Shown one piece after another: positions 1 through 64,000 of a stretch of 64,000 bases of DNA. The notes beneath the pieces were generated by a model, which was not told where the DNA came from, searched no databases, and was given only the letters and a program-made list of their open reading frames with translations. Position 1 is the first letter of the stretch. Every line of letters begins with the position of its first letter. The stretch lies in contig CALEMW010000054.1 of NCBI GenBank assembly GCA_937910695.1, positions 13,831-77,830 on the forward strand, written 5' to 3'. The DNA comes from an uncultured bacterium (lineage in GTDB: Bacteria; Krumholzibacteriota; Krumholzibacteriia; LZORAL124-64-63). The translations under genes were made by a program, and so were the position numbers.

Positions 1-94
1 CGCCGCTCCCTCCATCGTTTCAGGTGGTATCGACCAATATGCTCCGTTATGCTCCACGGCACAATGATGATCCCAAACCCACGCGGAGGTACCC

Positions 95-2620
95 GTGCGT
101 TTCCTCGCCGTTTTGCTGCTTTGCCTATCGATCGCCGTCCCCCTCGCCGCTCAGACCGGCGACGGCGCCTTGCCCGACTACGCCACCGAGACCGAATTCC
201 TGCCCACCTCGCCAGGAGTGATGGGCGGGGCCGCCGGCGCCTTCGTCCTGCCGGCGGCTTGGGCGGCGACCGATCGCTCCGGCGCCGCGTTCTGGTGGGA
301 CGACCGGGATGTCACGGGCAGCGGACTGGAAAACTGGGGCCTCTCCATGGGCCGCACCATCGGCCTCGCCGTTCAGCATCGCACCTACCTGAGTTCCGGT
401 GGTGCCCTCGGTGTAACCGACTGGCAGCTGGGACTGGCCCGCGGCAACCGCCGCAGCACAGCGGCTGTCGCCTGGCGTTGGTCCAGCGGCGACGCCGACG
501 CCGTGGGTCGTGAACGCGCCCTGGTCTTGAGTTCTCTCCACCGCCCGGGACGGAGCGTGAGCCTCGGCCTGAACGCCGTCTTTTCCGTGGAATCCCCGGC
601 CCGGGAAGGCCTGGTGGACCTGGGCGTGCGCCCCTTCGGGCTTCCCTGGTTGACGCTCTTCGGCGACTATGCCGTGCGTGAAGGCCAAGGACTCGACCAG
701 GGTTCGTGGGGAGCCGGCGTCTCTCTGCGACCTGTCAGTGGACTCCAGCTCGGCCTGCGTCTGCGCGAAACGGCCGACGACGATCTTCGCTTCACCTTCG
801 CCGCCGGCCTGACCTTCGGCGGCGCCGGTTACCACGGAACATCCTCCTACGATCCCGACGGCGAACTGATGTTCACCTCCTACCTGGTGGAGACCGACGG
901 CCCCCGCGCTCCGGCTCGACTTCCCGACGGACTCGTGCCCGGGGGCGACAACCCGCGCATCGTCGCTCTGGATCTCGAAGGCCGTGTCCTCACCTATCAG
1001 AAATACAAGTGGTTCGACGATCACCGTCTCGCCTGGCTCGATCTCGCCCGGGTGCTCGAAGCCGCGGCCGACGACCAGGACGTCGACGGCGTGGCCCTGA
1101 ACCTGGCAGGTTTCTCGGGACGTCCCTCGCTGCTCTGGGAAATGCGGACCAGCCTCTTGAAACTGCGTCGGCAGGGCAAGATCGTGATCGTGCACCTCGA
1201 CCGCGCCGGCATGCTCCTGCACGCCGTCGCCACGGCAGCCGACGAGGTGACCATCGACCCTGAAGGCGGACTCACGCTGCCCGGCATCGACCTGAGCCGC
1301 ACCTACATGAAGGGCCTGCTCGACAACCTCGGCCTCGGCTTCGAGGCCCTCCAGTACTTCGATCACAAGACGGCGGTGGAGGTCCTGAGCCTCGAGGCCA
1401 TGTCCGACGCCGACCGTGAGCAGCGCGGCCGCATCGTGGATGTGATCTACGAGGGCATCCGAGAAGCAGTCACCGAAGGCCGCGCCCTCGACCGCGAGGC
1501 CTACGATGCCGCCGTCGATGACGATCCCCTGCTGTCGGCGACGGACGCCGTGGCAGCCGGCCTCGTCGACCGCACCGGCCGTTGGTCCGGACTGGGACGC
1601 CGGCTGTCCGAAGAGAAGAACGCAGTCCTGGTCGGCGCGAATCCGTTGTGGTTCCGCACTCATCAAGACGAACGCTGGGGCGAGCCTCCCGTCGTGGCCG
1701 TTGTCTACGCCCTCGGCGAATGCGCCATGGATTCAGGCATCCGGGGCCGCGCCACAAGCGCCTATATGCGACGCCTCGCCGCGGATCCAAACGTGGCGGC
1801 GGTCGTGCTCCGCGCCGATTCCCCCGGCGGCGACCCCCTGCCCAGCGATCTCATCGCCGACGCGATCACCCAGTTGCGCGAGGCCGGCAAGCCCGTCATC
1901 GTCAGTCAAGGGGACGTGGCGGCTTCCGGAGGCTACTGGATCAGCATGAACGGCACCGAAATCCTCACCACACCGGTGACGATCACCGGTTCCATCGGCG
2001 TGATCGCGGGCTGGCTGTGGGACAAGGAGCTTCATGATAAGATCGGTGTGAACGCCGACGGCGTCTCCCGCGGCAAGCATGCCGACCTGTTCCGCAATGT
2101 CCGCTACCCTGTGGGCTTCGACGTACCCTCACGGCCCATGACCGCCGAGGAATCCGACTACGCCAAGACAAGCATCCTGGATATGTACGACCGCTTCGTG
2201 GAGGCCGTGGCCGCGGGCCGCGGCATGGAAGCCGAGGAGGTGCGCCGTATCGCCGGCGGCCGTGTGTGGATGGGCGGCGACGCCGTCGATCTCGGCCTCT
2301 GTGATGGATTCGGCGGCCTTCTCGACGCCGTGCACCGTGCCCGCGAACTGGCCGGACTCAGCCCGGATCAAGAAATCAACCTTGTCGAATACCCACCACG
2401 CCAGCTTTTCGAGATGCCGAGCATGGGTCTGCCGATTCCCGGACTGCGCGGCGCGTTCAGCCTGTCCCTTCCCATGCTGGCTGGAATTCCGACGACCGAC
2501 TCGGAGTTGGAGATCGACCCGGACATGGCCATGCTGGGCTCCCTGTCCGCCTGGAACGGCAGACCGACGGCCGTCCTGCCTCCCGACATGCTGCCGGAGG
2601 CCTGGCGACGGACCCCTTGA
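95..2620 (+). CDS. sppA: Signal peptide peptidase SppA (protease IV, S49 family), two-domain 67K type, with cleavable signal peptide and an extra ~300-aa N-terminal domain
   Basis: GTG start 95 preceded by GGAGG (85-89). N-terminal signal peptide 'MRFLAVLLLCLSIAVPLAAQ'. Two S49 repeats, including the hallmark 'VVLRADSPGGDPLPSDLIADAITQLREAGKPVIVSQGDVAASGGYWISMNGTEIL'. Confidence 0.8.
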   Translation: MRFLAVLLLCLSIAVPLAAQTGDGALPDYATETEFLPTSPGVMGGAAGAFVLPAAWAATDRSGAAFWWDDRDVTGSGLENWGLSMGRTIGLAVQHRTYLSSGGALGVTDWQLGLARGNRRSTAAVAWRWSSGDADAVGRERALVLSSLHRPGRSVSLGLNAVFSVESPAREGLVDLGVRPFGLPWLTLFGDYAVREGQGLDQGSWGAGVSLRPVSGLQLGLRLRETADDDLRFTFAAGLTFGGAGYHGTSSYDPDGELMFTSYLVETDGPRAPARLPDGLVPGGDNPRIVALDLEGRVLTYQKYKWFDDHRLAWLDLARVLEAAADDQDVDGVALNLAGFSGRPSLLWEMRTSLLKLRRQGKIVIVHLDRAGMLLHAVATAADEVTIDPEGGLTLPGIDLSRTYMKGLLDNLGLGFEALQYFDHKTAVEVLSLEAMSDADREQRGRIVDVIYEGIREAVTEGRALDREAYDAAVDDDPLLSATDAVAAGLVDRTGRWSGLGRRLSEEKNAVLVGANPLWFRTHQDERWGEPPVVAVVYALGECAMDSGIRGRATSAYMRRLAADPNVAAVVLRADSPGGDPLPSDLIADAITQLREAGKPVIVSQGDVAASGGYWISMNGTEILTTPVTITGSIGVIAGWLWDKELHDKIGVNADGVSRGKHADLFRNVRYPVGFDVPSRPMTAEESDYAKTSILDMYDRFVEAVAAGRGMEAEEVRRIAGGRVWMGGDAVDLGLCDGFGGLLDAVHRARELAGLSPDQEINLVEYPPRQLFEMPSMGLPIPGLRGAFSLSLPMLAGIPTTDSELEIDPDMAMLGSLSAWNGRPTAVLPPDMLPEAWRRTP

Positions 2621-2696
2621 TCTCAGCGACGACTTGGCCCACTGTGGGCGGCCAGGGGGCGACCCCGGCAACGCGATCCATCATGAGGAGGAAATC

Positions 2697-3458
2697 ATGA
2701 AACGCATCTTCGCCTTGGGCCTTGCGGCCCTCGCATTGGCCACGACGGGATGTCTGCAGCTCGAATCGGCGGCCGTGATCGACAAAGACGGCAGCGGCAC
2801 GCTGGATATCACCTACACCGTGCCCCTCGATGTGGAGGAGGCCATCAAGGAGCTTTCCACTCTCGACGCCGGAAAGGACCAGGACATGGGCATGCCCCCC
2901 TTGTTCGACGACGGCTTCGATATCAGCGAGATGAAATCCGAGCTCACGCCCCTCGGCGTCAAGGTCAAGGATTACACCAACGGAGTCGAGAACGGCAGCC
3001 GCGTCATCCGCATGAGCCTGGCCTTCGACGACATCGACGGCCTGCAGGCCGCCCTGGAAAGTGCCGGAGGCAGCGACGGCGCCATGGGCCTGAGGCGCCT
3101 GCCTGACGGCAATTATTATTTCGGCGAAGTGGAAACAGCCGGCACCTATGACGAAGAAGAGGATGACTACGAGGAAATCATGCCCGATATGGACGACATG
3201 GAAGACATGGGCGCCGCCATGAAGAACGTCGCCCGCTCCATGGAGCTCATGGGAGTACTCATGAGCCGTGCCGATGAAATGATCATCTCCTGGCGGATTA
3301 CCGTGCCCGGAGACATCATCAGGCACAACGCCCAGCAGGTCGAGGGCCGCACCTGTGTGTGGAAGCTCGATTCCTCGGGCATGATGTCCGGCGACATGGA
3401 CGCTCCCGAAATCGTGTTCTCGGGAGAGGGCCTGAAGATCAAAGCTCCTGAAAAATAG
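2697..3458 (+). CDS. Hypothetical lipoprotein with strongly acidic/Met-rich C-terminal segment
   Basis: ATG 2697 preceded by AGGAGG. Lipobox 'LALATTGC'. 'EEEDDYEEIMPDMDDMEDMG' acidic stretch. The longer upstream ORF (from 2262) is R/P/C-rich junk. Confidence 0.55.
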   Translation: MKRIFALGLAALALATTGCLQLESAAVIDKDGSGTLDITYTVPLDVEEAIKELSTLDAGKDQDMGMPPLFDDGFDISEMKSELTPLGVKVKDYTNGVENGSRVIRMSLAFDDIDGLQAALESAGGSDGAMGLRRLPDGNYYFGEVETAGTYDEEEDDYEEIMPDMDDMEDMGAAMKNVARSMELMGVLMSRADEMIISWRITVPGDIIRHNAQQVEGRTCVWKLDSSGMMSGDMDAPEIVFSGEGLKIKAPEK

Positions 3459-3590
3459 CCCGGCTGTTCGCGGGCCCGGGGGGTGCGGTTTGTCCGCGCC
3501 CCCTTTTTTTTCTGCTCCCGGTTCCAACCTTTCTCCTCCATCATCCGTCCAAGGACTTGCATGGGGGCGCAAGGACCCCGGACCCAAATC

Positions 3591-4175
3591 ATGGAGACGG
3601 TCATGCAGGCCAGGGCTGAACGAATGCACGAGGAACGACACGACGGGTTCAACGCCCCCGACGTGTCCCTTCTCGTCCATCGCGCCCGCAACGGTGATCG
3701 CGCCGCGTTCGAGCAGCTCTACCGACTTCACGTGAGCAGGGTCTACGCCCTGTGTCTGCGGCTCTGCGACGACCGCGACGAAGCCGCGACATTGACCCAG
3801 GACGCCTTCGTGCGCGCCTGGCAGCACCTCGGGTCTTATCGCGGCGACAGTCAGCTGCTGACCTGGCTGCACCGTCTTACGGTGAACGTCGTCCTGGATC
3901 ACCGGCGGGCCTGGCGGCGGCGGGCCCTGCTCGAAATCGCCGACGGCGAGGACCCCGGCGACCGTTCCTCTGTCCATTACGACCGGACATCGACCCGCCT
4001 CGATCTCGAAAAGGCCCTCGCCACCCTCCCTCCCGGCGCCCGCACGGTCTTCGTGCTCCACGAGGTCGAGGGATACCGCCAGACCGAGATCGCCCTGATG
4101 ACGGGCGTCGCGCTCGGCACCGTCAAATCCCAACTCCACCGCGCCCGGGCACTGCTGCGGGAGGTCCTGCGATGA
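3591..4175 (+). CDS. ECF (sigma-70 family group IV) RNA polymerase sigma factor
   Basis: Region 2 ('LYRLHVSRVYALCLRLCDDRDEAATLTQDAFVRAWQHL') and region 4 HTH ('QTEIALMTGVALGTVKSQLHRARALLRE') motifs. Start uncertain (3561 or 3591). Confidence 0.8.
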   Translation: METVMQARAERMHEERHDGFNAPDVSLLVHRARNGDRAAFEQLYRLHVSRVYALCLRLCDDRDEAATLTQDAFVRAWQHLGSYRGDSQLLTWLHRLTVNVVLDHRRAWRRRALLEIADGEDPGDRSSVHYDRTSTRLDLEKALATLPPGARTVFVLHEVEGYRQTEIALMTGVALGTVKSQLHRARALLREVLR

Positions 4176-4774
4176 ACCGACACGACGATATCCGCGAACT
4201 CCTTCACGACTTCGTCGATCACGAACTCCCGGCCGACCGGCAGGACGACGTGGCCCTGCACCTCGCCGAGTGTGCGACCTGCGCCGCCGATGTCGACGCA
4301 CTGCACGCTCTGCGTACGGCCGCCCAGGATCTACCACTCAGCATCGCACCCGACGACGATCTGTGGGGCGCCATCGACGTCCGGCTCGGCGATTCCACTT
4401 CATCGTTCCAAGGTATCGACCGCCACGCCTGGACCATGCGATTGACCTGGGCCGTCGCCGCTGTCCTCGCCTTCGCCCTGATCTGGACCCGTGGCGACGG
4501 CGAAGTAGGCCCGCTGAAGAATCTGACGCAGTCCTACGACACCGTGCGTCACGATGGAGAGCTGGCTCTTTCGAGCGACAACAGCAGACTCGACATCTCC
4601 GGCCGCAACGCCATGACCGACGGCATGAACGCCATCGACGACGCCATCCGCGAAACCCAGATCGCCCTCGACGCCGTGGCCGACGCACCGGAGCAGTTTC
4701 GGCATCTGGCCGACGGGTATCAGAAGAAGATCGACCTGCTGCAACGGCTTGTTCGCCGTGCGGCGCGACCCTAA
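4172..4774 (+). CDS. Membrane anti-sigma factor, zf-HC2 (putative zinc finger) type
   Basis: ATGA start/stop overlap with the sigma gene. 'HLAECATCAADV' H-x3-C-x2-C motif. Single TM 'LTWAVAAVLAFALIW'. Confidence 0.7.
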   Translation: MNRHDDIRELLHDFVDHELPADRQDDVALHLAECATCAADVDALHALRTAAQDLPLSIAPDDDLWGAIDVRLGDSTSSFQGIDRHAWTMRLTWAVAAVLAFALIWTRGDGEVGPLKNLTQSYDTVRHDGELALSSDNSRLDISGRNAMTDGMNAIDDAIRETQIALDAVADAPEQFRHLADGYQKKIDLLQRLVRRAARP

Positions 4775-4784
4775 AGGGAGATGA

Positions 4785-5681
4785 ATGATGAAGCTCAACG
4801 CAAAGACCATGCTGGCAATCATGCTCCTGGCGATCCTCGCCATCCCGGCCCTGGCTGGCGGCGACATCGACGAAAAACGCGACGTGAACAGCGACGCTAA
4901 GATCGTCGTGGACAACCTCGCCGGATCGATCACCGTCGTCGGCTGGGATCGCAACGAGGTCGAGATCAAGGGCTCCCTCGACGAGAAGGCCGACAAGCTC
5001 GATATCGAAGGCGATCGCGACGATCTCGAGATCAAGGTGAAGTACCCGAAGAAGAAGAACCTGAACATCAAGAAGGGGTCTGTCCTCGAAATCCGCGTGC
5101 CCGAGGGCTGCCGGCTCGAACTCAAGGGTGTGAGCTGCGACATCGACGTGAGTAAGTTCCACGGACTGCTCGAAACCGAAAACGTCAGCGGCGACATCCG
5201 CATCGTCGGGGACACCGCAGGCATCACGACCTCCACAGTCAGCGGCGACGTGTTCATCGACACCGACACCGACGTCGTGGAAGTCAGCTGCATCAGCGGC
5301 TATGTGGAGGTGCGTGGCGTTCGAGGCACCCTCGAAGTCAACATGGTGAGCGGTGAAGTCGAAGTGCACAGCGACGTGTTGAAGAACTTCAGTTTCAACA
5401 TCGTCTCCGGCGATCTCGACATCGAAGTCGCCCCTGCCGCAGACGCCGACTGGGAGATCAACAGTCACAGCGGCGACATCACCTTGCGGCTACCGTCCGA
5501 TGTGAGCGCCGAATTCGACATCGAAGTCTTCAGCGGCGACATCGACAACGCGTTCGGCCCCGAAGCCCGACGCACCAGCAAGTTCGCACCCGGCAAAGAG
5601 CTTCAGTTCACCGCCGGAAGCGGGAGCGCGAACATAGAGATCTCGACCTTCAGCGGGGATATCCGACTGGTCCAACGCTAG
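4785..5681 (+). CDS. Secreted DUF4097-type beta-helical repeat protein (putative adhesin; LiaG/YvlB-like)
   Basis: Signal peptide. Repeated '(V/I)SGD(I/V)' beta-strand repeats ('VSGDIRIVGD','VSGDVFIDTD','ISGYVEVRG','VSGEVEVHS','VSGDLDIEV','HSGDITLRL','FSGDIDN','FSGDIRL'). Third gene after the sigma/anti-sigma pair. Confidence 0.65.
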   Translation: MMKLNAKTMLAIMLLAILAIPALAGGDIDEKRDVNSDAKIVVDNLAGSITVVGWDRNEVEIKGSLDEKADKLDIEGDRDDLEIKVKYPKKKNLNIKKGSVLEIRVPEGCRLELKGVSCDIDVSKFHGLLETENVSGDIRIVGDTAGITTSTVSGDVFIDTDTDVVEVSCISGYVEVRGVRGTLEVNMVSGEVEVHSDVLKNFSFNIVSGDLDIEVAPAADADWEINSHSGDITLRLPSDVSAEFDIEVFSGDIDNAFGPEARRTSKFAPGKELQFTAGSGSANIEISTFSGDIRLVQR

Positions 5682-5766
5682 TCTCGGGGATGAGCACGCC
5701 AGTCCCCCGTTGATCGAAGGCCCGCTCCATAAGGAGCGGGCCTTTCGTCGTCCGGAGACGACGTGT

Positions 5767-6963
5767 TCAGCGGGAAAGCGTGATCTTAGTCGTGGTCGTA
5801 CTCGATCCACTGCGCATCCGCGCCAGGTACGTGCCGGAGGGAACGATGTGTCCCCCGACATCGAGTCCCTGCCAGACGATCGAGCCCCGCCCAGCAGGCA
5901 GAAAACCGTCGATCAGCTTCACCACGCGGCGCCCCTTGATGTCCAGAAGCTCCAGCAGCGCCGGGCCTTCGACCTCAAGAGCATAACTCAGGGTGATCCT
6001 GGGATTGAAGGGGTTCGGGTATCCCTCGAGCACGACGACAGCCGGGGGCAACTGGCCCACCCCGGTCCCCACAGTCAACTGATAGGCGAGGACGAGTTGA
6101 TCCATCCCCTGCGCCTCGGTATAGGAATACCCGCTTACGTAGAGCCGACCCAGGGAGTCGATCGTGAGCGCCAGTCCCTCGTCGGTGATGTGATCGACGC
6201 CGTCCCAGCGCTCGACCCATCTTATCTTGCCGATGGTGGGCTCGAGACCGAGGGTGGCGACGTCCCACGACGTGCCGGTCCCGTCGCTGAACCCCGTCAC
6301 GACGATGTCGCCGTTCGGAGCGAAGGTCACGGCGTTGGCCACGTCGTACCAGCCCTGCGGCCCTGCATAGCTCTGACTCCAGACGGTCGCACCGTTCGAG
6401 CCGTCGAGCTTAACGATCAGGTAGTCGCCCGCCGTTGAGCCGACGAGGACCGGGTTGCCCGCGTCGTCGAGGATCATCTCGGACGGGTCGTCGGCGCTGG
6501 CGCCGAGGTGGTTGTAGGACACCGACCAGACGGGCGTGCCGTCGCTGCCGTCGTATTTCGCCACGGCGATGTCGTAGGACGTGGCGCCGCCCCACTCCTT
6601 CCAGGCTGCGATCACATCGCCCGCCTCATCCACGCAGACCCAGCCGTCTCCGCTCTGATCGTTCACCAGACCCGATTCGTTGCGGGCCCAGAGAGCGCCG
6701 CCGTTGGCGCCGTCGTACTTCACGATCATCAGGGTCGCCGAGTTGTCGGCGTTCTGGACCAGGCCCGAGACGACAGGACAATCGTCGTTTCCCACAGCGA
6801 CGCCCAAGGCGCGGTCGTCCATGCGGGCGGCCCCACCCTCCTTGGCCTCCCATAGAGGTGCACCGTCGGCATTGGCGAATTTGATGGTGACCAGCTCGTC
6901 GTCGCGTCCGGTCACGAACATGCGCCCGGCGATCACGATGTCGTCGGAGCCATCGAGGGTCAT
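5767..6963 (-). CDS. C-terminal 398 codons of a secreted BamB/PQQ-like beta-propeller repeat protein ending in a T9SS type-A / FlgD-Ig C-terminal sorting domain
   Basis: C-terminus 'YPNPFNPRITLSYALEVEGPALLELLDIKGRRVVKLIDGFLPAGRGSIVWQGLDVGGHIVPSGTYLARM'. Repeats of the form 'DxxIVAKLDGSNGATVWS'. In frame with 7072..7419 across a single TGA. Confidence 0.6.
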   Translation of the reverse strand: MTLDGSDDIVIAGRMFVTGRDDELVTIKFANADGAPLWEAKEGGAARMDDRALGVAVGNDDCPVVSGLVQNADNSATLMIVKYDGANGGALWARNESGLVNDQSGDGWVCVDEAGDVIAAWKEWGGATSYDIAVAKYDGSDGTPVWSVSYNHLGASADDPSEMILDDAGNPVLVGSTAGDYLIVKLDGSNGATVWSQSYAGPQGWYDVANAVTFAPNGDIVVTGFSDGTGTSWDVATLGLEPTIGKIRWVERWDGVDHITDEGLALTIDSLGRLYVSGYSYTEAQGMDQLVLAYQLTVGTGVGQLPPAVVVLEGYPNPFNPRITLSYALEVEGPALLELLDIKGRRVVKLIDGFLPAGRGSIVWQGLDVGGHIVPSGTYLARMRSGSSTTTTKITLSR

Positions 6964-7071
6964 CCCGTAGGTCGATTCGTTTTCATCACCTGTTGAAGCA
7001 TAATGCTGAAACCAGAGAACCTCTCCGGTTCCGCCGTCGAGCTTCGCGACGACGATATCGTCTCCGTGGCC

Positions 7072-7419
7072 TCAGCCAACGCAACCCAGGATGTGGCCGC
7101 CGACGATCACATCCCCTGCCGCGTCGCAAGCGACGCCGCTGACCGCCATGTCCGAGGTGTCGAACGCAGGAATGCGCCGGGACCAGAGTTCGGCGCCGGT
7201 CTCGCGATGGAGCTTGCGCACCAGCATGTCCGAACCGTCGATGCCGTCGTGGCTGCTGCCGGCAACCACCAGGTGCTGGTCCGAAGTGATGCAGACCACA
7301 TCGCCATGGTCGTCGTAGAGGCCGCCGCCGTCATACGCATCGGACCAGAGAAAGGTCGGGTTCGCCTGTGCCAGGGCGGGGATGATCAGGCACAGACAAC
7401 AGGCAAGAACCCACTTCAT
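7072..7419 (-). CDS. N-terminal part (signal peptide + first propeller blades) of the same gene as 5767..6963, cut off by an in-frame TGA at 7072..7074
   Basis: 'MKWVLACCLCLIIPALAQA' signal peptide. Translation through the TGA gives '...GHILGCVG*GHGDDIVVAKLDGGTGEVLWFQHY...', which continues the repeat pattern. Confidence 0.55.
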   Translation of the reverse strand: MKWVLACCLCLIIPALAQANPTFLWSDAYDGGGLYDDHGDVVCITSDQHLVVAGSSHDGIDGSDMLVRKLHRETGAELWSRRIPAFDTSDMAVSGVACDAAGDVIVGGHILGCVG

Positions 7420-7741
7420 CAGGCAACTCCTCGTTAAACCATAGTTATTTAGTCGCTTATAGCCGACCCCAAGACTGCACGCCCGGGAACTTACGGCATT
7501 ATATCATAGTTCAATGAGCCGGTCGAGATCCGGACCGATCCAGGAGAGCAGCAGAGTGCCGGATGTCCTTGACACTTCGTGAATTGCGTAACAGTCTCTC
7601 CGTTGCTGCTCCCGGAACGTCATGAAGTTGTCATTTTTTTCTTTGGGAGCCCGCAGCCAGATCGCTAAGATGTGAACTGTCGAACTACTTCACGTCTGCC
7701 CACTCCGTCGGCCCAGCCGACGACGACGAGTCCAAGGAGGA

Positions 7742-8281
7742 ATGATGAAGCGCATGAGCCTGATCCTCGCGCTCGCCCTGGTTACCATGGCTGCCGCGAC
7801 CGCCACCTTCGCCGCCGATCCCGAGATCATCGGCGCTCCCAAATGCATGATGTGCCACAAGGCCAAGACCGGCGACCAGGCCGCGATCTGGGAAGCCTCC
7901 GCTCACGCCGGTGCTTTCGAGACTCTCAAGGGCGAGAAGGCAGTCGCCATCGCCGCCGAGAAGGGCCTGGGCAACCCCTGGGAAGAGGCCACTTGTCTGG
8001 GATGCCACACGACCCAGCACTTCACCGGCGCCGCCGTGAACGCGACCGGCAAGTACGAACTGACCGAGGGTGTGAGCTGCGAAGCTTGCCACGGAGCCGG
8101 CTCGGCCTACAAGTCCAAGAAGGTCATGGAAGATCATGACGCAGCCGTCGCCGCCGGCATGCTCGTTGCCGACGAAACGACTTGCGTGAAGTGTCACAAC
8201 GACAAGAGCCCGACTTTTAAGGGCTTCGACTACGCGACGTACTGGGAAAAGATCAAGCACCCGGTTCCCGCCGCCGAGTAG
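7742..8281 (+). CDS. Periplasmic tetraheme c-type cytochrome
   Basis: Signal peptide. Four CxxCH motifs (CMMCH, CLGCH, CEACH, CVKCH). AGGAGG RBS. Confidence 0.8.
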   Translation: MMKRMSLILALALVTMAAATATFAADPEIIGAPKCMMCHKAKTGDQAAIWEASAHAGAFETLKGEKAVAIAAEKGLGNPWEEATCLGCHTTQHFTGAAVNATGKYELTEGVSCEACHGAGSAYKSKKVMEDHDAAVAAGMLVADETTCVKCHNDKSPTFKGFDYATYWEKIKHPVPAAE

Positions 8282-8301
8282 TTCGAATCGAACTGACGGA
8301 A

Positions 8302-8336
8302 AAGGCCCCCGGCTTGCAGCCGGGGGCCTTTTCTTG
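8302..8336. terminator. Rho-independent terminator hairpin between convergent cytochrome genes
   Basis: 'AAGGCCCCCGGC ttgca GCCGGGGGCCTT' 12-bp stem followed by TTCTTG. Confidence 0.7.
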
Positions 8337-8356
8337 TCCTGCGACGGCACTATGAA

Positions 8357-10327
8357 TCAGCTGGTCGGGCCATCCCTCTTGTCCGTCTCGGTCCCTTCAA
8401 CGATCTCACGACCGGCCATGAGTTCGCCTTCGGCCTCGACCCTGGTCCTGACCGTATGGCGCTGCTCGACGAGCTTCACTCCCGGGTGCTCGTGCTGGTA
8501 CATCTCCTGGGGCATCATCCCGTTGATCCAAGACGGGTTCATGGGATAGACCTCGGGATTGAACACCGTGGCGTACATGTGCCAGACAAGGATGGCCAGG
8601 AAGGCCAGCCAGGCCTCGTAGTAATGGATGACAAGCATCACGTCCAGGAAGCCCCGCGGCACGAGATGCACGACCCTGTTGTCGAACCACAGCGCGAAAC
8701 CGGAGATCACCATCACCACGGTTCCCCAGATCAACGCCCAGTACTCGGCCTTCTCCACGTAGGAGAACCTGCCGAACTGAGGCGCGTCCTTGCTGAAGCC
8801 GAGATTGAACTTGAGCTTCTGGAACACCTGCACGGCGTCGGTCCAGGTCGGCGTCATGTCCTTGAGGAAATCGCGGCCGCGAGCCGTGAGGAGGATGAAC
8901 AAAGTGTGCCAGATGGCGCCAAAGATCATCAACACGGCCGATCCGCGGTGAATGACGCCGCGGACAGCGTATCCGCCCTCATGCCCGAAGAAGAGCTGGC
9001 TCCACCAGGCATCATAGAAGCGCAGTGAAAATCCGGTGACGACGAGCACCGAGAACGACAGGGCCAGAATCGTGTGCTGGAACACTTCTCCGGGAGTCAT
9101 TCGACGCACCTGGGGACGTTTGTTCAGAACGGAGTGGATCTGTTTGGCCAGATCGATGAGCCAATGCACGATCATCCCGCCGATCACGCTGAAGATCAGC
9201 ACGAGGTAGATGATGCGCACGACGTTGGCGATGCCGGTACGGTGTCCGGTGGCCGTCTCGTGGATCCTCTGGCTCGCGACGTCTTCGGCGATGCCTTCGT
9301 GGCAGTGGCCGCACGTTTCCTGCAGGTTGGCCAGGTTCACGGAAGAACGGGGGTCGGACGAAGGCAGGATCAGGTGGGCGCCGTGGCATGAAGCGCAGTT
9401 GGCCACCTGTTTGTCGCCCGCCTTGCTCTTCAAGCCGTGATAAGAATCCACGAAGGACTGCAGCCGCCCGGTGGGTAGATTGTATTTCTCGTTGAGACTC
9501 GCGAGTTCGTGACACGGTGTACAGGTCGCCTCGGCAAGCCGATAGGGACTGACAGGAGAGCGGCTATCCTGGGTCGGTAAAATTCCGTGTTCGCCGTGGC
9601 ACGTCGTACAGGTGGGGGTGTCGACTTCGCCGCGCTTAAGGAGCTGACCGTGAACACCCACTAGATAGTCCTGCGAAATGGCGTTGTGACACTGGCCGCA
9701 GGTCTCGTGGATGTTGAAGTGGGCGATGGAGGACCTGGCGTCGCTAGGTGGCAGGATCCGGTGGGCGCTGCCGCCCGTTGAGTGACAGTCGTTGCAGCTA
9801 GCCGCCTGATACAATCCACCGGCCGCCGCCTTGCCGTGGACACTCATGCTGTAGACCCGGATCGGGTGTCTGAACTTGATGTTGAGATCGTCGGTCAGGG
9901 TCGAGTCTTCGTGACACACGCCGCAGGTGTTGGGCAGGTTGATGGGATTGGTCAAGGCATGGCGGTCTGATGACGGTAGGATCAAGTGAGTACCATGACA
10001 ATCCGAACAGACCGGAATGTGCTCGGAAACTCCGACAACAGCCCGACCATGCACTTTATATTCGTCCGAAACATCTTCATGACATCCGTCACAGGCAGCG
10101 CGGGCCAGCTTCTCGGCATGGGGCAGTTCCACGATGTCTGCGTGGCATTCGATGCAGTCGAGCCCTTCGTGGACTCCTCCGAGAAGATGGTCGGCTGTGA
10201 CCTCGACGGGGTCTCCGCCGGTATCGGTATGACAGTCGGCACAGTCCGCCGCCGTGAAGTCCTGTGCGAGAGCCGGAGCAGTCAAAAGGACTAGCAAGAG
10301 CAGGGATCGAATCACAGGTACCGCCAT
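8357..10327 (-). CDS. CbcL-like fusion protein: periplasmic multiheme (11 x CxxCH) c-type cytochrome fused to a C-terminal diheme cytochrome b membrane domain (HydC/FdnI / cytochrome b561-like)
   Basis: Start most likely ATG 10327 (GGAGG 6 nt upstream; 10342 also possible). Signal peptide. CADCH, CIECH, CDGCH, CSDCH, CGVCH, CNDCH, CGQCH, CTTCH, CTPCH, CASCH, CGHCH. C-terminal TM helices with conserved His ('MIVHWLI','IWHTLFILL','HYYEAWLAFLAILVWHMY'). Confidence 0.75.
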   Translation of the reverse strand: MAVPVIRSLLLLVLLTAPALAQDFTAADCADCHTDTGGDPVEVTADHLLGGVHEGLDCIECHADIVELPHAEKLARAACDGCHEDVSDEYKVHGRAVVGVSEHIPVCSDCHGTHLILPSSDRHALTNPINLPNTCGVCHEDSTLTDDLNIKFRHPIRVYSMSVHGKAAAGGLYQAASCNDCHSTGGSAHRILPPSDARSSIAHFNIHETCGQCHNAISQDYLVGVHGQLLKRGEVDTPTCTTCHGEHGILPTQDSRSPVSPYRLAEATCTPCHELASLNEKYNLPTGRLQSFVDSYHGLKSKAGDKQVANCASCHGAHLILPSSDPRSSVNLANLQETCGHCHEGIAEDVASQRIHETATGHRTGIANVVRIIYLVLIFSVIGGMIVHWLIDLAKQIHSVLNKRPQVRRMTPGEVFQHTILALSFSVLVVTGFSLRFYDAWWSQLFFGHEGGYAVRGVIHRGSAVLMIFGAIWHTLFILLTARGRDFLKDMTPTWTDAVQVFQKLKFNLGFSKDAPQFGRFSYVEKAEYWALIWGTVVMVISGFALWFDNRVVHLVPRGFLDVMLVIHYYEAWLAFLAILVWHMYATVFNPEVYPMNPSWINGMMPQEMYQHEHPGVKLVEQRHTVRTRVEAEGELMAGREIVEGTETDKRDGPTS

Positions 10328-10700
10328 GATGGCCTCCAACATGAGATCGTGGACTCGACGTTCTAGTCCCTAGGTTGCTCAATGCGAATGCAAAATCAAG
10401 TTCAGATCCAAAATCCCCATTGAATTCATGGGTGTTACATCGTTTCGAATATCATATATCATTAATACGATCACTCTACACCTAGTCGATTACTAGGATT
10501 ATACCTGAATAGACAGCGTCTTCATATTTCACAACTTACAGTTTTTTGGAAATGGATCTCATTGTTGCTTATCTCATTCGGGATCATCAGGTTAGAACAT
10601 CGATCATTTGTGAGGAGAATTCGGGGTTCGTCCATCAACGTTAAGAAAACAACGTCCTGATCCATGTGGGAGAGCTTTCGAGCCTCCCGGGGACGGAACT

Positions 10701-11330
10701 TCAGCCGGTCAGACCCAAGCTGTAGAACCCCTCGCCTCGCTGGGCGTCCGGCCGGAACCCCATGGTCTCGAGATAGCGGCGGTGTTCTTCTCCAGCTGCG
10801 TGCGCCGTGTATTGACGTAAACCGCCGTCGAGATAATCCGCACGACGATCGCGATAAAAAAAACGGGCACACTGAAGGTCGCGATAGCTGGGAATCACAT
10901 AGTCGAGCCCTATGACGACGTCGTCGCCGTCGCGGCGGCAGACCACCAGGCCGACCGGAAGCATGTTGCGCAAGATGAAGACGATGGTCGCGCCCTCGAG
11001 GCTCCGGCGCTCGAAACAGGGGAAGAAGCGGGCGATGTCGCCGGCGTGAAAATCGAGAAAACGCCCCAGGTATGCATTGTCGGCCCGAGATATCTCCAAC
11101 AGCTCGAAGGTATCTTCCAGCCGCCTCATCCGCAGGAGGTAGGCCACGTTCACCACGGCGATGAAACCGTTCACCACAAGAACGGGATGTGCTCCCACCA
11201 ACCAGCCATATATCGCGAAGACTACGGCGCCGATGAGATTCAACACTCTCAGTTTCACGATCGAACTCATCGTCAGCGACACGGCAACCAGCACCGACGC
11301 CGCATATCCCAGAATGTCCATCCACTCCAT
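10701..11330 (-). CDS. Membrane protein: N-terminal 3-TM YgjV-like domain plus C-terminal soluble domain (possibly GNAT-like)
   Basis: Hydrophobic N-terminus 'ILGYAASVLVAVSLTMSSIVKLRVLNLIGAVVFAIYGWLVG'. C-terminal '...RRYLETMGFRP...GEGFYSL'. Overlapping 727-aa antisense ORF is R-rich artefact. Confidence 0.4.
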   Translation of the reverse strand: MEWMDILGYAASVLVAVSLTMSSIVKLRVLNLIGAVVFAIYGWLVGAHPVLVVNGFIAVVNVAYLLRMRRLEDTFELLEISRADNAYLGRFLDFHAGDIARFFPCFERRSLEGATIVFILRNMLPVGLVVCRRDGDDVVIGLDYVIPSYRDLQCARFFYRDRRADYLDGGLRQYTAHAAGEEHRRYLETMGFRPDAQRGEGFYSLGLTG

Positions 11331-11408
11331 CTGTACTCTCCATCATTCGGGTCGGCACACATGGTAGGCCGAGATGGAGCGAGGGACAAACCGTGAGAAA
11401 ACGGGAAC

Positions 11409-12536
11409 CTATTCGACGAGACTCGACAGAAAGACACCCGCAGCCACCGCCGAGCCGATCACCCCGGCCACGTTGGGAGCCATGGCATGCATGATCAGGA
11501 AGTTCTGCGGATCCTCTTTTGCACCCACCATCTGGCAGACCCGCGCCGAGTCGGGCACGGCGGATACGCCGGCCGCGCCGATGATCGGGTTGATCTTGTC
11601 CTTGAAGACCAGGTTCATGCCCTTGGCGAACAGGATGCCGGCGGCCGTGGCCACGGCGAACGACGCCGCGCCGAGCACGAAGATCTTGATGGACGAAGGC
11701 GTGAGAAACACCGATGCATCGGTGCTCGTGCCCACACAGAGACCGAGCAGGATGGTGATGGTGTCGATCAGGGCGTTGCGCGCCGTCTTGGCCAGACGTT
11801 CGGTCACGCCGCTTTCCTTGAGCAGGTTGCCGAAGAAGAGCATGCCCAGCAGCGTGATGGCCCCCGGCGCGATCATGGCCGACAGCAGGAAGGCCACGAC
11901 CGGGAAGGTGATCCGCAGGCGCTTGCTCACAGGACGCGAGGGCTTCATGCGGATCAGCCGTTCTTCGCGCGTGGTGAGCAGCTTGATGATGGGCGGTTGG
12001 ATGACCGGCACCAGCGCCATGTACGAATAGGCGGCGATGGCGATGGGTCCCAGGAACTCCGGCGCCAACTGCGAGGCGAGGAAGATGGCCGTGGGACCGT
12101 CGGCGCCGCCGATGATGCCGATGGCCGCCGCCTGGTTCACCGCGAACCCCATGGCGAGGGCTCCGAAGAACGTGATGAAGATGCCCGCCTGCGCCGCGGC
12201 GCCCAGCATGATCAGCCGCGGATTCGAGAGCATGCAGCTGAAGTCGGTCATGGCCCCGATGCCCAGGAAGATCAGCGGCGGATACCATCCCTTGCTCACG
12301 CCCTGATAGAGCACCGACAGCACGCTGCCTTCCTCGTACACGCCGATGTTCATGCCCTCGGAATAGGGAATGTTGCCGACGAGGATGCCGAAGCCGATGG
12401 GCACCAGCAGCAGCGGCTCGTAGTCTTTGACCACGGCGAGGTAGATGAACAGGCACCCGACGATGAGCATGACCAGGTTGCCCCAGCTGAAGTTGCCCAG
12501 GGCGCCGACCTGCAGGAATTCCCAGAGAACGTCCAT
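11409..12536 (-). CDS. Na+-translocating decarboxylase beta subunit (OadB/MmdB/GcdB family)
   Basis: 375-aa polytopic membrane protein matching the OadB family along its length ('GFGILVGNIPYSEGMNIGVYEEGSVLSVLYQGVSKGWYPPLIFLGIGAMTDF'). Confidence 0.85.
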   Translation of the reverse strand: MDVLWEFLQVGALGNFSWGNLVMLIVGCLFIYLAVVKDYEPLLLVPIGFGILVGNIPYSEGMNIGVYEEGSVLSVLYQGVSKGWYPPLIFLGIGAMTDFSCMLSNPRLIMLGAAAQAGIFITFFGALAMGFAVNQAAAIGIIGGADGPTAIFLASQLAPEFLGPIAIAAYSYMALVPVIQPPIIKLLTTREERLIRMKPSRPVSKRLRITFPVVAFLLSAMIAPGAITLLGMLFFGNLLKESGVTERLAKTARNALIDTITILLGLCVGTSTDASVFLTPSSIKIFVLGAASFAVATAAGILFAKGMNLVFKDKINPIIGAAGVSAVPDSARVCQMVGAKEDPQNFLIMHAMAPNVAGVIGSAVAAGVFLSSLVE

Positions 12537-12539
12537 GGC

Positions 12540-12938
12540 CTACTCGAACTCGACCAGTTGCTGGTTTTCGCGCACGCTGTCGCCGGCGCCGACGAGCACG
12601 GCCTTGACCCGGCCGGCTCCCGGCGAGACGATGGCGGTGTTCATCTTCATGGCCTCGATGATGATCAGGTCCTGGCCCTGAGCGACGTCGTCCCCCGCCT
12701 TGCACTTGACCTCGATGACCGTCCCTGCGATGGGCGACACCACACCGCCGCTGCCTCCGGCCGACGGAACAGGTGCCTGCTGGGCGACCGGTGCCGACGA
12801 CGGCGCGGAAGCCGACAACGCCTGCGTCGCCGTCATCTGGGGCAGGGCTCCCGTCGGGCCGAACTCGTCGCGCTTGGCGTCGAGGACCTCCACGTCGACC
12901 TCGTAGGCGACGCCGTGGACGGTGATCTTCAACTTCAT
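12540..12938 (-). CDS. Biotin carboxyl carrier subunit (biotinyl domain) of the decarboxylase
   Basis: 'IIIEAMKMNTAIVSPGAGRV' biotinylation motif (EAMKM). Ala/Pro-rich linker. Confidence 0.8.
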   Translation of the reverse strand: MKLKITVHGVAYEVDVEVLDAKRDEFGPTGALPQMTATQALSASAPSSAPVAQQAPVPSAGGSGGVVSPIAGTVIEVKCKAGDDVAQGQDLIIIEAMKMNTAIVSPGAGRVKAVLVGAGDSVRENQQLVEFE

Positions 12939-12955
12939 TTCGTACTCCTATCGGG

Positions 12956-13312
12956 TCAACGGTGTCGCACGTTCTTGCGTTCGATCAGATGGGATCCCTG
13001 CAGCTGGGACCGCCCCTGGGCCGACCACGGGCTGCGTTTGTGGTCCGCCGGCATGAGCCGCCGGATGCTGCTGATCCTGAAGCGGCCGCGTAGCACCGTG
13101 GCGGCGGCGGCCGCGATGAGCACGACGGTGGTCGCGTCGATGGTCGGCTCTCTGTTGTAGGCGTCGGCATCGCGGGCCTTCTCCTGGTGCCGCCATTTTT
13201 CGTCGAGCTGTCGGATGCCCGAGATCGTCATGGCGATGATCATCAACACCGCAAAGACGATCAGCAGACCGACGAGGGCCAACGGCAGGTTTTGGACAAG
13301 CAACTCGGACAT
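12956..13312 (-). CDS. OadG-family small membrane subunit of Na+-pumping decarboxylase
   Basis: Single N-terminal TM 'LALVGLLIVFAVLMIIAMTISGI'. Sits between the carboxyltransferase and BCCP genes. Confidence 0.6.
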   Translation of the reverse strand: MSELLVQNLPLALVGLLIVFAVLMIIAMTISGIRQLDEKWRHQEKARDADAYNREPTIDATTVVLIAAAAATVLRGRFRISSIRRLMPADHKRSPWSAQGRSQLQGSHLIERKNVRHR

Positions 13313-13321
13313 CGCGTGCTC

Positions 13322-14887
13322 CTAGAGGGGAATCAGCCCGTGCTTTTTCTGGGGCCGCTGCTCCCGCTTGGATTTGAGGATCTCCAGGGACTGGGCGATG
13401 AAGATCCGCGTGTCGGCGGGTTCGATGATGTCGTCGACGAGGCCGTGGGCGGCCGCCTCGTAGGGGTTGGCGAAGGCTTCGGTGTACTCGTCCAGCTTCT
13501 GTCGACGCGCGGCAGCAGGGTCGTCGGCCCCGGCGATCTCCTTGCGGTAGATCACGTTCACGGCCCCCTCGGCCCCCATCACGGCGATCTCGGCGCTGGG
13601 CCAGGCGGCCACGCGGTCGGCGCCCATGTCCTTGCCGCACATCGCCAGGTAGGCGCCGCCATAGGCCTTGCGCACGATGATCGTGATCTTGGGCACCGTG
13701 GCGGCGCCGTAGGCGAAGAGCATCTTGGCGCCGTGGCGGATGATGCCGCCGTACTCCTGCTGCACGCCGGGCATGAAACCCGGCACGTCGACGAAGGTGA
13801 CCAGGGGAATGTTGAAGGCGTTGCAGAAACGGATGAAGCGCGACGACTTGTCGCTCGAGTCGATGTCGAGCACTCCCGCCTTGTTCATGGGATTGTTGGC
13901 GACCACGCCGACGGTGGCCCCCTCCATGCGCCCGAAGCCGATGATGATGTTCGGCGCCCACTGCTCCTGGACTTCCATGAAGTCGCCGCCGTCGAGGACG
14001 GCGCGCAGCACCTGGTGCATGTCGTAGGGCTGACGGGGATCGTCGGGCACGATGGAGTTGAGGGCGGGAATCGGCCCCACCTCGTCGTCGTGCAGCTCGG
14101 GGTAGACCGGCGCCTCTTCGGTGTTGTTGCTGGGCAGGAACGAGAGCAGGCGCTTGGTGATTTCGGCGGCCTCGGCGCCGCACGACGCTTCGAAGTGCAC
14201 CACGCCCGAGTAATGAGTATGGCTGTACACGCCGCCCAGGTCTTCGGCGGTGACTTCTTCGCCGGTGACCTGCTTGATCACCGACGGGCCGGTGATGAAC
14301 ATCTGACCCTCGCGGCGCACCTGGATGATGAAGTCGGTCAACGCCGGCGAGTAGGCCGCGCCGCCGGCGCAGGGGCCGGCGATGATGCTGATCTGGGGCA
14401 CGACCCCGGACATCAGCACGTTGCGGTTGAAGATGCCGCCGTAGCCGGCCAGCGAGTCGACACCCTCCTGGATACGGGCGCCGCCGCTGTCGTTGATGAA
14501 GATGAAGGGATCGCCGGTCTTCAGGGCGTCGTCCATCACGCCGTGGATCTTCCGCGCGGTGGCTTCGCCCACGGCGCCGCCGGCGACGGTGAAGTCCTGG
14601 CTGGCTACGTAGACGGGACGTCCGCCGAGCAGGCCGCTGCCGGTCACCACGCCCTCGCCGGGAAACTCCTTGTCCTGCATCCCGAAGTTGGTGCAGCGGT
14701 GCTTCATGAAGAGGTGGGTTTCCAGGAACGTGTCCGGGTCGAGCAGCATGGCCAGTCGCTCGCGGGCGGTGTGCTTGCCGGCGGCGTGGAGCTTTTCGAT
14801 ACGGTCGGCGCCGCCGCCCAGGTACAGGCGTTCGCGACGCTCGAGGAGCTGTTCGATCTTCGTCGGCTCAGGTGTGGGCTCGGCCAT
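13322..14887 (-). CDS. Acyl-CoA carboxyltransferase subunit (methylmalonyl-CoA decarboxylase alpha / propionyl-CoA carboxylase beta family)
   Basis: 521 aa. 'GGGADRIEKLHAAGKHTARERL', 'SGGARIQEG', 'ISIIAGPCAGGAAYSPALTDF', 'RKAYGGAYLAMCGK' carboxyltransferase motifs. First gene of the 4-gene operon. Confidence 0.85.
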   Translation of the reverse strand: MAEPTPEPTKIEQLLERRERLYLGGGADRIEKLHAAGKHTARERLAMLLDPDTFLETHLFMKHRCTNFGMQDKEFPGEGVVTGSGLLGGRPVYVASQDFTVAGGAVGEATARKIHGVMDDALKTGDPFIFINDSGGARIQEGVDSLAGYGGIFNRNVLMSGVVPQISIIAGPCAGGAAYSPALTDFIIQVRREGQMFITGPSVIKQVTGEEVTAEDLGGVYSHTHYSGVVHFEASCGAEAAEITKRLLSFLPSNNTEEAPVYPELHDDEVGPIPALNSIVPDDPRQPYDMHQVLRAVLDGGDFMEVQEQWAPNIIIGFGRMEGATVGVVANNPMNKAGVLDIDSSDKSSRFIRFCNAFNIPLVTFVDVPGFMPGVQQEYGGIIRHGAKMLFAYGAATVPKITIIVRKAYGGAYLAMCGKDMGADRVAAWPSAEIAVMGAEGAVNVIYRKEIAGADDPAAARRQKLDEYTEAFANPYEAAAHGLVDDIIEPADTRIFIAQSLEILKSKREQRPQKKHGLIPL

Positions 14888-14965
14888 GGTGTCCTCCGGG
14901 TGGCGGGCCCTCGCGGGGCCCGATCATGATCTCGTCCCTGGGGATATGGTCCCAAAGACCTTGTT

Positions 14966-14981
14966 TGTCAAATATTTGACA
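14966..14981. promoter_or_regulatory. Perfect 16-bp palindrome TGTCAAATATTTGACA (TTGACA on both strands) in the 220-bp leader of the decarboxylase operon
   Basis: Read directly. Lies ~80 bp upstream of the mmdA-like start (14887, minus strand), in a lower-GC intergenic region. Confidence 0.4.
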
Positions 14982-15106
14982 GGAGAACATCCAAAGTCTT
15001 GCCTCTGTTCATTATCTTGTAAAATCACAACATGTTATGGCTACGTCAAACGCGACGGGAAACCGGCCGAAGACGATTCCCCGCCGGGGGCAAGGGTGGA
15101 TCAGGG

Positions 15107-15967
15107 TCATTCGCCGCGATCGCGCTTGAGGGGCATCACCCCGGCCAGCTCACCGATCACGTTCACCAGTTCCGAATCCGACGGCAGCACGATCTTGGAA
15201 TTCTGGGACAGAGCCACCTCCACAGCCTCGATTTTGCGCATGATCTGGGCGTTGCCGATGAAGTACCGATCGGCCGCATCGTTGACCAGACGGATGGCCT
15301 CGGCTTCGCCTTCGGCCCGCAGAATCTTGCCTTGCTTCACGCCCTCGGCCTTCTTGATCTCGGAGCGCTTCTCGCCGTCGGCCTGGCGCTCGACAGCGTT
15401 GGCGTAGTCGAGGGCCGCGATCTTCTCGTTCTCGGCCTTCACGACCTTGTTCATGGTCTCCTGCACGTCCTTGGGCGGGTCGATCTCCTTGAGCTCGGTG
15501 CGCACGATCTCCATGCCCCAGTTGTTGGTCTCCTTGGCCAGGGTCGAGAGCAGCTCGCCGTTGATCTTGTCGCGCTCGCTGTTGGCCGACTTGAGGGTCA
15601 GCGTGCCGATGATGTTGCGCAATGTGGTACGGGCCAGGCTGACGACCTGGCTCTGGTAGTCGTTCACGTTGTACTGGGAGCTCTTCACGCTCTCCTCGTC
15701 GCACTTGACCTTGAAATAGACCTGGGCGTCGACGCGGGCGTTGAGGTTGTCGAAGGTGATGATCTCCTGGGGCTGGGCGTCGACCATCTGTTCGGTGACG
15801 TTGATCATCACCATGCGGTCGATGACCGGAATGATCCAGTTGAAGCCGGGGCTCGCATAGCGGCGGTACTTGCCCATCCGCTCGACCAGACCGCGGTGGG
15901 TGGGTCGGATGATGCGGATGCCGGCGAAGAAGATGAGCAGGGCGAGGGGAATGATGAAGAGAAACAT
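15107..15967 (-). CDS. SPFH/band-7 family membrane protein (stomatin/prohibitin-like)
   Basis: True start ATG 15967 (GGAGG upstream; the upstream ORF extension to 16201 is non-coding). N-terminal TM 'MFLFIIPLALLIFFAGIRIIRP'. SPFH core. C-terminal coiled coil 'ENEKIAALDYANAVERQADGEKRSEIKKAEG'. Confidence 0.8.
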   Translation of the reverse strand: MFLFIIPLALLIFFAGIRIIRPTHRGLVERMGKYRRYASPGFNWIIPVIDRMVMINVTEQMVDAQPQEIITFDNLNARVDAQVYFKVKCDEESVKSSQYNVNDYQSQVVSLARTTLRNIIGTLTLKSANSERDKINGELLSTLAKETNNWGMEIVRTELKEIDPPKDVQETMNKVVKAENEKIAALDYANAVERQADGEKRSEIKKAEGVKQGKILRAEGEAEAIRLVNDAADRYFIGNAQIMRKIEAVEVALSQNSKIVLPSDSELVNVIGELAGVMPLKRDRGE

Positions 15968-16103
15968 GATAACCTCCGAATCGGGATGCGATCGAAGGAG
16001 CGGCGCTGCGCCGGCTCCACAATGTATTACGCACCCGAAGACAGTGTATTGTCCAGTGTTCTCCCCCCAACAACGAAGACTCTCTATGACGTCGTCGGCG
16101 GGA

Positions 16104-16616
16104 TCACCAAGGACCCGCATAATCGGGAGATCCGCCACCGGATTCCGCTGCGGCATATTCGAAAAGCCGTCGAGCGATCTGCCGTAGATGGAGCAGATCA
16201 TGGGCGTGCCAGGACGTGAGCAGATCTGCGGCCGTGATGGAGCCGAGTTTCTGGTGTTCGTAGGTCCGCACCCAATCAGGATCCTCTAGACTGGACAGCC
16301 AGGCCAGGGACTCGGCGCGGGCGGCACGGAAACGGTCGAGGGACTCGCGCGGATCGCGATCGCGATAACCGCGTTGCTCCACCCAGGAAGGAGGATCGAT
16401 TCCAGGCCAGGATACGACAGGATCCGTCAGGGTCAGGCGCAGCCTGATTCGGAAATCTTCGACCTCCTCGTCGGCCATGTGGTTGACGATCTCCAGAATG
16501 GACCAGGCCCCGGGCACGGGGCGCCAACACCAGGTCGCGATGTCGAGATCGCCTATCAGCGCTGCGACACTCTCACATCCCGCCAGCAAGCGTCGAATAT
16601 ACCATTCCAGGTTCAT
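16104..16616 (-). CDS. DinB/YfiT-like (DinB_2) metal-dependent hydrolase family protein
   Basis: Start at internal ATG (MNLEWYIRRL). 'ILEIVNHMADEE' and 'WHAHDLLHLRQI' His motifs. Confidence 0.55.
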   Translation of the reverse strand: MNLEWYIRRLLAGCESVAALIGDLDIATWCWRPVPGAWSILEIVNHMADEEVEDFRIRLRLTLTDPVVSWPGIDPPSWVEQRGYRDRDPRESLDRFRAARAESLAWLSSLEDPDWVRTYEHQKLGSITAADLLTSWHAHDLLHLRQIARRLFEYAAAESGGGSPDYAGPW

Positions 16617-16872
16617 ATGCCTCCTTTCCTGACTGCGACGAGCATATCCGAACAACTCCGATTCGTCGAGCAAATGCCCCTTCTCCACACAGGAACTACG
16701 AAAGAAATAGAGCAAATGCCTGATGCCGGAGTCGTTGAATTGCCGCCATCTCCCGTGCAACAATCCATTCGGCGCCGCCAAGGGGACCGCCAGCTGAGGA
16801 ACCTGAGCCGCTTCCCTGTGGTATCCGGGTTCTATGTTCTTGTTACTATATTCTCATTACGGGGAGGAACCG

Positions 16873-18690
16873 ATGAACCCCACGCGATCGATCGATCCCG
16901 CTCGCCTCGCCGTCCTGATTGTTCTTGTGACCGTGGTCCTGATGGGATCGGTCGCCTGCAACTCGGGACAGAGCGGAGTCAAAGGCTGGAGCGCCGGCAC
17001 GGACCTCGCCGCCGTTTCGATGCACAAAACCCGCGCCGCTAAAATGCCTGGTCTGGCCACCAAGGCCGCCGAATCCTTCTTCGGCACCTTCGAGACCGAC
17101 GACACGCAGCTCGACGACGGCAGCTACGTGGACCTCTACAACCTGTCCGCCGAAGCAGGCGCCGAGATCACGATCTCGATGATCTCCAGCGACGTCGACT
17201 CCTACATCCTGCTCTACCGCGTCGTCGACGGCGGTACCGAACTCGTCGCCCAGGACAACGACAGCTACGGCGACGGCGACGCCCGCCTGACCGTCACCAT
17301 GCCCTCAGCCGGCGCCTACATCATCGCCGCCAACACGGCCGTCGCCGGCGAGACCGGAGGCTACCTCCTGCAGTACGACATGGAGTCCCCCTTCGACGCC
17401 GCGCCGGTCAATGTGACGGCGGGCGGTGCGCTTCAGTTCGACACCGTGGTCACCGGCACCCTCGACGCCAATGACTCGACCGACCAGGAAGGCCGACTCT
17501 ATGAGCTGTTCACCCTGAGCGGAACCGAAGGCCAATACCTGGACCTGCACCTGGAATCCAACGACTTCGACACCGTGATTTCCCTGTTTACCGGTACTCT
17601 CGACGCCCCGGACGTCTACGCCTCCAACGACGACATCGAAGTGGGCGTCGACGCCAACTCGCGCCTGACCGGCACCCTGCCGCAGACCGCCACCTACACG
17701 ATCCAGGTCAAGGCCTACTCCGGCGGCGGCAGCTACACGTTGACGACGACCGGGGAACCCCCCGTGCCGGCCGGCCCCGTGGTCCACGACTGGGCCCAGC
17801 TCTATCCAGGCGGCGGCGATCCCGCCGGCCGCTACGCCCTGATCGTGGGCATCGACGACTATCCCGGCACCGCCAACGATCTGGGCAGCTGCATCGCCGA
17901 TACCCGCGTGATGAAGGACGCCCTGATCCGCCGCTTCGGCTTCGACCCCGCCAACATCGTCGTGCTGCACGATGCCGAAGCCAATCGCGAGCACATCATG
18001 AACGCCTTCACCCGCCACCTGGGCCAGGCCGGCCCCGCGGGCGCGGCTGTGTTCTACTACTCCGGTCACGGCCTGCAGATGGATGACAACTACGGCCTGG
18101 CCGCCGAATTCGACTTCGAAGACGACGGCGTGGACGAGGCCATCGCCATCTGGGCCGTCGACCAGAAGAATTCGGTGATCCTCGACGACGAGCTGGGCAT
18201 GCTGGCCGAAGGCATCGAAGCCGGACGCATGCTCGTCATGCTCGATTCCTGCCACTCGGGCACCGGCACCCGCGCCCGCGGCGAAAAGCAGATGCGCAAC
18301 TTCGCCCAGATGAAGGACCAGTTCACCCTGCCCGCCGAGTACTACGGCGTGAAAAGCGGTGCGCCGGCGGCCGGCACCGGGGGCGAGAACATGAAGGAAC
18401 TCGTCACCCGCAACCGCGACTACGTGCTGCTGACCGCCGCCGCTCCCGACGAGACGGCCCTGACCGGCAGCGACTGGCCCGACTACGGCGGCGTAGCGAG
18501 CGTGTTCACCTACCACCTCGTGAAGAACTTCGACGCCGCGGGCCCGAACGACACCTTCGAGGACATCGCCCTGCGCGTCCGCGAACAGTCGCGCGACTTC
18601 ACCATGTCCACTCAGGACCACGTGCAGACGGCCCAGTTCGAGGGTTCGCAGCTGGGCGCCGGCGTGCAGGCGTTCCTGGGCGGGCGTTGA
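16873..18690 (+). CDS. Secreted lipoprotein with two PPC (pre-peptidase C-terminal) domains followed by a peptidase C14 caspase-like domain (orthocaspase)
   Basis: GGGGAGG RBS. Lipobox 'LMGSVAC'. PPC signatures ('DDGSYVDLYNLSAEAGAEITISM...DSYILLY', 'NDSTDQEGRLYELFTLSGTEGQYLDLHL...TVISLF'). Caspase 'YALIVGIDDY', His in 'FYYSGHG', Cys in 'DSCHSG'. Confidence 0.8.
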   Translation: MNPTRSIDPARLAVLIVLVTVVLMGSVACNSGQSGVKGWSAGTDLAAVSMHKTRAAKMPGLATKAAESFFGTFETDDTQLDDGSYVDLYNLSAEAGAEITISMISSDVDSYILLYRVVDGGTELVAQDNDSYGDGDARLTVTMPSAGAYIIAANTAVAGETGGYLLQYDMESPFDAAPVNVTAGGALQFDTVVTGTLDANDSTDQEGRLYELFTLSGTEGQYLDLHLESNDFDTVISLFTGTLDAPDVYASNDDIEVGVDANSRLTGTLPQTATYTIQVKAYSGGGSYTLTTTGEPPVPAGPVVHDWAQLYPGGGDPAGRYALIVGIDDYPGTANDLGSCIADTRVMKDALIRRFGFDPANIVVLHDAEANREHIMNAFTRHLGQAGPAGAAVFYYSGHGLQMDDNYGLAAEFDFEDDGVDEAIAIWAVDQKNSVILDDELGMLAEGIEAGRMLVMLDSCHSGTGTRARGEKQMRNFAQMKDQFTLPAEYYGVKSGAPAAGTGGENMKELVTRNRDYVLLTAAAPDETALTGSDWPDYGGVASVFTYHLVKNFDAAGPNDTFEDIALRVREQSRDFTMSTQDHVQTAQFEGSQLGAGVQAFLGGR

Positions 18691-20999
18691 GCCGCGGCCT
18701 GAAACGAGTGCTCCCGAGGAGGTGCGGCCCCGCGCCGCACCTCCTTCCTCTTCTGCTGATCCTGTCCATCCTGGCGGCGGAAGCCGCCGCCGCCGAGCGC
18801 CATGCCCTGGTCGTGGGCATCAATCTCTATGCTCCGGACGGAACAGAGCAGGCCACCGTGGCTCCCGACCGCGGCGGCTGGGGCAACCTCGAGGGCGCCG
18901 TGGACGACGCCCGGGCCATGGCGTCGCTCCTGGAACACCGATTCGGATTTCCCGCCGACAACATCGCCGTGCTGCTCGACCGCGAGGCGACCCGCGTCGC
19001 CATCCTCGACGGGCTGCGACGCACCCTGCTGGAACAGTCGCAGCCGGGCGATACGGCTGTGTTCTTCTATGCGGGTCACGGCTCCCAGGTGCGCAACACG
19101 GCGTCGGACGAGCTCGACGGCAAGGACGAAACCCTCGTACCCGCCGACGCCTGCCTCGGTGCCCCCGACATCCGCGACAAGGAATTGAAGCGTCTGCTCT
19201 GGCAGTCGTTGGAGCGCGGCGTGCGGGTTGTGTTCGTGAGCGACAGCTGCCACAGCGGTTCGGTGACCCGGGGCGTGGCCCCGCCGCGGGCCCGCGCCCT
19301 GCCGCCGGCAGCCGGCTCGGTCGACGATCCCGACGGCGCCCCCGACCCCGCCGGCCATCCCCTGGCGATCATGATCACCGCCACGCAATCCCATCAGCGG
19401 GCCCAGGAGATCGACGTCGACGGCGGCCGGCGCGGCGCCTTGAGCTGGTCGCTGCAGCGGGCGCTGACGTCGTTGCCTGTGGACGCCAGTGCCCGCGACG
19501 TGTTCGCCGCCGCCCGCGGTCTGCTGCGTTGGCAGGGTGTAAGCCAGGATCCGGGACTGGAGGGACGCGGCGAGAGCCTGAATGCGCCACTGTTCGGCGC
19601 TGCTGGACAAGCGAAAGAAGGCGACAGCAATGTTGCCCGTACAATCGTGGCAGTGAGCGGCGTTGAAAGCGGCGTCGTGAGCCTGGACGGCGGTTTGGCC
19701 CTGGGGCTCGCCGTCGGCTGCGAGTTGGCCGCATCCGGAGGCGACGGCCCCCTGCTGCGCATCGACGCCGTCGACATCACCGGCGGCCGTGCATCGGTCT
19801 TGCAGGCCGACCTTCCTGCTCCTGTTCCAGGCACGCTCTACGAAGTCGTCCGCTGGGCGCCGCCGCCGGGTGAACCGTTGCGGTTCTGGCTTCCACCTCA
19901 AACGCCGACCGAAGATGCTGCAGCCATGATCCGCGCCCTGCAGAACGCAGCCTCAAGGCACCGAGTCCTGACGATGTCCGAACCCACAGTCACTCTTCCC
20001 ACCCATTCGGTCATGACGACCACCGAAGGCTGGTTCATGACAGGCGGCGGTCTGAACGTCCCGATCGGCTCCCCCGGCGACGTCGACCATCTCCTCGCCG
20101 ACGCGGTCGCTCACTACCAGGAATCCTTGAATCTGCTGATCCTGGCTCCTCCTCCCAGAGGGCTCGCAGACAAACTCGAAGAGGCCCTGACGCTCCGATC
20201 CGGAGGGATCCAACTCGTTTCCGATCTCGGCCGCGCCGACTACTTCCTGATGATCGACCCCGACTCCGGATTCGGTTCCTGGGTCAATCGCGCCGCAACC
20301 CAGGACACGATCGGCTGCGCCATGCCCCGCCGCACCCGCGGTGTTCGTTTCGATGACGAAAAACACGGCCTGGCGGCAGCGGCCCTGGCCGACCAGGCTT
20401 CGAGGCTGGCGCGAATCCGCGGCTGGCATCAGCTCCAGGGACCCGGCGACGATCCGGCGTTCCCCTACCGTCCGGTCGGCCTCCGCGGCGCCGACGGCCA
20501 GCTGCGCGACCTCGACCAACCGGTCCACGACGGCGAGAGCCTGAGTCTCGTGCTCCGAGCCGACGAAGCGGGCCGCCGCGGCCTCGCCCGTCTGGCCAGG
20601 GCCTACAAGGCGACGCCCCGCCATCTCTACGTGTTTGCTGTGGATCAACTTGGGAACGGTTTTCCTCTGCTGCACGAACTCTTCCAGCCCGAGGCGCGGG
20701 GACTGCCTCCCGAGGAGATCGTACTGCGCCAGCCGGGCCAGGAATTCCTGGTCGAAGTCGGTGAGCCCTACGGCACCGACACGATCTTCGTGCTGGCCAC
20801 AGAGGAGCCCCTGCCGTCGATGGAGGTGTTCGACTTCGGAGGCGTGGGCGTGCGCTCCGCCCCCCTGGGCGCAACGTCGCCGTTGGCGGACCTGCTCTAC
20901 GGCGTCGGCACACAACGGCGCGGCGATCTACCCGCCGTTCCGCTGAACTGGAGCGTGTCGAAGTGGACGGTGCTCAGCAAGGCGCCAGCCGGGCGCTAG
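18687..20999 (+). CDS. Secreted caspase-like peptidase C14 (N-terminal domain) with ~500-aa C-terminal region of unknown function
   Basis: 4-nt overlap with the previous gene. Signal peptide 'LLPLLLILSILAAEAAAA'. 'HALVVGINLY', His in 'FFYAGHG', Cys in 'VSDSCHSG'. Exact start uncertain (non-ATG). Confidence 0.75.
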   Translation: MSRGLKRVLPRRCGPAPHLLPLLLILSILAAEAAAAERHALVVGINLYAPDGTEQATVAPDRGGWGNLEGAVDDARAMASLLEHRFGFPADNIAVLLDREATRVAILDGLRRTLLEQSQPGDTAVFFYAGHGSQVRNTASDELDGKDETLVPADACLGAPDIRDKELKRLLWQSLERGVRVVFVSDSCHSGSVTRGVAPPRARALPPAAGSVDDPDGAPDPAGHPLAIMITATQSHQRAQEIDVDGGRRGALSWSLQRALTSLPVDASARDVFAAARGLLRWQGVSQDPGLEGRGESLNAPLFGAAGQAKEGDSNVARTIVAVSGVESGVVSLDGGLALGLAVGCELAASGGDGPLLRIDAVDITGGRASVLQADLPAPVPGTLYEVVRWAPPPGEPLRFWLPPQTPTEDAAAMIRALQNAASRHRVLTMSEPTVTLPTHSVMTTTEGWFMTGGGLNVPIGSPGDVDHLLADAVAHYQESLNLLILAPPPRGLADKLEEALTLRSGGIQLVSDLGRADYFLMIDPDSGFGSWVNRAATQDTIGCAMPRRTRGVRFDDEKHGLAAAALADQASRLARIRGWHQLQGPGDDPAFPYRPVGLRGADGQLRDLDQPVHDGESLSLVLRADEAGRRGLARLARAYKATPRHLYVFAVDQLGNGFPLLHELFQPEARGLPPEEIVLRQPGQEFLVEVGEPYGTDTIFVLATEEPLPSMEVFDFGGVGVRSAPLGATSPLADLLYGVGTQRRGDLPAVPLNWSVSKWTVLSKAPAGR

Positions 21000-21355
21000 T
21001 CCGCCGTGCTGAAGGGCTGCATCACGCCGAACATGATCCCCGCCGGATCCTTGAAGTAACCGTGAGTACCCACGCCGGGAATTTCATGGGGCCCGAGCAC
21101 CAGTTCTCCTCCCGCCGCCTCGGCCTTCTGCTTCGTCGCAGCGAAATCGTCGATCTGGATCGTGTTGATCACCGGCTGCGGGAAGTGAGCGCCCATGAAA
21201 CCGCCGTCGATGCCGGGGCCGTCGCCGGTGCCGGCGAGCCAGTAGCCCTGGGGGCCGTCGGCCTTGGCGATTTTCCAGCCAAAAACATCTTCGTAGAAGG
21301 CGTAGAGAGCTTCAGGATTCTCAGCGAGGATTTCGAAGTGGATGGGACGGGGCAT
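20996..21355 (-). CDS. VOC (glyoxalase/bleomycin-resistance/dioxygenase) family protein
   Basis: 119 aa. 'IHFEILAENPEALYAFYEDVFGW...HGYFKDPAGIMFGV' VOC fold pattern. Confidence 0.7.
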   Translation of the reverse strand: MPRPIHFEILAENPEALYAFYEDVFGWKIAKADGPQGYWLAGTGDGPGIDGGFMGAHFPQPVINTIQIDDFAATKQKAEAAGGELVLGPHEIPGVGTHGYFKDPAGIMFGVMQPFSTAD

Positions 21356-21514
21356 GGGGATCTCCCGGGTTGATGCCTTGGCGTCTTTGATGGAACCAAG
21401 CAGCTGGATTACGGTATCACCGCGCCTCAGAGTACCCTTGAATCACGGGGCCCGCGACTCTAGAATGACCCCACCTTTATCTCATCAGCCGTCACACCCG
21501 AACAGGAGCCCGCG

Positions 21515-22225
21515 ATGAGCGAATTCCGGCCCCAGAACGACACGGCTCTCTTCAGCACTCCTGCGACCCAGGCGGCTGCTCAAGACGTCGAACGCTTCAT
21601 CCCCCGCGTCTACAACCACGTGATGGGCGCCATCGTGCTGCTGATCGCCCTGGAGGTCTGGTACTTCAAGACCGACCTCGCTTATACGATGGCCTCGGCG
21701 ATGCTCGGAGTGAACTGGCTGATGGTCCTCGGCGCGTTCATGGTCGTCGGCTGGCTGGCCCGCGGCGCCGCCCACCGGGCTCATTCCCTGCGCACGCAGT
21801 ATCTCGCGCTCGCTGGTTACGTGGTGGCCGAATCGATCATCCTGGTGCCCATGCTGGTCATCGCCGAGTACAGGGCCCCCGGCACAATCACGAGCGCGGG
21901 GCTGCTGACCCTGCTGGGATTCGCCGGCCTGACGGCCATCGCCTTCCGCTCGCGCCGCGACTTCACGATGTACACGGCGCTGCTGCAGTGGGCGGGCGTG
22001 CTGGCGCTGGTGGCCATCGTCGGCAGCGTGGTGTTCGGCATGCATCTGGGCACCTGGTTCTCGGTGCTGATGGTGGGCGTGGCCGGCCTGGCGATCCTGC
22101 GCGACACCTCGGCGATCATCCACCACTACCCGTCCGACCGGTACGTGGCGGCGGCGCTGGAGCTGTTCGCTTCGGTGGCACTGATGTTCTGGTATCTGTT
22201 GAGGTTGCTGTCGGGACGACGTTAG
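21515..22225 (+). CDS. Bax inhibitor-1 / YccA (TMBIM) family membrane protein
   Basis: 236 aa, 7 predicted TM. Matches the BI-1/YccA family along its length ('FIPRVYNHVMGAIVLLIALEVW...'). Confidence 0.8.
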   Translation: MSEFRPQNDTALFSTPATQAAAQDVERFIPRVYNHVMGAIVLLIALEVWYFKTDLAYTMASAMLGVNWLMVLGAFMVVGWLARGAAHRAHSLRTQYLALAGYVVAESIILVPMLVIAEYRAPGTITSAGLLTLLGFAGLTAIAFRSRRDFTMYTALLQWAGVLALVAIVGSVVFGMHLGTWFSVLMVGVAGLAILRDTSAIIHHYPSDRYVAAALELFASVALMFWYLLRLLSGRR

Positions 22226-22246
22226 ACACCTCATCGCATTCATTAG

Positions 22247-22276
22247 AAGGGCGCCCCATAGGGGGCGCCCTTTCTC
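22247..22276. terminator. Bidirectional hairpin terminator between convergent genes
   Basis: 'AGGGCGCCCC atag GGGGCGCCCT' perfect 10-bp stem followed by TTCTC. Confidence 0.6.
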
Positions 22277-22292
22277 ATGCGACTCGGGGCGC

Positions 22293-22670
22293 TCAGGCCT
22301 GATACAGGGCGCAGACCGCGCCGGCCGGATCGCGGATCACGGTGAACCGCGCTTCGCCCATCTCCCTCGTGGGCACGACCACCGCACCGCCGAGCTTCTC
22401 CACGTTGGCCAGGCTCTTGTCCAGGTTCTTCACCACGATGTACATCATCCAGACGGGGGGCTGGTTCGCGTTGTCGCCTTTGCTGTGGCAGATGCCGGCG
22501 ACGGGGTCGGCCTCGGACGGGCTCATGCACCAGTCCTCGTAGTCGCCCATCGGCACGGGATCGATGTCCCAGCCCACGACCTTGGCGTAGAAATCGCGGA
22601 CTTCCCTGGCATTGCCGACGGTGAGGTCGATCCAGCCGATGGTGCCGACGGCGGGTTTGTTGTCGCTCAT
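22293..22670 (-). CDS. VOC/glyoxalase family protein
   Basis: Start at internal ATG (MSDNKPAVG). 'GWIDLTVGNAREVRDFYAKVVGW...FTVIRDPAGAVCALYQ'. Confidence 0.65.
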   Translation of the reverse strand: MSDNKPAVGTIGWIDLTVGNAREVRDFYAKVVGWDIDPVPMGDYEDWCMSPSEADPVAGICHSKGDNANQPPVWMMYIVVKNLDKSLANVEKLGGAVVVPTREMGEARFTVIRDPAGAVCALYQA

Positions 22671-22751
22671 GCGGGGGCCTTTCGGGAGAAGATCCAAAAA
22701 TTCACCGACATTGGAGTATGAGAGTCCAGACGTCTGGACTCTCATCGACGA

Positions 22752-25700
22752 TCAGTCCTCTGTTTCGTGCGACGGCTTCCACCACCACCCGATCAACATC
22801 CGATAGAAGAAGTCCTTCACAGGATCAATACTCGCGTACATCACCGGCACCACCACCAGCGTCAGGAAGGTGGCCACCACCAGGCCCCAGATCACCGCGA
22901 CGCCCATGGGGCCCCACCACTGGCTCGACTCGCCGCCCACGATCACGGCGTGACCGAAGTCGCCGTGGACGAGGCGGTTGAAGTCGACCGAGAAGCCGGT
23001 CGTCAGCGGGATCAGGCCGAGCACGGTGGTCACAGCGGTCAGGATCACCGGCCGGAAACGGGTCATGCCGGCGGTGACGATGGCCTCGATCTTGTCCATG
23101 CCCTTGTTGCGGAGCTGGATGATGTAGTCGAGCAACACGATGGCGTTGTTGACCACGATGCCCGCCAGGGAGATCACGCCGACGCCGGTCATGATGATGC
23201 CGAACGGGGTGCCGGTGATCATCAGTCCCAGGAACACGCCGATGAGCGACAGCACCACGCTGCTCAAGATCACCAGCGGCACCGTGATGCTGCTGAACTG
23301 GCTGATCAGCACCACGAAGATGAGCATGACCGCGAGCAGGAAGGCCTCCTGGATGAAGGCGCTGGCCTCCGCCTGGTCCTCGCTCTCGCCGGTGTAGTCC
23401 AGGCCGTAGCCGGGGGGCAGAGTGTAGTCGGCGAGGCGTTGCTGCACCTCGGCGAGCAGGGCGTTGCCGTTGTAGCCGGCGGCCACGTCCGCACTGACGG
23501 TCACCACGCGCTCGGCGTCGATGCGGTTGATCGAGGCGAGACCCGAGGTGAACTCGGTTGTGGCGAAGGCCGACAGGGGCACCTGCTCGCCTTCGTAGAA
23601 GATGTTCAGGTTTTCGAGGTCCTCCACCTTTTTGCGGAACGGCTCCTGGTAGCGGACCATGATGTCGTATTCGTCTTCGCCCACGCGGAACTTGGCCGTC
23701 TCGGCGCCGTGCAGGGCGGTGCGGATGGTGCCGGCGATGTCCCAGGTGCGCAGGCCGTAGCGGCCGGCCTTGTCCACGTCGGGGCGCACCTCGATCTTGG
23801 GCAGGCCGCGGTCGAAGTTGTCGACGATGTCCACCAGGCCAGGCACGCCACGGATGCGTTCCTTGACCTGGGCGGCGAGTTCGCCGAGCACCTCGAAATC
23901 GGCGCCGGTGATCTCGATGTTCACGGGCTTGCCCGTAGGCGGCCCCTCCTCCTGCTTGTCGATCACCAAGCGGGCTCCGGTGAACCCGGCCAGGGATGCA
24001 CGGAGGTCCTCGATGTGCTGGCGAGATGAACCGACGCGCTCCTCGCGGTCGACGAACTCCATCGTCACGAGGCTCTTGTGGGACGGCGCCTGGTTGGTGC
24101 CGGACAGGCCGCCGCCGCTCTCGGCGCCGACCTGGGCGCTGAACGCCTTGAGGTCGGGCACCTCGGCCACAACCTTCTCGATGGCCTTCGTGTAGGAATC
24201 GCTCACGTCGACGCGGGTACCCGACGGCGCTTCGACGCTCACGTACGCCACCCGCGGCTCGACGTCGGGGAACAGCTCCACGCCGGCGTTGAACATACCG
24301 AACAGGATCATCACGACCACCAAGGCGACCGCCATGCCGACCTGCACAAGCACCTTGTGGCGCAGCGCCCATTCGAGGGTCGGCTTGTAGGTCGTCTGGC
24401 CGTAGGTGATGAGCCTGTCGCCTACGCCCTGCTTGGCCACGCTCTTGCGCGGCACGCGCATCATGCGGGCGCAGAGCACCGGGTTGAAGACCAGCGCCAC
24501 CAGCAGCGACGCCGACAGGGTGATCATCACGGTCAGCGGCAGGTATCTCATGAACTCGCCCATGATGCCCGGCCAGAGCATCATCGGGCCGAAGGCGCAG
24601 AGGGTCGTGAGGGTCGAGGCGATGACGGCGCCCGACACCTCGGAGGCGCCCAGTCGCGCGGCCTCGGCGGCGCTCTTGCCCTCGCCCCGGTGGCGGAAGA
24701 TGTTCTCGACGATCACGATGGCGTTGTCCACGAGCATGCCCAGCGCCAGGATCAGCGAGAAGAGCACCACCATGTTCAAAGTGATGCCCAAGGCCCGCAG
24801 CACGATGAACGCGATGAGCATCGAGAACGGGATGGCCACGCCGACGAACAATGAGTTGGTGAAGCCGAAGAACAGCAGCAGCACCGCGACCACCAGGATC
24901 AGACCGCTGATGATGTTGTTTTCGAGCTCGTTGACATAGTGGCGGATATCCACGGACTGGTCGCCCACGATGGTCACGTCGATGCCCTCGGGCATCAGGG
25001 GCTCCTGCTCGGCGAGCAGGGCCTTCACCGCGTCGACGATGTCGATGATGTTCTCGCCGCTGCGTTTCTTGACCGAGAGGATGACGGCCTCCTGGCCGTT
25101 CACCCGCGAGATGGTCTCGCGGTCCTTCACGCCGAAGCTCACGTCGGCTACGTCGCGCACATAGACCGGCGTCGCCTCGCCGATGTTCAGGACGAAGTCG
25201 AGGATCTCCTCGACCCGCTCCACCTCCCCGGGCACGGTGACCTGGTACTTGTAGAGTCCCAGCTCCAGCTCGCCGCCGGGGATGGTGGTGTTCTGCAGGA
25301 AGATGGCATCCTGCACATCGATCAGGCTCAGGTTGTAGAACGAGAGCCGTTCGGGGTCGACGTCCACGCGCACCTCGTGCTCGATGCCGCCGGTCAGGTC
25401 GACTTCGAGCACGCCGCGCACCTGCTCGATCTCCTCCTGCAGGTCCTCGCCCACCTCCTTGAGGGTGCTCGGATCGAGGTCGCCGGCCAGATTGATCTGC
25501 ACGATGGGCCAGTCGTCGCTGCTGATCTCGATGATCATCAGATCCTCGCGGGGATCGTCGGGCAGCTCCGGCTTGGCCGTGTCCACACGGTCGCGGACCT
25601 TCTGCAGGGCGTCGCTCATCTCGATGCTGGGGTCGAACTCCAGCAGGATCGACGAGGCGCCTTCGACCGACGTGCTCGTCATCTCCTCGAGGTCGGCCAG

Positions 25701-25919
25701 TCCCTTCAGCTCGCGTTCGAGCTTACGGGTGATCAGGTTCTCGACGTCTTCGGGACTGGCGCCCGAGTAGGGCGTCATGACCAGCACGAAGGGGATCTTG
25801 ATGTCGGGGCTCGATTCGCGGGGCAGGGACTTGTACGAATCCAGGCCCACGAGCGTGATGATCACCATGAACGCGAAGATCATGGGATACTTGCGGATGG
25901 CGCCTTCGGTGATCCTCAT
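22752..25919 (-). CDS. RND efflux permease (HAE1/AcrB family)
   Basis: 1055 aa, 12 TM plus large periplasmic loops. Matches the AcrB/MexB family along its length. Confidence 0.9.
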   Translation of the reverse strand: MRITEGAIRKYPMIFAFMVIITLVGLDSYKSLPRESSPDIKIPFVLVMTPYSGASPEDVENLITRKLERELKGLADLEEMTSTSVEGASSILLEFDPSIEMSDALQKVRDRVDTAKPELPDDPREDLMIIEISSDDWPIVQINLAGDLDPSTLKEVGEDLQEEIEQVRGVLEVDLTGGIEHEVRVDVDPERLSFYNLSLIDVQDAIFLQNTTIPGGELELGLYKYQVTVPGEVERVEEILDFVLNIGEATPVYVRDVADVSFGVKDRETISRVNGQEAVILSVKKRSGENIIDIVDAVKALLAEQEPLMPEGIDVTIVGDQSVDIRHYVNELENNIISGLILVVAVLLLFFGFTNSLFVGVAIPFSMLIAFIVLRALGITLNMVVLFSLILALGMLVDNAIVIVENIFRHRGEGKSAAEAARLGASEVSGAVIASTLTTLCAFGPMMLWPGIMGEFMRYLPLTVMITLSASLLVALVFNPVLCARMMRVPRKSVAKQGVGDRLITYGQTTYKPTLEWALRHKVLVQVGMAVALVVVMILFGMFNAGVELFPDVEPRVAYVSVEAPSGTRVDVSDSYTKAIEKVVAEVPDLKAFSAQVGAESGGGLSGTNQAPSHKSLVTMEFVDREERVGSSRQHIEDLRASLAGFTGARLVIDKQEEGPPTGKPVNIEITGADFEVLGELAAQVKERIRGVPGLVDIVDNFDRGLPKIEVRPDVDKAGRYGLRTWDIAGTIRTALHGAETAKFRVGEDEYDIMVRYQEPFRKKVEDLENLNIFYEGEQVPLSAFATTEFTSGLASINRIDAERVVTVSADVAAGYNGNALLAEVQQRLADYTLPPGYGLDYTGESEDQAEASAFIQEAFLLAVMLIFVVLISQFSSITVPLVILSSVVLSLIGVFLGLMITGTPFGIIMTGVGVISLAGIVVNNAIVLLDYIIQLRNKGMDKIEAIVTAGMTRFRPVILTAVTTVLGLIPLTTGFSVDFNRLVHGDFGHAVIVGGESSQWWGPMGVAVIWGLVVATFLTLVVVPVMYASIDPVKDFFYRMLIGWWWKPSHETED

Positions 25920-27058
25920 CGGACGGCCTCCTCGCCGCCGCTCGCGCGGACCCGGGAATCCTCGTCGCGGATCACGTCGGGATCGCCGGCGGCGGAACCG
26001 TCGGCGTTGTCGGTCGTCTCGGTCACTTTGACCAGCGCACCTTCGATAAGATCACGCTGGCCACGCACCACGAGTCTGTCGCCTGCCGCGAGACCGTCGA
26101 CGACCAGGACCATCAGGCCCTGATCGGCGCCCGTGGTGATCGACCGCAGCCGTGCCCGGTCGCTCTCCACCACGTAGACCGCCCGGCCCTCGGGAGTACT
26201 CAGTACGGCATCGCGGGGCACTGCGATCACACCGACGTGCTCGGCGCTGCGGATGCTGGCTCTGCCGACAACCCCGCTGCGCAGCCCGCCATCGGGGTTG
26301 GGCACACGGATTTCAACGGTGAACTTGCCCGTGAGCGGATCGGCTTCGAAGCCCACCCAAACAACCTCGCCGACGACCATGCCGTCGGATCCGTCGAGGG
26401 TCACTTCAACCTGGGAGCCTTCATCGATGCCGGCCACGTCCCTTTCGGTGACCACGCCGACGAGCTTGAGCGCCGAGGGATCGACCACCCTGGCCACCGG
26501 CGTACCGGGCGCCACCAGCTCACCCGGTTCCACATAGCGGTCGGTGACGAGACCCGCGAAAGGCGCCGCCACAGCCGATCGATCATAGCGCCGCTCGACG
26601 ACCGCGAGCTGGGCGCGGGCCTGGGCCGCGGCATTGCGTGCCGTGAGCAGTTCGAGCCGGCTCACCTTTTCGGCCTCGTACAGGGACGACACTTTCGCGG
26701 CGCTGTAGTCCTGCAGTTCTACGTTGGCGCGGGCGGCCTCGAGCTCCGCCGCCAGCAGACGCCGGTCCAGCTCCACGAGCACGTCGCCCTCCTGCACCAC
26801 ATCGCCCTTGTCGTGGGGCACGGCGAAGACCGAGCCAGACTCCTCGGCGCTCACCACGGCCCCGCGCACCGGCGCCATGGGCCCGGTGATCTCCAGGTAT
26901 TCCGTGACGTCGGTCGGCGCGAGATCGAGCACCCGCACGTTGCGCGCCACTTCGGCGGGAGCCTCGGCCTGCTGCTCGGGGGCACAGCCCGCCGTCAGCA
27001 GAGTGGCGACCAGAACGGTCAGGACGACGGTGATTCCCTTGCGTGCGAACATCATCAC
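25916..27058 (-). CDS. RND periplasmic adaptor (membrane fusion protein, HlyD/AcrA family), lipoprotein
   Basis: Lipobox 'LLTAGCA'. Coiled-coil hairpin plus beta-barrel/lipoyl-like motifs. 4-nt overlap with the permease gene. Confidence 0.85.
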   Translation of the reverse strand: MMMFARKGITVVLTVLVATLLTAGCAPEQQAEAPAEVARNVRVLDLAPTDVTEYLEITGPMAPVRGAVVSAEESGSVFAVPHDKGDVVQEGDVLVELDRRLLAAELEAARANVELQDYSAAKVSSLYEAEKVSRLELLTARNAAAQARAQLAVVERRYDRSAVAAPFAGLVTDRYVEPGELVAPGTPVARVVDPSALKLVGVVTERDVAGIDEGSQVEVTLDGSDGMVVGEVVWVGFEADPLTGKFTVEIRVPNPDGGLRSGVVGRASIRSAEHVGVIAVPRDAVLSTPEGRAVYVVESDRARLRSITTGADQGLMVLVVDGLAAGDRLVVRGQRDLIEGALVKVTETTDNADGSAAGDPDVIRDEDSRVRASGGEEAVR

Positions 27059-28515
27059 GATTCCTCCGAGGTCAGGCCGGGAACGGCGGTCAGCGGCAGC
27101 ATGGGCGAAACGCCGATGGCCTTCTTGAGCTGGGCGGTGAGGGTGAGCACGTCGTAACGCGCCTGGATCAGATTGGAACGGGCTTGGGCCCTTCCGGATT
27201 CGGATTGCAGCACGGTGAGGTAGTCGGCCAGACCTTCGCGCATCATCATGGTGCTGGTGTCGATGAGTTCCTCGGCCCGTTCCATGTTCAGCTCGGCTGC
27301 CGTGAGGTTTTCGCGGGCGGCGATCAACCCGTCGATCACATCGAGGATTTCAACGCGCACCTGTCGCACCAGTCCGTTGCGTTCGGCCTCGGTACGCAGG
27401 ATCGAGGCCGAGGTCTGCTGCACGAGTCCCTTGGTGAGCAGACCGTCGAACAGCGGCACGTTGAGCGACACCGAAGCGTTCCAGAAGTCGTGCCCGACGT
27501 CGTCGAGATCCTTGATGGCCTTCCCTACATATCCGTAGCTGCTGTTGACGGCGAAATACGGACGCATGTCGGCCTTCTGGGCCTTGCGGTTCTGGCGCAA
27601 CAGGTCGCCCATGACGTCGAGCTGGGCCACGTCGGGGCGCTGCTCGGCCATGGCGACGGCCTTGTCTTTGATGAGTTCGTCGAGTTCCACTACCTGTTCG
27701 GTGCGGATGCTCAGAGGCGATTCGGGGTCGCGCCCCATCAGCGCGTTCAGCTGCGCACCAGCCAGGCCCACGCCCTGCCGGGCCTGCCTCAGCCGCGGTT
27801 CGATGTTGGCCACCGCCACGGCCGCCTGCAAAGTATCGAGCCGACTGACCAGACCCATGTCGTGACGCAGCCGCACGATGTCGAGGAATTCGCGCTGGTT
27901 GGCCAGCTCGGCCTCCACGGCCCGCGACTGCTCCTGGGCCAGGACGATGCCGTGGTATGCGGATACGACCTGTTCCTCCACCGCGAAGCGCGTCTGGTCA
28001 AGGATCAGCTCCTGGCGCCGGATCCCCTGGCCCGCGGCCCCCACCGCACCGATGATCTTCACCGGGTTGATGGTCCAGCTCAGGTTCAGGCTCGTGCGCC
28101 AGAAGGTCTGGGCCGGGATGTCCTGGGGGTCGGGCAGGAAGTCGAAACCGGCCAGCAGTGTGTCCAGGGGACTGGTGCCGATCTCGCCCGAGCCGTCGCC
28201 GCCGAAGGTGGAGTCGAGGGCGAAGCTCGGGTCCCGCGAGCGATTCCAGGCACCCGTCACGTCGATGGTCGGCAGACCCGTCGACAGGGCCTGGTTCATC
28301 TGACCGTCGAGTTCCTTGCGACGGAACCGTTCCGCCGTGAGCTGGTCGTTTTTGGACACGGCCTCACGCACACAGGCTTCGAGGTCGAGCACATCGGAGG
28401 CGCCGGGTCTGGCCGCAATCACGCCCCGTTCCGGCTCCTCGGCTACAGCCCCCGTCGCCAGCCACAAGGCCACGACCAGGAGACCACCATTGATCCACGT
28501 CGTTTTCATCGTCAT
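27055..28515 (-). CDS. TolC-family outer membrane efflux protein (OMF)
   Basis: Signal peptide. Paired alpha-helical/beta repeats typical of OMF. 4-nt overlaps on both sides. Confidence 0.8.
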   Translation of the reverse strand: MTMKTTWINGGLLVVALWLATGAVAEEPERGVIAARPGASDVLDLEACVREAVSKNDQLTAERFRRKELDGQMNQALSTGLPTIDVTGAWNRSRDPSFALDSTFGGDGSGEIGTSPLDTLLAGFDFLPDPQDIPAQTFWRTSLNLSWTINPVKIIGAVGAAGQGIRRQELILDQTRFAVEEQVVSAYHGIVLAQEQSRAVEAELANQREFLDIVRLRHDMGLVSRLDTLQAAVAVANIEPRLRQARQGVGLAGAQLNALMGRDPESPLSIRTEQVVELDELIKDKAVAMAEQRPDVAQLDVMGDLLRQNRKAQKADMRPYFAVNSSYGYVGKAIKDLDDVGHDFWNASVSLNVPLFDGLLTKGLVQQTSASILRTEAERNGLVRQVRVEILDVIDGLIAARENLTAAELNMERAEELIDTSTMMMREGLADYLTVLQSESGRAQARSNLIQARYDVLTLTAQLKKAIGVSPMLPLTAVPGLTSEES

Positions 28516-29114
28516 CCTTCCGAAGGTCGGGCCAGCAGGCCGTTGATCACGAACGCCTTGAGTTCGCGGACGAAGGCCTCGTCCGCATCGATCCGGGAAT
28601 TCTTGAAGAGCTGGGGCAGAATGCAGAAGAGCGAGTCCATCATCATGCCGATGATCAACGTCAGCTTCACCGCATGGACGGGTCGGAATTCACCGCTGGC
28701 CGACCCCATGGCGATGGCGGCGCCGAGAGCGGCGAACATGGGCTTGCAGCTGTCGTCGTTGAAAGCCTCGTCGACGGCCTGCATGGATTCGTCGTTCTCG
28801 AAGATCACCGCGAAAATGGGCGTGGCCTGGCAGCTGGTAATGTACTGATCGATGTAACGTTCGATCTGCACCGCGGCCGAGGTTTCATCGCGCACGGCCT
28901 CCTGCCACTCGAGAGTGAAGGCGGTGGCCATGTGCAGCACGAGCCGTCCGAAGAAGTCCTTCTTGTCGTCGAACTCCTCGTAGAAGGTGCGTTTGGACAA
29001 ACCCGCCTCACGGCAGATCTCCTCGATGGTTGTTTTGCGGTAACCGAAGCGGTTGAAGATCGGCAGGGCGGCAGCGAACAGCTCTGCCTTGCGATCCGGG
29101 TCCATCGGGCACAT
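28512..29114 (-). CDS. TetR/AcrR family transcriptional regulator
   Basis: N-terminal HTH 'TIEEICREAGLSKRTFYEEFDDKKDFF'. First gene of the efflux operon. Confidence 0.8.
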   Translation of the reverse strand: MCPMDPDRKAELFAAALPIFNRFGYRKTTIEEICREAGLSKRTFYEEFDDKKDFFGRLVLHMATAFTLEWQEAVRDETSAAVQIERYIDQYITSCQATPIFAVIFENDESMQAVDEAFNDDSCKPMFAALGAAIAMGSASGEFRPVHAVKLTLIIGMMMDSLFCILPQLFKNSRIDADEAFVRELKAFVINGLLARPSEG

Positions 29115-29316
29115 CTCTGACTTCCCTTACTGAAACAGAGAAACGTTTATACTTTTATCGTTTCATCGAGGAGCAAGATAATGACGGCGAGCGACGCCGT
29201 CAACCTGCAAGTCCGTGGTTTACGGGAAAACAAGAGCAGGGTTGCACGAAAATTCCGTGACGGCGTCTGCCGCCGCCGCCTATGATTCCCCGAACCCCAG
29301 CCCCGGAGAGCTGTTC

Positions 29317-29682
29317 ATGTCGACTCATCACGTCGCCCTGGTCGTGGCCCTGCTGGCCAACGCCGTCGCCAACATCCTGATCAAGTACGGCATGCGCACC
29401 CAGCAGATCGACCTCGCCAACCCGGGCCAGGCCCTGCTGGCCATCCTGACCAACGTGCCGGTCATGCTGGGCGTGACCCTCTTTGCGGTGAACGTGCTGG
29501 CCTATTCATACGTTTTGACGAGGATTCCCCTATCGACTGCCTACCCGATCATGACGTCGGTGGGGTTCTTGATCGTCATCTCGGCGTCGTTGTTCATGCT
29601 CGGCGAAAAGATGAGCGGGGGCCAGTTCGCGGGGGTCGGGCTGATCCTCTGCGGTGTGATTCTCGTGGCCAAGGGCCTCTGA
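29317..29682 (+). CDS. Small 4-TM EamA/SMR-like membrane protein (ArnE/ArnF-like flippase subunit candidate)
   Basis: 121 aa, four hydrophobic helices. Followed by an NAD-dependent sugar epimerase gene. Confidence 0.55.
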   Translation: MSTHHVALVVALLANAVANILIKYGMRTQQIDLANPGQALLAILTNVPVMLGVTLFAVNVLAYSYVLTRIPLSTAYPIMTSVGFLIVISASLFMLGEKMSGGQFAGVGLILCGVILVAKGL

Positions 29683-29753
29683 TTCCTGGCTTTTCTGCCT
29701 TCAATCCCCATGTTTTGTCTCGATCGGTCCCCTGACGGGACCCAACCGGACCA

Positions 29754-30824
29754 ATGTCGGAGGATATGACCGTGAATGAGACGACCGGAACGAGGGTAAT
29801 GGTGACCGGCGGCGCCGGGTTCCTGGGCATCAACCTGGTGCGCTATCTGCTGGACCGCGGCCACGAAGTGACCTCTCTGGACCTCATGCCCTTCGACTAC
29901 CCGGAGCGCGACCGCATCCGCGAGGTCATCGGCGACATCCGCAACCGCGCGGACGTGGACCGGGCGATGGAAGGCGCCGACCTTGTCGTCCATTGCGCCG
30001 CGGCCCTGCCTCTGTACAAGGCCGAGGATATCTTCAGCACCGACATCGACGGCACCCGAACAGTCTTCGAAGCAGCCCATGCCGACGGCATACCGCGTGT
30101 GGTGCATGTTTCCTCGACGGCTGTCTACGGCATCCCCGACCACCATCCTCTGGTTGAAGACGATCCCCTGGACGGAGTCGGCCCCTACGGTATTTCCAAG
30201 GTGAAGGCCGAGGACGAATGCGCCGCTTTCCGCGCCAAGGGCATGGTCGTGCCCATTATCCGACCCAAGTCGTTCATCGGACCTGAGCGCCTGGGCGTGT
30301 TCGCCCTGTTCTACGACTGGGCCAAGGACGGCCGCAACTTCCCGATGATCGGCAGCGGCAACAACCGCTACCAGCTGTGCGACGTCGAGGACGTGTGCCA
30401 AGGCATTTATCTGTGCCTGACCGGTCCGGCCGAGAAGGTCGACGACGTGTTCAACATCGGGGCCCGGGAATTCACCACCATGAAGGAAGACTATCAGGCG
30501 GTCCTCGACGACGCCGGCTTCGGCCGCCGCATCATCGGCTTCCCCGCCTCGCCGGTGATCTGGACGCTGCGGTTCCTCGAGATGCTCAAGCTTTCGCCCC
30601 TTTACAAATGGGTCTATGAGACGGCCTGCGAGGATTCGTTCGTTTCGATCGAAAAGGCCGAGACCGTACTCGGATATGATCCTCTGCATTCGAACAAGGA
30701 CGCCCTGGTTAGAAATTATCGTTGGTATCTTGAGAACCTCGAATCGTTCGAAGGAGCTTCAGGAGTGTCGCATCGGGTACCTTGGAAACAGGGAATCCTG
30801 AGACTGTTCAAGATATTTTTCTGA
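29754..30824 (+). CDS. NAD-dependent epimerase/dehydratase (extended SDR family)
   Basis: 'VMVTGGAGFLGINLVRYLL' Rossmann GxxGxxG. 'YGISK' YxxxK catalytic motif. Start may be 29754 or 29799. Confidence 0.8.
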   Translation: MSEDMTVNETTGTRVMVTGGAGFLGINLVRYLLDRGHEVTSLDLMPFDYPERDRIREVIGDIRNRADVDRAMEGADLVVHCAAALPLYKAEDIFSTDIDGTRTVFEAAHADGIPRVVHVSSTAVYGIPDHHPLVEDDPLDGVGPYGISKVKAEDECAAFRAKGMVVPIIRPKSFIGPERLGVFALFYDWAKDGRNFPMIGSGNNRYQLCDVEDVCQGIYLCLTGPAEKVDDVFNIGAREFTTMKEDYQAVLDDAGFGRRIIGFPASPVIWTLRFLEMLKLSPLYKWVYETACEDSFVSIEKAETVLGYDPLHSNKDALVRNYRWYLENLESFEGASGVSHRVPWKQGILRLFKIFF

Positions 30825-30999
30825 GCCGATCTGCCAATACATATCAATATTGCATGCTATTCCCTGAATTTGGGCGTCGTGACAATATTCACAAAATAGA
30901 CACACTTTGTGTTGATTTTATTATGTCAAAGATGTTAGGATCTCATCTACAAAGTCCCGGTCTATCCAGACTACAAAATGATCCCTGGAGGGAACACCC

Positions 31000-31920
31000 A
31001 TGCGTAAACTGCTACTGATCGTCGCGATCGCGGCTCTCGCCACCGGCGCGGCCCTGGCCAAGGCTCCTCTCGAGAAGCCGGTCCAGACCTACGTGTCCAA
31101 CAGCCGCGCGGCCGAAGTCGAGCCCAACGACGACTACCTGTCCGCCAACACCCTGACCGCCGGTGACGACATGAACGCCGCCATCGACGTCGCGGGCGAC
31201 CTGGACTTCTTCGCCGTCACCGTGGGCGCCGGCGATACCTACGACTTCGAGACCCTGCCGGGCGACGCGGGCGACACCAAGATGTGGCTGATCGACGTGG
31301 ACGGCGTGACCGAACTCGTCTTCAACGACGACGGCGGTACCGGCTACTACTCCCTGATCAACTACAACTTCGCCGCCGCCGGCACCTACTTCATCAAGAT
31401 CAGCCACTACAGCGCCAGCGGCACCGGCACTTACATCTTGACCGCCACCGCGGCCGCGCCGCCGCCGCCCCCGCCGGCCAACGACACCTGTGCCGGCGCG
31501 ATCGCCATCGGTTACGGCGCCTTCTCCATCGACGGCGACCTGACCGGTGCAGTGAACGACTACAGTCCTGGATCCGGCGGCTGCACGGGCTACAGCGCCA
31601 ACGGTGCCGACGTGGTCTACGCATTCGGTCTCGAGGCCGGCGAGGCCTTCGACGTCACCATGACGACCGACGGCTTCGACGACTCCATCTACCTGGTCAC
31701 CGACTGCGGCGACCCCGTGCTGTCCTGCGTGGCCGGCGCCGACGCCTATCCCGACGGCTCGACCTTCAGCTTCACGGCTCCGGCCGACATGCAGCTGTAC
31801 CTGATCGTCGACGCCTACAGCGGTGCCGGCGGCGTGTACAACATCACGGGCTTCAACGGAGGCAACGTGATCGGCAACGAGGAAGGCAGCTTCAGCTCCA
31901 TGAAGGCCAGCTTCCGCTAG
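31000..31920 (+). CDS. Secreted protein with an N-terminal PPC domain, poly-Pro linker and a second PPC-like domain
   Basis: Signal peptide. 'EVEPNDDYLSANTL...GDLDFFAVTV' PPC signature. 'AAPPPPPPAND' linker. Preceded by a 175-bp AT-rich promoter region. Confidence 0.6.
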   Translation: MRKLLLIVAIAALATGAALAKAPLEKPVQTYVSNSRAAEVEPNDDYLSANTLTAGDDMNAAIDVAGDLDFFAVTVGAGDTYDFETLPGDAGDTKMWLIDVDGVTELVFNDDGGTGYYSLINYNFAAAGTYFIKISHYSASGTGTYILTATAAAPPPPPPANDTCAGAIAIGYGAFSIDGDLTGAVNDYSPGSGGCTGYSANGADVVYAFGLEAGEAFDVTMTTDGFDDSIYLVTDCGDPVLSCVAGADAYPDGSTFSFTAPADMQLYLIVDAYSGAGGVYNITGFNGGNVIGNEEGSFSSMKASFR

Positions 31921-31960
31921 ACGAACCGAACCCTGCGGGGTGAGGAGACCAAACACAGAC

Positions 31961-31990
31961 GAGGCCCCTGCTCTGCGGAGCGGGGGCCTC
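31961..31990 (+). terminator. GC-rich hairpin downstream of the PPC-protein gene
   Basis: 'GAGGCCCCtGCTC tgcg GAGCgGGGGCCTC'. Confidence 0.4.
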
Positions 31991-32101
31991 GTTGCGTGAC
32001 AGGCGGAGGCTCCAACCCTGAGCCGCACGTTAGAATGCCCCTTATTGATCGTACCTGTTCGGCGAGTTATTGCGGCCCTATTCCTATCGAAACCGGAGAT
32101 C

Positions 32102-35100
32102 ATGATGATCACAGCATTCGCCGTTCTGGCCTTGTCTGCAGCGATCACGGCAGCCGGCGGCTCCATGACCGGCAAACCCAGAGTCGTTCCCGCCGACGAT
32201 ACCCACGTATTTGTGGCCCACGGCCCCGCCGTCGCCAAGAGCGACACCGTCACCCTGTTCGGCGGGCCCCTGCGCAACGACGGGAAGTTCCAGGACGACT
32301 TCAATCCGGCGCTGCCGGATTTCGAAGGCTGGACGGGAGTGGACATGAGGGCCGTCACCGTTTCCCGCTGGCACATCGACACCTTCAACTCCCCCACGGG
32401 CACCGCCGCCGCCTGGTGCGGCGAGATGTTCGAGAGCTGCGATGTCGATGATCCGCCCGAGGGCTACGGCAATAGCTACGAAGAGTACCTGGAATGGACC
32501 GGCCGGGTCGCGGATCCCGACCTCCCGACGAACATGACGGTGAGCTTCACGCTGAACTACGACAACGAGCCGGGGTACGACTACCTGTACCTGCAATCTC
32601 TCGGTGCCGCCGGCTGGAACGTCGTGGCCACCTACAACGGCAGCACCCTTCTCGAGGGAACGGGTTTCTTCCAACCTGTGTCGCCCGTCCTGAGCTTCAC
32701 CGTTCCGGCCTCCGATCTCGGCGGCGACGACGGCGACGAAATCCGGTTGCGGTTCCGCGCGACCTCGGACGGTGGGTGGGCCGATTCCGATTGTCTGTGG
32801 CCCACGTCCGGGCTGGCGCAGGTCGATGATGTCGCTGTGAGCGGGGACAATGGATTGGTCGCGACCTTCGACGACTTCGAGAACGGACTGGAGGGTGCGA
32901 GCTGGGCCCTGGGCTTCCCTATCGGTTACGGGAACTTCACGAAGATCTGGCCCCTGCTCGACGACCTCGATCCCTGTGTGCAGAACGATACGCCGCAGGC
33001 GGCGTTCATCGACGATGGGGTGGTGGTGCCCTGCACCGGTGGGACGTTGGGAACGTCCTGGACCTACGGCCCCGGGGGCTTCGTCGTCAACATGACCGGC
33101 GGCTGTGCAGGTCCGACGATGCACGGCTGGAACGAGATCTGGTCGCCGGCGATCGCCTGGGTGGATCCGGCGACGGGAATCGAGCTCGGCAGGACGCATC
33201 GCGGCGGCAGGTTGGAATATGGGATCTGGCCACATCTGCCGATCTCAAACGGGTGCTTCTATCTATGGCATGTTCGCTCGTCTTCCGATCATGGGATGAC
33301 ATGGACGGATTGGATGGATCGCAACTACGTCTATTACGGATCGACATCATACCAACGTGACTCGAGAGACGTCACCGATCTCGTCGTCGACAACCCGACC
33401 CATATCCAAGTGGCTCTCGGTTTCAGGGAGTTGGGGTGGATCTGGCCGATCTACCATGACCCGACCCCCGCCCCCTACTTCGACAACATCCGCTTCGACG
33501 TCTTCACCCTGACCGGTCCCACCCTCGCCGCCCAGGCCGACCTGCTCGCCCAGGACGCCTTCCCCGCCTCGGGCGTGCTCGACTTCGCCGAGCTCGCCGC
33601 CAACTCCATACGCTTCGACTGTGCCCGGGATCTCATAGAGGACGCAGCCACCGCCATCATGCCCGGCGACTCGCTTGTCTGCAGCGTCGCCTCCCATCGC
33701 CCGGGCGCCGTCCTCACCCAACCGCCCCGCCTGTACTACACCATGAAGCCGAACCCCCTGTTCGACCCCTGCCGGGAGCACCCGACGAGAGGCTGGGTCG
33801 TCGGAGACTCGGCGCGCACCGCGGCCGGCGAGGCCGTGCCCGATCTCTGGGCCTTCGACCTGCCCGACACCGGCTTCTTCTTCCCCGGCGACGTGATCCA
33901 CTACCTGTTCCACGCCGAGGACGACGTGGGCGGCGACGTCGAAGCCACGACCCTGCCCGCCTCGACCGTCGGCTTCGACGTGTTCCCCGGCGACCCCGGC
34001 TACGACCCGCTGCTCTGGCCCGCCGAGTTCACGGTGCGCGGGCTGCCGACGATGACCGGTTCCGAGCCCGGCGATCAGCCTACGGTGCTGCTGTGGGACG
34101 ACGGCGGGACGCGTCCGGACGCAGAGCGCTGGGAACCGGTCATGGCCGAGCTCGGCTACGACCTGGGCGTGCACTTCGATCTGTACCGGACCCAGGCCGC
34201 TTCGTCGGGCGTGAGCAACGGGCTGGGGTCGCGGGCGACGGTCGATCAGATCGCCGGTTACGAGACGGTCCTCTACTCCTGCGGGGATCAGGGGTCCTAC
34301 ACCCTCAACCATGTGAGCCGATACGGCGACAAGTCCGACGATCTCGGCCTGCTGGACGGCTGGTTGCCGCTGGGAGGCAATCTGCTGGTCTCGGGTGACA
34401 ACGTGGTGTACGACCTGGACAGGGGCCAGGGAGCAGCCGGCGACGCATTCGCCGCGGACTGGATCTCGGCCGCCTACATCGCCCCTGCGATCGAGGACCT
34501 CATCGATGGTCAGCTTGCACCGCTGATCATTGCCATCCCCGGCAACCCCGCCGGCCTCGCCCTGCCCTTCACCGTCTACGGCGACTGTCCCGGCCGCCGG
34601 CGCTTCAACGCCTTCGAGCCCGCAGGCGACGCGTTCGCCCTGGCGGAGTGGACCGATCCGTATGGCCAGGGCGGCGTCTATCCTTATGCCGCCGTCCTCG
34701 CCCATGAGACGGCGGGATCGCGCATCGTGACCATCGCCGCCGATCTGTCTGCCTGGATCGATCAGGACGGCGGGGCGGTGTCTCGACTCCACGCCCTCGC
34801 TTCGCTGCTCCAGTGGTTCGGGGAGCCGGTGCCGGGCGGGTCGACCGGTGTGGAGGACACACCGCGAGCGCTCGCCGCCCGCGCCTATCCGAACCCGTTC
34901 AATCCGCAGACGACGATCGTCTTCGACGTGCCGCGGCGCGGGCGGGTGTCGGTGGCCGTGTACGACGTGCGCGGACGGCTGGTGCGGCAGTTGGCGGACG
35001 GGAAGTACGAGGCTGGTTCGGCCTACGAAGCGACATGGACCGGTGACGACGACACCGGGCGATCCGTGGCGACAGGAGCCTACTTTGTCGAAGTGCGAAC

Positions 35101-35143
35101 CGGCGGGGAGTCAGTGGTGGAGAAGGTCATGCTGGTAAGGTGA
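32102..35143 (+). CDS. Large (~1010 aa) secreted protein of unknown function with T9SS type-A/FlgD-Ig C-terminal sorting domain
   Basis: Signal peptide 'MMITAFAVLALSAAITAAGG'. C-terminus 'AYPNPFNPQTTIVFDVPRRGRVSVAVYDVRGRLVRQLADG...TGAYFVEVRTGG'. Confidence 0.7.
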   Translation: MMITAFAVLALSAAITAAGGSMTGKPRVVPADDTHVFVAHGPAVAKSDTVTLFGGPLRNDGKFQDDFNPALPDFEGWTGVDMRAVTVSRWHIDTFNSPTGTAAAWCGEMFESCDVDDPPEGYGNSYEEYLEWTGRVADPDLPTNMTVSFTLNYDNEPGYDYLYLQSLGAAGWNVVATYNGSTLLEGTGFFQPVSPVLSFTVPASDLGGDDGDEIRLRFRATSDGGWADSDCLWPTSGLAQVDDVAVSGDNGLVATFDDFENGLEGASWALGFPIGYGNFTKIWPLLDDLDPCVQNDTPQAAFIDDGVVVPCTGGTLGTSWTYGPGGFVVNMTGGCAGPTMHGWNEIWSPAIAWVDPATGIELGRTHRGGRLEYGIWPHLPISNGCFYLWHVRSSSDHGMTWTDWMDRNYVYYGSTSYQRDSRDVTDLVVDNPTHIQVALGFRELGWIWPIYHDPTPAPYFDNIRFDVFTLTGPTLAAQADLLAQDAFPASGVLDFAELAANSIRFDCARDLIEDAATAIMPGDSLVCSVASHRPGAVLTQPPRLYYTMKPNPLFDPCREHPTRGWVVGDSARTAAGEAVPDLWAFDLPDTGFFFPGDVIHYLFHAEDDVGGDVEATTLPASTVGFDVFPGDPGYDPLLWPAEFTVRGLPTMTGSEPGDQPTVLLWDDGGTRPDAERWEPVMAELGYDLGVHFDLYRTQAASSGVSNGLGSRATVDQIAGYETVLYSCGDQGSYTLNHVSRYGDKSDDLGLLDGWLPLGGNLLVSGDNVVYDLDRGQGAAGDAFAADWISAAYIAPAIEDLIDGQLAPLIIAIPGNPAGLALPFTVYGDCPGRRRFNAFEPAGDAFALAEWTDPYGQGGVYPYAAVLAHETAGSRIVTIAADLSAWIDQDGGAVSRLHALASLLQWFGEPVPGGSTGVEDTPRALAARAYPNPFNPQTTIVFDVPRRGRVSVAVYDVRGRLVRQLADGKYEAGSAYEATWTGDDDTGRSVATGAYFVEVRTGGESVVEKVMLVR

Positions 35144-35382
35144 TGGTGCCACTGACCGGACGATGAACGGATCAGTCCATCGAGAACACGCGAAACATAC
35201 GTATAGTCCTGTGATTACGTGCGTTGCGATCACGCCACCTGCAACATCTCCGCCATGATCGAGGCCCCCACCCCCCATCCATTTGTCTCGCCCTCCCCCC
35301 TGTCCGCATATTGATCCCAGACGCCCCACGTAAACGAAACCGTTGCGCGGGGCGTCTCTGTATCCAAGCGAGGGGAGATATC

Positions 35383-35970
35383 ATGAAACCCGAATGGAAA
35401 CGACACGATGACACGGAGCTCGCCAGACAGGCCCTGGCCGGACGCGACGGCGCCTGGCGGGAGATCTACGACCGGACATGCCAGCCCCTCTTCAACTTCC
35501 TCTGCTACCAGACCGGCGACCGTGACCGGGCGCGGGATCTCCTGCAGGAGACCTACGTGACGGCCATGGCCCGGATCGGGGACTACCGCGGCGAGGGCCG
35601 GCTCGACGGCTGGCTGCGGACCATCGCCCTGCGCAAGTGCCTGGACTGGCGACGGCGCGCGGCGACGAGGCTGAGGAAGCTGGGGGAGCTGGCCCGCGAA
35701 CTCCCCTCGCCTCTCGAACGATCTGCGGAGGAGGACACCGTCGTGCTGGGCGACTCCTTCGAAGAGGCACTCGCCGGCCTCTCCTCGAAGCAGCGCGCGG
35801 CGCTCCTTCTCCGCGAACTCGAAGATCTCCCGTTCCGCGACGTCGCGGCGGCCCTGGGCTGCAGCGAGGCCACGGCGCGGGTTCATCACCACCGGGCGTG
35901 CCGCAACATGCGGCGGCTGCTCGGGGAGGGCGTCGCGCTCGTCCCCGACGGCACCACAGGAGGTGCTTGA
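35383..35970 (+). CDS. ECF sigma factor
   Basis: 'RDLLQETYVTAMARIGDYRGEGRLDGWLRTIALRKCLD' (region 2). 'LPFRDVAAALGCSEATARVHHHRACRNMR' (region 4). Confidence 0.8.
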   Translation: MKPEWKRHDDTELARQALAGRDGAWREIYDRTCQPLFNFLCYQTGDRDRARDLLQETYVTAMARIGDYRGEGRLDGWLRTIALRKCLDWRRRAATRLRKLGELARELPSPLERSAEEDTVVLGDSFEEALAGLSSKQRAALLLRELEDLPFRDVAAALGCSEATARVHHHRACRNMRRLLGEGVALVPDGTTGGA

Positions 35971-35971
35971 G

Positions 35972-38386
35972 ATGAAGAACCGATTCGATCCCCACCGTCA
36001 TCAGCTCGATGCGCGCGAACAGGACGCGCTCTGGCTGGAGATCCGCAACGCGGCGCGCGAGCCGCAGGCCCGACGCACCGCCTTCGCACCGGCGTTGGTC
36101 GTGTCCGCCGCCGCCGTGGCTCTCGCCCTGATCGGGGCCCTGGCCTTCTGGCCCGCCTCCGATCACGGCAACGATCCCCGGCGCAGCGCCCCCCTGGCGC
36201 AGCGCTACCAAGTGACCGAGGAGTCGGAGCCCGTGCTCCGGGACCGCGCGACCGGGCGTCCCGTGCCCGTACTCGAGGTCCTGCCGACCCCCGTGGACGA
36301 CTGCGAAGAAGCCGAGGACCCGCCCGCCCCCGCGGTCGTGCGCGGCGAGATTCGCGAAGCCTTCACCGGCGAACTCCTCGGTCACGCCGTCCTGACTTCC
36401 CTGGACGGCAGCGTCCACGCGGCGGCCGACAGCAACGGCGTGTTCCGGCTGTTCGGTGTGACGCCCGATCAGCCGCTGTCACTACACCTGAGTCGTTTGG
36501 GGTACACGCCCATCGACACCGTCCTGACGGCGGCGCCCGGGGAAACCCTCGTGGTGGCGCTGGTGATGGAGGCGATGATCGTGGCGCAGCTCGACGCCAT
36601 CGATGTGGAGGGCGATCGGTACATGGTCGATGTGAAGTCGACCGTCCGGGAGCAGTCGATCGACTCGTCGCGGCTGAGCAAGTACGCCATCGATTCGGTG
36701 GAGGACGCCATCGCCAAGCAGGCCGGAGCTCGTCCCAGTGGGAATCAACCGTACATGCTGGGTGGCGGCACCATGAATGTTGTCGAAGGAATCGACGGAT
36801 CCGCCCTGCAATCCCGTAGCATCCAGGTCGCTCGCAGGAAGCCGCGTCCGGGCGACGAAAACATCGCCGACACCCTGCTGTCCAGCGACGAGATGTTATC
36901 ATTTTCTAACTCCGTCACCGGCGGCACCACCCCGCCCAACGGCGAGCCCTACGAGCTCATGTACTTCCACCACGCCGGCGTGAACCCCTTCGTCACGACC
37001 GACGAGGACAACCTGAGCACCTTCGCCGTCGACGTGGACGACGCCTCCTACACCCTGGCGCGAAGCTACATCGAGAACGGCCATCTGCCGCCGCAGGACG
37101 CGGTGCGGGTGGAGGAGTTCGTCAACGTCTTCGACGGCGACTGGCCCGAGCACCGCGGCGAGGATCTGCGGATCCACGCCGACGGCGCGCCCTCCCGCTT
37201 CGGTGACGGCTATCACCTGCTGCGAGTCGGCCTGAGGGCACGCACCGTGGGCGCCATGGACCGTAAACCGGCCTTGCTGATCTTCGTGATCGACGTGTCG
37301 GGCTCCATGCGGGCCGGCAACCGCCTGGGCCTGGTCAAGGAGGCCCTGCTGACCCTGGTCGACGATCTCCACGAAGACGACCAGGTCGGACTGGTGATCT
37401 ACGGCAGTATCGGACAGGTGGTGCTCGAACCCACCGGGCCGGAGGACCACAGCCGCCTGCGCAAAGCCATCGCCTCGCTGCAGACCGGCGGCAGCACCAA
37501 CGCCCACGAGGGCCTGAAGCTGGCCTACGACATGGCGCGTGACCACTACGAAGCCGGCCACATCCACCGTTTGATCCTCTGCTCCGATGGGGTGGCGAAC
37601 AACGGCCTGACCGTTGCCGATCAGATTCTCGACGACGTGCGCCGCGAATCGGACCGCGGCATCCAGCTGACGACCGTCGGCTTCGGCATGGGCAACTACA
37701 ACGACGTGCTGATGGAGAAGCTCGCTGACACCGGCGACGGCACCTACCACTACGTGGACGATCTCGACGCCGCCCGCAACGTGTTCCGGCAGAACCTCAC
37801 CGGCCTGCTGCAGACCGTGGCCCGCGACGCCAAGATCCAGGTGGAATTCGACCCCGCACGGGTGCTGCGCTGGCGGCTGCTGGGCTACGAGAACCGCGAC
37901 GTCGCCGACCGTGATTTCCGCAACGACGACATCGACGCAGGCGAGGTCGGTTCGGCCCACGTCGTGACCGCTCTGTACGAAGTCAAACTGGCCGACGATG
38001 TGGTCGAGGCCATGGGCCGCAGCCTGGCCTGGGGCGCGAGCGCCGAGCTCGCCGTGGCCAGGGCGCGTTGGGAAGTGCCGGCTCACGACACCGAGCGGGC
38101 GGGCGAGGTGACGGAGATCGAGCAGAAGATCACCGCCGCCGACGTGGGCCGCAGCTTCGGGGCGGCCCGATCGGGGCTGCGGCTGCAGGCCGTGGCCGCC
38201 GAGTTCGCCGAGATCCTGCGCGGCAGCTTCTGGGCCCGCGAGAGCTCGCTGGCGGATCTGGTGCCGGTAGCGGACGCCACGGCGGCTGGACGCGACGGTG
38301 ATGGGGCGGCATCCGAGCTGGTCGACCTGATCAGGCGAGCGGCTGATCTTGCAGGCGACGGAGCGAAAGAAGGCCGGACCCGCTGA
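35972..38386 (+). CDS. Membrane anti-sigma factor fused to periplasmic carboxypeptidase-regulatory-like, vWA N-terminal, von Willebrand factor A (MIDAS) and DUF3520-like domains (YfbK-like sensor)
   Basis: Start 2 nt after the sigma stop. TM 'ALVVSAAAVALALIGALAFW'. vWA 'LLIFVIDVSGSMRAGNRLGLVKEAL...QTGGSTNAHEGL...LCSDGVANNG'. Confidence 0.7.
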   Translation: MKNRFDPHRHQLDAREQDALWLEIRNAAREPQARRTAFAPALVVSAAAVALALIGALAFWPASDHGNDPRRSAPLAQRYQVTEESEPVLRDRATGRPVPVLEVLPTPVDDCEEAEDPPAPAVVRGEIREAFTGELLGHAVLTSLDGSVHAAADSNGVFRLFGVTPDQPLSLHLSRLGYTPIDTVLTAAPGETLVVALVMEAMIVAQLDAIDVEGDRYMVDVKSTVREQSIDSSRLSKYAIDSVEDAIAKQAGARPSGNQPYMLGGGTMNVVEGIDGSALQSRSIQVARRKPRPGDENIADTLLSSDEMLSFSNSVTGGTTPPNGEPYELMYFHHAGVNPFVTTDEDNLSTFAVDVDDASYTLARSYIENGHLPPQDAVRVEEFVNVFDGDWPEHRGEDLRIHADGAPSRFGDGYHLLRVGLRARTVGAMDRKPALLIFVIDVSGSMRAGNRLGLVKEALLTLVDDLHEDDQVGLVIYGSIGQVVLEPTGPEDHSRLRKAIASLQTGGSTNAHEGLKLAYDMARDHYEAGHIHRLILCSDGVANNGLTVADQILDDVRRESDRGIQLTTVGFGMGNYNDVLMEKLADTGDGTYHYVDDLDAARNVFRQNLTGLLQTVARDAKIQVEFDPARVLRWRLLGYENRDVADRDFRNDDIDAGEVGSAHVVTALYEVKLADDVVEAMGRSLAWGASAELAVARARWEVPAHDTERAGEVTEIEQKITAADVGRSFGAARSGLRLQAVAAEFAEILRGSFWARESSLADLVPVADATAAGRDGDGAASELVDLIRRAADLAGDGAKEGRTR

Positions 38387-38407
38387 ACCCGGCGGCGGAT
38401 CCGGTGC

Positions 38408-38439
38408 GACGGCCGGCGGTTCGGCGACCGCCGGCCGTC
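38408..38439. terminator. Perfect 12-bp GC hairpin between convergent genes (no U-tract)
   Basis: 'GACGGCCGGCGG ttcggcga CCGCCGGCCGTC'. Confidence 0.35.
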
Positions 38440-38478
38440 GGCGTGTGCTCAGTGAGCCGGAAAATCATATCATGCCCA

Positions 38479-39516
38479 TCAAATGAGACCGGTCTTGCCC
38501 GTGACCCCGCGCTCCAGGTCCAGCAGGAACCTCTTGCGCCAGAGCCCGCCTCCGTAACCGGTCAGCGACCCGTCGGTGCCGATGACGCGGTGGCAGGGCA
38601 CGATGATGGCGATCCTGTTGTCGCCGTTGGCCCGGGCCACCGCACGCACGGCGTTGGGATTTCCCACGGCCACGGCCTGCTCGCGATAGCTCCGCGTCTG
38701 TCCGTAGGGAATGCTCCGGAGCTGTTCCCACGTCATCCGCTGAAAGTCCGTACCCGGCATCACCAGGGGTAGGTCGAACCGACGGCGCGTCCCCGCAAAG
38801 TACTCCCCGAGCTGGGCATCGAGGTTGTCGAAGTGCTCGTTGCGGCCAGGCATGAACTCGGCTCCGAGCAGCTTCCGCAATCTCGTGATCTGGGTCTCGA
38901 GCATCCTGCGGTCCGTGAATTCCAACAGACAGATGCCGTCGTCGGTCGCACCGGCAAAGAGAGGGCCAAGGGGCGAGAGGATCCGCGTAACGATCACGAC
39001 ATTCTGCTGCGCGCTTCGCGACGGCACGAAGCCGGTGGCCTTCTTGAAGGCTTCATTGAATCCACTCAGGGAGTCATAGCCAATGTCGAAGGCCGAATCG
39101 ATCACCTTGCCGGCGTGCCGTATCCGACCGAATGCTTCATTCAGGCGGCGTGAACGCAGGTAAGCCTGGAACGTCATTCCATGATGTTTTTTGAACCAAC
39201 GGCGTATCCGCGCCGGATCGATCCCACGTGCACGCAGATCGGCATCTTTGAGCCTCAGGGACGGATCACGATCAACCTCGGCGAGAAGCGGCTTCAGCCA
39301 GGCAGGGGGCTGACCGTACAACTCCATGGGATGACATGATTTGCAGGGCCTGTAGCCCAATGCCAACGCCTCCTTGACGTTTGCGAAATACTCCGTGTTT
39401 TCCAGGTTGGGTTTGCGGGCGGGGCAGGTCGGTCGGCAGAAAATGCCGGTGGTCTTGACCCCCACGACGAAAATCCCCTCGAACGACGGATCTCGGTCCA
39501 CAAGGGCGCGGTACAT
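38479..39516 (-). CDS. ada: Bifunctional Ada: Zn-Cys4 methylphosphotriester-repair domain + AraC-type HTH + O6-methylguanine-DNA methyltransferase
   Basis: 'FCRPTCPARKP...YRPCKSCHP' Cys4. AraC HTH. 'IVPCHRVIG' MGMT active site. The ORF extension upstream of ATG 39516 is AT-rich non-coding. Confidence 0.85.
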   Translation of the reverse strand: MYRALVDRDPSFEGIFVVGVKTTGIFCRPTCPARKPNLENTEYFANVKEALALGYRPCKSCHPMELYGQPPAWLKPLLAEVDRDPSLRLKDADLRARGIDPARIRRWFKKHHGMTFQAYLRSRRLNEAFGRIRHAGKVIDSAFDIGYDSLSGFNEAFKKATGFVPSRSAQQNVVIVTRILSPLGPLFAGATDDGICLLEFTDRRMLETQITRLRKLLGAEFMPGRNEHFDNLDAQLGEYFAGTRRRFDLPLVMPGTDFQRMTWEQLRSIPYGQTRSYREQAVAVGNPNAVRAVARANGDNRIAIIVPCHRVIGTDGSLTGYGGGLWRKRFLLDLERGVTGKTGLI

Positions 39517-39894
39517 CACCGACGTTTCGGGCAGGTTCGAACGGTTCACGGAAGCTCCTTGGTTCGAGGTCGGCGAGAGTATGAGGGTTCGAATTGTGCC
39601 GTGCTTGCGAAAACTGGACGGAGATATGGATTCTCGGAGTGTCCGGCAAGAGATAGAACTCCGTGGAACACAAATACGATTGATCGACTCCTGTATTTTT
39701 GTAAAATTATCATCATATTGAATTTTACAGATCATAATATAAGTAACCTGTGATACAATCGCATACTCGTCAGATATCGACATCTTTAGCGCCGATGAAC
39801 GCCTTTTAGGCCTAATCGGCATATGACAGGTCCGGAGTTGGATCAAAATCGCAACATGGTGTGGCGACACGATCCGACGGAGAAAGGAAGGCCC

Positions 39895-42800
39895 ATGAAA
39901 CGCACTCTTGTGATGGTCACCCTGATTTTCGCTACCCTATGCGCCTCGATGGCATCGGGCGCGACGCAGGCCATCCCCCTGCAGGCCGAACGCACGGCCC
40001 TCGACCTGGTCGACACCCGTGGCGACGCCCTCCAGTTCCGCGTGAACATCGCCGAGCTGCAGGCCATGGACGTGACCACGTCCGCCGGCGATTTCTCCCG
40101 GATCGTCATCCCCGGGTTCCACAACTCGATGATCGACGGCAGCCCCGAGCTGCCCATGATGAATCGGTTGTTGGAACTTCCTTTCGGCGCCAATGCGCGC
40201 GTCGAAGTGGTTTCGGCATCGCGGCGCGTGGTGCGATTGGCCGACCACGGCATCACCACACCGCTGATGCCCCACCAGCCCAGCGTCTCCAAGAGCGCCG
40301 ACCTGGACAATCTGCCCTTCATTTACGACCGGGCCGCCTATGCCGGCACCGTGGCGCGTGAACTGGTGCGGGTCGTCGAGCTGGGTCAGCTGCGTTCCCG
40401 CGGGCTCGTCCGTTGCGAGATTTCCCCGGTGGAGTACCTGCCTGAAAGCGGCGAGCTGATCATCCACGACCAGATCGAATTCCGCGTCATATTCGACGGC
40501 GTCGACCGCGCCGGCGAGGCCGACATGCTGGCCCGAACCTGGAGCCCCTTCTTCTCGCCCCTGTTCACCAACGTTGCAGGATCGCGGGCGAACCACTTCG
40601 ACTTCCCCGACCTCGTCAAGAACCCCGTGACGATGGTCGTCGTGACCCCGCCCGAGTTCCAGTACGTGTTGACCGACTTCGTCAACTGGAAGACCGAGCG
40701 CGGCTTCAACATGATCATGGGCGTGACCGGCACCCCCGAAGTGGGCGCCACCGCCGCCTCGATCCAGTCCTACCTGCACGGCCTCTACAACGCCGCCACG
40801 CCCGAGCTGCCGGCCCCGAGCTTCGTGCTCTTCGTCGGCGACGTGGCTCAGATGCCCACGTTCACCGAGGGCGGCGACGCCACCGACCGTCCCTACTGCG
40901 CGGTCGACGGCGACCTCTATCCGGACATGTACTACGGCCGCTTCTCGTGCACCAACGTGAGCCAACTCCAGGCTCAACTCGACAAGACGATGATGTACGA
41001 CCAGTTCACGATGCCCGACCCCAGCTACCTGGGCAACGTGACGATGATCGCCGGCGTCGACGGGAGCTTCGCCCCGACCCACGGCAACGGCCAGATCAAC
41101 TACGGCACCGAGCACTACTTCAACGCCGCCCACGGCATCAACAGCTACACGTACCTGTATCCCGCTTCGGACGCCGCCGGCGCTCCGGCCGAGATCGTGG
41201 CGCATGCGAGCGAGGGCGTTGGCTTCATCAACTACACCGCCCACGGCAGCCAGACAAGCTGGTCCGACCCCGCCTTCACCCAGACGAACATCAACAGTCT
41301 GACGAACACCGGGAAGTATTTCCTGGCCATCGGCAACTGCTGCCTGACCTCGACCTACGACTACGGCGAGTGCTTCGGCGAGACCTTCCTGCGCGCCGCG
41401 GGTAAGGGCGCCGTGGGTTACATCGGCGGCTCCAACTCGACCTACTGGGACGAGGACTACTGGTGGGGCGTGGGCTTCCACGCCAGCTCGCAGATCGACG
41501 GCTCGGCCTATCCCGTCGAGAGCACGGGCATCGGCGTGTACGACGGCATCTTCCACGACCACGGCGAGGCTCCCGCCCAGCAGTACGTGACCAACGACGC
41601 CGTCGTGTTCTGCGGCAACATGACCGTCACCGAATCCGGATCCAGCCGTGAGACCTACTACTGGAACATCTACAACCTGTTGGGAGACCCTTCCCTGTCG
41701 ACCTACATGGGCGTGCCGACGACCAACCCCGTCAGCCATCAGCCCGTGTTCACGAACTCCCCGGACCTCGTCATCGACGCGGCCCCGGGCAGCTACGTGG
41801 GTCTGACCCAGGGCGGCGTCATCTTCGCCGCCGGCACGATCCCCGCGGGCGGCCGTCTGGCCCTGCCCATCAACGGCGTGCTCACCCCGGGCACGGCCAA
41901 GCTGGTCGTCACTGCCCAGAACCGTGAGCCCTATGTCGAGGTCGTTCCGGTCATCGTGCCGGCGACCGTGCTGATCGACCCCGCGGCCATCGACGCCAAC
42001 GTCGCCACCGACGTGACCGTCACGGTCTACGGCGAGGACGGCGTGACCCCCGTGGTCGGCCTGAGCGTCTGGGCCGAGGGCCTGGGCTATGCCACCGCGC
42101 CGGTGCTGACCGACGCCCTGGGCGTGGCCGTGCTTAACGTGACCTACCCCTACGGTCCGACCGTGGACATCGTGGGCCGCAACATGGCCGACCCGTACGA
42201 GCTCTTCCGCGAGCCCCTGACGGTCAACGCCTTGGCCCTGGCTTCACCCGATCTGTCGGTTTCGACCGGCATCGGCATGGCCGACATGTTCCCGCTGAAC
42301 CTGCCCGCCGACCTGAACGCCACGGTCGCCGAGCCCGGGTTCACGCTGCACGCCTTCCTGCCCGACGGCAGTGAGCTGACCACCGGCGCCGCGTCGATGA
42401 GCATCACCGCCGGCGACTTGGGCCTTGTGACCGGCGTGATCGCGGTCAGCGGCTACGACATCTACACCGAGTCCTTCGACGTCATCGAAGCCTTCGGCAC
42501 CATGACGGGCGTCGTGACTGCCGGCGGCGGCGGCGCGGCCGGTGCGGTCGTGCGTCTGATCGACGGCGGCGGCATCGAAGCCTACAGCGCGACCTGCGAC
42601 GGCGCGGGCGCCTACGACTTCGGCGGCGACATCCTGGTCGCCAACTACGACGTCGTGATCGACTACTTCGGCTATCTGCACTATGAGATGCCGTACTTCG
42701 TGAACTTCGGCGCCAACGTCTACGACATCGCGTTGACGGCGGCCCCGAGCGGCGTACTCACCGGTACGCTGAGCGATTCGGTCACCGGCGAGCTGCTCGA

Positions 42801-44673
42801 GGGCGGCATCGTGCGCGTGTTCCGTCATGACACAGGCACGCTCTACACCGAGGCCGTGAGCGACGTCGCCGGCACGTTCACGACCACGGCACTGCCCTAC
42901 TTCAACTACGACATCATGGTGCGTGCCTACCATCACGTGCCGGTGATCATCACCCTTGAAGTCGCCGACCCGGTCGTCACCAAGGACTTCGTCCTCGAGC
43001 CGACCAACGGCGACCTGCTGATCATCGACGACAACGGCGCTGCGGCGGCCAAGGCCGACAAGTTCGACGAGAAGGGCAACTTCCTCGCGGCCGGTTATAT
43101 GAGCGAGGCTCCCAAAACGGCCGCCCAGATGGCCAGCACGCTGGAGCTCGTCGGCTACAGTGTGACCGTCGAGACTTCAGGTACGACGGACCCGTCGTCC
43201 TGGTCGATGTACGACCTGGTCATCGTGTCCTGCGCCGACAACACGTCGGCCCTGCCCGACGCCGTTATCCGCAATGCGTTGATCAACTATGTCGACGCCG
43301 GCGGCAAGCTGCTGCTCGAAGGCGGCGAAGTCGGCTACAACCATTACGGCAGCGGTGCCTTCGCCGAGCGCGTCATGCACTCGACGGACTGGAACCACGA
43401 CGCCAGCGGCAACTTCGTCATCGCGGAGCCCACGCACCCGGTGATGAGCGTGCCCAACGCGGTCGAGGACAACTCACCGGTCACCTACAACGGCTACGGA
43501 GACCAGGACGCCATGGCGCCCCTGGGCGACGCCGTGATGGTCGGTACTTGGGCCACCTACCCGACCGACGCCAGCGTGATCTGCTACGATCCGAACCCGG
43601 CGCCCGAGGGCGGTCAGATCGTCTTCATGTGCTTCAACTACGGCGCTCTGCCCGGCAGCTGCGCCACGGGCATTCTCGAGAACGCAGTGAACTGGCTGCT
43701 GGTGCTCGAGGCCGGCACTTCGTCGGTGACCGGTCAGGTCCTGCTGTCCGGTGAAACGAACCATGCGGGCATCCTCGTCGAGGCCGTGCCCGGCGGCGGT
43801 TCCACCTTCACGGCGACCGACGGTACGTACACCCTGCCCGGCCTGTTCGCCGGCGAGTACACGATCCGCGCTTCGAAGTCCGGATGGGGAACACAGGCCC
43901 AGGCTGTTTCTCTTGCCGAGGGACAGGCTACGACGGTGGATCTGGTGCTCACACCGGTCCTGGAGTTCGACGGCTGCAACCAGCCCGCGCTGGCGATTCC
44001 TGATAACAGCCCGGCCGGTGTGTCCGACGTGATGACCGTCGATCTGGGCTACGGCGCTTCGACGACCGTATCGGAGATCTCGGTCTTCGTTGACGTGACC
44101 CACACCTGGCAGGGCGACCTTCTCGTCACCCTGACCTCGCCCATGGGCACGAGCGTCGTGCTGCACAACCGCACCGGCAGCAGCGCCGACAACATCTACG
44201 GCTGGTACCCGACCGAACTGGTTCCCGCAGGCGACCTCGGCGTGTTCGCCGGGCAACTGACCAACGGCGACTGGACCCTGTCGATCAGCGACAACGCCGG
44301 CGCCGACACCGGCTCGTTGAACGAGTGGTGCCTGCACATGGTCTTCAGCGGCGTGGTGACCAACGAGGGCGAACCTGGCGACAGCGCCGTTCCGTCGGTC
44401 TACAAGCTCCACTCCAACTACCCGAACCCATTCAACCCCATGACCAACGTCAAGTTCGAGCTGTCCCGCCCGGGCCTGACCAAGGTCAGCGTGTACGATG
44501 TGAGCGGCCGTCTGATCAAGACGCTCGTGAACGAAGACCTGCCGGCTTCGGTCTACACCGTGACCTGGGACGGCACCAACAGCCGCGGCCAGCGCGTGGC
44601 CAGCGGCACGTACTACCTCCGCCTGGTCTCCGATGACTTCCAGGCGGTTCACAAGATGACGATGCTGAAGTAG
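39895..44673 (+). CDS. Gingipain-like cysteine peptidase (family C25) with propeptide, multiple Ig-like/CarboxypepD_reg-like domains, a proprotein-convertase P-domain and a T9SS type-A C-terminal sorting domain (1592 aa)
   Basis: RBS GAAAGGAAGG. Signal peptide. Catalytic His 'INYTAHGSQTSWSDPAF' and Cys 'FLAIGNCCLTSTYDYGECFGETF' (RgpB-like). P-domain 'VTHTWQGDLLVTLTSPMGTSVVLHNRTG'. C-terminus 'YPNPFNPMTNVKFELSRPGLTKVSVYDVSGRLIKTL'. Confidence 0.85.
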   Translation: MKRTLVMVTLIFATLCASMASGATQAIPLQAERTALDLVDTRGDALQFRVNIAELQAMDVTTSAGDFSRIVIPGFHNSMIDGSPELPMMNRLLELPFGANARVEVVSASRRVVRLADHGITTPLMPHQPSVSKSADLDNLPFIYDRAAYAGTVARELVRVVELGQLRSRGLVRCEISPVEYLPESGELIIHDQIEFRVIFDGVDRAGEADMLARTWSPFFSPLFTNVAGSRANHFDFPDLVKNPVTMVVVTPPEFQYVLTDFVNWKTERGFNMIMGVTGTPEVGATAASIQSYLHGLYNAATPELPAPSFVLFVGDVAQMPTFTEGGDATDRPYCAVDGDLYPDMYYGRFSCTNVSQLQAQLDKTMMYDQFTMPDPSYLGNVTMIAGVDGSFAPTHGNGQINYGTEHYFNAAHGINSYTYLYPASDAAGAPAEIVAHASEGVGFINYTAHGSQTSWSDPAFTQTNINSLTNTGKYFLAIGNCCLTSTYDYGECFGETFLRAAGKGAVGYIGGSNSTYWDEDYWWGVGFHASSQIDGSAYPVESTGIGVYDGIFHDHGEAPAQQYVTNDAVVFCGNMTVTESGSSRETYYWNIYNLLGDPSLSTYMGVPTTNPVSHQPVFTNSPDLVIDAAPGSYVGLTQGGVIFAAGTIPAGGRLALPINGVLTPGTAKLVVTAQNREPYVEVVPVIVPATVLIDPAAIDANVATDVTVTVYGEDGVTPVVGLSVWAEGLGYATAPVLTDALGVAVLNVTYPYGPTVDIVGRNMADPYELFREPLTVNALALASPDLSVSTGIGMADMFPLNLPADLNATVAEPGFTLHAFLPDGSELTTGAASMSITAGDLGLVTGVIAVSGYDIYTESFDVIEAFGTMTGVVTAGGGGAAGAVVRLIDGGGIEAYSATCDGAGAYDFGGDILVANYDVVIDYFGYLHYEMPYFVNFGANVYDIALTAAPSGVLTGTLSDSVTGELLEGGIVRVFRHDTGTLYTEAVSDVAGTFTTTALPYFNYDIMVRAYHHVPVIITLEVADPVVTKDFVLEPTNGDLLIIDDNGAAAAKADKFDEKGNFLAAGYMSEAPKTAAQMASTLELVGYSVTVETSGTTDPSSWSMYDLVIVSCADNTSALPDAVIRNALINYVDAGGKLLLEGGEVGYNHYGSGAFAERVMHSTDWNHDASGNFVIAEPTHPVMSVPNAVEDNSPVTYNGYGDQDAMAPLGDAVMVGTWATYPTDASVICYDPNPAPEGGQIVFMCFNYGALPGSCATGILENAVNWLLVLEAGTSSVTGQVLLSGETNHAGILVEAVPGGGSTFTATDGTYTLPGLFAGEYTIRASKSGWGTQAQAVSLAEGQATTVDLVLTPVLEFDGCNQPALAIPDNSPAGVSDVMTVDLGYGASTTVSEISVFVDVTHTWQGDLLVTLTSPMGTSVVLHNRTGSSADNIYGWYPTELVPAGDLGVFAGQLTNGDWTLSISDNAGADTGSLNEWCLHMVFSGVVTNEGEPGDSAVPSVYKLHSNYPNPFNPMTNVKFELSRPGLTKVSVYDVSGRLIKTLVNEDLPASVYTVTWDGTNSRGQRVASGTYYLRLVSDDFQAVHKMTMLK

Positions 44674-44688
44674 CGTCGTTGCGACCCG

Positions 44689-44715
44689 AAAGGGGTCCGG
44701 CTGCGGCCGGGCCCC
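44689..44715 (+). terminator. Hairpin terminator after the gingipain-like gene
   Basis: 'GGGGTCCGGC tgc GCCGGGCCCC' followed by TTTCCCTTTG. Confidence 0.5.
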
Positions 44716-44842
44716 TTTCCCTTTGCCCCTGGTATTGCTTTATCATTCTGCAAAAATACGTTAGAATGATAGGGTACTGATGGACTGGATTCCGCGTCCT
44801 CCCGCCGCGACGCCGTCACAGCACACCCGATCCCAAGGATGG

Positions 44843-47404
44843 ATGCACATGCCCACCGTTCGCCACACGGGCTTGATCTTCGCTATTTGCCTGATCTGCC
44901 TCGGCGCCGCCGCAACGGCCGTTTCCGCCTACGAAGCACCCCTGGACCACAACGGCCTGCCCCAGTGGGTCGAGAAAGTCTGGACCGACGCCCCGATCCG
45001 CCTCGAACTGCGCGATCACGCGGAGCTGCAGCAGCTGCTCGCCGCCGTGCCCATCGCAGCGTTCAACCGCGAGGATGTGGGCTTTTCCGGCGATGTGAAG
45101 AACCGCACCCTGGTGCTGCGGACCCGCGTCACCGAAGCCGAGTTCGCCGCCCTGACCGCCGCCGGCTGGAGTCCCGAGCGCGTGCGCGACCTCGATCGCG
45201 AGGGTCGCGAAGCCGCCGAACAGGTGTGGCGCGATATGGCCGAGGGCAAGGCCGTGGGCGACAAGACTTATCCCTACAACTACTACCCGACCCACGCGGA
45301 GATCGGCACCATCCTGGCCGCCGTCGAGACCGCCCACCCCGCCATCGCGCGGGACTTCCAGTGGGGCTCGTCGGTGCAGGGCCGCGCGTTGTGGGGCATC
45401 GTCATTTCCGACAACGTGAACGTGAACGAGGCCGAGCCGGAAATCCGATTCTCGTCGACCATGCACGGCGACGAAGTCACGGGAATGATCTTGATGCTGG
45501 ATCTGGCCGAATACCTGACGACGAACTATGGCGTCGCCGGCTACGAGGACGTCACCTACCTGGTCGACAACTACGAAATCCATCTCATGCCCGACCACAA
45601 CCCCGACGGTACGGCGGCCGGTCAGCGTTACAACGCCCACAGCATCGACCTGAACCGCAACTACCTGCTGCCCCAGGGCACTGACACGGTGCTCGAGCTC
45701 GAGAACCAGAACATGATCAACTACTCCACCGGGCAGCACTTCGTGATCAGCTTGAACTTCCACGGCGGCGCCCTGGTAGCGAACTACCCGTGGGACTGGA
45801 CCTACACCCTGTCCGACGACAACCCGGCGCTGATCAAGATGAGCCTGGAGTACTCCACCTACAACTCGCCCATGTACAACGGCTCGTTCCCCCAGGGCAT
45901 CACCAACGGGGCCGACTGGTACGTCGTGTACGGGTCGCACCAGGACTGGAGCTACGACCAGACCGACTGCATCGACGTGACCCTCGAAGTGTCCAACACC
46001 AAGTGGCCCTCGGCCGGCACGCTGGTGGGCTTCTGGAACGACAACCGCGAGAGCCTGATGCACTACGCCAAGTCCGCCCGCTACGGCGTCAACGGCATCG
46101 TGACCGGTTCCGATACCGGACTGCCCCTCGACGCCACCGTGACGGTGACCGGCAACTCCATGGAAGTGCACACCGATCCCGAGAACGGCGACTACTACAA
46201 GCTGCTCGACACCGGCACCTACGCCCTCACCTTCGAAGCCTACGGCTACATCACACAGACGATCACCGGCGTGTCCACCGTGTGGGGCACCCCGACGGTG
46301 CTCGACGTGGTGCTCGATCCGGTGGCGACCGGCGCCGTGGACGGCTTCGTGTACGAGCAGGGCGGCGCGCCCATCGCGGCCCGCGTCGACGCCTACACCC
46401 ACCCGCTGAATGTGTTCATCAACACGGCCTACAGCGCCGCCGGCGACGGTTCGTACAGCCTGCCCAACCTGGTGTACGGCGACTACAAGCTGGTCTACAG
46501 CGCCGCCGACCACGCCACCGTGGAGCAGGTCGTGACGGTGGATGCCTCCTCGGTGACCGCCCCCGACGTGACTCTTGGCCTGACCATGCCGATCACGCCC
46601 TTCGCCACCAATTTCGATGGTCAGCTGACCGACGGCTGGACCGGTGCCTGGGGCATCCAGACAGGCGGCGCCGACGGCACTGCGTACTCCATGAGCGACA
46701 GCCCCGGCGGCAACTACGCGGCCAACACGAACTCGGCCTGTACCATGGATGCGGGCGTGGATCTGAGCACCATGGACGCGGGAAGCGTGAGCTTCTGGGC
46801 AAGGTGGGACATCGAGGCCAACTGGGACGGCGTCTCGTTCGAAGTGTCCACCAACGGCGGCGGTGCGTGGACCAAACTGGCCACGACCTACACCCAGGCA
46901 GGCAGCGGTCAGGGTGCCCAGCAATCCGGACAACCCTACTTCGAGGGCAGCCAGGCCGCCTGGGTCTTCAACGAGGTCGACCTCGCCCCCTGGCTCGGCC
47001 TGGCGGATGTGCGCTTCCGCTTCGTGCTGGGATCCGACGGTTCTGTGCAGAAGGACGGCTTCACCTTCGATGAATTCATGATCGACGGCGTAGGCGCGAT
47101 CGTGACGGGCGCCGACAATATTCCGGTCGCAGTCCGGCTCGACGGCGTGAGCCCGAACCCGTTCAACCCCTCGACGAACGTGCGATTCACCCTGGCCCGC
47201 GACGGCCTGGCCCGCGTCGACGTCTTCGACGTGACCGGACGCCTGGTGCGAACCCTCGTTGACGGACGCTTGCCGGCGGGCGACCATGCTGTGACCTGGA
47301 ACGGCCGCAACGACGACGGTTCTCAGACCGCCAGCGGTCTTTACTTCGTGCGTCTGCGGAGCGGCGGCGTGAGCGAGACGGCGAAGGCGCTGCTCGTCAA
47401 GTAA
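44843..47404 (+). CDS. Secreted M14 zinc carboxypeptidase (M14B-like) with transthyretin-like regulatory domain, MAM/LamG-like domain and T9SS type-A C-terminal sorting domain
   Basis: Signal peptide. Zn ligands 'STMHGDEVTG' (HxxE) and 'LNFHGGALVANYPWD'. 'DLNRNY'. C-terminus 'VSPNPFNPSTNVRFTLARDGLARVDVFDVTGRLVRTL'. Confidence 0.8.
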   Translation: MHMPTVRHTGLIFAICLICLGAAATAVSAYEAPLDHNGLPQWVEKVWTDAPIRLELRDHAELQQLLAAVPIAAFNREDVGFSGDVKNRTLVLRTRVTEAEFAALTAAGWSPERVRDLDREGREAAEQVWRDMAEGKAVGDKTYPYNYYPTHAEIGTILAAVETAHPAIARDFQWGSSVQGRALWGIVISDNVNVNEAEPEIRFSSTMHGDEVTGMILMLDLAEYLTTNYGVAGYEDVTYLVDNYEIHLMPDHNPDGTAAGQRYNAHSIDLNRNYLLPQGTDTVLELENQNMINYSTGQHFVISLNFHGGALVANYPWDWTYTLSDDNPALIKMSLEYSTYNSPMYNGSFPQGITNGADWYVVYGSHQDWSYDQTDCIDVTLEVSNTKWPSAGTLVGFWNDNRESLMHYAKSARYGVNGIVTGSDTGLPLDATVTVTGNSMEVHTDPENGDYYKLLDTGTYALTFEAYGYITQTITGVSTVWGTPTVLDVVLDPVATGAVDGFVYEQGGAPIAARVDAYTHPLNVFINTAYSAAGDGSYSLPNLVYGDYKLVYSAADHATVEQVVTVDASSVTAPDVTLGLTMPITPFATNFDGQLTDGWTGAWGIQTGGADGTAYSMSDSPGGNYAANTNSACTMDAGVDLSTMDAGSVSFWARWDIEANWDGVSFEVSTNGGGAWTKLATTYTQAGSGQGAQQSGQPYFEGSQAAWVFNEVDLAPWLGLADVRFRFVLGSDGSVQKDGFTFDEFMIDGVGAIVTGADNIPVAVRLDGVSPNPFNPSTNVRFTLARDGLARVDVFDVTGRLVRTLVDGRLPAGDHAVTWNGRNDDGSQTASGLYFVRLRSGGVSETAKALLVK

Positions 47405-47480
47405 CGACCGCCGCAACGAACGACCGTGTTCGCGAAGACCCCCGGGTGATCGGCACTCGGGGGTCTTTGCGGGAGGACCG

Positions 47481-49955
47481 ATGAACAGTTCGCCGACTCG
47501 GCCGTCCCCGCCATCGGCCATCCACATGGTGGTGTTTCTGGCCGGCTGCACTTTCCTCATCTACGAGGTGAGCTGGAACCGCATGCTCGCGATAGCCCTG
47601 GGCGCCACCGTAACCGCAGCGACCGTGGTGCTCTCGACGTTCATGGCCGGATTCGGTGTCGGCGCTGTGATCTGGGGCCGGCTTGCCGACCGCGGCGGGT
47701 CCGTCGGCAGACTGCTGGGCGCGCTCCTGGCCGGAGTCGGCGTGACCGGCGCTCTGGCTTCGTGGCTGTTCGTCCACGTCGTACCCGGGCTCTACTCCTC
47801 CGTCCCGGCACCCCTGGTCTTCACTCTGACCGTAGCGACGCTATTCGTACCGACCTTCCTGATGGGCGGCACCTTCCCCTTGGCCAGCAAGATCGCCGCG
47901 GCGCAGAGCGGTCCTCTCGCAGCTTCTCTCGGCCGCCTCTACGCGGCCGAAACCCTGGGCTGCACCCTCGGTGGTCTGGCGGCGGGCTTCGTGCTGCTGG
48001 GCGCACTGGGTCAGGTGATGACGATTCAGCTGACCGTTGGAGCCAACCTGATGCTGGGCGTATGGCTCTTCGCAGCACGGCGATTCGATATCCGTAACGT
48101 TGCTGCCGACCACGCCGACGAGCCGATCGTCGAGAAGAACGCCCCTGTCCTGCGCCGAGCCGCCCTGATCGGCGCCTTCGCCTGTGGTTTTGCCGCCCTT
48201 GGTCTGCAGGTGCTGTGGATCCGCGTGTTTCGGATCTACCTGACCAACACCAGCTATACCTTCGCCCTGGTGGCCTCGGTTTCCATTCTCGCCCTCTTTG
48301 CTGGCAGCAAGACGTTCGAACACCGTTCGGCGAAGATCCGAAACCACGGTCGCTCTTTGCGCACCGCCCTGCTGGCCATGGCCGCCGCCACAGCGATCGG
48401 ACTGGTGGTGCTGGTCCGTCTGCCCCAGCTTCTGATGTTCCCTTTCCAGGCCGCCTTCAGCGAGCCCCTCGCCCGAATTCTACTCCTACCGCTGGTCGCC
48501 TCGCTGCTCGTGGTTTTTCCCCCGGCGTTCTTCTCAGGTTACGCCTTTCCGCTGGCCTGCCGCATGGCAGCAGCGGGGCGGGGCCGTCTGGGCTTCGATG
48601 TCGGGCTGGTGATGACCGTGAATACGGTCGGGTCGGTGCTCGGACCGGTGACGGCGGCCTTCCTGCTCCTGCCGCGGTTCGGCGTCGTGCTGTCGATCCT
48701 GCTGGTCGCCGTCATACCGTTGGGCGCGGCTCTCGTGATCGCCCACGGCACGCCGCGACGCTCAGAAGTCGGCTTGGCCGTCCTCTACGCCCTGATCGCC
48801 ATCGTGGCGACGACCGTCGGCTTCCGTCCCGAGATCCGGATCCTGCCGCCTTCCTTCATCCGCTTCGACCGCGATGTGTTGTTCTACCGCGAGACGGTCG
48901 AGGGCACGCTGTCGGTGGGGCGCGACCGCGGCACACGCACCGAATCGAAGTACACCTTCGTCGACAACAGCGCGGTGATCGGCTCGTCCTACGATGCAGT
49001 CAAGGTCGTGAAGATGGTGGGCCACTTCCCGTTCCTGCTCGGACTCGAAGCACGGGACGTGCTGGTGATCGGCTTCGGCATCGGCGTCACGACATCGGCC
49101 ATCGCCTCGCATCCGGAGGTCGCATCGATCGAATGCGTGGAGCTGGTCGACGGTCTCAAGGATGCGGCACGCTTCTACCGCGACATGAATCACGACGTGG
49201 TGAACGATCCGCGCCTGCGGATCATCGCCGGGGACGGCCGCCACCACCTGCAGGCGACGACCAAGACCTACGATCTGATCTCCTGCGACCCCACCCACCC
49301 CATCCTGGGTTCGGGGGGGCTCTACACCGCCGACTACTTCCGGCTGTGCCGCGAACACCTGAACCCCGGCGGCATGGTGTCGCAGTACCTTCCCCTGCAC
49401 AAGCTGCGCACCGAGGAAGTCCTGGGCATCATCCGTACGTTCCAGTCGGTGTTCCCCGACGCGACGGTCTGGCTCGGGCACTACCACGCAGTCCTGTTGG
49501 GCGGCACCGACCCCATCCGTGTGGATTTCGCGGATTGGGAGTCACGCACCGCTGCCCTGAGCGAAGATCCGCACTTCTATATCGATCCCCGTCACCTGGC
49601 AGCCACACTGTTCCTCGACGGCGACGCGATCGAAGAACTCGGAGCCCGCACCCCCATCAACACGGACAACCGCTCCTACACAGAATTCTTCACGCCCCAC
49701 TGTCTCGCACCCGGCAACTTGCCCGCGAACGTACGCTTCCTCCAGATGAATCGTGTTCCGCTGGATCGCGTCTTCACGGGAATCGAAGACGACGCGCTGT
49801 TGGGGCGTTTCGTCAGAGGCAACGTGCTGCTTACCGAGAGCCTCATCTCCAGCCTGGGCGGCGACGGTCGGCGTGGATTGGAGTTGTTGCAGGAGGCGTG
49901 CAGGGAGAATCCAGAAGATGGGGAGTTCCCGTTCCTCATCCGACTCAACTACTGA
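47481..49955 (+). CDS. Fused polytopic membrane (MFS-like) domain + spermidine synthase-like (polyamine aminopropyltransferase fold) domain protein
   Basis: ~12 TM N-terminal half. C-terminal 'VLVIGFGIGVTTSAIASHPEVASIECVELVDGL...DLISCDPTHP' AdoMet-dependent spermidine synthase motifs. Confidence 0.7.
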   Translation: MNSSPTRPSPPSAIHMVVFLAGCTFLIYEVSWNRMLAIALGATVTAATVVLSTFMAGFGVGAVIWGRLADRGGSVGRLLGALLAGVGVTGALASWLFVHVVPGLYSSVPAPLVFTLTVATLFVPTFLMGGTFPLASKIAAAQSGPLAASLGRLYAAETLGCTLGGLAAGFVLLGALGQVMTIQLTVGANLMLGVWLFAARRFDIRNVAADHADEPIVEKNAPVLRRAALIGAFACGFAALGLQVLWIRVFRIYLTNTSYTFALVASVSILALFAGSKTFEHRSAKIRNHGRSLRTALLAMAAATAIGLVVLVRLPQLLMFPFQAAFSEPLARILLLPLVASLLVVFPPAFFSGYAFPLACRMAAAGRGRLGFDVGLVMTVNTVGSVLGPVTAAFLLLPRFGVVLSILLVAVIPLGAALVIAHGTPRRSEVGLAVLYALIAIVATTVGFRPEIRILPPSFIRFDRDVLFYRETVEGTLSVGRDRGTRTESKYTFVDNSAVIGSSYDAVKVVKMVGHFPFLLGLEARDVLVIGFGIGVTTSAIASHPEVASIECVELVDGLKDAARFYRDMNHDVVNDPRLRIIAGDGRHHLQATTKTYDLISCDPTHPILGSGGLYTADYFRLCREHLNPGGMVSQYLPLHKLRTEEVLGIIRTFQSVFPDATVWLGHYHAVLLGGTDPIRVDFADWESRTAALSEDPHFYIDPRHLAATLFLDGDAIEELGARTPINTDNRSYTEFFTPHCLAPGNLPANVRFLQMNRVPLDRVFTGIEDDALLGRFVRGNVLLTESLISSLGGDGRRGLELLQEACRENPEDGEFPFLIRLNY

Positions 49956-50010
49956 GACTTCAATCGCCGGAACGACGCAGGCGAGGATCCACGTCCAGCG
50001 TGGTGCAGTC

Positions 50011-50034
50011 GCCCCGGCCCGCAGGCCGGGGCGC
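50011..50034. terminator. Bidirectional GC hairpin between convergent genes
   Basis: 'CGCCCCGGCC cgca GGCCGGGGCG' perfect 10-bp stem. Confidence 0.45.
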
Positions 50035-50049
50035 GCATTGGGGACGGGA

Positions 50050-50651
50050 TCAGAACAGAGCGTTCAGTTCCGCCCAGACCAGATCGAGCTCCAGTCGCAT
50101 CTCTAACTCTGCGAGCCTGCGCTCGGTCCACGACGCCCGCATCCGCAGCACCTCGCTCAGCTCGGAATCGCCGACGGTATAACGCCGTTCGGCGGCGTTG
50201 AGAACGGCGTCGGCAGCCGGCCGCAGATCCGAAACCAGCATCCGGGCCGCAGCGCGGCCGCCACAGAACGGTCTGCCAGATCCCTTTCTGCTACGGCTCC
50301 CCGGGCGCGATGACGAGCCGCCGCGCGATCCGCACTCAGACGTCCGCTCCATGGCAGTATCTGCTCGATTCCCAACACCCGATCGGCATCGCGCCAGGCG
50401 TCGCCACTGGCAGGAGCCCCTTCGAAATCGAGAAACGCTGCAGGGTTGGGCCAGGCACCCTGCTGTCGGGATCTCTCATGAGCCGCTGTCACGTGAGCCG
50501 CCGCCGCATCCAGTTCGGGACTCGCCGCGGCGGCCAGGGCCAAGGCACGCTCGAGGGTCAGCAGACCGCCTTCGGCCGCGACGGCCCCAGCGACCATCAC
50601 CGCCAGCACACAGCACGCTGCAGCGCACACCAGGGCACCAGAGCGCATCAT
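50050..50651 (-). pseudogene. Decayed CzcC/TolC-like outer membrane factor: N-terminal 164 codons and a C-terminal ~60 codons in a different frame, middle missing
   Basis: N-terminal 'LTLERALALAAAASPELDAAAAHVTAAHERSRQQGAWPNP...LGIEQILPWSGRL'. C-terminal piece '...RLAELEMRLELDLVWAELNALF'. Overlapping frames indicate a frameshift/deletion. Confidence 0.5.
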
Positions 50652-51097
50652 GACACACCTCCGTCGGGATTACGGGCCGGCCGGCCCAGCTTCAGGTACA
50701 GGGTCGGCGTGATGACCATGTTCAGGATCATCGACGACATCAGACCGAACAGGATCACGCGGGCCATGGGTGTTTCGATCTCGCTGCCGGGTCGGTCGGC
50801 GGCCAGGGCCAGGGGTACCAGAGCCAGGCCCGAGGCGAGAGCCGTCATCAGGATCGGCGCCAGACGCTCCTCAGCTCCTCGGCGCACGGCCTCGCGCAGG
50901 TCGAGCACGCCTTCAACAAGCTGCAGGTGTCGCACATGAGAAACGAGCATGATCCCGTTGCGGGTGGCGATGCCGAACACGGTGATGAAACCGATGATCG
51001 AGGCTACCGAGAGCACATTGTCGGTCAACAGGACGCCGATCACGCCGCCGATCAGCGCCAGCGGCAGGTTGAGCATGACCAACAGGGCGTCTTCCAC
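50648..51097 (-). pseudogene. 3' fragment (last ~150 codons) of a heavy-metal efflux RND permease (CzcA/CusA family)
   Basis: 'LNLPLALIGGVIGVLLTDNVLSVASIIGFITVFGIATRNGIMLVSH...ILMTALASGLALVPLALA' matches the CzcA C-terminus. No upstream coding continuation beyond 51097. Confidence 0.6.
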
Positions 51098-51188
51098 TTG
51101 AGCCCGACATAAGACCCTGCTTGTGCTAGGGTGATCCCATCACACCCCTGATTTGAATCCGAATGTCCCTTTTGGAGGAATTGTCATG

Positions 51189-51902
51189 ACTCGTTATTGG
51201 TTCGTCATCGGTCTCATTGTACTCGTAGGTGCAGGTGCGCAAGCCCAGGAACTGCAAGACATCCGCCCCGGCACCCTTGATTGTCTGATCCTGGCGGACG
51301 ACGATGCGGGAGGGCGATATCCGGATCGGGCCCTGGAGTTCGAAATGGACAACTACTTCAGACTGAGTTCGTTCGAGGGCCTCGACATCGCCTACCGGGT
51401 CCAGACCTCAGAGTCGAGAGGCTGGCGATTCGGTACGAACTTCACTTTCAGGGTCAACAACCAGAATTCCTCCGGTCAATACGGTGATGAAGATCCGTCC
51501 TCGACCGACTCCGACGAAAGGAACATCAGTCTGCGTCTCCTCGCCCAGAAACTCTTCATCACCCGACCTTCCCACAGCGCATCATTCTACTGGGGGTTGG
51601 GCCCGGTCGCCTCCTATGGCTGGAGCAAATCGACGAACGACAACACCAGCGACCATTCCTCGGAATCGAAATCGACTCGATGGACCGCCGGCCTCAACGC
51701 GGACCTCGGCGTCGTGTGGCGGTTGATCGATCAGCTTTCCCTCGAAGCGCGTTATCGGTGGTTTGCAGGGTATTTCTCCAGCGAGAACAGCCGCACCTAT
51801 TGGCTGGAGTCCGAAGTCGACCACACCAATCGTTCCGAAAGCAATGCGTTCGAACTCGACGGCAGCAACTCCGTCGACCTGGCCCTGGCGTTCCACTTCT
51901 AA
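51189..51902 (+). CDS. Outer-membrane beta-barrel (porin-like) protein
   Basis: Signal peptide 'MTRYWFVIGLIVLVGAGAQA'. Alternating amphipathic beta-strands. C-terminal 'LALAFHF' (terminal Phe). Lower-GC gene. Confidence 0.5.
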   Translation, partial: TRYWFVIGLIVLVGAGAQAQELQDIRPGTLDCLILADDDAGGRYPDRALEFEMDNYFRLSSFEGLDIAYRVQTSESRGWRFGTNFTFRVNNQNSSGQYGDEDPSSTDSDERNISLRLLAQKLFITRPSHSASFYWGLGPVASYGWSKSTNDNTSDHSSESKSTRWTAGLNADLGVVWRLIDQLSLEARYRWFAGYFSSENSRTYWLESEVDHTNRSESNAFELDGSNSVDLALAFHF

Positions 51903-52006
51903 CGCGCGCTTTCGCCGAACAGACCTTGTCCCTTGCGGGAGTCCGGTGGCATGATCGCCCCGGAATCCCGTGCATCGTCGCCCGTCCATCTGCGAAAGGT
52001 GACCCC

Positions 52007-52639
52007 ATGAAATCAGCGCTCCTCGTCGCCGCCTGCCTGTCACTGTTCGCCGCCGCCGCCACCGCCGAACTGATCATCACCGAAGCCTTCTACGATGAAG
52101 TCGGCCTCGATGAAACCGCCGAATGGGTCGAGATCCTCAACACGGGCCCCGATGCCGTCGACCTGACCGGCTATCAGCTCTGCAACGGGGGCACCAGCTA
52201 TGCCTATTCCGTGAACGTGCTGTCCGGCACCATCGACCCCTGCCAGGTCTTCGTAGTGGGCGGGCCGGCGTCGTCGGAGACCAACGGCTCCCCCGTCTAC
52301 GATCTCGTCCTCGACTTCACGCCGGACTTCCAGAACTCGGGCACCGCATCCGACGGCATCGCCCTGTTCGCTCCCGGCGACGACCCCCTGACCGCCTGTC
52401 CCGTCTCGGCGATCCTCTACGGCGGCGAGAACACCAGCAACCTGCTCGACGCCTCGTGCTCGATCAACCCGCCCGCAGTCGGCGACGCCGTAGCCGGCCA
52501 GTCCATCGAGCGCATCGCGTATCCGGAAGACACGTGGGTCATCAATGCGGCGCCGGCGCCCGGGGTCGTGGGGTTCGCCTGCGGAGGGACGTCCGCGGAG
52601 CGGAAGACCTGGGGGGAAGTCAAATCGGTCTATCGGTGA
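52007..52639 (+). CDS. Secreted lamin-tail-domain (LTD) protein
   Basis: Signal peptide. 'LIITEAFYDEVGLDETAEWVEILNTGPDAVDLTGYQL' LTD signature. Confidence 0.6.
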   Translation: MKSALLVAACLSLFAAAATAELIITEAFYDEVGLDETAEWVEILNTGPDAVDLTGYQLCNGGTSYAYSVNVLSGTIDPCQVFVVGGPASSETNGSPVYDLVLDFTPDFQNSGTASDGIALFAPGDDPLTACPVSAILYGGENTSNLLDASCSINPPAVGDAVAGQSIERIAYPEDTWVINAAPAPGVVGFACGGTSAERKTWGEVKSVYR

Positions 52640-52904
52640 GGGGGGATGCCGCCAACGACCAGTTGCTGAGCAAGCGTGGTCTCTCGGTACTCAGGACGCC
52701 GAGCTACCGTAATACAGACGCGGGGCTCATCGCCGATCTCGAGATTCGGCGGCACCACCTGGACGCGTCGAGCTTCTTCCACACGGCCCCATTCTGCGCC
52801 TGCGATCGCTTGATCAGACTCCATTGCCGAGCCAATACGAATCCGCTTCCGTCGCCGTCGCGGATCACGACGAGCCACCTGTCCACGAACGACGCGAAGG
52901 AATG

Positions 52905-53474
52905 TCATTCGCCAATACTGATCCGAGTCGTGCGGGTCGCAACGCCGATCCCTATCATGGGCCGATGATTCAACCTCTTGGACAGAAGCGGGATTCTCAA
53001 TGGGACGTCGTCACACATCCGGTACGCGGCGAAGAGCGCCTCAGCGCAATAGACGGCGGCAAAGATACGCTTCTTGGATTCCGACAATGGGCCGAAATCC
53101 CCCTTTCGGTCATGGCGGCGCAACGTAGAATACGTCAGCTGCTCCACGATGTTGGTCACCAACCATCCGTTCAAAAACGAACCCCGTGCCCCCCTTGGAA
53201 TCAGGAGGATGAATTCGGACGAGAGTGCATTGCCCGCAAGTCCGGCCATCTGAAATGCGGTCGTGGGGCGATTCGTTTCCCACCCGAGGCCATGGGGCCT
53301 GACCTCGAGGCCCTGCACGCGAGCGACCAGGTAGTGAGATGCCTCATGGGTGGCAATGGACGAACCGGCCCCCAGGGTGAATCGGAGGGCGTCCAGGACA
53401 TGGGACCCGTCCCGTCCCGATGCAGGGCAGGAAGTCACGAGAACGAGGATGCAAATCAACAGGAATATCTTCAT
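52905..53474 (-). CDS. Small lipoprotein with HExxH motif (putative zincin-like metallopeptidase)
   Basis: 'MKIFLLICILVLVTSC' lipobox. 'IATHEASHYLVA'. Confidence 0.35.
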   Translation of the reverse strand: MKIFLLICILVLVTSCPASGRDGSHVLDALRFTLGAGSSIATHEASHYLVARVQGLEVRPHGLGWETNRPTTAFQMAGLAGNALSSEFILLIPRGARGSFLNGWLVTNIVEQLTYSTLRRHDRKGDFGPLSESKKRIFAAVYCAEALFAAYRMCDDVPLRIPLLSKRLNHRPMIGIGVATRTTRISIGE

Positions 53475-53752
53475 GGCTTTCCCCAGCACGCAGCGCGACA
53501 AGCGGTACCGTCTGCGGCGGTCGCTTGTTGGACTGTCAAGTACTCACTACCGATCATCGACTCTACGATCACTCCCATCCTGTCCATCGCCGCGATTTCG
53601 TCCCCAAGATGTTCCACTGTGTGAACTCGAGGCATATCCTCTTCATCGTAAGTGACGAACAACAGGGGGGCGGGATTGCCGAGATCGCAGTCGACGGCCA
53701 TGGCGGTCGTTGAGAACAGCATGAGCAAAACGAACACGAACGTCGTCATCAT
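53471..53752 (-). CDS. Small secreted protein (hypothetical)
   Basis: Signal peptide 'MMTTFVFVLLMLFSTTAMA'. 4-nt overlap with the downstream lipoprotein gene. Confidence 0.35.
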   Translation of the reverse strand: MMTTFVFVLLMLFSTTAMAVDCDLGNPAPLLFVTYDEEDMPRVHTVEHLGDEIAAMDRMGVIVESMIGSEYLTVQQATAADGTACRAACWGKP

Positions 53753-54141
53753 GATATCCCTCCCCCATGGATCTGAATATATCCCGCCTTGTGATCTTGA
53801 AATCAGATTACCATACCGTCACGGACAAGGGCAAACGCGCCACGCCGCGTCGGGTCGGTCGGCCATTCAAGGATGGCGCAACTCCCGAGAATCCGGTAGA
53901 CTCAAGACAAGTTCGTCCCCCCTCCGGGGCGCGACGGCTCGCGGAACCAGGGCGGTTTCGTGGGCCGGGCGGAGTTGGGTCCCGCCGCTGTACGGTTCGC
54001 CCGAAAGGAGGTGATCTCGTAGTGAGTTCAGACAATCACGGCATGGTGGAGGTGGCGCCCCGTTAGAGGGGACTCTCCGGCCAACGGCCGACGTAGGGGG
54101 GCCCTCGAAGGGGAACCCAGCGCCACCGAAGCCGATGCACT

Positions 54142-54174
54142 GGGCGCCGTCGCATGAGCGACGGCGCCCTTTTT
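54142..54174 (+). terminator. Strong rho-independent terminator (plus strand) 83 bp upstream of pfkA
   Basis: 'GGGCGCCGTCGC atga GCGACGGCGCCC' 12-bp perfect stem followed by TTTTTCC. Confidence 0.75.
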
Positions 54175-54188
54175 CCAGCGAGTCCGCG

Positions 54189-54217
54189 TTGCACGGCGAT
54201 GCGGACCGCGATACGAT
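54189..54217 (+). promoter_or_regulatory. Candidate sigma70-type promoter of pfkA (-35 TTGCAC, 17-nt spacer, -10 TACGAT)
   Basis: Read directly. Located between the upstream terminator and the ATG at 54257. Confidence 0.45.
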
Positions 54218-54256
54218 GACCGACGCCGTCGATCCACCCGAATCCGGAAGCGCGCC

Positions 54257-55396
54257 ATGACAACATCGAAGACCCGCTGCATCGGCATCCTCACCTCGGG
54301 CGGCGACTGTCCGGGGCTGAACGCCGCGATCCGCGGCATCACCAAGGCCGCCATCCAGGACTACGGCATTCAGGTCGTGGGCGTGCTCGACGGGTTCCGC
54401 GGGCTGGTCGAGAACCGCACCGTGCCGCTGAAGCACGACAACCTGAGCAACGTGCTGACCCTCGGCGGCACGATCCTCGGCACCTCGCGCGACAAGCCGG
54501 CCAAAATGGCCATGGGCGACCGCATCATGGACATGACCGACGTCGCGGTGCAGAACGCCCGCGCCAACGGCTTCGACTGTCTGGTCTGCCTGGGCGGCGG
54601 CGGCACCCAGAAGAACGCCTACCATCTCCACAAGGCCGGCGGCCTCGACGTGATGACGCTGCCGAAGACCATCGACAACGACGTGGCCGGCACCGACGTC
54701 AGCTTCGGCTACGACACGGCCCTGACCATCGCCGCCGAGGCCATCGACCGCCTGCACACCACGGCCACGAGCCACGACCGCATCATCATCGTGGAGGTGA
54801 TGGGCAACAAGGCGGGTTGGTTGGCGCTGGGCGCCGGCATCGCCGCGGGGGCCGACGTGATCCTGATCCCGGAGATCCCCTACGACATCGAGGCCGTGAA
54901 GGAGTACCTGATCGAACGTCGGCGACGGTTCGGCAAGCGGTTCTCCATCGTCGTGGTTGCCGAGGGCGCGGTGTCGAAGGAAGAGGCGGCCCTGGGCGCA
55001 CGGCCCAGTACGGAAACTCTGTTCGAAGACGAGGACAACGGCGTCTTCGGTCCGAAGCTGGTGATGGAATCGTTGGCGGGGCGTCTGGCCCGCCAACTCC
55101 AAGCCATGACCGGCACCGAGGCCCGCGTGACCTCCCTGGGGCACGTACAGCGCGGCGGCGTGCCGACGCCCACCGACCGCCTGCTCTGCACCCGACTGGG
55201 CGTCCGCGCCGCCGACTTCCTGGCCAAGGGCCGGTACAACGTGATGGTCGCAGTCCAGGGCAGAAAGATCGTTTCGGTGCCATTGGCCGAAGTGGCCGGC
55301 GTCCGGCGCACGATTCCCCTGAAGCATCCCTGGCTCGACGCCGCCATGAAGGTGGGCACCTGTCTGGGTGTGTCGCGCAGCGAGCTCCGGCCCTAG
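54257..55396 (+). CDS. pfkA: 6-phosphofructokinase (PfkA family)
   Basis: 'CIGILTSGGDCPGLNAAIRGI', 'LVCLGGGGTQKNA', 'TIDNDVAGTDVSFGYDTA', 'IVEVMGNKAGWLAL' PFK motifs. Confidence 0.85.
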   Translation: MTTSKTRCIGILTSGGDCPGLNAAIRGITKAAIQDYGIQVVGVLDGFRGLVENRTVPLKHDNLSNVLTLGGTILGTSRDKPAKMAMGDRIMDMTDVAVQNARANGFDCLVCLGGGGTQKNAYHLHKAGGLDVMTLPKTIDNDVAGTDVSFGYDTALTIAAEAIDRLHTTATSHDRIIIVEVMGNKAGWLALGAGIAAGADVILIPEIPYDIEAVKEYLIERRRRFGKRFSIVVVAEGAVSKEEAALGARPSTETLFEDEDNGVFGPKLVMESLAGRLARQLQAMTGTEARVTSLGHVQRGGVPTPTDRLLCTRLGVRAADFLAKGRYNVMVAVQGRKIVSVPLAEVAGVRRTIPLKHPWLDAAMKVGTCLGVSRSELRP

Positions 55397-55448
55397 AGCC
55401 TCGGTTCATCTGTTTTCTTCCCCGACGATTCGCGTTAATGTCACCACC

Positions 55449-57608
55449 ATGGCGCCCTCGAAAAAGACTTCCGACCGCTTCGCCCCCATCCTGCGCTGGC
55501 TCAACGACGAGGGCGCCTACTTTGCGCGTCCGGTCCATGTGCTCGGCGATCTGCGTCTCGCCAACCTGCGCCCGGACCTCATCGCCGGCCTGACCATCGC
55601 CGTGGTGCTGCTGCCCCAGGCCATCGCCTACGCCATGATCGCCGAACTGCCGCCGCAGACAGGGCTCTATACAGCCATCGTCGCGGCCGTCATCGGTGCT
55701 CTATGGGGCTCGTCCCGTCATCTTCACACAGGGCCGACCAACGCCAGCTCGCTGCTGGTGTTGGCCACTCTGCTGACAGTCGCCCGACCGGGCACCCACG
55801 ACTTCATCGTGGCGGCGGGGATGCTGGCGGTCATGGTGGGGATCATCAAGGTCGTCATGGGACTGGCGCGCATGGGGGCGCTGGTCAACTTCGTATCGGA
55901 TTCCGTGGTGGTGGGATTCACCGCCGGCGCCGCGGTGCTGATCAGCGTGAACCAGCTGCGGCACCTGCTGAAGCTCGACCTGCCGAGCCGGCCCGTGTTC
56001 CTCGAGACCGCGGCCGAGATCGTACGCAACGCGGGTTCGGCCCACGTCGCAAGCACGCTGCTGGGCGTGGCGACCCTCGTGATCGTTCTGCTACTCCGCA
56101 AGCTCAGGCCACGCTGGCCCGGCGCTCTGCTGGCCATGGTTCTGGCGGCCGTCGTCACCGGTGTGTTCGATCTCGACGCCAGGGGCGTCGTGGTACTCGG
56201 CGAACTGCCCCGCGCTCTGCCTCCATTGACGAGCCTGCCCCTTTTCGATCTGGAGCTGATCGGCAGACTGGCCGCCGGCGCGCTGGCTATCGCAGCCATC
56301 GGGCTGGTCGAGGCCATGTCCATCTCCCGGGCCATTGCGGCCCAGACAGGACAGCGACTCGACAGTAATCAGGAGTTCGTGGGACAGGGGCTGGCAAGCA
56401 TCGCCTGCGGTTTTCTGTCAGGGTACACGGCGTCGGGATCGTTCACCCGCACGGCTGTGAATTACGAAGCTGGTGGGCGGGGACCGCTGGCCGCAGCTTC
56501 GTCGGGGCTGTGGGTGCTTGTCGCGTTGTTCCTGCTGGCCCCACTGGCCGTCTATCTGCCTCAGACTGCGGTGGTGGGCGTGCTGCTGGCGACCGCCTAC
56601 GGCATGGTCGACTGGAAAGAGATCCTCCGCATCATGCGCAGCTCGCGGGGCGATTCGACGATCCTCATCGCCACCTTCGTCGCGACCCTCACCCTGCCCC
56701 TGGAATTCGCCGTACTGGCCGGCGTGTTCGTGTCGTTCGGCCGCTACCTCATGCGCACTTCGACGCCCGTCGTCCACGAGGTCGTGCCGGACGACTCCTT
56801 CGCCCACCTCGTCCCCCTACGCAACCAGCGGCCGGGGTGCCCCCAGCTGGGCATCGTGGAGATCGAAGGCTCGCTGTATTTCGGCGCCGTGAACCATGTG
56901 GAGGAAGAATTGGCGCACATGCGCGAAAGGCGGCCAGGACTGGTGTTCCTGCTGCTGCGCATGCAGCGGGTCAACCACTGCGATGTGAGCGGCATCCATA
57001 TGCTCGAGGCCCTGGTGCGACGCTTCCGCGACCGCGGCGGCGACGTGTTCCTTGAAGGAGTACGCCCGCGCGTACTGCACCTGATGAGCCTGAGCGGATT
57101 CCTGCGGACCCTCGGCCACCGCAACGTGCTGCGCAAGGACAGCACCATCGGCTATCTGTTCCACAACACGTTGCATCCGGGCATCTGCATCTACGAGTGC
57201 GAACACCGTGTCTTCGCCGAGTGCCAGGCCTTGCCAAAACACACCGAGAGCATCGACCACGAGAACCTGATGGACGTGGCCAGCCACAAAATCACTCAGA
57301 TCAGACCGAGCGAAGTGCGTCGGCTGATGGAAGAGAATCCCGACTCTGTGCTGCTGGTGGATGTGGGCGAAGAGCGTGAGTTCCGGAAGTGGCATGTTCC
57401 CGGCTCGATCAACAAGCCGTTGTCACGCCTCGCCAACATCGAGTCCGACCTGCCCGACGACCGCACCATCGTGGCCATCAGCCGCATCGGCCGCCGCAGC
57501 ACCCTGGCAGCACAGATCCTGTATGCAAAGGGATACCACGACGTGAGGAATCTGCACGGCGGAGTTCTGGGCTGGGAAGCTGCGGGCTACCCCATCGGGG
57601 TGGAATAG
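55449..57608 (+). CDS. SulP-family anion (sulfate/bicarbonate) transporter with C-terminal STAS domain and a rhodanese-like domain whose catalytic Cys is replaced by Ser
   Basis: SulP motif 'LIAGLTIAVVLLPQAIAYAMIA'. STAS region. Rhodanese 'VLLVDVGEEREFRKWHVPGSINKP...TIVAISRIGRRS...HGGVLGWEAAGYP'. Confidence 0.85.
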   Translation: MAPSKKTSDRFAPILRWLNDEGAYFARPVHVLGDLRLANLRPDLIAGLTIAVVLLPQAIAYAMIAELPPQTGLYTAIVAAVIGALWGSSRHLHTGPTNASSLLVLATLLTVARPGTHDFIVAAGMLAVMVGIIKVVMGLARMGALVNFVSDSVVVGFTAGAAVLISVNQLRHLLKLDLPSRPVFLETAAEIVRNAGSAHVASTLLGVATLVIVLLLRKLRPRWPGALLAMVLAAVVTGVFDLDARGVVVLGELPRALPPLTSLPLFDLELIGRLAAGALAIAAIGLVEAMSISRAIAAQTGQRLDSNQEFVGQGLASIACGFLSGYTASGSFTRTAVNYEAGGRGPLAAASSGLWVLVALFLLAPLAVYLPQTAVVGVLLATAYGMVDWKEILRIMRSSRGDSTILIATFVATLTLPLEFAVLAGVFVSFGRYLMRTSTPVVHEVVPDDSFAHLVPLRNQRPGCPQLGIVEIEGSLYFGAVNHVEEELAHMRERRPGLVFLLLRMQRVNHCDVSGIHMLEALVRRFRDRGGDVFLEGVRPRVLHLMSLSGFLRTLGHRNVLRKDSTIGYLFHNTLHPGICIYECEHRVFAECQALPKHTESIDHENLMDVASHKITQIRPSEVRRLMEENPDSVLLVDVGEEREFRKWHVPGSINKPLSRLANIESDLPDDRTIVAISRIGRRSTLAAQILYAKGYHDVRNLHGGVLGWEAAGYPIGVE

Positions 57609-57612
57609 AAAA

Positions 57613-58455
57613 TCAGATCGACCCGGGTCCGGCCAGGAAATCCGTAACGGCCTCGATCACGCCTGGATCGCGCAGCACACGATTGTGCCCCAATCCCTTA
57701 GTCGTCAGCAAGCGGCCCCGCTCCCCCGCCATATGAACGCCTTCCGCGTAGGGAACGTCGAGATCACCCGTGTCGTGAACCACCAGCAGGTTTTCGCCGA
57801 AGGTCCAGGCCTGGGCCGCCACATCGAACTCCAGGAACGGACTGCCGAAGATTTCGTCGACCCGGGCGCGCATGTTCGCTTCGGCCACCCCCGACAGGCG
57901 GAACCGGCGGGAGTAGTCGGAGAACACTTTGTCGATGTCGTTGGGAGCGCCGACGGTCACCAGCCGCTCCGGCGCCGGACCCGTCATGCGGGCCAACCCC
58001 AGCAGCAGCGACGGCGCTCCGAAGGAATGGCACACCGCGCCATGGAACGGTCCCAGGCGATCGAGGACTGCACCCAAGGCCCTTCCAGACTCGAGCATGT
58101 TGGTGGTCTTGCCGGAGGAATTGGCGTGTGCCGGCAGATCGACGCACACGGCGCGCAGACCCCGCGCCGCCAGAGCATGGGCGAATCCACGCATGCTCGC
58201 CCCGTGGGCGCTCCAACCGTGGGCGAGCAGCACGGCAGGCCCGGCGCCGATCTCATAAGCGGCGACGGTGCCCTTGTCCCAAGGGATGTCGTGCCGCACG
58301 GCGTCGGCCATGAATGCCAGAGCGCCACTCGACGGTCGGCTCGGAATCGGCGTGCAGAACAAGCGCAGGGCGAGACGGCCGGCGAGGCGCGGCGACACGA
58401 CGCCGACCGCGGTCAATCCGGCCGCGAACCAGCGCTCGACGGTGACGGGATTCAT
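57613..58455 (-). CDS. Alpha/beta hydrolase fold protein
   Basis: 'AVLLAHGWSAHG' (HG oxyanion). 'AVCHSFGA' nucleophile elbow. C-terminal 'GLGHNRV' His. Start ATG overlaps the upstream stop (TGATG). Confidence 0.65.
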   Translation of the reverse strand: MNPVTVERWFAAGLTAVGVVSPRLAGRLALRLFCTPIPSRPSSGALAFMADAVRHDIPWDKGTVAAYEIGAGPAVLLAHGWSAHGASMRGFAHALAARGLRAVCVDLPAHANSSGKTTNMLESGRALGAVLDRLGPFHGAVCHSFGAPSLLLGLARMTGPAPERLVTVGAPNDIDKVFSDYSRRFRLSGVAEANMRARVDEIFGSPFLEFDVAAQAWTFGENLLVVHDTGDLDVPYAEGVHMAGERGRLLTTKGLGHNRVLRDPGVIEAVTDFLAGPGSI

Positions 58456-59600
58456 CAGTAGAGCTCCAGCTCGACCAGCGTGCACTCGATGCCGCCATTG
58501 CGCAGGGGGACCTTGCGCTTGGGTCGCAGGCCCAGGGCCCCGACCAGCTCCTTCTCCCCACACAGCACCCAGGCGGTACTGCCGGTGCAACCGCGCTTGA
58601 GCCAGTCGCCCAGATCCTTGTAGATGGCGAAGGCCGTCTCGCGGTCCTCCAGGCGCACGCCGTAGGGAGGGTTGGTGACGATCAGGGAATCCTGCACGCC
58701 GTCGAGCTGGCGGAAGTCCACCCGCGACAGCTGGGTCTCGGACCCGCCCGGCACCCGGCGCAGGTTGGTACGCGTAGCCTTCACGGCGTCGCGGTCGAGG
58801 TCGGACCCCCGGACCAGTCCGGCGGGCACCTCAACCTGGGCCGCTTCCGCGTCGGCCTTCACCCGGTCCCAGAGGGCCTGATCGAAGTCGGGCAACGCGG
58901 CCGTCGGGGCCCGCTTCCTGCAACGCCGCCAGCCTGCCGGCACGTTGCCGGCGATGAGCAGCCCTTCGGCCAGCACCGTTCCCGAACCACACATGGGATC
59001 GTACAACGGACGTTCGCCGTGCCAGCGCGCGCCGGTCAGGATGGCGGCGGCCAGGGTCTCCTGCATGGGCGCGGCCACCGACTCCTTGCGGTAGCCGCGG
59101 CGGTGCATGGCGCCGCCCGAGGCGTCGATGCTGATGGTCGCGTTGTTGCGGCGGATGTTCAGGTCGAACCAGACGTCCGGGTTCTCGCGGTCCACCGAAG
59201 GTCGACGGCCCTCTTTGTCCACGAACCAGTCCGCGATGGCGTCCTTCATCTTCTGAGCCGCGTACTGCCCGTGGGTGATCCGGCTGTCCGAAACGTGGGA
59301 CTGGATGGCGAAGGTGCGCTCGCAGTCGAGCACCACGCTCCAGTCGAGCTGCTTGGTGCAGTTGTACAGGTCGTGTTCGGACTGGCACTCGAAGGTGACC
59401 AGTGGGGCGAGCACATGGCTGGCCAGACGAGATTCGAGCACAGTGCGGTAGAGGGTGCGCGGATCCGTCTGATAACTCACGCCCAGATACAGCGGTTCGA
59501 TACACTGGGCGCCCAGAGCGGACAGCTCGCGGGCGAGCAGTTCCTCGAGGCCTCCGGCGCACTTGGCGAAGACATTGCCGTTTCGTTGATAGTCGAACAT
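58455..59600 (-). CDS. THUMP-domain class I SAM-dependent RNA methyltransferase (RlmL/RlmK N-terminal-module-like, rRNA m2G methyltransferase family)
   Basis: THUMP region. 'LYDPMCGSGTVLAEG' SAM motif I. 'LIVTNPPYGVRL' NPPY motif IV. Confidence 0.75.
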   Translation of the reverse strand: MFDYQRNGNVFAKCAGGLEELLARELSALGAQCIEPLYLGVSYQTDPRTLYRTVLESRLASHVLAPLVTFECQSEHDLYNCTKQLDWSVVLDCERTFAIQSHVSDSRITHGQYAAQKMKDAIADWFVDKEGRRPSVDRENPDVWFDLNIRRNNATISIDASGGAMHRRGYRKESVAAPMQETLAAAILTGARWHGERPLYDPMCGSGTVLAEGLLIAGNVPAGWRRCRKRAPTAALPDFDQALWDRVKADAEAAQVEVPAGLVRGSDLDRDAVKATRTNLRRVPGGSETQLSRVDFRQLDGVQDSLIVTNPPYGVRLEDRETAFAIYKDLGDWLKRGCTGSTAWVLCGEKELVGALGLRPKRKVPLRNGGIECTLVELELY

Positions 59601-59697
59601 GTCCCCAGAATGGCACCTCGATGCGTCCAGCGCCAGCTCCGGACACACGAACGGCCGTTTCCCCGAGGAAACGGCCGTCATGTCGCAGGGATCGGAT

Positions 59698-60369
59698 CTA
59701 ACGGTACAGGGTCTTCACACCGCTCCAAGTGCCCGACTTGTTGCCGACTGTCGGGACGCAGCAGGTCAGGTCGCCCCAGATGATCACCTTGCCGCTGGAT
59801 GTGCGCTTCAGGCCGTTCATGTCGAACCAGCCGTTGCCGTCGTTCACGTACACGATCCCTGGCTGGGGCAGCCCGTCCACAGGCAAATTCGCCTGGAAGG
59901 GTCCAGAGAAGTGCATCACCAGGAAGTAGGGCGCATTGACGGAGTAACAGCCGCAGGTGCCGTTCATCGGTACGGTGATCTGGTGCAGACCCGGATCGTT
60001 GATCTCCAGAGTCACCGGCGGGGATATGCAGGCCGGAGCACCGGGCAACAGAAACTCACCCGACGGATCCCAAACAGCATCGCTCAGACCGCCTTCGATA
60101 GTCAGCAGGACAGGAATCTGGGCCGAAGTGAAATCGAGGAGCATCTGCACCGATTCCAACTTGAATCCGCCCTGGGCGCACGACACCTGTTCGTCGGGAT
60201 AGACCAGATATGCAAAGGACTGGTCGCCATAAACAAGGCCGGGCACCGAAGGCGGGACGGGGGGATTCAAGTTGCCGATCTGGCCCCCGGAACCCTGGGC
60301 GAAGACAGCTCCGGACACCATCAGCAAAACGACGGCGGCAATGAACGGAACGAGGCGGGCGCGCATCAT
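59698..60369 (-). CDS. Secreted Cys-containing hypothetical protein
   Basis: Signal peptide 'MMRARLVPFIAAVVLLMVSGAVFAQ'. 'NGTCGCYSV' and 'GDLTCCVP'. Downstream of the anti-sigma gene. Confidence 0.45.
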   Translation of the reverse strand: MMRARLVPFIAAVVLLMVSGAVFAQGSGGQIGNLNPPVPPSVPGLVYGDQSFAYLVYPDEQVSCAQGGFKLESVQMLLDFTSAQIPVLLTIEGGLSDAVWDPSGEFLLPGAPACISPPVTLEINDPGLHQITVPMNGTCGCYSVNAPYFLVMHFSGPFQANLPVDGLPQPGIVYVNDGNGWFDMNGLKRTSSGKVIIWGDLTCCVPTVGNKSGTWSGVKTLYR

Positions 60370-60483
60370 GAGCGATCTCCTGGAAGAGGCGGCACGGTCA
60401 TCAGGTCTGTCCATTGTACCAGAGATCAAACGGGACCTCAACCGGCCCCGTTTGTCCTGAGAAAAATGAAGAGATGATGCGCT

Positions 60484-61275
60484 CTATGGCGTTTCGAGCC
60501 GTTTTTTCAGCTCCAGGGCCCGCTGGCCATACACTGGGCTGTTCAACAGCCCTTCGAGCTCGATCAGAGCGCCATGGCCATCGTCGAGCATCAGGCGGGC
60601 CTGGACCAACTGCCAGCTCGCGCGCTCGGACACCGGCGGCTGGGGCGATACGGCGGCGGTCTGGAGCGCCGTGACTGCGGATCCTGTTCGACCAGCCATG
60701 AGACGGGCGCTGCCCAGATACAGATGAGCCTGATCGTTGCGGGACCAGGACGCGTCGCCGGCGCCGGCGGCGATGGCCTGTTCGAGACCAACGGCCGCGG
60801 TGTCCCAGTTCTGTACGAGGTAGGAGTCCATGGCGTCGTGGAACAGGCGGTCCGCCGTGGGGGCGTCGCCGCGCACGTCGATCTGACCGTAGGCCAAAGG
60901 TTCGAGAACAGCGAGGCCCGCAAACTTGCCCTCACCGGTCGGCACGAGCACCAGGGCGATGATCACAGCCGCCGTCACCATGGCAGACGCCAGGATCCGC
61001 GGTGTCAGAAGATCGGCGAAGAACCCGCGGAGACGAGCGTAGGTACTCGGCTGCGACTCGGCGCGCACCGCACGGAGAACGGCGACCAGCCGGGCGGGAT
61101 CGGCCGTCATCGCCGCAGCGGCCGGTGCACCTTCGAAGAGTTCCTCGAGAAGAGACGCGTCCTTGCGGGTGGCGGCTTCGAAGCGGTGGGCTGCATCGTC
61201 GTCGAGCAGGCCCAGTTCATAGGCGGCCAGCAGGTCTTCGTCACGGATCTCGATGTCGCGGTTTTCGTCACGCAT
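60484..61275 (-). CDS. Membrane-anchored anti-sigma factor with periplasmic TPR-like domain
   Basis: 8-nt overlap with the ECF sigma gene. Cytoplasmic N-terminus 'DLLAAYELGLLDDDAAHRFE'. Single TM 'ILASAMVTAAVIIALVLVP'. Confidence 0.6.
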   Translation of the reverse strand: MRDENRDIEIRDEDLLAAYELGLLDDDAAHRFEAATRKDASLLEELFEGAPAAAAMTADPARLVAVLRAVRAESQPSTYARLRGFFADLLTPRILASAMVTAAVIIALVLVPTGEGKFAGLAVLEPLAYGQIDVRGDAPTADRLFHDAMDSYLVQNWDTAAVGLEQAIAAGAGDASWSRNDQAHLYLGSARLMAGRTGSAVTALQTAAVSPQPPVSERASWQLVQARLMLDDGHGALIELEGLLNSPVYGQRALELKKRLETP

Positions 61276-61900
61276 GTCCGACCCCCGTCTCCATTCGATC
61301 CATCAGGCTGCGCAGCTGAGCGCGGCAACGGTGGAGGGCGACGTAGAAAGTGTTCCGGGTCAGGTCCGGATGTTCGAGGCAGACCGTTTCGAACGCGCGT
61401 TGGCTGATCTCGCGCTGCCCGCCGCCGCGTTCGTGACTTTCGAGGATGTGACGGAAGATGTCGCCGCAGCGGGGCGATCTTCTCGCCAACTCTGCGACGG
61501 CATTCTCGAGCAGTCCGGCGGTTTCGTCGTGGTCGAGACCCCCGCTGGGGTCTTTGCCCGGCGTCTCTTCGCCGATGCGTTGCCAGTCTTCCACCTGCGT
61601 CGTGCGTTCCGTCTCACGCCGGCGGGTCTGGTAGTGGTTGCCGATCACGTTCCTCAACACGGTCAGACTCCAGACGAGTAGGCCGCAGTCGCGGCTCCGT
61701 TCCCGGTATTTCCCCAGGATGATCCTGAGGGCGTCCTGAACCACATCCTCCACGTGGTCCGGTTGAACCCTCCGTTTGGTGATGGTCAGGAACCTTACAC
61801 GCAGCTCCTCGAACAGTACGGCTTCGGCTCGGCCGTCACCGCCTGCAGCACGATCGCCGAGGGTGTCGAAAGAGGCTTCGGGGGTCGGAACGTCGTTCAC
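61268..61900 (-). CDS. ECF sigma factor (start uncertain; GTG 61900 proposed)
   Basis: 'VVQDALRIILGKYRERSRDCGLLVWSLTVLRNVIGNHY' (region 2). 'QREISQRAFETVCLEHPDLTRNTFYVALHRCRAQLR' (region 4). Must start downstream of 62019 because the divergent gene starts at 62020. Confidence 0.7.
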   Translation of the reverse strand: MNDVPTPEASFDTLGDRAAGGDGRAEAVLFEELRVRFLTITKRRVQPDHVEDVVQDALRIILGKYRERSRDCGLLVWSLTVLRNVIGNHYQTRRRETERTTQVEDWQRIGEETPGKDPSGGLDHDETAGLLENAVAELARRSPRCGDIFRHILESHERGGGQREISQRAFETVCLEHPDLTRNTFYVALHRCRAQLRSLMDRMETGVGHA

Positions 61901-62019
61901 GGGGCCCTCCGGTTGCGCGATGGAACGGATCCGGAATCGTTGCCGCCAAGGGGCGGTGCGTGCATACTCGGACCAAGCGACTCCGCCCGCATCGCTGGAA
62001 TGAACCAGGGGGATGATCC

Positions 62020-64000
62020 ATGACCACAGGTCCACAGTCCACACGAGGGGCGGCTTCTTGTCGATTCTCACCCCGACGGGGGGTCGCTGACAAGATCCTA
62101 TTGGCCATGGCGTTCACTCTCATGGTCGCATCAGGAACCTGGGCCGATACGGGGCCAGCAGAATCAGCATGGATTCAGCATGTCAACGGACAAGACGACG
62201 AAGCCCGACATCTGCTGACCGGAGTCTCGATCGACGACGCCCGCGCCGTTTGGCTCAGGGGCTGGTTGGGATACTCCGGCGACTCTCCTCTCGCCCTGGC
62301 CGCCACTCTTGAAGCCGCAGGCGGCGAAGCCGTCCCGGCCTACACTGCCGCCCTCGCCGTCGCCGAAGCCGGCATCGACAGCCTCGGCATCCTGGTCTGC
62401 CTGGAGCGTTTGGCCACCCTGGCGGTCGAGGAGCGTCGCACCGAAGATGCCGTCGCTCATCTCGAACGGACCCTCATCCTCACCGATCTGCTCGACCAAC
62501 CCGTCGCCGCGCTCCTCGCCCACCTCGACCAGGGCCGGGTGCTGGTGCGCACCCGCGATGTGGAAGGCGCCACCCTGCACCTCGAAACCGCCCGCGCCAC
62601 GGCCGCAGAGCTGGGCATCCATCGCTGGCATGCCGACGCCGCCATGGCGTTCTCCATCGTCCATCGCCTGCGAATGGATCTCGAGGCATCGCTCGCCCTG
62701 CGAGAAGAGGCCTATGAAGCCTACACCGAGGCCGACTTCTTGCCGGGCCGCGCCAGGGCCCAGCATTACATCGGCACCATCCACGCCATGCGCGGCGAAC
62801 TGACGAAAGCCATGGTGCGCCTTCGCTCAGCCGAAGATCTCGCGCGCGAGTCGGGCAGCCTGGACGTCCTGGGCGGCTGCCTGGGAGACCAGGCCGGCAT
62901 CCACTACCTCATTGGAGAATTCGAACGCGCCGTGGATCAATACAATGAAGCCGCCTCCCTGGTCACCGATCCGCGGCGTGTGGGATGGTACGAGAACAAC
63001 ATCGGCTCGATTCTCTCTTACCAGCAGCGTCACGAAGAGGCTCTACCCCATTTCGCAACCGCACTGGCTTCGGTGCGCGCCACCGGCGACCGCAACACCG
63101 AGTCGACGATCATGCTCGCCATGGGCCAGACCCTGAGCGACCTCGGGCGGGTTGACGAAGCCCTCGACATCCTCGACCAGGCCATCGCCCACGCCCGCGA
63201 ATGGGATATCCCCCTGGACGAAGCCAAGGCCATCGAGGTCAAGGGCCACTCCCTGCTCGACGCCGGCCGTGTAGATGAAGCGGCGCCCTTGCTCGTCGCC
63301 GCCGGCGAGATGGCTGAGCGACTCGGCTACTTTGACCTTCAGGACTCCGTTCATCGCGGTCTGGCCACAGTGGCCCGACGTCAGGGCCGCCTTCACGACG
63401 CCATCGCTCACCTCGAACGGGCCGCCGCCACGGTGCAGGACGTCCGCCGCCGCAGCGGAGGCTCGGCCAGCGTGCAAAGCGGATATTTCGGCCAGGTGGG
63501 TCCCGCGTTCACCGAACTGGTGGACGTGCTCGACGATCTGAACGAACAGGAACCAGGAGCCGGCCACGATCACCGCGCCTGGGAGGTCGTCCAGCGCGGC
63601 CGCGCCAGGACCCTGCTGGACATGCTGGCCGAAGCCGAAGTGGATCTTCGCATCAGGGCCGATGCCTCCTATCGCGATCGGGAATCGGAACTCCTGACGG
63701 CCATGGCCGGCCTCGACGCACGCCGTCTCGCAGCCCCCGACAGCGCCGTCATCTTCCAGAGACAGGCCGTACAACTCGAAACGAACCTAGAAACCCTCGA
63801 AGCCGAACTGCGTGCAGCCGACCCCCGCTACGCAGAGCTGCGCTATCCCCGGCCGGTGAGTCTGACGGACATCCAGAGTGAAGTGCTGCAACCCGGCGAA
63901 GCTCTGCTCGAATACCAGCTGGGCGACGACCGCTCCCACGCCTGGATCGTCGGCACCGACCGGTTCGTAATGCACCGTCTCGCCGGACGCTCCGAAATCG
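62020..64000 (+). CDS. Secreted TPR-repeat protein with C-terminal CHAT (caspase-like) domain; 3' partial (runs off window). Absent from the supplied ORF track because no stop is reached
   Basis: Hand translation from ATG 62020 (or 62107) is open to 64000. Signal peptide 'ILLAMAFTLMVASGTWA'. TPR-like helices. CHAT N-terminal signature '...GEALLEYQLGDDRSHAWIVGTD'. Confidence 0.7.
   Translation, partial: MTTGPQSTRGAASCRFSPRRGVADKILLAMAFTLMVASGTWADTGPAESAWIQHVNGQDDEARHLLTGVSIDDARAVWLRGWLGYSGDSPLALAATLEAAGGEAVPAYTAALAVAEAGIDSLGILVCLERLATLAVEERRTEDAVAHLERTLILTDLLDQPVAALLAHLDQGRVLVRTRDVEGATLHLETARATAAELGIHRWHADAAMAFSIVHRLRMDLEASLALREEAYEAYTEADFLPGRARAQHYIGTIHAMRGELTKAMVRLRSAEDLARESGSLDVLGGCLGDQAGIHYLIGEFERAVDQYNEAASLVTDPRRVGWYENNIGSILSYQQRHEEALPHFATALASVRATGDRNTESTIMLAMGQTLSDLGRVDEALDILDQAIAHAREWDIPLDEAKAIEVKGHSLLDAGRVDEAAPLLVAAGEMAERLGYFDLQDSVHRGLATVARRQGRLHDAIAHLERAAATVQDVRRRSGGSASVQSGYFGQVGPAFTELVDVLDDLNEQEPGAGHDHRAWEVVQRGRARTLLDMLAEAEVDLRIRADASYRDRESELLTAMAGLDARRLAAPDSAVIFQRQAVQLETNLETLEAELRAADPRYAELRYPRPVSLTDIQSEVLQPGEALLEYQLGDDRSHAWIVGTDRFVMHRLAGRSEI

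Follow-up and report, generated by a model that had tools for sequence, protein, structure and literature searches.

Genes and features at the locus

The gene described here occupies positions 7419..5767 on the minus strand of the window, by which we mean the whole 64-kb stretch of DNA that was analysed; its features are collected in Table 1. The reading frame opens with the ATG at 7419 and contains a single in-frame TGA, which is codon 116 (window positions 7074..7072, TCA on the plus strand), and the next stop in the frame is the TGA at 5769..5767. An in-frame TGA at 7072-7074 in the gene of a propeller protein regarded as cargo of the type IX secretion system (T9SS) had been reported in the initial annotation, and our analysis confirms it. 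Translation through the codon gives a product of 550 aa, in which the sequence around the TGA, ...VGGHILGCVG*GHGDDIVVAKLDGGTGEVLWFQHY..., reads as first written. The two open reading frames had also been described as separated only by the TGA; they do share one frame, but the downstream ORF (5767..6963) is listed from its first ATG, which lies 36 sense codons past the TGA. The putative promoter upstream of the gene is the sole match to the promoter consensus in 5600-7750, where shuffled sequences gave a mean of 0.3 matches.

Table 1. Predicted features of the gene and of its transcript, in window coordinates.
Feature	Position	Strand	Remarks
Promoter-like site TCGACC-17-TATAAT, TG before the -10 element	7498..7526	-	About 80 nt upstream of the ATG; consensus match only
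Shine-Dalgarno-like GAGGAG	7427..7432	-	7 nt before the ATG at 7419; read from the sequence
Putative signal peptide MKWVLACCLCLIIPALAQA, A-x-A cleavage motif	7363..7419	-	Translation, judged by eye
Coding part 1, codons 1-115	7075..7419	-	Signal peptide, blade 1 and first half of blade 2
C-V-G-TGA, proposed Cys113-x-x-Sec116 motif	7072..7083	-	TGA at 7072-7074
Coding part 2, codons 117-550	5770..7071	-	Rest of blade 2, blades 3-8, linker and sorting domain; stop TGA at 5767-5769
Eight-bladed beta-propeller (SBBP / delta-60-like repeats), residues ~21-455	6055..7359	-	Repeat register
T9SS type A C-terminal sorting domain, residues 467-546	5782..6021	-	TIGR04183
RNA hairpin A, 6-8 bp stem, 7-11 nt loop	7032..7054	-	+18..+40 after the UGA; RNAalifold
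RNA hairpin B (SECIS-like), 8 bp stem, loop AGGUU at 7018-7022	7010..7030	-	+42..+62 after the UGA, loop from +50; encodes T-G-E-V-L-W

Architecture of the read-through protein

The read-through product is best read as an eight-bladed propeller of the SBBP type with a signal peptide at its N-terminus and a T9SS sorting domain at its C-terminus. Each of the eight repeats of ~54 residues ends in a G-x-x-x-W motif (W25, W79, W136, W190, W244, W298, W347 and W401). The leader MKWVLACCLCLIIPALAQA, with the putative cleavage site immediately before the residues NP, shows a hydrophobic core and an A-x-A site when inspected by eye, and a comparable N-terminal hydrophobic leader was recognised in the same way in all 48 full-length homologues. 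The sorting domain scores 25.4 bits with TIGR04183, above the curated cut-off of 23, while the Pfam models Por_Secre_tail and FlgD_ig give matches below their cut-offs. Por_Secre_tail domains are also carried by three other proteins of the window, an indirect hint that the genome may encode T9SS machinery. The SBBP-type matches in NCBIfam are below cut-off as well (NF047494 with 37 bits and TIGR02608 with 29 bits), and a precomputed PF06739 annotation is present on many homologues.

The AlphaFold2 model of residues 117-550 is all-beta with a pLDDT of 85.9. Among solved structures, Foldseek ranks the CylK propeller first (7ron; TMq 0.61, E = 2.9e-13), followed by the propellers of BamB, tetrathionate hydrolase and PQQ-dependent dehydrogenases. 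The protein probably shares repeat family and fold with the SBBP / delta-60 propellers (PF06739, TIGR02608; CylK 7ron), many members of which are also T9SS cargo.

The TGA interrupts blade 2, where it separates the second strand (DVIVGGHI) from the third (DDIVVAKL). That the propeller repeat runs on across the stop, as had been noticed at the outset, is well beyond chance, and every homologue examined shows the same split into an ORF of ~115 aa, the TGA and an open frame of ~434 codons. All public gene callers annotate this arrangement as two separate products, a secreted protein of 115 aa and a downstream part made from an internal start, and the real terminator of the window gene is likewise a TGA. 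We nevertheless regard two products as very improbable: the TGA cuts a blade in the middle, the downstream piece has no signal peptide yet ends in a T9SS sorting domain, which presupposes an earlier export step, the frame is always kept and the stop is always TGA. The called internal starts also differ between species, being an ATG 36 codons downstream in the window and a GTG ~8 codons downstream elsewhere, and the position of the first possible start codon past the TGA varies between homologues.

Conservation of the TGA among relatives

The comparison with orthologues proposed in the initial annotation gave a uniform answer. Each of the species-representative genomes that encode a relative (50/50) carries TGA at the homologous codon, as does each informative metagenome contig, namely each that reaches the site (37/37); no sense codon occurs in any of them. 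The record labels of the 50 genomes are Candidatus Krumholzibacteriia/Krumholzibacteriota, several 'uncultured Fibrobacteraceae' metagenome-assembled genomes and one Latescibacterota. Together these sequences comprise 74 distinct DNA versions at 31-79% protein identity, all of which have TGA and never TAA, TAG or a sense codon, and at one locus (L022) with a tandem duplication of the gene the TGA is kept in both copies.

Database searches with the protein sequence reflect how the gene is called. The read-through protein retrieved ~45 homologues of 375-432 aa at 35-79% identity, which cover only the C-terminal 68-78% of the query, indicating that gene callers start right after the stop in each of them. 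A search with the N-terminal 115 aa retrieved 15 entries named 'hypothetical protein', 104-151 aa long, all ending in ...GC[VE]G at the TGA. Public annotations (~60 clusters) accordingly split the gene into two 'hypothetical proteins', which should be merged.

In one sequence, a lone in-frame stop in an otherwise intact gene looks like an assembly or sequencing error or like a recent nonsense mutation that has left a pseudogene, and both had been put forward initially. Neither explanation agrees with the wider data, and we assign them a negligible probability. An identical 115-aa upstream ORF ending at the TGA was found in 56 blocks of a public assembly collection; at least 22 contigs with it were read, which were assembled independently from differing samples with different assemblers and share a common gene order, and this excludes an assembly error. 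A fresh mutation is contradicted by the presence of the TGA in more than 50 species, by the conserved RNA structure downstream of it (see below) and by the selection acting on the gene. In a codon alignment of 48 full-length genes the amino-acid identity is 0.43 upstream and 0.43 downstream of the TGA and the synonymous fractions are 0.45 before and 0.43 after it; by these measures of sequence divergence, purifying selection is equal on both sides of the codon.

The true terminator of the same genes behaves differently. Among 49 genes it is TAG in 25, TGA in 14 and TAA in 10; this free drift indicates that the choice of stop codon is elsewhere under no constraint and that these genomes use TGA as a normal terminator. 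The distribution also bears on the genetic code. Some uncultured bacterial lineages reassign TGA, and a lineage-wide change by which TGA would be a sense codon for Trp or Gly (tables 4 or 25) could account for an in-frame TGA. We give it almost no weight, since TGA terminates 14 of the 49 family genes, that of the window included, and many long ORFs of the window, and since a scan of the window and ~100 related loci for conserved in-frame TGAs, in which 202 candidates were clustered, recovered this family alone, the rest being antisense or gene-junction artefacts. The genome has ~64% G+C, which to our knowledge is unlike the lineages in which TGA has been reassigned.

Sequence motif around codon 116

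The local motif is mostly G-C-x-G-TGA-G-x-G-D-D, with the variants C-D-S-TGA, C-G-S-TGA and C-G-T-G-TGA. A Cys stands at position -3 (rarely -4) from the TGA in all sequences except one metagenome contig (L070), which has Gly. Such a CxxU arrangement is a recognised redox motif of selenocysteine (Sec) and recurs in numerous redox selenoproteins (PMC13188914).

Word-indexed searches of 5.8 billion proteins found no homologue with Cys or another sense codon at this site. Searching 1.84 billion representatives with a profile of the N-terminal part retrieved 15,967 repeat propellers. From the best 150 of these, six long matches were inspected, picked because the aligned stretch lay at their N-terminus or ran to the end of the profile, and the Cys/Sec loop is absent from all six; the distant propellers compared have an ordinary loop at the corresponding position, without Cys. 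For most selenoprotein families a Cys homologue exists, which is usual and not obligatory. Given the ordinary loops of the inspected propellers, the family looks like a specialised offshoot of the SBBP propellers, marked at the sequence level by a G-C-x-G-U-G-x-G-D-D loop in blade 2; unlike this subfamily, ordinary SBBP / delta-60 members have neither Cys nor Sec in the corresponding loop. Two further loops, YxGPxGWYD and GFSDGxGTxWD, are invariant. From the position of the B-C loop in the repeat register, the Cys/Sec loop is predicted to lie on the 'top' face of the propeller.

Two conserved RNA hairpins downstream of the UGA

Synonymous variation in the gene is strongly suppressed at one place, codons +16 to +21 past the TGA (ACC GGR GAG GUU CUC UGG). 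The synonymous divergence of this six-codon window is 0.098, the lowest of the whole gene, against a gene median of 0.43. These codons form hairpin B, for which 98.7% of cells are paired in the alignment of 50 sequences and compensatory changes occur at three pairs. One of these changes, a G-C to C-G swap that recodes E-V-L as Q-L-V, arose in two separate clades. The hairpin has a minimum free energy (MFE) of -10.4 kcal/mol (z = -3.1), and its apical loop AGGUU varies to AGUUG, CGGUG, AGUUU and AGUUA. Its spacing from the UGA is 41 nt in 68 sequences and 44 nt in six, which puts the loop at 49 and 52 nt, respectively. Within the hairpin, GUU is retained for Val despite the ~85% GC3 of the genome.

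A second hairpin (A), immediately 5' of B, was detected unprompted by RNAalifold, which recovered both helices independently. Here 95.5% of cells are paired and three pairs have compensatory changes, including a G-C to A-U replacement that occurred 11 times, each Val-to-Ile substitution being matched by a synonymous change of GGC to GGT. Taken together, A and B have 97.3% of cells paired, compared with 37-57% in slid-partner controls, and six pairs with double changes; the observed values were reached by 0/500 shuffles. The same tandem hairpins appear in single-sequence folds of four diverse members, with -22.8 to -25.3 kcal/mol and z values of -2.3 to -4.0.

The initial annotation had seen no obvious hairpin resembling a selenocysteine insertion sequence (SECIS) 3' of the TGA. 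The pair at +18..+62 was overlooked because it starts 18 nt past the TGA, and its SECIS-like member 42 nt past it, rather than directly after the codon. Rfam gave only noise, with gathering thresholds on the whole window and with permissive ones on 6900-7130, and no credible case of a hairpin like B was found after other in-frame TGAs in the sequences searched.

Two further structures were considered and left aside. A long-range helix between the UGA region and the 3' flank of B, suggested by the single-sequence MFE fold, has only 64.6% of cells paired across homologues. The hairpin GACGAYRUCGUC at +10..+21 is 90% paired; it was left out of the element because Asp and Val codons by themselves tend to give such a near-palindrome and its synonymous sites are free to vary.

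Relation to bacterial SECIS elements and to other forms of read-through

The consensus bacterial SECIS of Zhang & Gladyshev, as summarised in PMC13188914, has an apical loop of 3-9 nt and an upper stem of 4-16 bp, a G in the first two loop positions, usually in the pattern N1-G-[G|U]-N-N2 with N1 and N2 paired, an MFE of at most -7.5 kcal/mol and a distance from UGA to loop of 16-37 nt in most cases, though not in all. Hairpin B agrees with this consensus in loop size, stem length, loop pattern and MFE, and falls outside it in distance, with 49 nt (52 in some sequences) against 16-37. Hairpin A, 23 nt long, abuts B through a linker of 0-1 nt. If A folds, the base of B would consequently be only 17-18 nt of single strand away from the UGA, and the effective path to the loop would be ~26 nt where A is bypassed at the helical junction. 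Folded in this way, hairpin A could serve as a spacer holding B close enough for SelB on the ribosome to reach. As hairpin A starts at +18, both hairpins should clear the mRNA channel of the ribosome with the UGA in the A site.

Selenoprotein genes with an intragenic SECIS, of which E. coli fdhF is the archetype, have the same order of a conserved in-frame UGA and a stem-loop within the coding sequence, and the stem-loop is similar in its small apical loop with an early G followed by G/U and a closing base pair, in its 8 bp stem and in an MFE below -7.5 kcal/mol. The present gene differs from them in the 49 nt between UGA and loop, in the conserved 23-nt hairpin that lies in between and in matching no model of Rfam or other collections. 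A canonical SECIS is missing from ~12.6% of the catalogued bacterial selenoprotein genes (PMC13326102).

Programmed read-through had been one of the options named initially, and it is right in kind. In a rival form that works without SelB, a near-cognate or suppressor tRNA (for Trp, Cys, Arg or Gly) would decode the UGA under stimulation by the hairpins and give a full-length protein that contains no selenium. Downstream RNA structures are known stimulators of read-through, and this explanation would suit the spacing of the hairpins, which is off the bacterial consensus, the failure to find Cys homologues and the lack of Sec genes in the window, its right flank and the related loci. It fits poorly with the codon itself: if a standard amino acid were tolerated, sense replacements would be expected among the 74 diverged versions, and there are none (0/74). 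The partner Cys three residues upstream, replaced by Gly in L070 only, gives CxxU; the loop, with its G followed by G/U and its N1-N2 closing pair, has the pattern of the SelB type; and strong synonymous constraint is confined to 42-62 nt downstream, whereas 5-9 nt is typical of stimulators. The absence of Sec genes from the sequence scanned is uninformative, for which reason read-through independent of SelB stays a minor rival, and we think it unlikely.

Proposed selenocysteine insertion at codon 116

The TGA at 7072-7074 is very probably a selenocysteine codon within a single, probably secreted propeller protein of 550 residues, a reading drawn from comparative sequence data. Among the observations behind it, the codon is only ever TGA, it belongs to a conserved C-x-x-TGA motif, and it is followed by a covarying pair of stem-loops with an apical loop of the SECIS type. 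The same observations run counter to the view taken in the initial annotation that selenocysteine is unlikely in a structural repeat.

We propose that the element of two abutting hairpins 18-62 nt past the UGA recruits SelB, with hairpin B and its A-G-G-U-U apical loop as the likely binding element, and that Sec-tRNA(Sec) would then decode the UGA in place of a release factor. Decoding would thus be carried out by SelB with tRNA-Sec. The protein would be exported by the Sec translocon, after which T9SS would take it through the outer membrane. On the propeller face, the Cys/Sec pair would most likely form a redox-active selenenylsulfide or a site binding a metal or a chalcogen.

No selA, selB, selD or tRNA-Sec gene was found in the 64-kb window, in ~10 kb beyond its right end or in ~600 kb of ~100 related loci; this absence is uninformative about the genomes as wholes. 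There is no selenium-related gene among the ~40 Pfam-annotated genes of the window, and the window and the ~100 related loci yielded no further candidate for a selenoprotein gene. This last result, the loop distance of hairpin B, the lack of an Rfam match, the Gly in L070 and the want of a Cys homologue in the searches above count against the selenocysteine reading. A scan of the read-through protein against NCBIfam release 20 returned only SBBP, delta-60 and T9SS models and no selenoprotein model. A full-text search found nothing relevant in the literature that ties Krumholzibacteriota, T9SS or propellers to selenoproteins, and among the 119 families and subfamilies of prokaryotic selenoproteins catalogued in a 2026 review, Table 1 names no propeller or T9SS-cargo family (PMC13188914).

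The Cys three residues before Sec is the classic selenenylsulfide arrangement and is shared with the CxxU selenoproteins, such as the SelW-like and AhpD-like proteins, GrdA, HdrA and the FCYXU-type TonB-dependent receptor NF049945, the last of which is likewise an outer-membrane, extracytoplasmic selenoprotein. In contrast to these, the motif of the present protein lies in a loop of a propeller blade instead of a beta-barrel, a thioredoxin-like fold or an AhpD fold; the sequences are not homologous, and no Cys form was found, unlike for most of them. The protein most likely represents a previously undescribed selenoprotein family of Krumholzibacteriota with an unusual SECIS layout. Since extracytoplasmic selenoproteins are known and a canonical SECIS is dispensed with in the share of genes given above, we class it as a new family in an established kind of system.

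If confirmed, the family is one that both standard routes of discovery would miss, as searches by Sec/Cys homology fail for want of a Cys form and searches with the consensus SECIS overlook it, its loop being farther from the UGA than the model allows; this points to an undercount of such families in the catalogues now available. Confirmation would also extend selenium biology to Krumholzibacteriota, a candidate phylum about which little is known, to a new fold and, via T9SS, to the cell surface, and would provide a natural test case for the reach and the RNA architecture of a bacterial SECIS.

Genomic context and possible role

A gene for a 4-haem cytochrome c (7742-8281 in the window) lies immediately before the propeller gene in the window and 13 related species; these 14 species also have, adjoining it, an 11-haem cytochrome with a fused cytochrome b domain (8357-10342 in the window). 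Three further species encode 11-13-haem cytochromes within ~4 kb, which brings the linked loci to 17/50, and the other 33/50 have none nearby. No neighbour is conserved in all 50 species. Synteny was therefore set aside as a clue to function, the cytochromes being limited to one clade and three loci and no neighbour being universal.

With low confidence, we suggest that the likeliest role is that of a thiol/selenol redox site or a chalcogen- or metal-binding site at the cell surface, and that in one clade the protein may be wired to an electron-transfer chain. The ExtKL multihaem cytochrome NF040886, the GSU2204 family and the octahaem tetrathionate reductase family offer a partial parallel, in that they share the predicted extracytoplasmic location and that multihaem cytochromes adjoin the gene in the 14-species clade of the window. 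The present protein differs from them in having no haem-binding motif, in its predicted export by T9SS and in the absence of the cytochrome link from 33/50 species.

A wider interpretation can be offered tentatively, and we hold it with less than even confidence. The protein might be the first beta-propeller and the first T9SS-exported selenoprotein, in a family that exists only in the Sec form, with a non-canonical, bipartite SECIS that acts from 49 nt by means of the spacer hairpin; in part of the phylum it might constitute the selenium-dependent catalytic end of a surface electron-transfer module of multihaem cytochromes.

Genes for an ECF sigma factor, an anti-sigma factor and a DUF4097 protein follow the gene in about five species.

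Variant members of the family

The proposed selenenylsulfide partner of the selenocysteine that the in-frame TGA is predicted to encode is a Cys residue, which has been replaced in a single family member, L070 from the metagenome contig PJEL010137512.1 (1.7 kb); there, at approximately nt 139-150, the motif G-C-I-G-TGA gives way to G-G-I-G-TGA-G-A-G-D-D. This loss of the Cys could be a sequencing error, or L070 could be a true variant that lacks a selenenylsulfide partner. One Krumholzibacteriia genome (locus L022) carries two family paralogues in tandem, both of which retain the TGA (C-G-G-T-TGA and C-G-T-TGA), and in the second paralogue the loop of the SECIS-like hairpin 3' of the TGA is CGGUG and the encoded peptide TGAVLW. 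In four relatives' loci (L030, L034, L045 and L048), no stop codon interrupts the frame over the 320-480 codons 5' of the predicted start of the family gene. This could be due to a further gene that shares the frame, or to chance in high-GC DNA.

Genomic neighbourhood and other genes

The genes encoding 4-haem and 11-haem cytochromes adjoin the upstream side of the family gene, the candidate selenoprotein gene of the window, and this cytochrome pair is also found next to the family gene in 13 related species. Directly 3' of the family gene and convergent with it lie the ECF sigma factor, anti-sigma factor and DUF4097 genes, a layout kept only in about five close relatives.

Features in the window and at two fetched loci
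Feature	Location	Strand	Remarks
ECF sigma factor, zf-HC2 anti-sigma factor, DUF4097 'toastrack' protein	window 3483-5681	+	
4-haem cytochrome c	window 7742-8281	+	Cytochrome_C554 / MtrC-like domain matches
11-haem cytochrome	window 8357-10342	-	fused to cytochrome b561-type membrane domain
Na+-translocating decarboxylase operon	window 11409-14923	-	carboxyltransferase, OAD gamma, biotin carrier, OAD beta
Caspase-domain (C14) protein	window 16807-18690	+	with PPC domain
1047-aa protein	window 32000-35143	+	T9SS sorting domain
Gingipain-like C25 peptidase	window 39799-44673	+	1624 aa; T9SS sorting domain
M14 carboxypeptidase	window 44765-47404	+	T9SS sorting domain
SulP-family anion permease	window 55350-57608	+	fused to STAS and rhodanese domains
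Tandem family paralogues	L022 4265-5566 and 5639-7303		
TPR-CHAT protein	L095 6269-9169		just past the window's right end

T9SS sorting domains are borne by three window proteins besides the family protein; the organism evidently makes heavy use of this system. At first sight the decarboxylase operon appeared to hold more in-frame stops; its genes abut and share one frame, and these stops were rejected as ordinary junctions between them. Selenoprotein forms of rhodanese domains exist elsewhere, and one might speculate that the SulP-STAS-rhodanese protein is linked to selenium or sulfur uptake. The caspase (C14) and CHAT domains, found in one protein each, are types frequently associated with conflict or defence systems.

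Follow-up and report, generated by a model that had tools for sequence, protein, structure and literature searches.

We describe a convergent gene pair, found in a 64-kb window (the whole stretch of DNA that was analysed), in which a secreted tetraheme cytochrome c faces a fusion of an 11-heme cytochrome c domain with a diheme cytochrome b domain. The fusion protein belongs to the CbcL/MtrH/MtoC family of bc cytochromes as a true but unremarkable member, and it probably oxidises menaquinol and delivers the electrons to periplasmic cytochromes. A previous sequence-only reading of the region had arrived at the same interpretation of the pair, which is supported by our data. Because the family, the variable heme number of its members and the link to mtrAB-like genes were all published in 2018, current understanding is unchanged. 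For an uncultured FCB-group lineage, the locus represents a clean, intact example of the step at the inner membrane in extracellular or periplasmic electron transfer, and its 11-heme subfamily, present in at least 598 species genomes, has zero characterised members.

Architecture and family of the bc cytochrome

Both ORFs are present as previously described, at 7742-8281 (+) and 8357-10342 (-), and heme-motif counting returned the expected 4 CxxCH motifs in the small and 11 in the large one (Table 1). These are the only ORFs in the whole 64 kb with two or more such motifs, so the CxxCH cluster is not a chance pattern. Counted from the first ATG (10342), the large protein comprises 661 residues, the numbering used below, and from the second (10327) 656; the latter start has GGAGG (10337-10333) 5 nt upstream and is shared with a 99%-identical public protein (P0001, 656 aa).

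Table 1 Features of the convergent cytochrome locus, in coordinates of the window.
Feature	Position	Strand	Details
Secreted tetraheme c-type cytochrome, c554 family	7742..8281	+	179 aa; 4 CxxCH and N-terminal signal peptide
Perfect GC-rich hairpin with A-run and T-run flanks	8300..8332	.	in the 75-bp convergent gap
11-heme cytochrome c / diheme cytochrome b fusion gene	8357..10327	-	656 aa; other in-frame ATG at 10342
Variable hydrophilic C-terminal tail	8360..8482	-	residues 621-661; unconserved in alignment A1, pLDDT <50
FdnI/HydC-type four-helix diheme cytochrome b domain	8483..9142	-	residues 401-620
Linker transmembrane helix, periplasm to cytoplasm	9143..9241	-	residues 368-400; hydropathy and AF2 helix 371-407
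Periplasmic 11-heme domain	9242..10264	-	residues 27-367 (661-aa numbering)
Sec signal peptide, MAVPVIRSLLLLVLLTAPALA then QD	10265..10327	-	hydrophobic N-terminus then AxA; read from sequence
AT-rich upstream intergenic region	10328..10700	-	minimum GC 0.34; holds Shine-Dalgarno GGAGG 10337-10333

The CxxCH motifs of the large protein fall within residues 34-348, starting at positions 34, 63, 84, 112, 140, 183, 215, 245, 274, 316 and 344, and are laid out as three N-terminal hemes followed by four di-heme modules in tandem, each reading CxxCH-G-x-H-x-IL-x3-D-x2-S...TCxxCH. Alignment A1 contains 11 further invariant histidines as candidate distal ligands, i.e. 11 for the 11 c hemes. This fits a domain in which all c hemes would be bis-His and non-catalytic and which, given as many invariant distal histidines as hemes, would have no open catalytic site.

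Hydropathy identifies five hydrophobic helices between residues 368 and 587, and the loop that follows the first, the linker, is rich in K/R as read from the sequence, consistent with a position on the cytoplasmic side. That the C-terminus belongs to the cytochrome b561/HydC-FdnI group, as proposed earlier, is borne out by PF01292 (prokaryotic cytochrome b561 / Ni_hydr_CYTB), which scores over its cut-off across residues 415-597 (E 1.4e-11). All four ligand histidines of FdnI (His18, His57, His155 and His169), on which the earlier assignment of a diheme b domain hinged, align with histidines that are invariant among 39 homologues, so that H423, H465, H573 and H588 are the predicted b-heme ligands, paired as H465/H573 and H423/H588 in our model. 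In comparisons of fold FdnI ranks ahead of HyaC and then CybB, with an AF2 model of moderate quality (pLDDT 72) that is heme-free. As in FdnI (PDB 1kqf chain C) and HyaC/HydC, the b domain has a four-helix fold, four ligand histidines and both termini in the cytoplasm, and a putative quinone site lies at the cytoplasmic face. Identity is only 16-17% and the match needed a 17-sequence profile; phmmer with the b domain alone against the PDB gave no match. Unlike in FdnI, an extra helix fuses the domain to a multiheme c part, and there is an additional invariant histidine (H479) as well as a C-terminal PMNPSW motif that is conserved. Unlike FdnI/HydC, it is encoded without FdnGH or hydrogenase genes.

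The resemblance to CbcL that had been pointed out holds as well. CbcL (GSU0274 of Geobacter sulfurreducens, with Desulfuromonadales orthologues) has the same order of parts, namely signal peptide, periplasmic bis-His multiheme domain, linker helix and FdnI/HydC-type diheme b. The large protein is colinear with P0280, a Geobacteraceae CbcL-type fragment (30% identity over 355 columns, E 2e-32), in a comparison that covers only the b domain plus the final di-heme module and in which the CbcL identity of P0280 and its kin, all partial, rests on a bait chain and on the source names 'Geobacteraceae' and 'Desulfuromonas'. The bait consisted of text fragments of a published CbcL alignment (PMC9129911 supplement), which served to find P0280 and are not used as evidence; a search with the fragment P0272 gave only partial proteins of up to 394 aa. 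Common to the CbcL-type sequences and the large protein are the di-heme module CxxCH-x-H-x-(I/V)LP-x-D-x-S...TCxxCH, five conserved transmembrane histidines and the signature (F/W)x(Y/W)xEK...WG...LWF...(I/V)H...EA...H...PE.(F/Y)PM(N/D). In contrast, the large protein holds 11 hemes in about 340 residues versus nine in GSU0274 (positions 34-257, a domain of about 250 residues), five transmembrane helices (hydropathy and AF2) and a hydrophilic tail versus six helices with a hydrophobic end, HYYEAW/EKAEYWAL versus HSDEAL/WEKFDF, and 656 versus 619 aa. Potential-dependent gating in CbcL involves V205 and F525. With 11 rather than nine hemes and lacking the sixth helix, the large protein is not CbcL sensu stricto, i.e. 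a GSU0274 orthologue, and its group is a separate subfamily.

MtoC/MtrH (Daro_1404, Galf_2006 and Rfer_4073) are of the same family, which spans 3-23 hemes and 15 phyla and often adjoins mtrAB/mtoAB (PMC6295460). The large protein displays its features: a secreted multiheme c domain, a polytopic C-terminus, an HydC/FdnI-type diheme b and CbcL-type homology. Members with 11 hemes and this heme spacing were tabulated already in 2018 (Table S2 of PMC6295460), one with CxxCH at 32, 69, 90, 119, 148, 192, 220, 250, 275, 309 and 337, and those of Verrucomicrobia and mine-drainage metagenomes (PAW67162.1 and OIR15077.1) are spaced almost identically to the large protein. MtoC/MtrH and the tabulated 11-heme members, compared by tabulated features, have six predicted transmembrane helices and 655-729 aa.

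Electron flow and alternative roles

The small protein scores 57.8 bits against Pfam Cytochrome_C554 (PF13435; cut-off 20.8) and matches Nitrosomonas europaea c554 (PDB 1bvb/1ft5) over residues 26-125 (E 2e-8). Like that four-heme periplasmic cytochrome, also of PF13435, it has four heme motifs (residues 35, 85, 113 and 148), the first three of which align; it is 179 rather than 211 aa long, and the only possible distal ligands conserved in its 17 orthologues are two histidines and one methionine (H55, H173 and M129). Throughout the clade of the window the gene lies directly downstream of the large one, in convergent orientation, with c554-like genes at 19 of 86 loci overall, and the tetraheme protein is likely the periplasmic redox partner of the large one. 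Membership in a nitrifier HAO-c554-cM552 system was rejected, as NF043010 reaches 49 bits against an equivalog cut-off of 400 and the window contains no HAO or cM552 genes.

Architecture, ligand set, homology to FdnI and CbcL-type proteins, conservation and neighbourhoods are shown by the data; which quinone is used, which way the electrons flow, by way of which partner and to which final acceptor is inferred, as follows. A cytoplasm-facing quinone site on the FdnI-like diheme b would be wired across the membrane to 11 bis-His c hemes in the periplasm, which are predicted to form a continuous chain with edge-to-edge distances below 14 Å. Most likely, menaquinol would be oxidised with its protons left on the cytoplasmic side and the electrons passed to periplasmic cytochromes; the obvious first acceptor is the c554-like tetraheme of the convergent gene. 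In this geometry the quinol step would be without energy conservation, and electrons would be helped onto the low-potential hemes by the membrane potential, as has been argued for CbcL. The latter is a menaquinol oxidase needed for acceptors at or below -0.1 V (PMC9129911; bioRxiv 10.1101/2022.08.31.506072), has bis-His hemes, a potential of -194 mV and PpcA as partner (PMC9129911), and a quinone site on the cytoplasmic side has been argued (bioRxiv 10.1101/2022.08.31.506072). For a proteolytic, fermentative heterotroph, the system would represent a route of electron disposal to periplasmic or extracellular acceptors.

Nothing that can be read from the sequence would fix the direction of electron flow, and a reverse, MtoC-like mode is a rather unlikely but serious alternative. 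In that case Fe(II), reduced humics, sulfur compounds or a partner organism would supply electrons in the periplasm, which would travel via the tetraheme and the 11-heme chain to reduce quinone at the cytoplasmic face, with uptake of cytoplasmic protons and build-up of proton motive force as in Fdn-N. The FdnI geometry is natively that of a quinone reductase with a redox loop generating proton motive force, and among solved structures the one closest to the small cytochrome is c554 of Nitrosomonas, which is established to pass electrons on to the quinone pool. Fe(II) oxidisers moreover have a family member, MtoC, and no sequence feature tells the two directions apart (PMC6295460). Menaquinol oxidation is nevertheless favoured, as the window holds no periplasmic oxidase, HAO, Cyc2 or outer-membrane conduit, autotrophy genes are absent among its annotated ORFs, and the adjoining genes suggest a proteolytic heterotroph.

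Roles linked to a dedicated enzyme are far less probable. The match to PF01292, a hit to TIGR01583 (formate dehydrogenase gamma, 3e-12) and the label 'formate dehydrogenase gamma subunit' given to homologues by some sources would agree with a subunit that anchors a periplasmic enzyme (formate dehydrogenase, hydrogenase or thiosulfate reductase) and transfers its electrons (cf. FdnI, HydC and PhsC). Such a role is improbable, since the TIGR01583 score of 46.8 bits is far under the cut-off of 115.85, the fused 11-heme domain fills the periplasmic face where FdnH would dock, and a catalytic or Fe-S gene adjoins in neither the window nor four of the five other gene-called neighbourhoods, the exception being L005, where a cluster of NrfD, Fe-S and multiheme genes lies about 1 kb downstream. 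The sub-threshold score and the lack of an adjoining molybdopterin/Fe-S subunit gene in the window and in three close relatives led us to reject it. That the 11-heme domain itself reduces nitrite, hydroxylamine or sulfite, in the manner of Nrf, HAO or MccA, is similarly improbable and was likewise rejected: every heme pairs a CxxCH with an invariant candidate distal histidine (11 of 11), and neither CxxCK nor a lysine or tyrosine cross-link motif is found. NrfB is an electron-transfer subunit and non-catalytic.

Neighbourhoods and distribution

The hairpin between the two genes is a predicted bidirectional intrinsic terminator: the segment 8275-8365 folds with -46.3 kcal/mol (z = -5.8, none of 200 shuffles being as stable), and a terminator-like scan match covers 8311-8328. 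Upstream of the large gene, the AT-rich region is presumed to contain its promoter. The low GC content reported earlier for 10343-10660 stands (39.6%), whereas the window mean is 64.3% and not about 67%. The region is one of three such AT-rich upstream regions in the window and shows nothing special among the elements searched for. It gave no Rfam match, contains no internal repeats, shares no motif with the two other regions and is only patchily similar to the upstream region of the sister locus L003. Scanning 7300-10800 for sigma-70-type promoters yielded 2 sites, no excess over the 1.4 expected, none of them on the strand of the large gene inside the AT-rich region.

Where the window has this AT-rich gap, sister genomes carry a 3.5-kb insertion encoding a decaheme cytochrome and a barrel, divergently upstream of the bc gene. 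The module is present at L003 and also at L007, L009, L017, L018, L020, L036, L037 and L049; at L003, L007 and L009, GSU2203/GSU2204-family genes occupy the position of the gap. The MtrA-like decaheme of the relatives belongs to the GSU2203 family (382 bits, cut-off 325) and their MtrB/PioB-like barrel to the GSU2204 family (558 bits, cut-off 350). Such a pair adjoins mtoC/mtrH and the relatives of the window gene alike, while the window gene itself is without MtrAB-like genes. Searches by blastn and tblastn recovered no remnant of decaheme or barrel in the gap or elsewhere in the 64-kb window, and no outer-membrane conduit is encoded in the window or its strain-level copies. As far as these 64 kb go, there is thus no support for an extracellular acceptor in this genome. 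The neighbours in the window include a Na+-pumping decarboxylase operon and T9SS proteases, suggesting that the host is an anaerobic, proteolytic and fermentative heterotroph.

More than 5000 homologues of the large protein were found. All 113 scorable close homologues have exactly 11 CxxCH motifs, and the best-matching 80 loci are all from uncultured bacteria. The 11 rather than nine hemes might reflect an additional di-heme module; other family members carry 8, 13, 16, 19 or 22 motifs, so no single step size fits, and the representatives with the HYYEAW motif are without the C-terminal sixth helix. Our literature search returned no paper tying CbcL by name to Eisenbacteria, Krumholzibacteriota, Zixibacteria, Latescibacterota or Ignavibacteria.

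Tentatively, the five-helix, always-11-heme HYYEAW subfamily may constitute a general quinone-pool gate of many uncultured phyla with interchangeable partners, the lineage of the window having recently lost its conduit and repurposed the gate via the c554-like cytochrome. The partners would then comprise c554-like tetrahemes, a selenoprotein MtrAB-like conduit (GSU2203/GSU2204 family) and tandem 19-heme ORFs; the conduit, kept in the sister genome, would be lost in the window lineage, where the gate would now serve periplasmic or soluble partners. The sister genomes provide a natural presence/absence experiment, i.e. the gate with versus without the MtrAB-like outer-membrane module, and this contrast could help to decide the role of the gate without a conduit. 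The phyla named for the HYYEAW gate are the FCB group, Zixibacteria, Krumholzibacteria, Eisenbacteria, Acidobacteriota, Planctomycetota, Myxococcota and Marinimicrobia.

The 11-heme cytochrome and its convergent partner

The pair proposed by the sequence-only reading, a tetraheme cytochrome convergent with an 11-CxxCH protein that ends in a polytopic membrane part, is a real and intact feature that had been interpreted correctly; ORFs, motif counts and helices were all found. The small protein (179 aa) has a signal peptide and four CxxCH motifs; the large protein carries eleven at residues 34-348, followed by five hydrophobic helices at 368-587. No other ORF in the 64 kb has two or more such motifs. 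Residues of the large protein are numbered from the first in-frame ATG, 10342 (661 aa; subtract 5 for the 656-aa numbering). The second ATG, 10327 (656 aa), is more likely the start; it lies 5 nt past a GGAGG, and the 99%-identical public protein P0001 begins at the same position. The 75-bp gap between the genes contains a perfect GC hairpin between an A-run and a T-run (fold energy -46 kcal/mol, z = -5.8), which we read as a bidirectional terminator, giving each gene its own transcription unit.

The periplasmic part of the large protein has exactly eleven invariant non-motif histidines (H58, 75, 98, 119, 169, 194, 231, 252, 302, 323 and 361), with no CxxCK or other variant heme motif in the protein. 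Judged from these residues, the eleven hemes would be bis-His, low-spin electron-transfer hemes, and a catalytic site in this domain is disfavored. The nine hemes of CbcL are bis-His and low-spin by spectroscopy (PMC9129911). Hemes 4-11 sit in a di-heme module repeated four times in tandem; one CbcL-type module can be aligned to each of the four, with 42-46% identity to the three beyond the main alignment.

In the C-terminal domain, residues 415-597 match Pfam PF01292 above threshold, while TIGR01583 (formate dehydrogenase gamma) reaches 46.8 bits, far under its cut-off of 115.85, and a single-sequence PDB search with the b domain gave no match. A profile of 17 homologues aligns over its whole length to E. 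coli FdnI (1kqf_C, E 1e-4), and, counted along this alignment, the FdnI heme ligands His18, His57, His155 and His169 correspond to H423, H465, H573 and H588. Every one of these histidines is invariant across 39 homologues (54-78% identical to the query), hence the bis-His heme b ligands on which the sequence-only reading depended are retained. From the sequence, the heme domain is predicted to be periplasmic, with the extra helix 368-400 taking the chain to the cytoplasm, and both ends of the FdnI-like four-helix bundle would be cytoplasmic, as in FdnI. The stretch R525-W539 (RFSYVEKAEYWALIW), invariant at 12 of 15 positions among the 39 homologues, sits at the position of the FdnI quinone-site loop, from which we infer a putative quinone site on the cytoplasmic face.

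The small protein is homologous to Nitrosomonas c554 (E 2e-8). Only two His and one Met are conserved as non-motif ligand candidates for its four hemes, and one heme may, speculatively, be His/Met-ligated or five-coordinate. A c554-like tetraheme is present at 19 of 86 loci, convergent without exception in the window's own clade.

Relation to CbcL and direction of electron flow

Machine-read CbcL alignment fragments (supplement of PMC9129911), serving solely as search bait, retrieved genuine Desulfuromonadales and Geobacteraceae sequences. The large protein and P0280, a partial Geobacteraceae CbcL-type sequence, are colinear from the final di-heme module through the whole b domain (30% identity over 355 columns, E 2e-32). 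Among the features in common with CbcL-type sequences are all four positions that carry b-heme ligands, H479 as a further conserved His, and the C-terminal motif PE-x-(F/Y)-PM. Bridging representatives, such as P0259 and P0264, are 32-36% identical to the large protein and about 50% to the CbcL fragments. These matches bear out the CbcL-like identity suggested earlier and place the protein in the CbcL/MtrH/MtoC family, very probably as a bc-type quinone gate. It is nevertheless no CbcL orthologue, because GSU0274, the CbcL of Geobacter sulfurreducens, is a 619-aa protein with nine hemes and six TM helices (Table S2, PMC6295460), the CbcL-type HSDEAL is replaced by HYYEAW, and the C-terminal sixth helix is lacking. 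Neither is the 11-heme layout new, as the same table holds 11-heme members from Opitutae and a mine-drainage metagenome with nearly the same CxxCH spacing.

What emerges is a five-helix subfamily with a fixed set of eleven hemes, widespread in uncultured phyla. Exactly eleven motifs occur in 113 of 113 scorable close homologues and at nearly all of 84 genome loci. Cluster representatives at 50% identity number 4952 with E ≤ 1e-3 and 831 with E ≤ 1e-30, and at least 598 species-representative genomes (at least 599 motif-matching stretches) combine an EKAEYWAL or HYYEAWL motif with a confirmed relative. The best 80 loci come from uncultured bacteria only (79 MAGs, one single-cell genome), labelled Fibrobacteraceae, Latescibacterota, Krumholzibacteria, Eisenbacteria, Zixibacteria, Ignavibacteria, Gemmatimonadota, Acidobacteriota, Planctomycetota, Myxococcales, Neomarinimicrobiota and others.

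For CbcL, Joshi and co-workers (bioRxiv 10.1101/2022.08.31.506072) argued that quinol is oxidised at a cytoplasm-facing site, with protons released inside, electrons passed outward and no energy conserved; to this we add that the membrane potential would help to load the low-potential hemes. The window also encodes a Na+-pumping methylmalonyl-CoA/oxaloacetate decarboxylase operon and several T9SS-sorted peptidases, which fit an anaerobic, protein-degrading heterotroph able to use such an electron outlet. On these grounds the large protein probably works as a quinol oxidase, and the main rival, the reverse direction as in MtoC or FdnI, appears rather unlikely.

The upstream gap and the neighbourhoods of relatives

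The ~300-bp AT-rich stretch noted upstream of the large gene is confirmed (10343-10660, 39.6% GC), although the window mean is 64.3% GC and not the ~67% assumed for the genome. It is one of three troughs of similar depth, each immediately upstream of a gene; the other two (minimum GC 0.35) directly precede genes starting at 31000 and 39823, and strongly AT-rich upstream regions thus recur in this 64% GC genome. The complex regulation proposed for the stretch finds no support, with no Rfam match, no significant promoter or repeat signal in it and no motif common to the three troughs; most simply, it is a promoter region.

At the sister-genome locus L003 (protein 78% identical), three divergently transcribed ORFs occupy the position of this gap, a decaheme and a split barrel-like gene. 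The 605-aa barrel part, which holds one CxxCH (HCATCH), scores above the cut-off of NCBIfam 'GSU2204 family CXXCH-containing (seleno)protein, part 1', which a 2026 review (PMC13188914) lists as a selenoprotein family of outer-membrane barrels of the MtrB/PioB type; an in-frame UGA, read as selenocysteine, is therefore the probable cause of the split. The split arrangement recurs at L007, L009, L017, L018 and L020.

The GSU2203/GSU2204 module, positioned and oriented as in L003, is found at L007, L009, L017, L018, L020, L036 and L037, and partly at contig ends at L010 and L030; the 11-heme subfamily is thus recurrently paired with such a conduit, which the window locus lacks, unlike its sister genome. 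A neighbour-joining tree places the window with L003 in a clade that also takes in L004, L007, L008, L009 and L010; the module is present in L003, L007, L009 and L010 and missing from L004 and L008. This distribution would be explained more economically by an ancestral module that was lost repeatedly. No remnants of the decaheme or barrel genes occur in the AT-rich gap or elsewhere in the window.

A 19-CxxCH ORF (~900 aa) lies directly downstream on the same strand in several lineages, Zixibacteria and Ignavibacteria among them (L019, L022, L025, L032, L034, L041, L043, L048, L054, L058, L071). By analogy, this ORF may encode a longer second paralogue of the bc type; 19-heme family members are on record (PMC6295460). 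Some other lineages have 13-heme, NrfD and Fe-S clusters nearby, and about a third of loci have no other multiheme genes.

Further genes of the window

Features of the window and of sister locus L003
Position	Strand	Feature	Details
5767-6963	minus	398-aa ORF	Gly/Asp-rich repeats similar to those of the 115-aa ORF
7072-7419	minus	115-aa ORF	signal peptide; 398-aa ORF follows after about 100 bp
7742-8281	plus	small tetraheme gene	
8357-10342	minus	large 11-heme gene	
10301-10690		AT-rich trough	
10701-11330	minus	membrane protein, 209 aa	weak, sub-threshold YgjV inner-membrane family match
11409-14887	minus	Na+-translocating decarboxylase operon, four genes	two genes upstream of the cytochrome gene; carboxyltransferase 521 aa, gamma 118 aa, biotin carrier 132 aa, OAD beta 375 aa
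30671-31040		AT-rich trough	
32045-35143, 39823-44673, 44780-47404	plus	three large secreted proteins	C-terminal T9SS sorting domains (Por_Secre_tail, FlgD_ig)
39561-39880		AT-rich trough	
47481-49955	plus	MFS transporter fused to spermidine-synthase domain, 824 aa	unusual fusion
55368-57608	plus	SulP sulfate permease fused to STAS and rhodanese domains, 746 aa	unusual fusion
L003 gap ORF 1	divergent	decaheme, 333 aa	above NCBIfam cut-offs of GSU2203 and DmsE/MtrA families
L003:6211-8457 (gap ORFs 2 and 3)	minus	barrel-like gene	split into 605 aa and 122 aa

The T9SS-sorted proteins, among them a 1616-aa gingipain-like C25 peptidase and an M14 carboxypeptidase, suggest that the organism is a proteolytic member of the FCB group. 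The decarboxylase operon has the same position in L003 and L004. Between it and the AT-rich gap lies the 209-aa membrane protein, conserved in L003, L007 and L008 and absent in L004.

The 115-aa and 398-aa ORFs, for neither of which a Pfam search returned a family, look like one repeat protein in two pieces. A near-identical copy of the 398-aa ORF in L001 carries only a faint PQQ_2 annotation, and the two-ORF arrangement is preserved in L003.

Follow-up and report, generated by a model that had tools for sequence, protein, structure and literature searches.

Two adjacent genes encode a pair of C14 peptidases

Two adjacent genes on the forward strand were identified in the 64,000-nucleotide stretch of DNA analysed here (the window). 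Gene 1 (16873..18690, +) starts with ATG, 5 nt downstream of a Shine-Dalgarno-like GGAGG (16863..16867, +), and encodes a 605-aa PPC-PPC-C14 metacaspase-type peptidase with a predicted export signal, probably a lipoprotein. Gene 2 (18687..20999, +) encodes a 770-aa C14 peptidase, also predicted to be exported, followed by a conserved 455-aa C-terminal module. The same two genes, of 605 and 770 aa and with the 4-nt overlap, were also called independently on the source contig, in agreement with our open reading frames and with an earlier sequence-only reading of this DNA. The overlap requires a TTG start for gene 2, which shares the sequence TTGA with the stop of gene 1, while an alternative in-frame GTG at 18708 would leave a 17-nt gap and no overlap. 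The tight linkage of the genes was thus upheld, but the translational coupling claimed in that reading would hang on the TTG start. We propose that the pair forms a two-gene operon.

Protein 1 is a probable lipoprotein with two PPC domains

The N-terminus of protein 1 reads MNPTRSIDPARLAVLIVLVTVVLMGSVAC, and the pattern of a signal peptide with a lipobox (LMGSVA-C29; 16873..16959, +) places the lipobox-like Cys at residue 29. Most family members have a Cys at this place; it follows a hydrophobic segment in at least 83 of the 120 homologues and is missing from the closest relative, P0122. Based on such sequence patterns and their conservation across homologues, from which all export and lipobox calls here were made, protein 1 is probably a lipoprotein. 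The first PPC domain (residues 86-152; 17128..17328, +) exceeded the Pfam cut-off (PF04151, E=7.7e-7, 30.3 bits vs 25.9 bits). The second, PPC-like domain (residues 212-280; 17506..17712, +) fell below it (E=0.028) and was recognised as an internal repeat, sharing 29% identity with the first over 105 aa (E=5e-9) and aligning across the protein 1 family (alignment A2). The lipobox and the two PPC domains noted earlier were therefore both recovered.

The C14 domain of protein 1 (17830..18591, +) matched Pfam Peptidase_C14 at residues 320-573 (E=1.8e-22), far exceeding the cut-off of 21.4 bits, and contains the motifs AVFYYSGHG and LDSCHSGTG. His399 (18067-18069) and Cys460 (18250-18252) are invariant in alignment A2, with Asp343 and Asp458 at the positions of the S1 pocket, and profile searches matched the metacaspases AtMC4 and Yca1 with E about 1e-23. 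We found 278 homologues at E<=0.001, mostly combining PF04151 with PF00656. The PPC fusion had been regarded as unusual, a view that is overstated, as hundreds of members with the PPC+C14 architecture are already present in databases. PPC does not occur in the main text of a survey of prokaryotic metacaspases (Asplund-Samuelsson et al. 2012, PMC3501461).

Protein 2 combines a C14 domain with a conserved three-part module

Protein 2 starts with a Sec-type signal peptide pattern (18687..18791, +) composed of a basic N-region, LLPLLLILSILAA and an Ala-rich C-region. An N-terminal hydrophobic segment is conserved in 111 of the 120 homologues, consistent with the signal peptide proposed earlier, and in the AF2 model residues 19-30 form a helix while pLDDT is low over residues 1-13. 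The C14 domain (18798..19559, +) matched Peptidase_C14 at residues 38-291 (E=1.5e-21, again far beyond 21.4 bits) and contains VFFYAGHGSQ and SDSCHSGS. His131 (19077-19079) and Cys188 (19248-19250) are invariant in the family alignment A1, and the S1-pocket residues are Asp74 and Asp186. The profile match to Yca1 (4f6o) reached E=1.5e-34. With the AF2 model of protein 2 (pLDDT 88.3), the top Foldseek matches were metacaspases, and the matches of the C14 domain included AtMC9 and GSU0716.

The remainder of protein 2 had been described as a C-terminal domain of ~500 aa without recognisable motif. A large C-terminal region is indeed present, but it is a conserved module of 455 residues in three parts: a small beta-barrel (residues about 320-401; 19644..19889, +), an alpha/beta domain with a long helix, delimited from the secondary structure of AF2 models (residues about 408-582; 19908..20432, +), and an Ig-like beta-sandwich with a weak DUF4384 match (residues about 595-765; 20469..20981, +). 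The module has about 1,330 cluster representatives and is confined almost entirely to the fixed C14-module architecture. No solved structure matching the whole module was found, and the alpha/beta domain had neither a Pfam match nor a convincing match among solved structures. Homologue searches indicate that the protein 2 family is widespread, with 383 homologues at E<=0.001; among the top 120, most cover at least 91% of the query.

Both proteins retain the residues expected of active metacaspase-type enzymes

Judged by sequence and fold, both proteins are members of Peptidase_C14 and are nearest to metacaspases (Yca1, AtMC4/9, TbMCA2 and GSU0716); profile matches of the pair to Yca1, AtMC4, AtMC9, TbMCA2 and GSU0716 ranged from E=1e-34 to 1e-8. 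Databases label both families just "caspase family protein". The C14 assignment and the intact His/Cys dyads of the sequence-only reading were confirmed in both proteins by the Pfam matches, the motifs and the invariance of the dyads. Two further residues are invariant in both families: one is the Asp of C-x-x-D (or A-x-x-D), the other an Asp that precedes the catalytic Cys by two residues. They correspond to Asp95 and Asp211 of TbMCA2, which accommodate basic P1 residues (PMC4357240, PMC6426788). Since both S1-pocket Asp residues are kept, both enzymes are expected to cleave after Arg/Lys. The catalytic His is followed by acidic loops that line up with an acidic stretch in Yca1, and Ca2+ would probably act as an activator of both enzymes; the fourth Ca2+ ligand of TbMCA2 (Asp after the catalytic Cys) shows no obvious conservation in the pair.

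The pair is conserved in certain lineages and clan-CD neighbours are common

Two relatives have the exact pair, and a variant pair was found in one Planctomycetaceae MAG, two Rhodothermales MAGs and one metagenome contig. The intergenic spacing is -4 nt in the window and +8, +6 and +1 nt at loci L003, L164 and L029, respectively. An arrangement by chance or by recent tandem duplication without functional link, or a pair containing one inactive pseudo-enzyme, seems extremely improbable. In some phyla, C14 genes often occur in multiple copies (PMC3501461), which would fit such an origin, but proteins 1 and 2 share a mere 34% identity, limited to 174 residues of the p20-like part, and fall into separate deep families; as each has its own large family, they are not tandem duplicates. 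Moreover, gene order and tight spacing are preserved in two other lineages at 50-63% protein identity, and the dyads, like the pocket residues, are intact and do not vary.

Conservation as neighbours in related genomes was thus seen in two relatives, while the pairing in its exact PPC-C14 / C14-DUF4384 form is limited to certain lineages. From the protein 2 side, a protein-1-type partner was present in just 4 of the 80 genome loci sampled. Each of the four long contigs with a protein 1 homologue has another C14 gene one or two genes away (directly adjacent in three), and the protein 2 C-terminal module was found near protein 1 homologues in none of about 10 short metagenome contigs. A second clan-CD ORF (CHAT or C14) lies within 7 kb of the protein 2 homologue at 50 of 79 genome loci, an apparent enrichment judged against a rough estimate of background clan-CD gene density. 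Thirty of these ORFs are CHAT and the rest C14, and 11 are directly adjacent on the same strand. The general pattern is a protein 2 homologue beside some second clan-CD protease. Exported TPR-CHAT proteins are the commonest neighbours, and the CHAT neighbours whose N-termini were inspected mostly carry signal peptides or lipoboxes.

Exported or clustered caspase homologues have precedents. N-terminal TM helices or probable signal peptides occur in about 15% of prokaryotic metacaspases, and 20 of 217 metacaspase-containing operons hold two or three metacaspase genes, in four groups only (Alphaproteobacteria, Bacteroidetes, Cyanobacteria and Deltaproteobacteria), according to PMC3501461; the structure of the periplasmic TPR-CHAT domain of DdvA has been determined (PMC11506125). 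The extracytoplasmic location had been called unusual, which was overstated because exported metacaspases and multi-metacaspase operons were already noted in 2012. A single fixed family recurring next to clan-CD partners that vary was not found in the passages of PMC3501461 that were read.

Other recurrent neighbours of protein 2 homologues are Ser/Thr kinases with DUF4384, CHASE2 proteins and ECF sigma factors. They recall envelope signalling, in which the pair would act as site-1-type proteases cutting the periplasmic part of an anti-sigma factor or kinase on an envelope or phage cue. The periplasmic TPR-CHAT of Myxococcus DdvA is proposed to self-cleave ahead of RseP (PMC11506125), some Csx30 proteins, which serve as substrates for the TPR-CHAT protease Csx29 within a sigma-factor circuit, end in a DUF4384 domain (bioRxiv 2022.08.17.504292), and metacaspase operons with sigma-70 factors, Fibrobacter included, are on record (PMC3501461). 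Nevertheless, no sigma factor, anti-sigma factor or kinase adjoins the pair in the window or the closest relative, and we regard this role as quite improbable. No regulator pointing to a pathway was found beside the pair within the window.

The flanking genes in the window and the closest relative encode DinB, Band_7 (window only), a glyoxalase, a BI-1 family protein and RND efflux components. The BI-1 (Bax inhibitor-1 family) gene, located two genes downstream of the pair and syntenic in the relative, would suit executioners of cell death or anti-phage defence resembling the caspase-like defence proteases of the bacterial cytoplasm. The PADLOC 'caspase' model gave a generic match, and reviews commonly associate orthocaspases with programmed cell death (PMC7475262); both point in the same direction. 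Such a role is very unlikely, however: both proteins are predicted to be exported, no gasdermin, NTPase sensor, CRISPR or CBASS genes were found near the pair, the flanks are syntenic housekeeping genes rather than a defence island, and the PADLOC and NCBIfam matches are limited to the shared caspase domain, with the NCBIfam score far below its cut-off.

Clan-CD genes are numerous in the window, as first noticed, with two C14 genes, one C25 and one TPR-CHAT gene cut by the window end. The C25 gingipain-like protein (39823..44673) was confirmed, but the gene at 62017-64000 encodes TPR repeats alone within the window, and its CHAT domain was seen on a longer contig, past the end of the window. 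An M14 carboxypeptidase and an S49 peptidase are also encoded, and both the C25 and M14 proteins carry T9SS sorting domains. This richness in secreted proteases would be in line with foraging, whereby the two enzymes are independent, gingipain-like degradative proteases and their adjacency reflects co-regulated nutritional enzymes without any relay. Characterised metacaspases, by contrast, work by limited proteolysis. According to the Pfam description, PPC domains typically occur in degradative proteases that are secreted, and Arg/Lys specificity would parallel gingipains (PMC4357240). The T9SS C-terminal sorting domain of the window's secreted proteases is nevertheless absent from both proteins of the pair, and therefore both probably stay in the cell envelope. 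The recurrent placement of protein 2 homologues beside TPR-CHAT, Ser/Thr kinase-DUF4384, CHASE2 and ECF sigma genes also looks regulatory, not nutritional, and we consider foraging unlikely.

Proposed role of the pair

Our leading interpretation, held tentatively and with a little less than even confidence, is that the pair consists of coupled, exported, catalytically competent C14B endopeptidases that act together in the cell envelope. Protein 1 would be tethered to a membrane through its N-terminal lipid anchor, and its PPC beta-sandwich domains, placed ahead of the protease domain, probably bind a substrate or partner. Protein 2 would be released to the periplasm once its signal peptide is cleaved, and its rigid, family-specific module most likely docks partners or substrates. 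The two enzymes could be linked in a zymogen-activation relay, with one processing the other, or could share envelope substrates that undergo limited rather than bulk proteolysis.

Comparison with known systems

The type I metacaspases and prokaryotic orthocaspases (Yca1, TbMCA2, MaOC1; MEROPS C14B) are the nearest sequence and fold matches, having in common with the pair PF00656, the His-Cys dyad in GHG / D-x-C-H-S-G, the two Asp residues that make the S1 pocket acidic and the acidic loops that follow the catalytic His. Unlike them, the pair carries predicted export signals (lipobox or Sec signal) without a Pro-rich or zinc-finger prodomain, and is fused to PPC domains or the 455-aa module, which distinguishes it from characterised metacaspases. 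Among the fold matches to the protein 2 C14 domain, GSU0716 of Geobacter sulfurreducens (PDB 3bij, a bacterial C14 protein from structural genomics) had the highest TM-score (TMt 0.70-0.72, 26% identity). It also matched in sequence searches, but it is a single-domain protein of 285 aa without accessory module.

Gingipains (C25), like other secreted clan-CD proteases, are extracytoplasmic cysteine proteases, with Arg/Lys specificity, Ca2+ stabilisation and an Ig-like fusion (PMC4357240), and the pair resembles them in its predicted features. They differ in family (C25, not C14), in having a propeptide and in secretion through the T9SS C-terminal domain that the pair lacks. The Myxococcus xanthus anti-sigma factor DdvA provides a periplasmic clan-CD fold with a proposed regulatory cleavage (PMC11506125). 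Its protease domain is CHAT rather than C14, and it is joined to a TM helix and to an anti-sigma domain that binds zinc. The MALT1 paracaspase (caspase-Ig3), in which C14 is followed directly by an Ig-like domain, was among the fold matches. MALT1 is Arg-specific; in contrast to the pair, it is eukaryotic and cytoplasmic with N-terminal death and Ig domains, and its fold match is far weaker (E about 1e-8).

Two adjacent genes encode metacaspase-type peptidases

Two co-directional ORFs, gene 1 (16873..18690 (+), 605 aa) and gene 2 (18687..20999 (+), 770 aa), were found next to each other in the window, which has a G+C content of 64%. The ATG of gene 1 is located five bases past a GGAGG, and the upstream in-frame ATG at 16834 has no GGAGG-like site. 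The TTG start of gene 2 (TTGA) is needed for the 4-nt overlap, and with the in-frame GTG at 18708 the genes would be 17 nt apart; genes 1 and 2 are tightly linked whichever start is used. Identical sequence was present on public metagenome contigs, where independent gene calling gave the same 605-aa and 770-aa proteins with a 4-nt overlap. On the opposite strand, the pair is flanked by a DinB_2 gene upstream and a glyoxalase gene downstream, the end of the latter overlapping the end of gene 2, and genes 1 and 2 therefore constitute a two-gene unit. Scanning the pair with promoter consensus patterns gave no promoter-like site, and gene 2 contained two terminator-like sites, no more than in shuffled controls. 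The antisense ORFs 17305..18621, 18612..19901 and 19953..20915 (all on the minus strand) were treated as high-GC shadows, with the gene calls of the source contig listing plus-strand genes only.

Peptidase_C14 (PF00656) matched residues 320-573 of protein 1 (E=1.8e-22) and residues 38-291 of protein 2 (E=1.5e-21), with scores of 80.6 and 77.6 bits (cut-off 21.4), and CHAT (PF12770) matched neither protein. The dyad of protein 1 (H399/C460) is invariant in an alignment of 37 diverse homologues, and that of protein 2 (H131/C188) in one of 39. ORFs, gene calls, Pfam matches and quoted motifs thus agreed with the sequence-only reading, which had placed two adjacent C14 genes with intact His/Cys dyads here, and the observation of the pair is confirmed.

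When searched against all PDB sequences, both family profiles matched metacaspases and the bacterial C14 protein GSU0716 only. The protein-2 profile matched Yca1 (1.5e-34) and AtMC4 (1.4e-33), followed by AtMC9, TbMCA2 and 3bij, and the protein-1 profile matched AtMC4 (2.3e-23) and also Yca1. The best Foldseek matches of the AlphaFold2 model of protein 2 (pLDDT 88.3, pTM 0.89) were AtMC9, AtMC4 and GSU0716 (TMt up to 0.72), with paracaspase, caspases and legumain-type ligases ranking lower. The model of protein 2 and the profile matches of protein 1 both indicate a caspase/haemoglobinase fold, and the two proteins are new variants within the known metacaspase kind.

The basic-P1 specificity of metacaspases is set by two Asp residues, Asp95 and Asp211 in TbMCA2 (PMC4357240, PMC6426788). 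The equivalent S1-pocket positions, assigned from the C-x-x-D and D-x-C motifs together with HMMER alignments to AtMC4 and Yca1, lie in the C/A-x-x-D motif that follows strand 1 and at position -2 relative to the catalytic Cys. Both are invariant in the two families (D343/D458 in protein 1, D74/D186 in protein 2), from which cleavage after Arg or Lys would be expected for both proteins. Ca2+ dependence is plausible, and the catalytic His of protein 2 is followed by an acidic stretch, SDELDGKDETLVPAD, which aligns with that of Yca1. Set beside these invariant residues and the tight linkage of the genes, a reading of the locus as an unlinked arrangement or as a pair of pseudo-enzymes is highly improbable.

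Both proteins are predicted to be exported

Protein 1 begins with MNPTRSIDPARLAVLIVLVTVVLMGSVAC-NSG, where a basic N-region and hydrophobic core precede a lipobox-like Cys29 (LMGSVA-C29). In pattern counts, a hydrophobic N-terminal segment was detected in 116 of the 120 protein-1 homologues and a lipobox-like Cys after it in at least 83, the latter also being visible in the family alignment. In P0122, the closest relative of protein 1, the signal peptide is a plain one lacking the lipobox Cys, so lipidation is not a fixed trait of the protein-1 family. Protein 2 starts with five basic residues followed by LLPLLLILSILAAEAAAAE, and the same kind of count gave a hydrophobic segment in 111 of its 120 homologues and a lipobox in only 11. 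Export of both proteins, as claimed earlier, is well supported, though not proven, by these N-terminal signal patterns and their conservation across both families. The accompanying claim that an extracytoplasmic location is unusual for prokaryotic caspase homologues was overstated, as signal-peptide metacaspases were reported in 2012 and DdvA carries a periplasmic CHAT domain.

No match to the T9SS C-terminal sorting domain (PF18962, Por_Secre_tail) was obtained in protein 1 or protein 2; because it is absent from both, they were rejected as T9SS cargo, and both C14 proteins probably stay in the envelope. PF18962 is carried by the C25 protease, the M14 peptidase and two other large proteins of the window. 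The M14 carboxypeptidase (44780-47404 (+)) combines an InhA-like MAM domain with a T9SS sorting tail, a 1,032-aa protein (32045-35143 (+)) has the sorting tail as its sole recognisable domain, and a 398-aa protein (5767-6963 (-)) has a weak one. Type IX secretion clearly operates in this organism.

Accessory domains differ between the two proteins

The first PPC (PF04151) repeat of protein 1 scored 30.3 bits against a cut-off of 25.9 bits, and the second fell under it (15.7 bits, E=0.028). The two repeats share 29% identity over 105 residues (E=5e-9), and by this comparison the second PPC-like region is clearly a repeat of the first, bearing out the two PPC domains assigned to this protein before. 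One or two PPC repeats are present per member of the protein-1 family. In protein 1 they are N-terminal to the protease, unlike the arrangement behind PPC's name.

The C-terminal domain of protein 2, in which the sequence-only reading had recognised no motif, proved to be a conserved three-part module with a weak DUF4384 match. Its 460 residues are conserved end to end within the family, and the module folds confidently both in the full-length model and alone (pLDDT 87.2). In the AlphaFold2 models it consists of a small beta-barrel (residues ~320-401), an alpha/beta domain with a long helix at its end (residues ~408-582) and an Ig-like sandwich (residues ~595-765), which holds the sub-threshold DUF4384 match (PF14326, 18.1-20.5 bits vs the 27-bit cut-off). 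A precomputed PF14326 hit is found at the same position in many full-length protein-2 homologues. Most family members keep a G-N-V-E-N-x-x-P stretch in the DUF4384 region, which is missing from the window lineage; an alignment deletion at residues ~660-680 is shared by protein 2 and its two closest relatives (P0002 and P0003). When the module profile was searched against 1.84 billion cluster representatives, 1,330 proteins were matched at E<=0.001, 785 of them at E<=1e-30. In nearly all of them the module occupies residues ~300-770 of a 730-830-aa protein, and the architecture is therefore fixed and family-specific. The fixed 455-residue module, which has no solved counterpart, is well defined as a target for structural work and for studies of its interactions.

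The exact pair is kept in some relatives

Similarity between proteins 1 and 2 is confined to 174 residues of the p20-like part, where identity is 34%, and each protein has its own family of hundreds of homologues. Tandem duplication was accordingly rejected; the pair is not a recent duplicate, a possibility raised with the original observation, and each protein belongs to a separate family.

The pair occurs in the same order in a MAG labelled uncultured Fibrobacteraceae (62-63% protein identity, 8-nt gap) and on a JGI contig (50-55% identity, 6-nt gap). The flanks in the Fibrobacteraceae MAG are largely those of the window: DinB and the decarboxylase genes lie upstream, genes for glyoxalase, BI-1 and RND efflux lie downstream, and two extra genes are inserted. 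In the window, the syntenic decarboxylase set is a Na+-pumping one (10701-14887 (-): carboxyltransferase, OAD gamma, biotinyl carrier and OAD beta). The BI-1/YccA family membrane protein (21515-22225 (+), Pfam Bax1-I E=7.9e-25) is encoded two genes downstream of the pair, and its gene stays near the pair in the related MAG; such a gene next to caspase homologues is curious and probably coincidental.

More distant arrangements vary. A Planctomycetaceae MAG encodes a 1,725-aa protein ending in PPC-like and C14 domains and, one base further on, a protein-2 homologue, and in two Rhodothermales MAGs a protein-1 homologue lies ~1.5 kb off on the other strand. The order is reversed on one metagenome contig, where a 730-aa C14+DUF4384 protein is encoded directly upstream of a protein-1 homologue. 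From the protein-2 side, exact pairing was seen in 4 of the 80 genome loci, and from the protein-1 side it was not seen on ~10 short metagenome contigs, so a strict pair of the two proteins was rejected as a universal rule. As neighbours, then, the two genes are kept in the same order in two relatives but are absent as a pair from most loci elsewhere. That the two enzymes are independent nutritional proteases is, in our view, rather unlikely.

A second clan-CD protease is commonly encoded near protein-2 homologues

ORFs around 80 protein-2 homologues were clustered and classed with HMMs built here, and samples were checked against Pfam. Of 79 protein-2 loci, 50 had another clan-CD protease ORF (300 aa or longer) within 7 kb. 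By a rough estimate from typical clan-CD counts per genome, a clan-CD gene would be expected by chance near a protein-2 homologue in only a few percent of cases. In 30 of these loci the partner is a CHAT protein, usually a TPR-CHAT of 1,000-1,700 aa, and the remaining partners are C14 proteins of other architecture, such as WD40-C14 and Glucodextran_B-C14. Partner and protein-2 homologue are immediate same-strand neighbours in 11 loci, several with 4-nt overlaps; in most other loci they share a strand and are separated by one to three genes. Among the CHAT partners with the N-terminus read, most start with a signal peptide or lipobox. This family-level association of protein 2 with a second, putatively exported clan-CD protease is the most interesting outcome of the analysis.

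Particular arrangements recur within lineages. In Bacteroidales loci (L014, L024 and similar; e.g. L014 4152-9235), a three-gene set encodes, in order, a 555-aa Glucodextran_B+C14 protein, a 336-aa protein without a Pfam match and the protein-2 homologue; members of this 336-aa family recur in 12 loci. In Acidobacteriota/Thermoanaerobaculia MAGs (L026, L036, L047, L074 and L075), TPR-CHAT or CHAT proteins of 1,000-1,200 aa are encoded on both sides of the protein-2 homologue, the downstream CHAT gene often overlapping by a few bases. Other frequent neighbours include Ser/Thr kinases with DUF4384, CHASE2 proteins, a trypsin-PDZ protease, a 139-aa secreted protein family (23 loci) and a 356-aa protein (14 loci). 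From the protein-1 side, additional C14 genes lie no more than one or two genes away on all four long contigs examined; two of these contigs also carry TPR-CHAT genes, and one carries an ECF sigma factor gene. The protein-2 family ranges over Bacteroidota, Acidobacteriota, Rhodothermales, Ignavibacteria, Nitrospira, Planctomycetota, Verrucomicrobiota, Latescibacterota, Gemmatimonadaceae and others.

Clan-CD proteases are also enriched in the window itself. A gingipain-like C25 protease (39823..44673 (+), 1,616 aa) was found as claimed, with Propeptide_C25, C25 catalytic, C25 Ig-like, CarboxypepD_reg repeat, P_proprotein and T9SS sorting domains. The TPR-CHAT gene named by the sequence-only reading (~62017-64000 (+), continuing past the window end) encodes TPR repeats only inside the window, where the CHAT HMM built here had zero matches, but longer contigs of the same organism (L165/L166) carry it as a 966-aa TPR-CHAT protein. 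Its N-terminus (KILLAMAFTLMVASGTWA) is signal-peptide-like, which would make the protein an exported CHAT protease of the sort that usually neighbours protein-2 homologues elsewhere. With four predicted exported clan-CD proteases in 47 kb, the local enrichment noted earlier is real.

Two fusion proteins are also encoded in the window. A 661-aa protein (8357-10342 (-)) joins a multihaem cytochrome c (c7/c3 type, paired CXXCH) to a cytochrome b561/Ni_hydr_CYTB membrane domain, and an 824-aa protein (47481-49955 (+)) joins an MFS transporter domain to a spermidine/spermine synthase domain.

A possible envelope protease module

The pair most likely represents a co-expressed envelope protease module, a reading we hold tentatively. 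Protein 1 would be a tethered PPC-C14 lipoprotein and protein 2 a soluble periplasmic C14 protein bearing a docking module. Both enzymes would cut after Arg/Lys and might be coupled through trans-processing or common substrates, and proteolysis by the pair would be limited. Candidate sites for trans-processing are the invariant Arg195/Arg203, which follow the catalytic Cys in protein 2, and conserved basic residues beyond Cys460 in protein 1. In a wider and more doubtful proposal, the C14-barrel-alpha/beta-DUF4384 family would be the constant component of a widespread, undescribed envelope two-protease system with an interchangeable exported clan-CD partner (TPR-CHAT, WD40-C14, Glucodextran_B-C14 or, here, PPC-C14), working as a periplasmic relay of initiator/executioner type. 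The family has cultured carriers, namely Salinibacter sp. 10B, Algivirga pacifica JCM 18326 and Chitinophagaceae bacterium IBVUCB2, so the two-protease idea is directly testable.

Comparison with known systems

Neither family has a characterised member or a specific NCBIfam model; the NCBIfam model caspase_w_EACC1 scored 31.8-48.5 bits against its 140-bit cut-off. Literature searches combining PPC and metacaspase found no paper on PPC-C14 proteins, and the literature passages retrieved contain no mention of one fixed family paired with a variable clan-CD partner. In PADLOC, the generic 'caspase' model alone matched, over the catalytic domain alone, and no defence partner genes were found in the neighbourhood of the pair. 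A caspase-like anti-phage defence system, gasdermin- or CRISPR-associated, was therefore rejected, as the matches were to the generic caspase domain only and partner genes were absent. More broadly, bacterial caspase homologues are mostly treated as cytoplasmic cell-death or defence enzymes, of which very few have been characterised; for this pair, with its predicted export, a role as executioners of cell death or defence is very unlikely.

A 2012 study describes prokaryotic metacaspases with probable signal peptides and operons of two or three metacaspases (PMC3501461), and DUF4384 together with p20 domains is mentioned in surveys (PMC6426788, PMC7475262). The earlier interpretation was largely right on the identity of the proteins but wrong on their rarity. 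The anti-sigma factor DdvA has a solved periplasmic TPR-CHAT domain with a proposed site-1 protease function (PMC11506125). A site-1-type signalling role would agree with the ECF sigma factor near one protein-1 homologue; for the pair, we regard it as distinctly unlikely.

Caspase-type chemistry outside the cytoplasm has hardly been studied, the main examples being the gingipains and the proposed DdvA mechanism. The two populous families described here have predicted export to the envelope, retain every catalytic and specificity residue, and habitually have a second clan-CD protease gene alongside. If this habitual pairing reflects function, it would imply regulated, possibly cascade-like proteolysis outside the cytoplasm.
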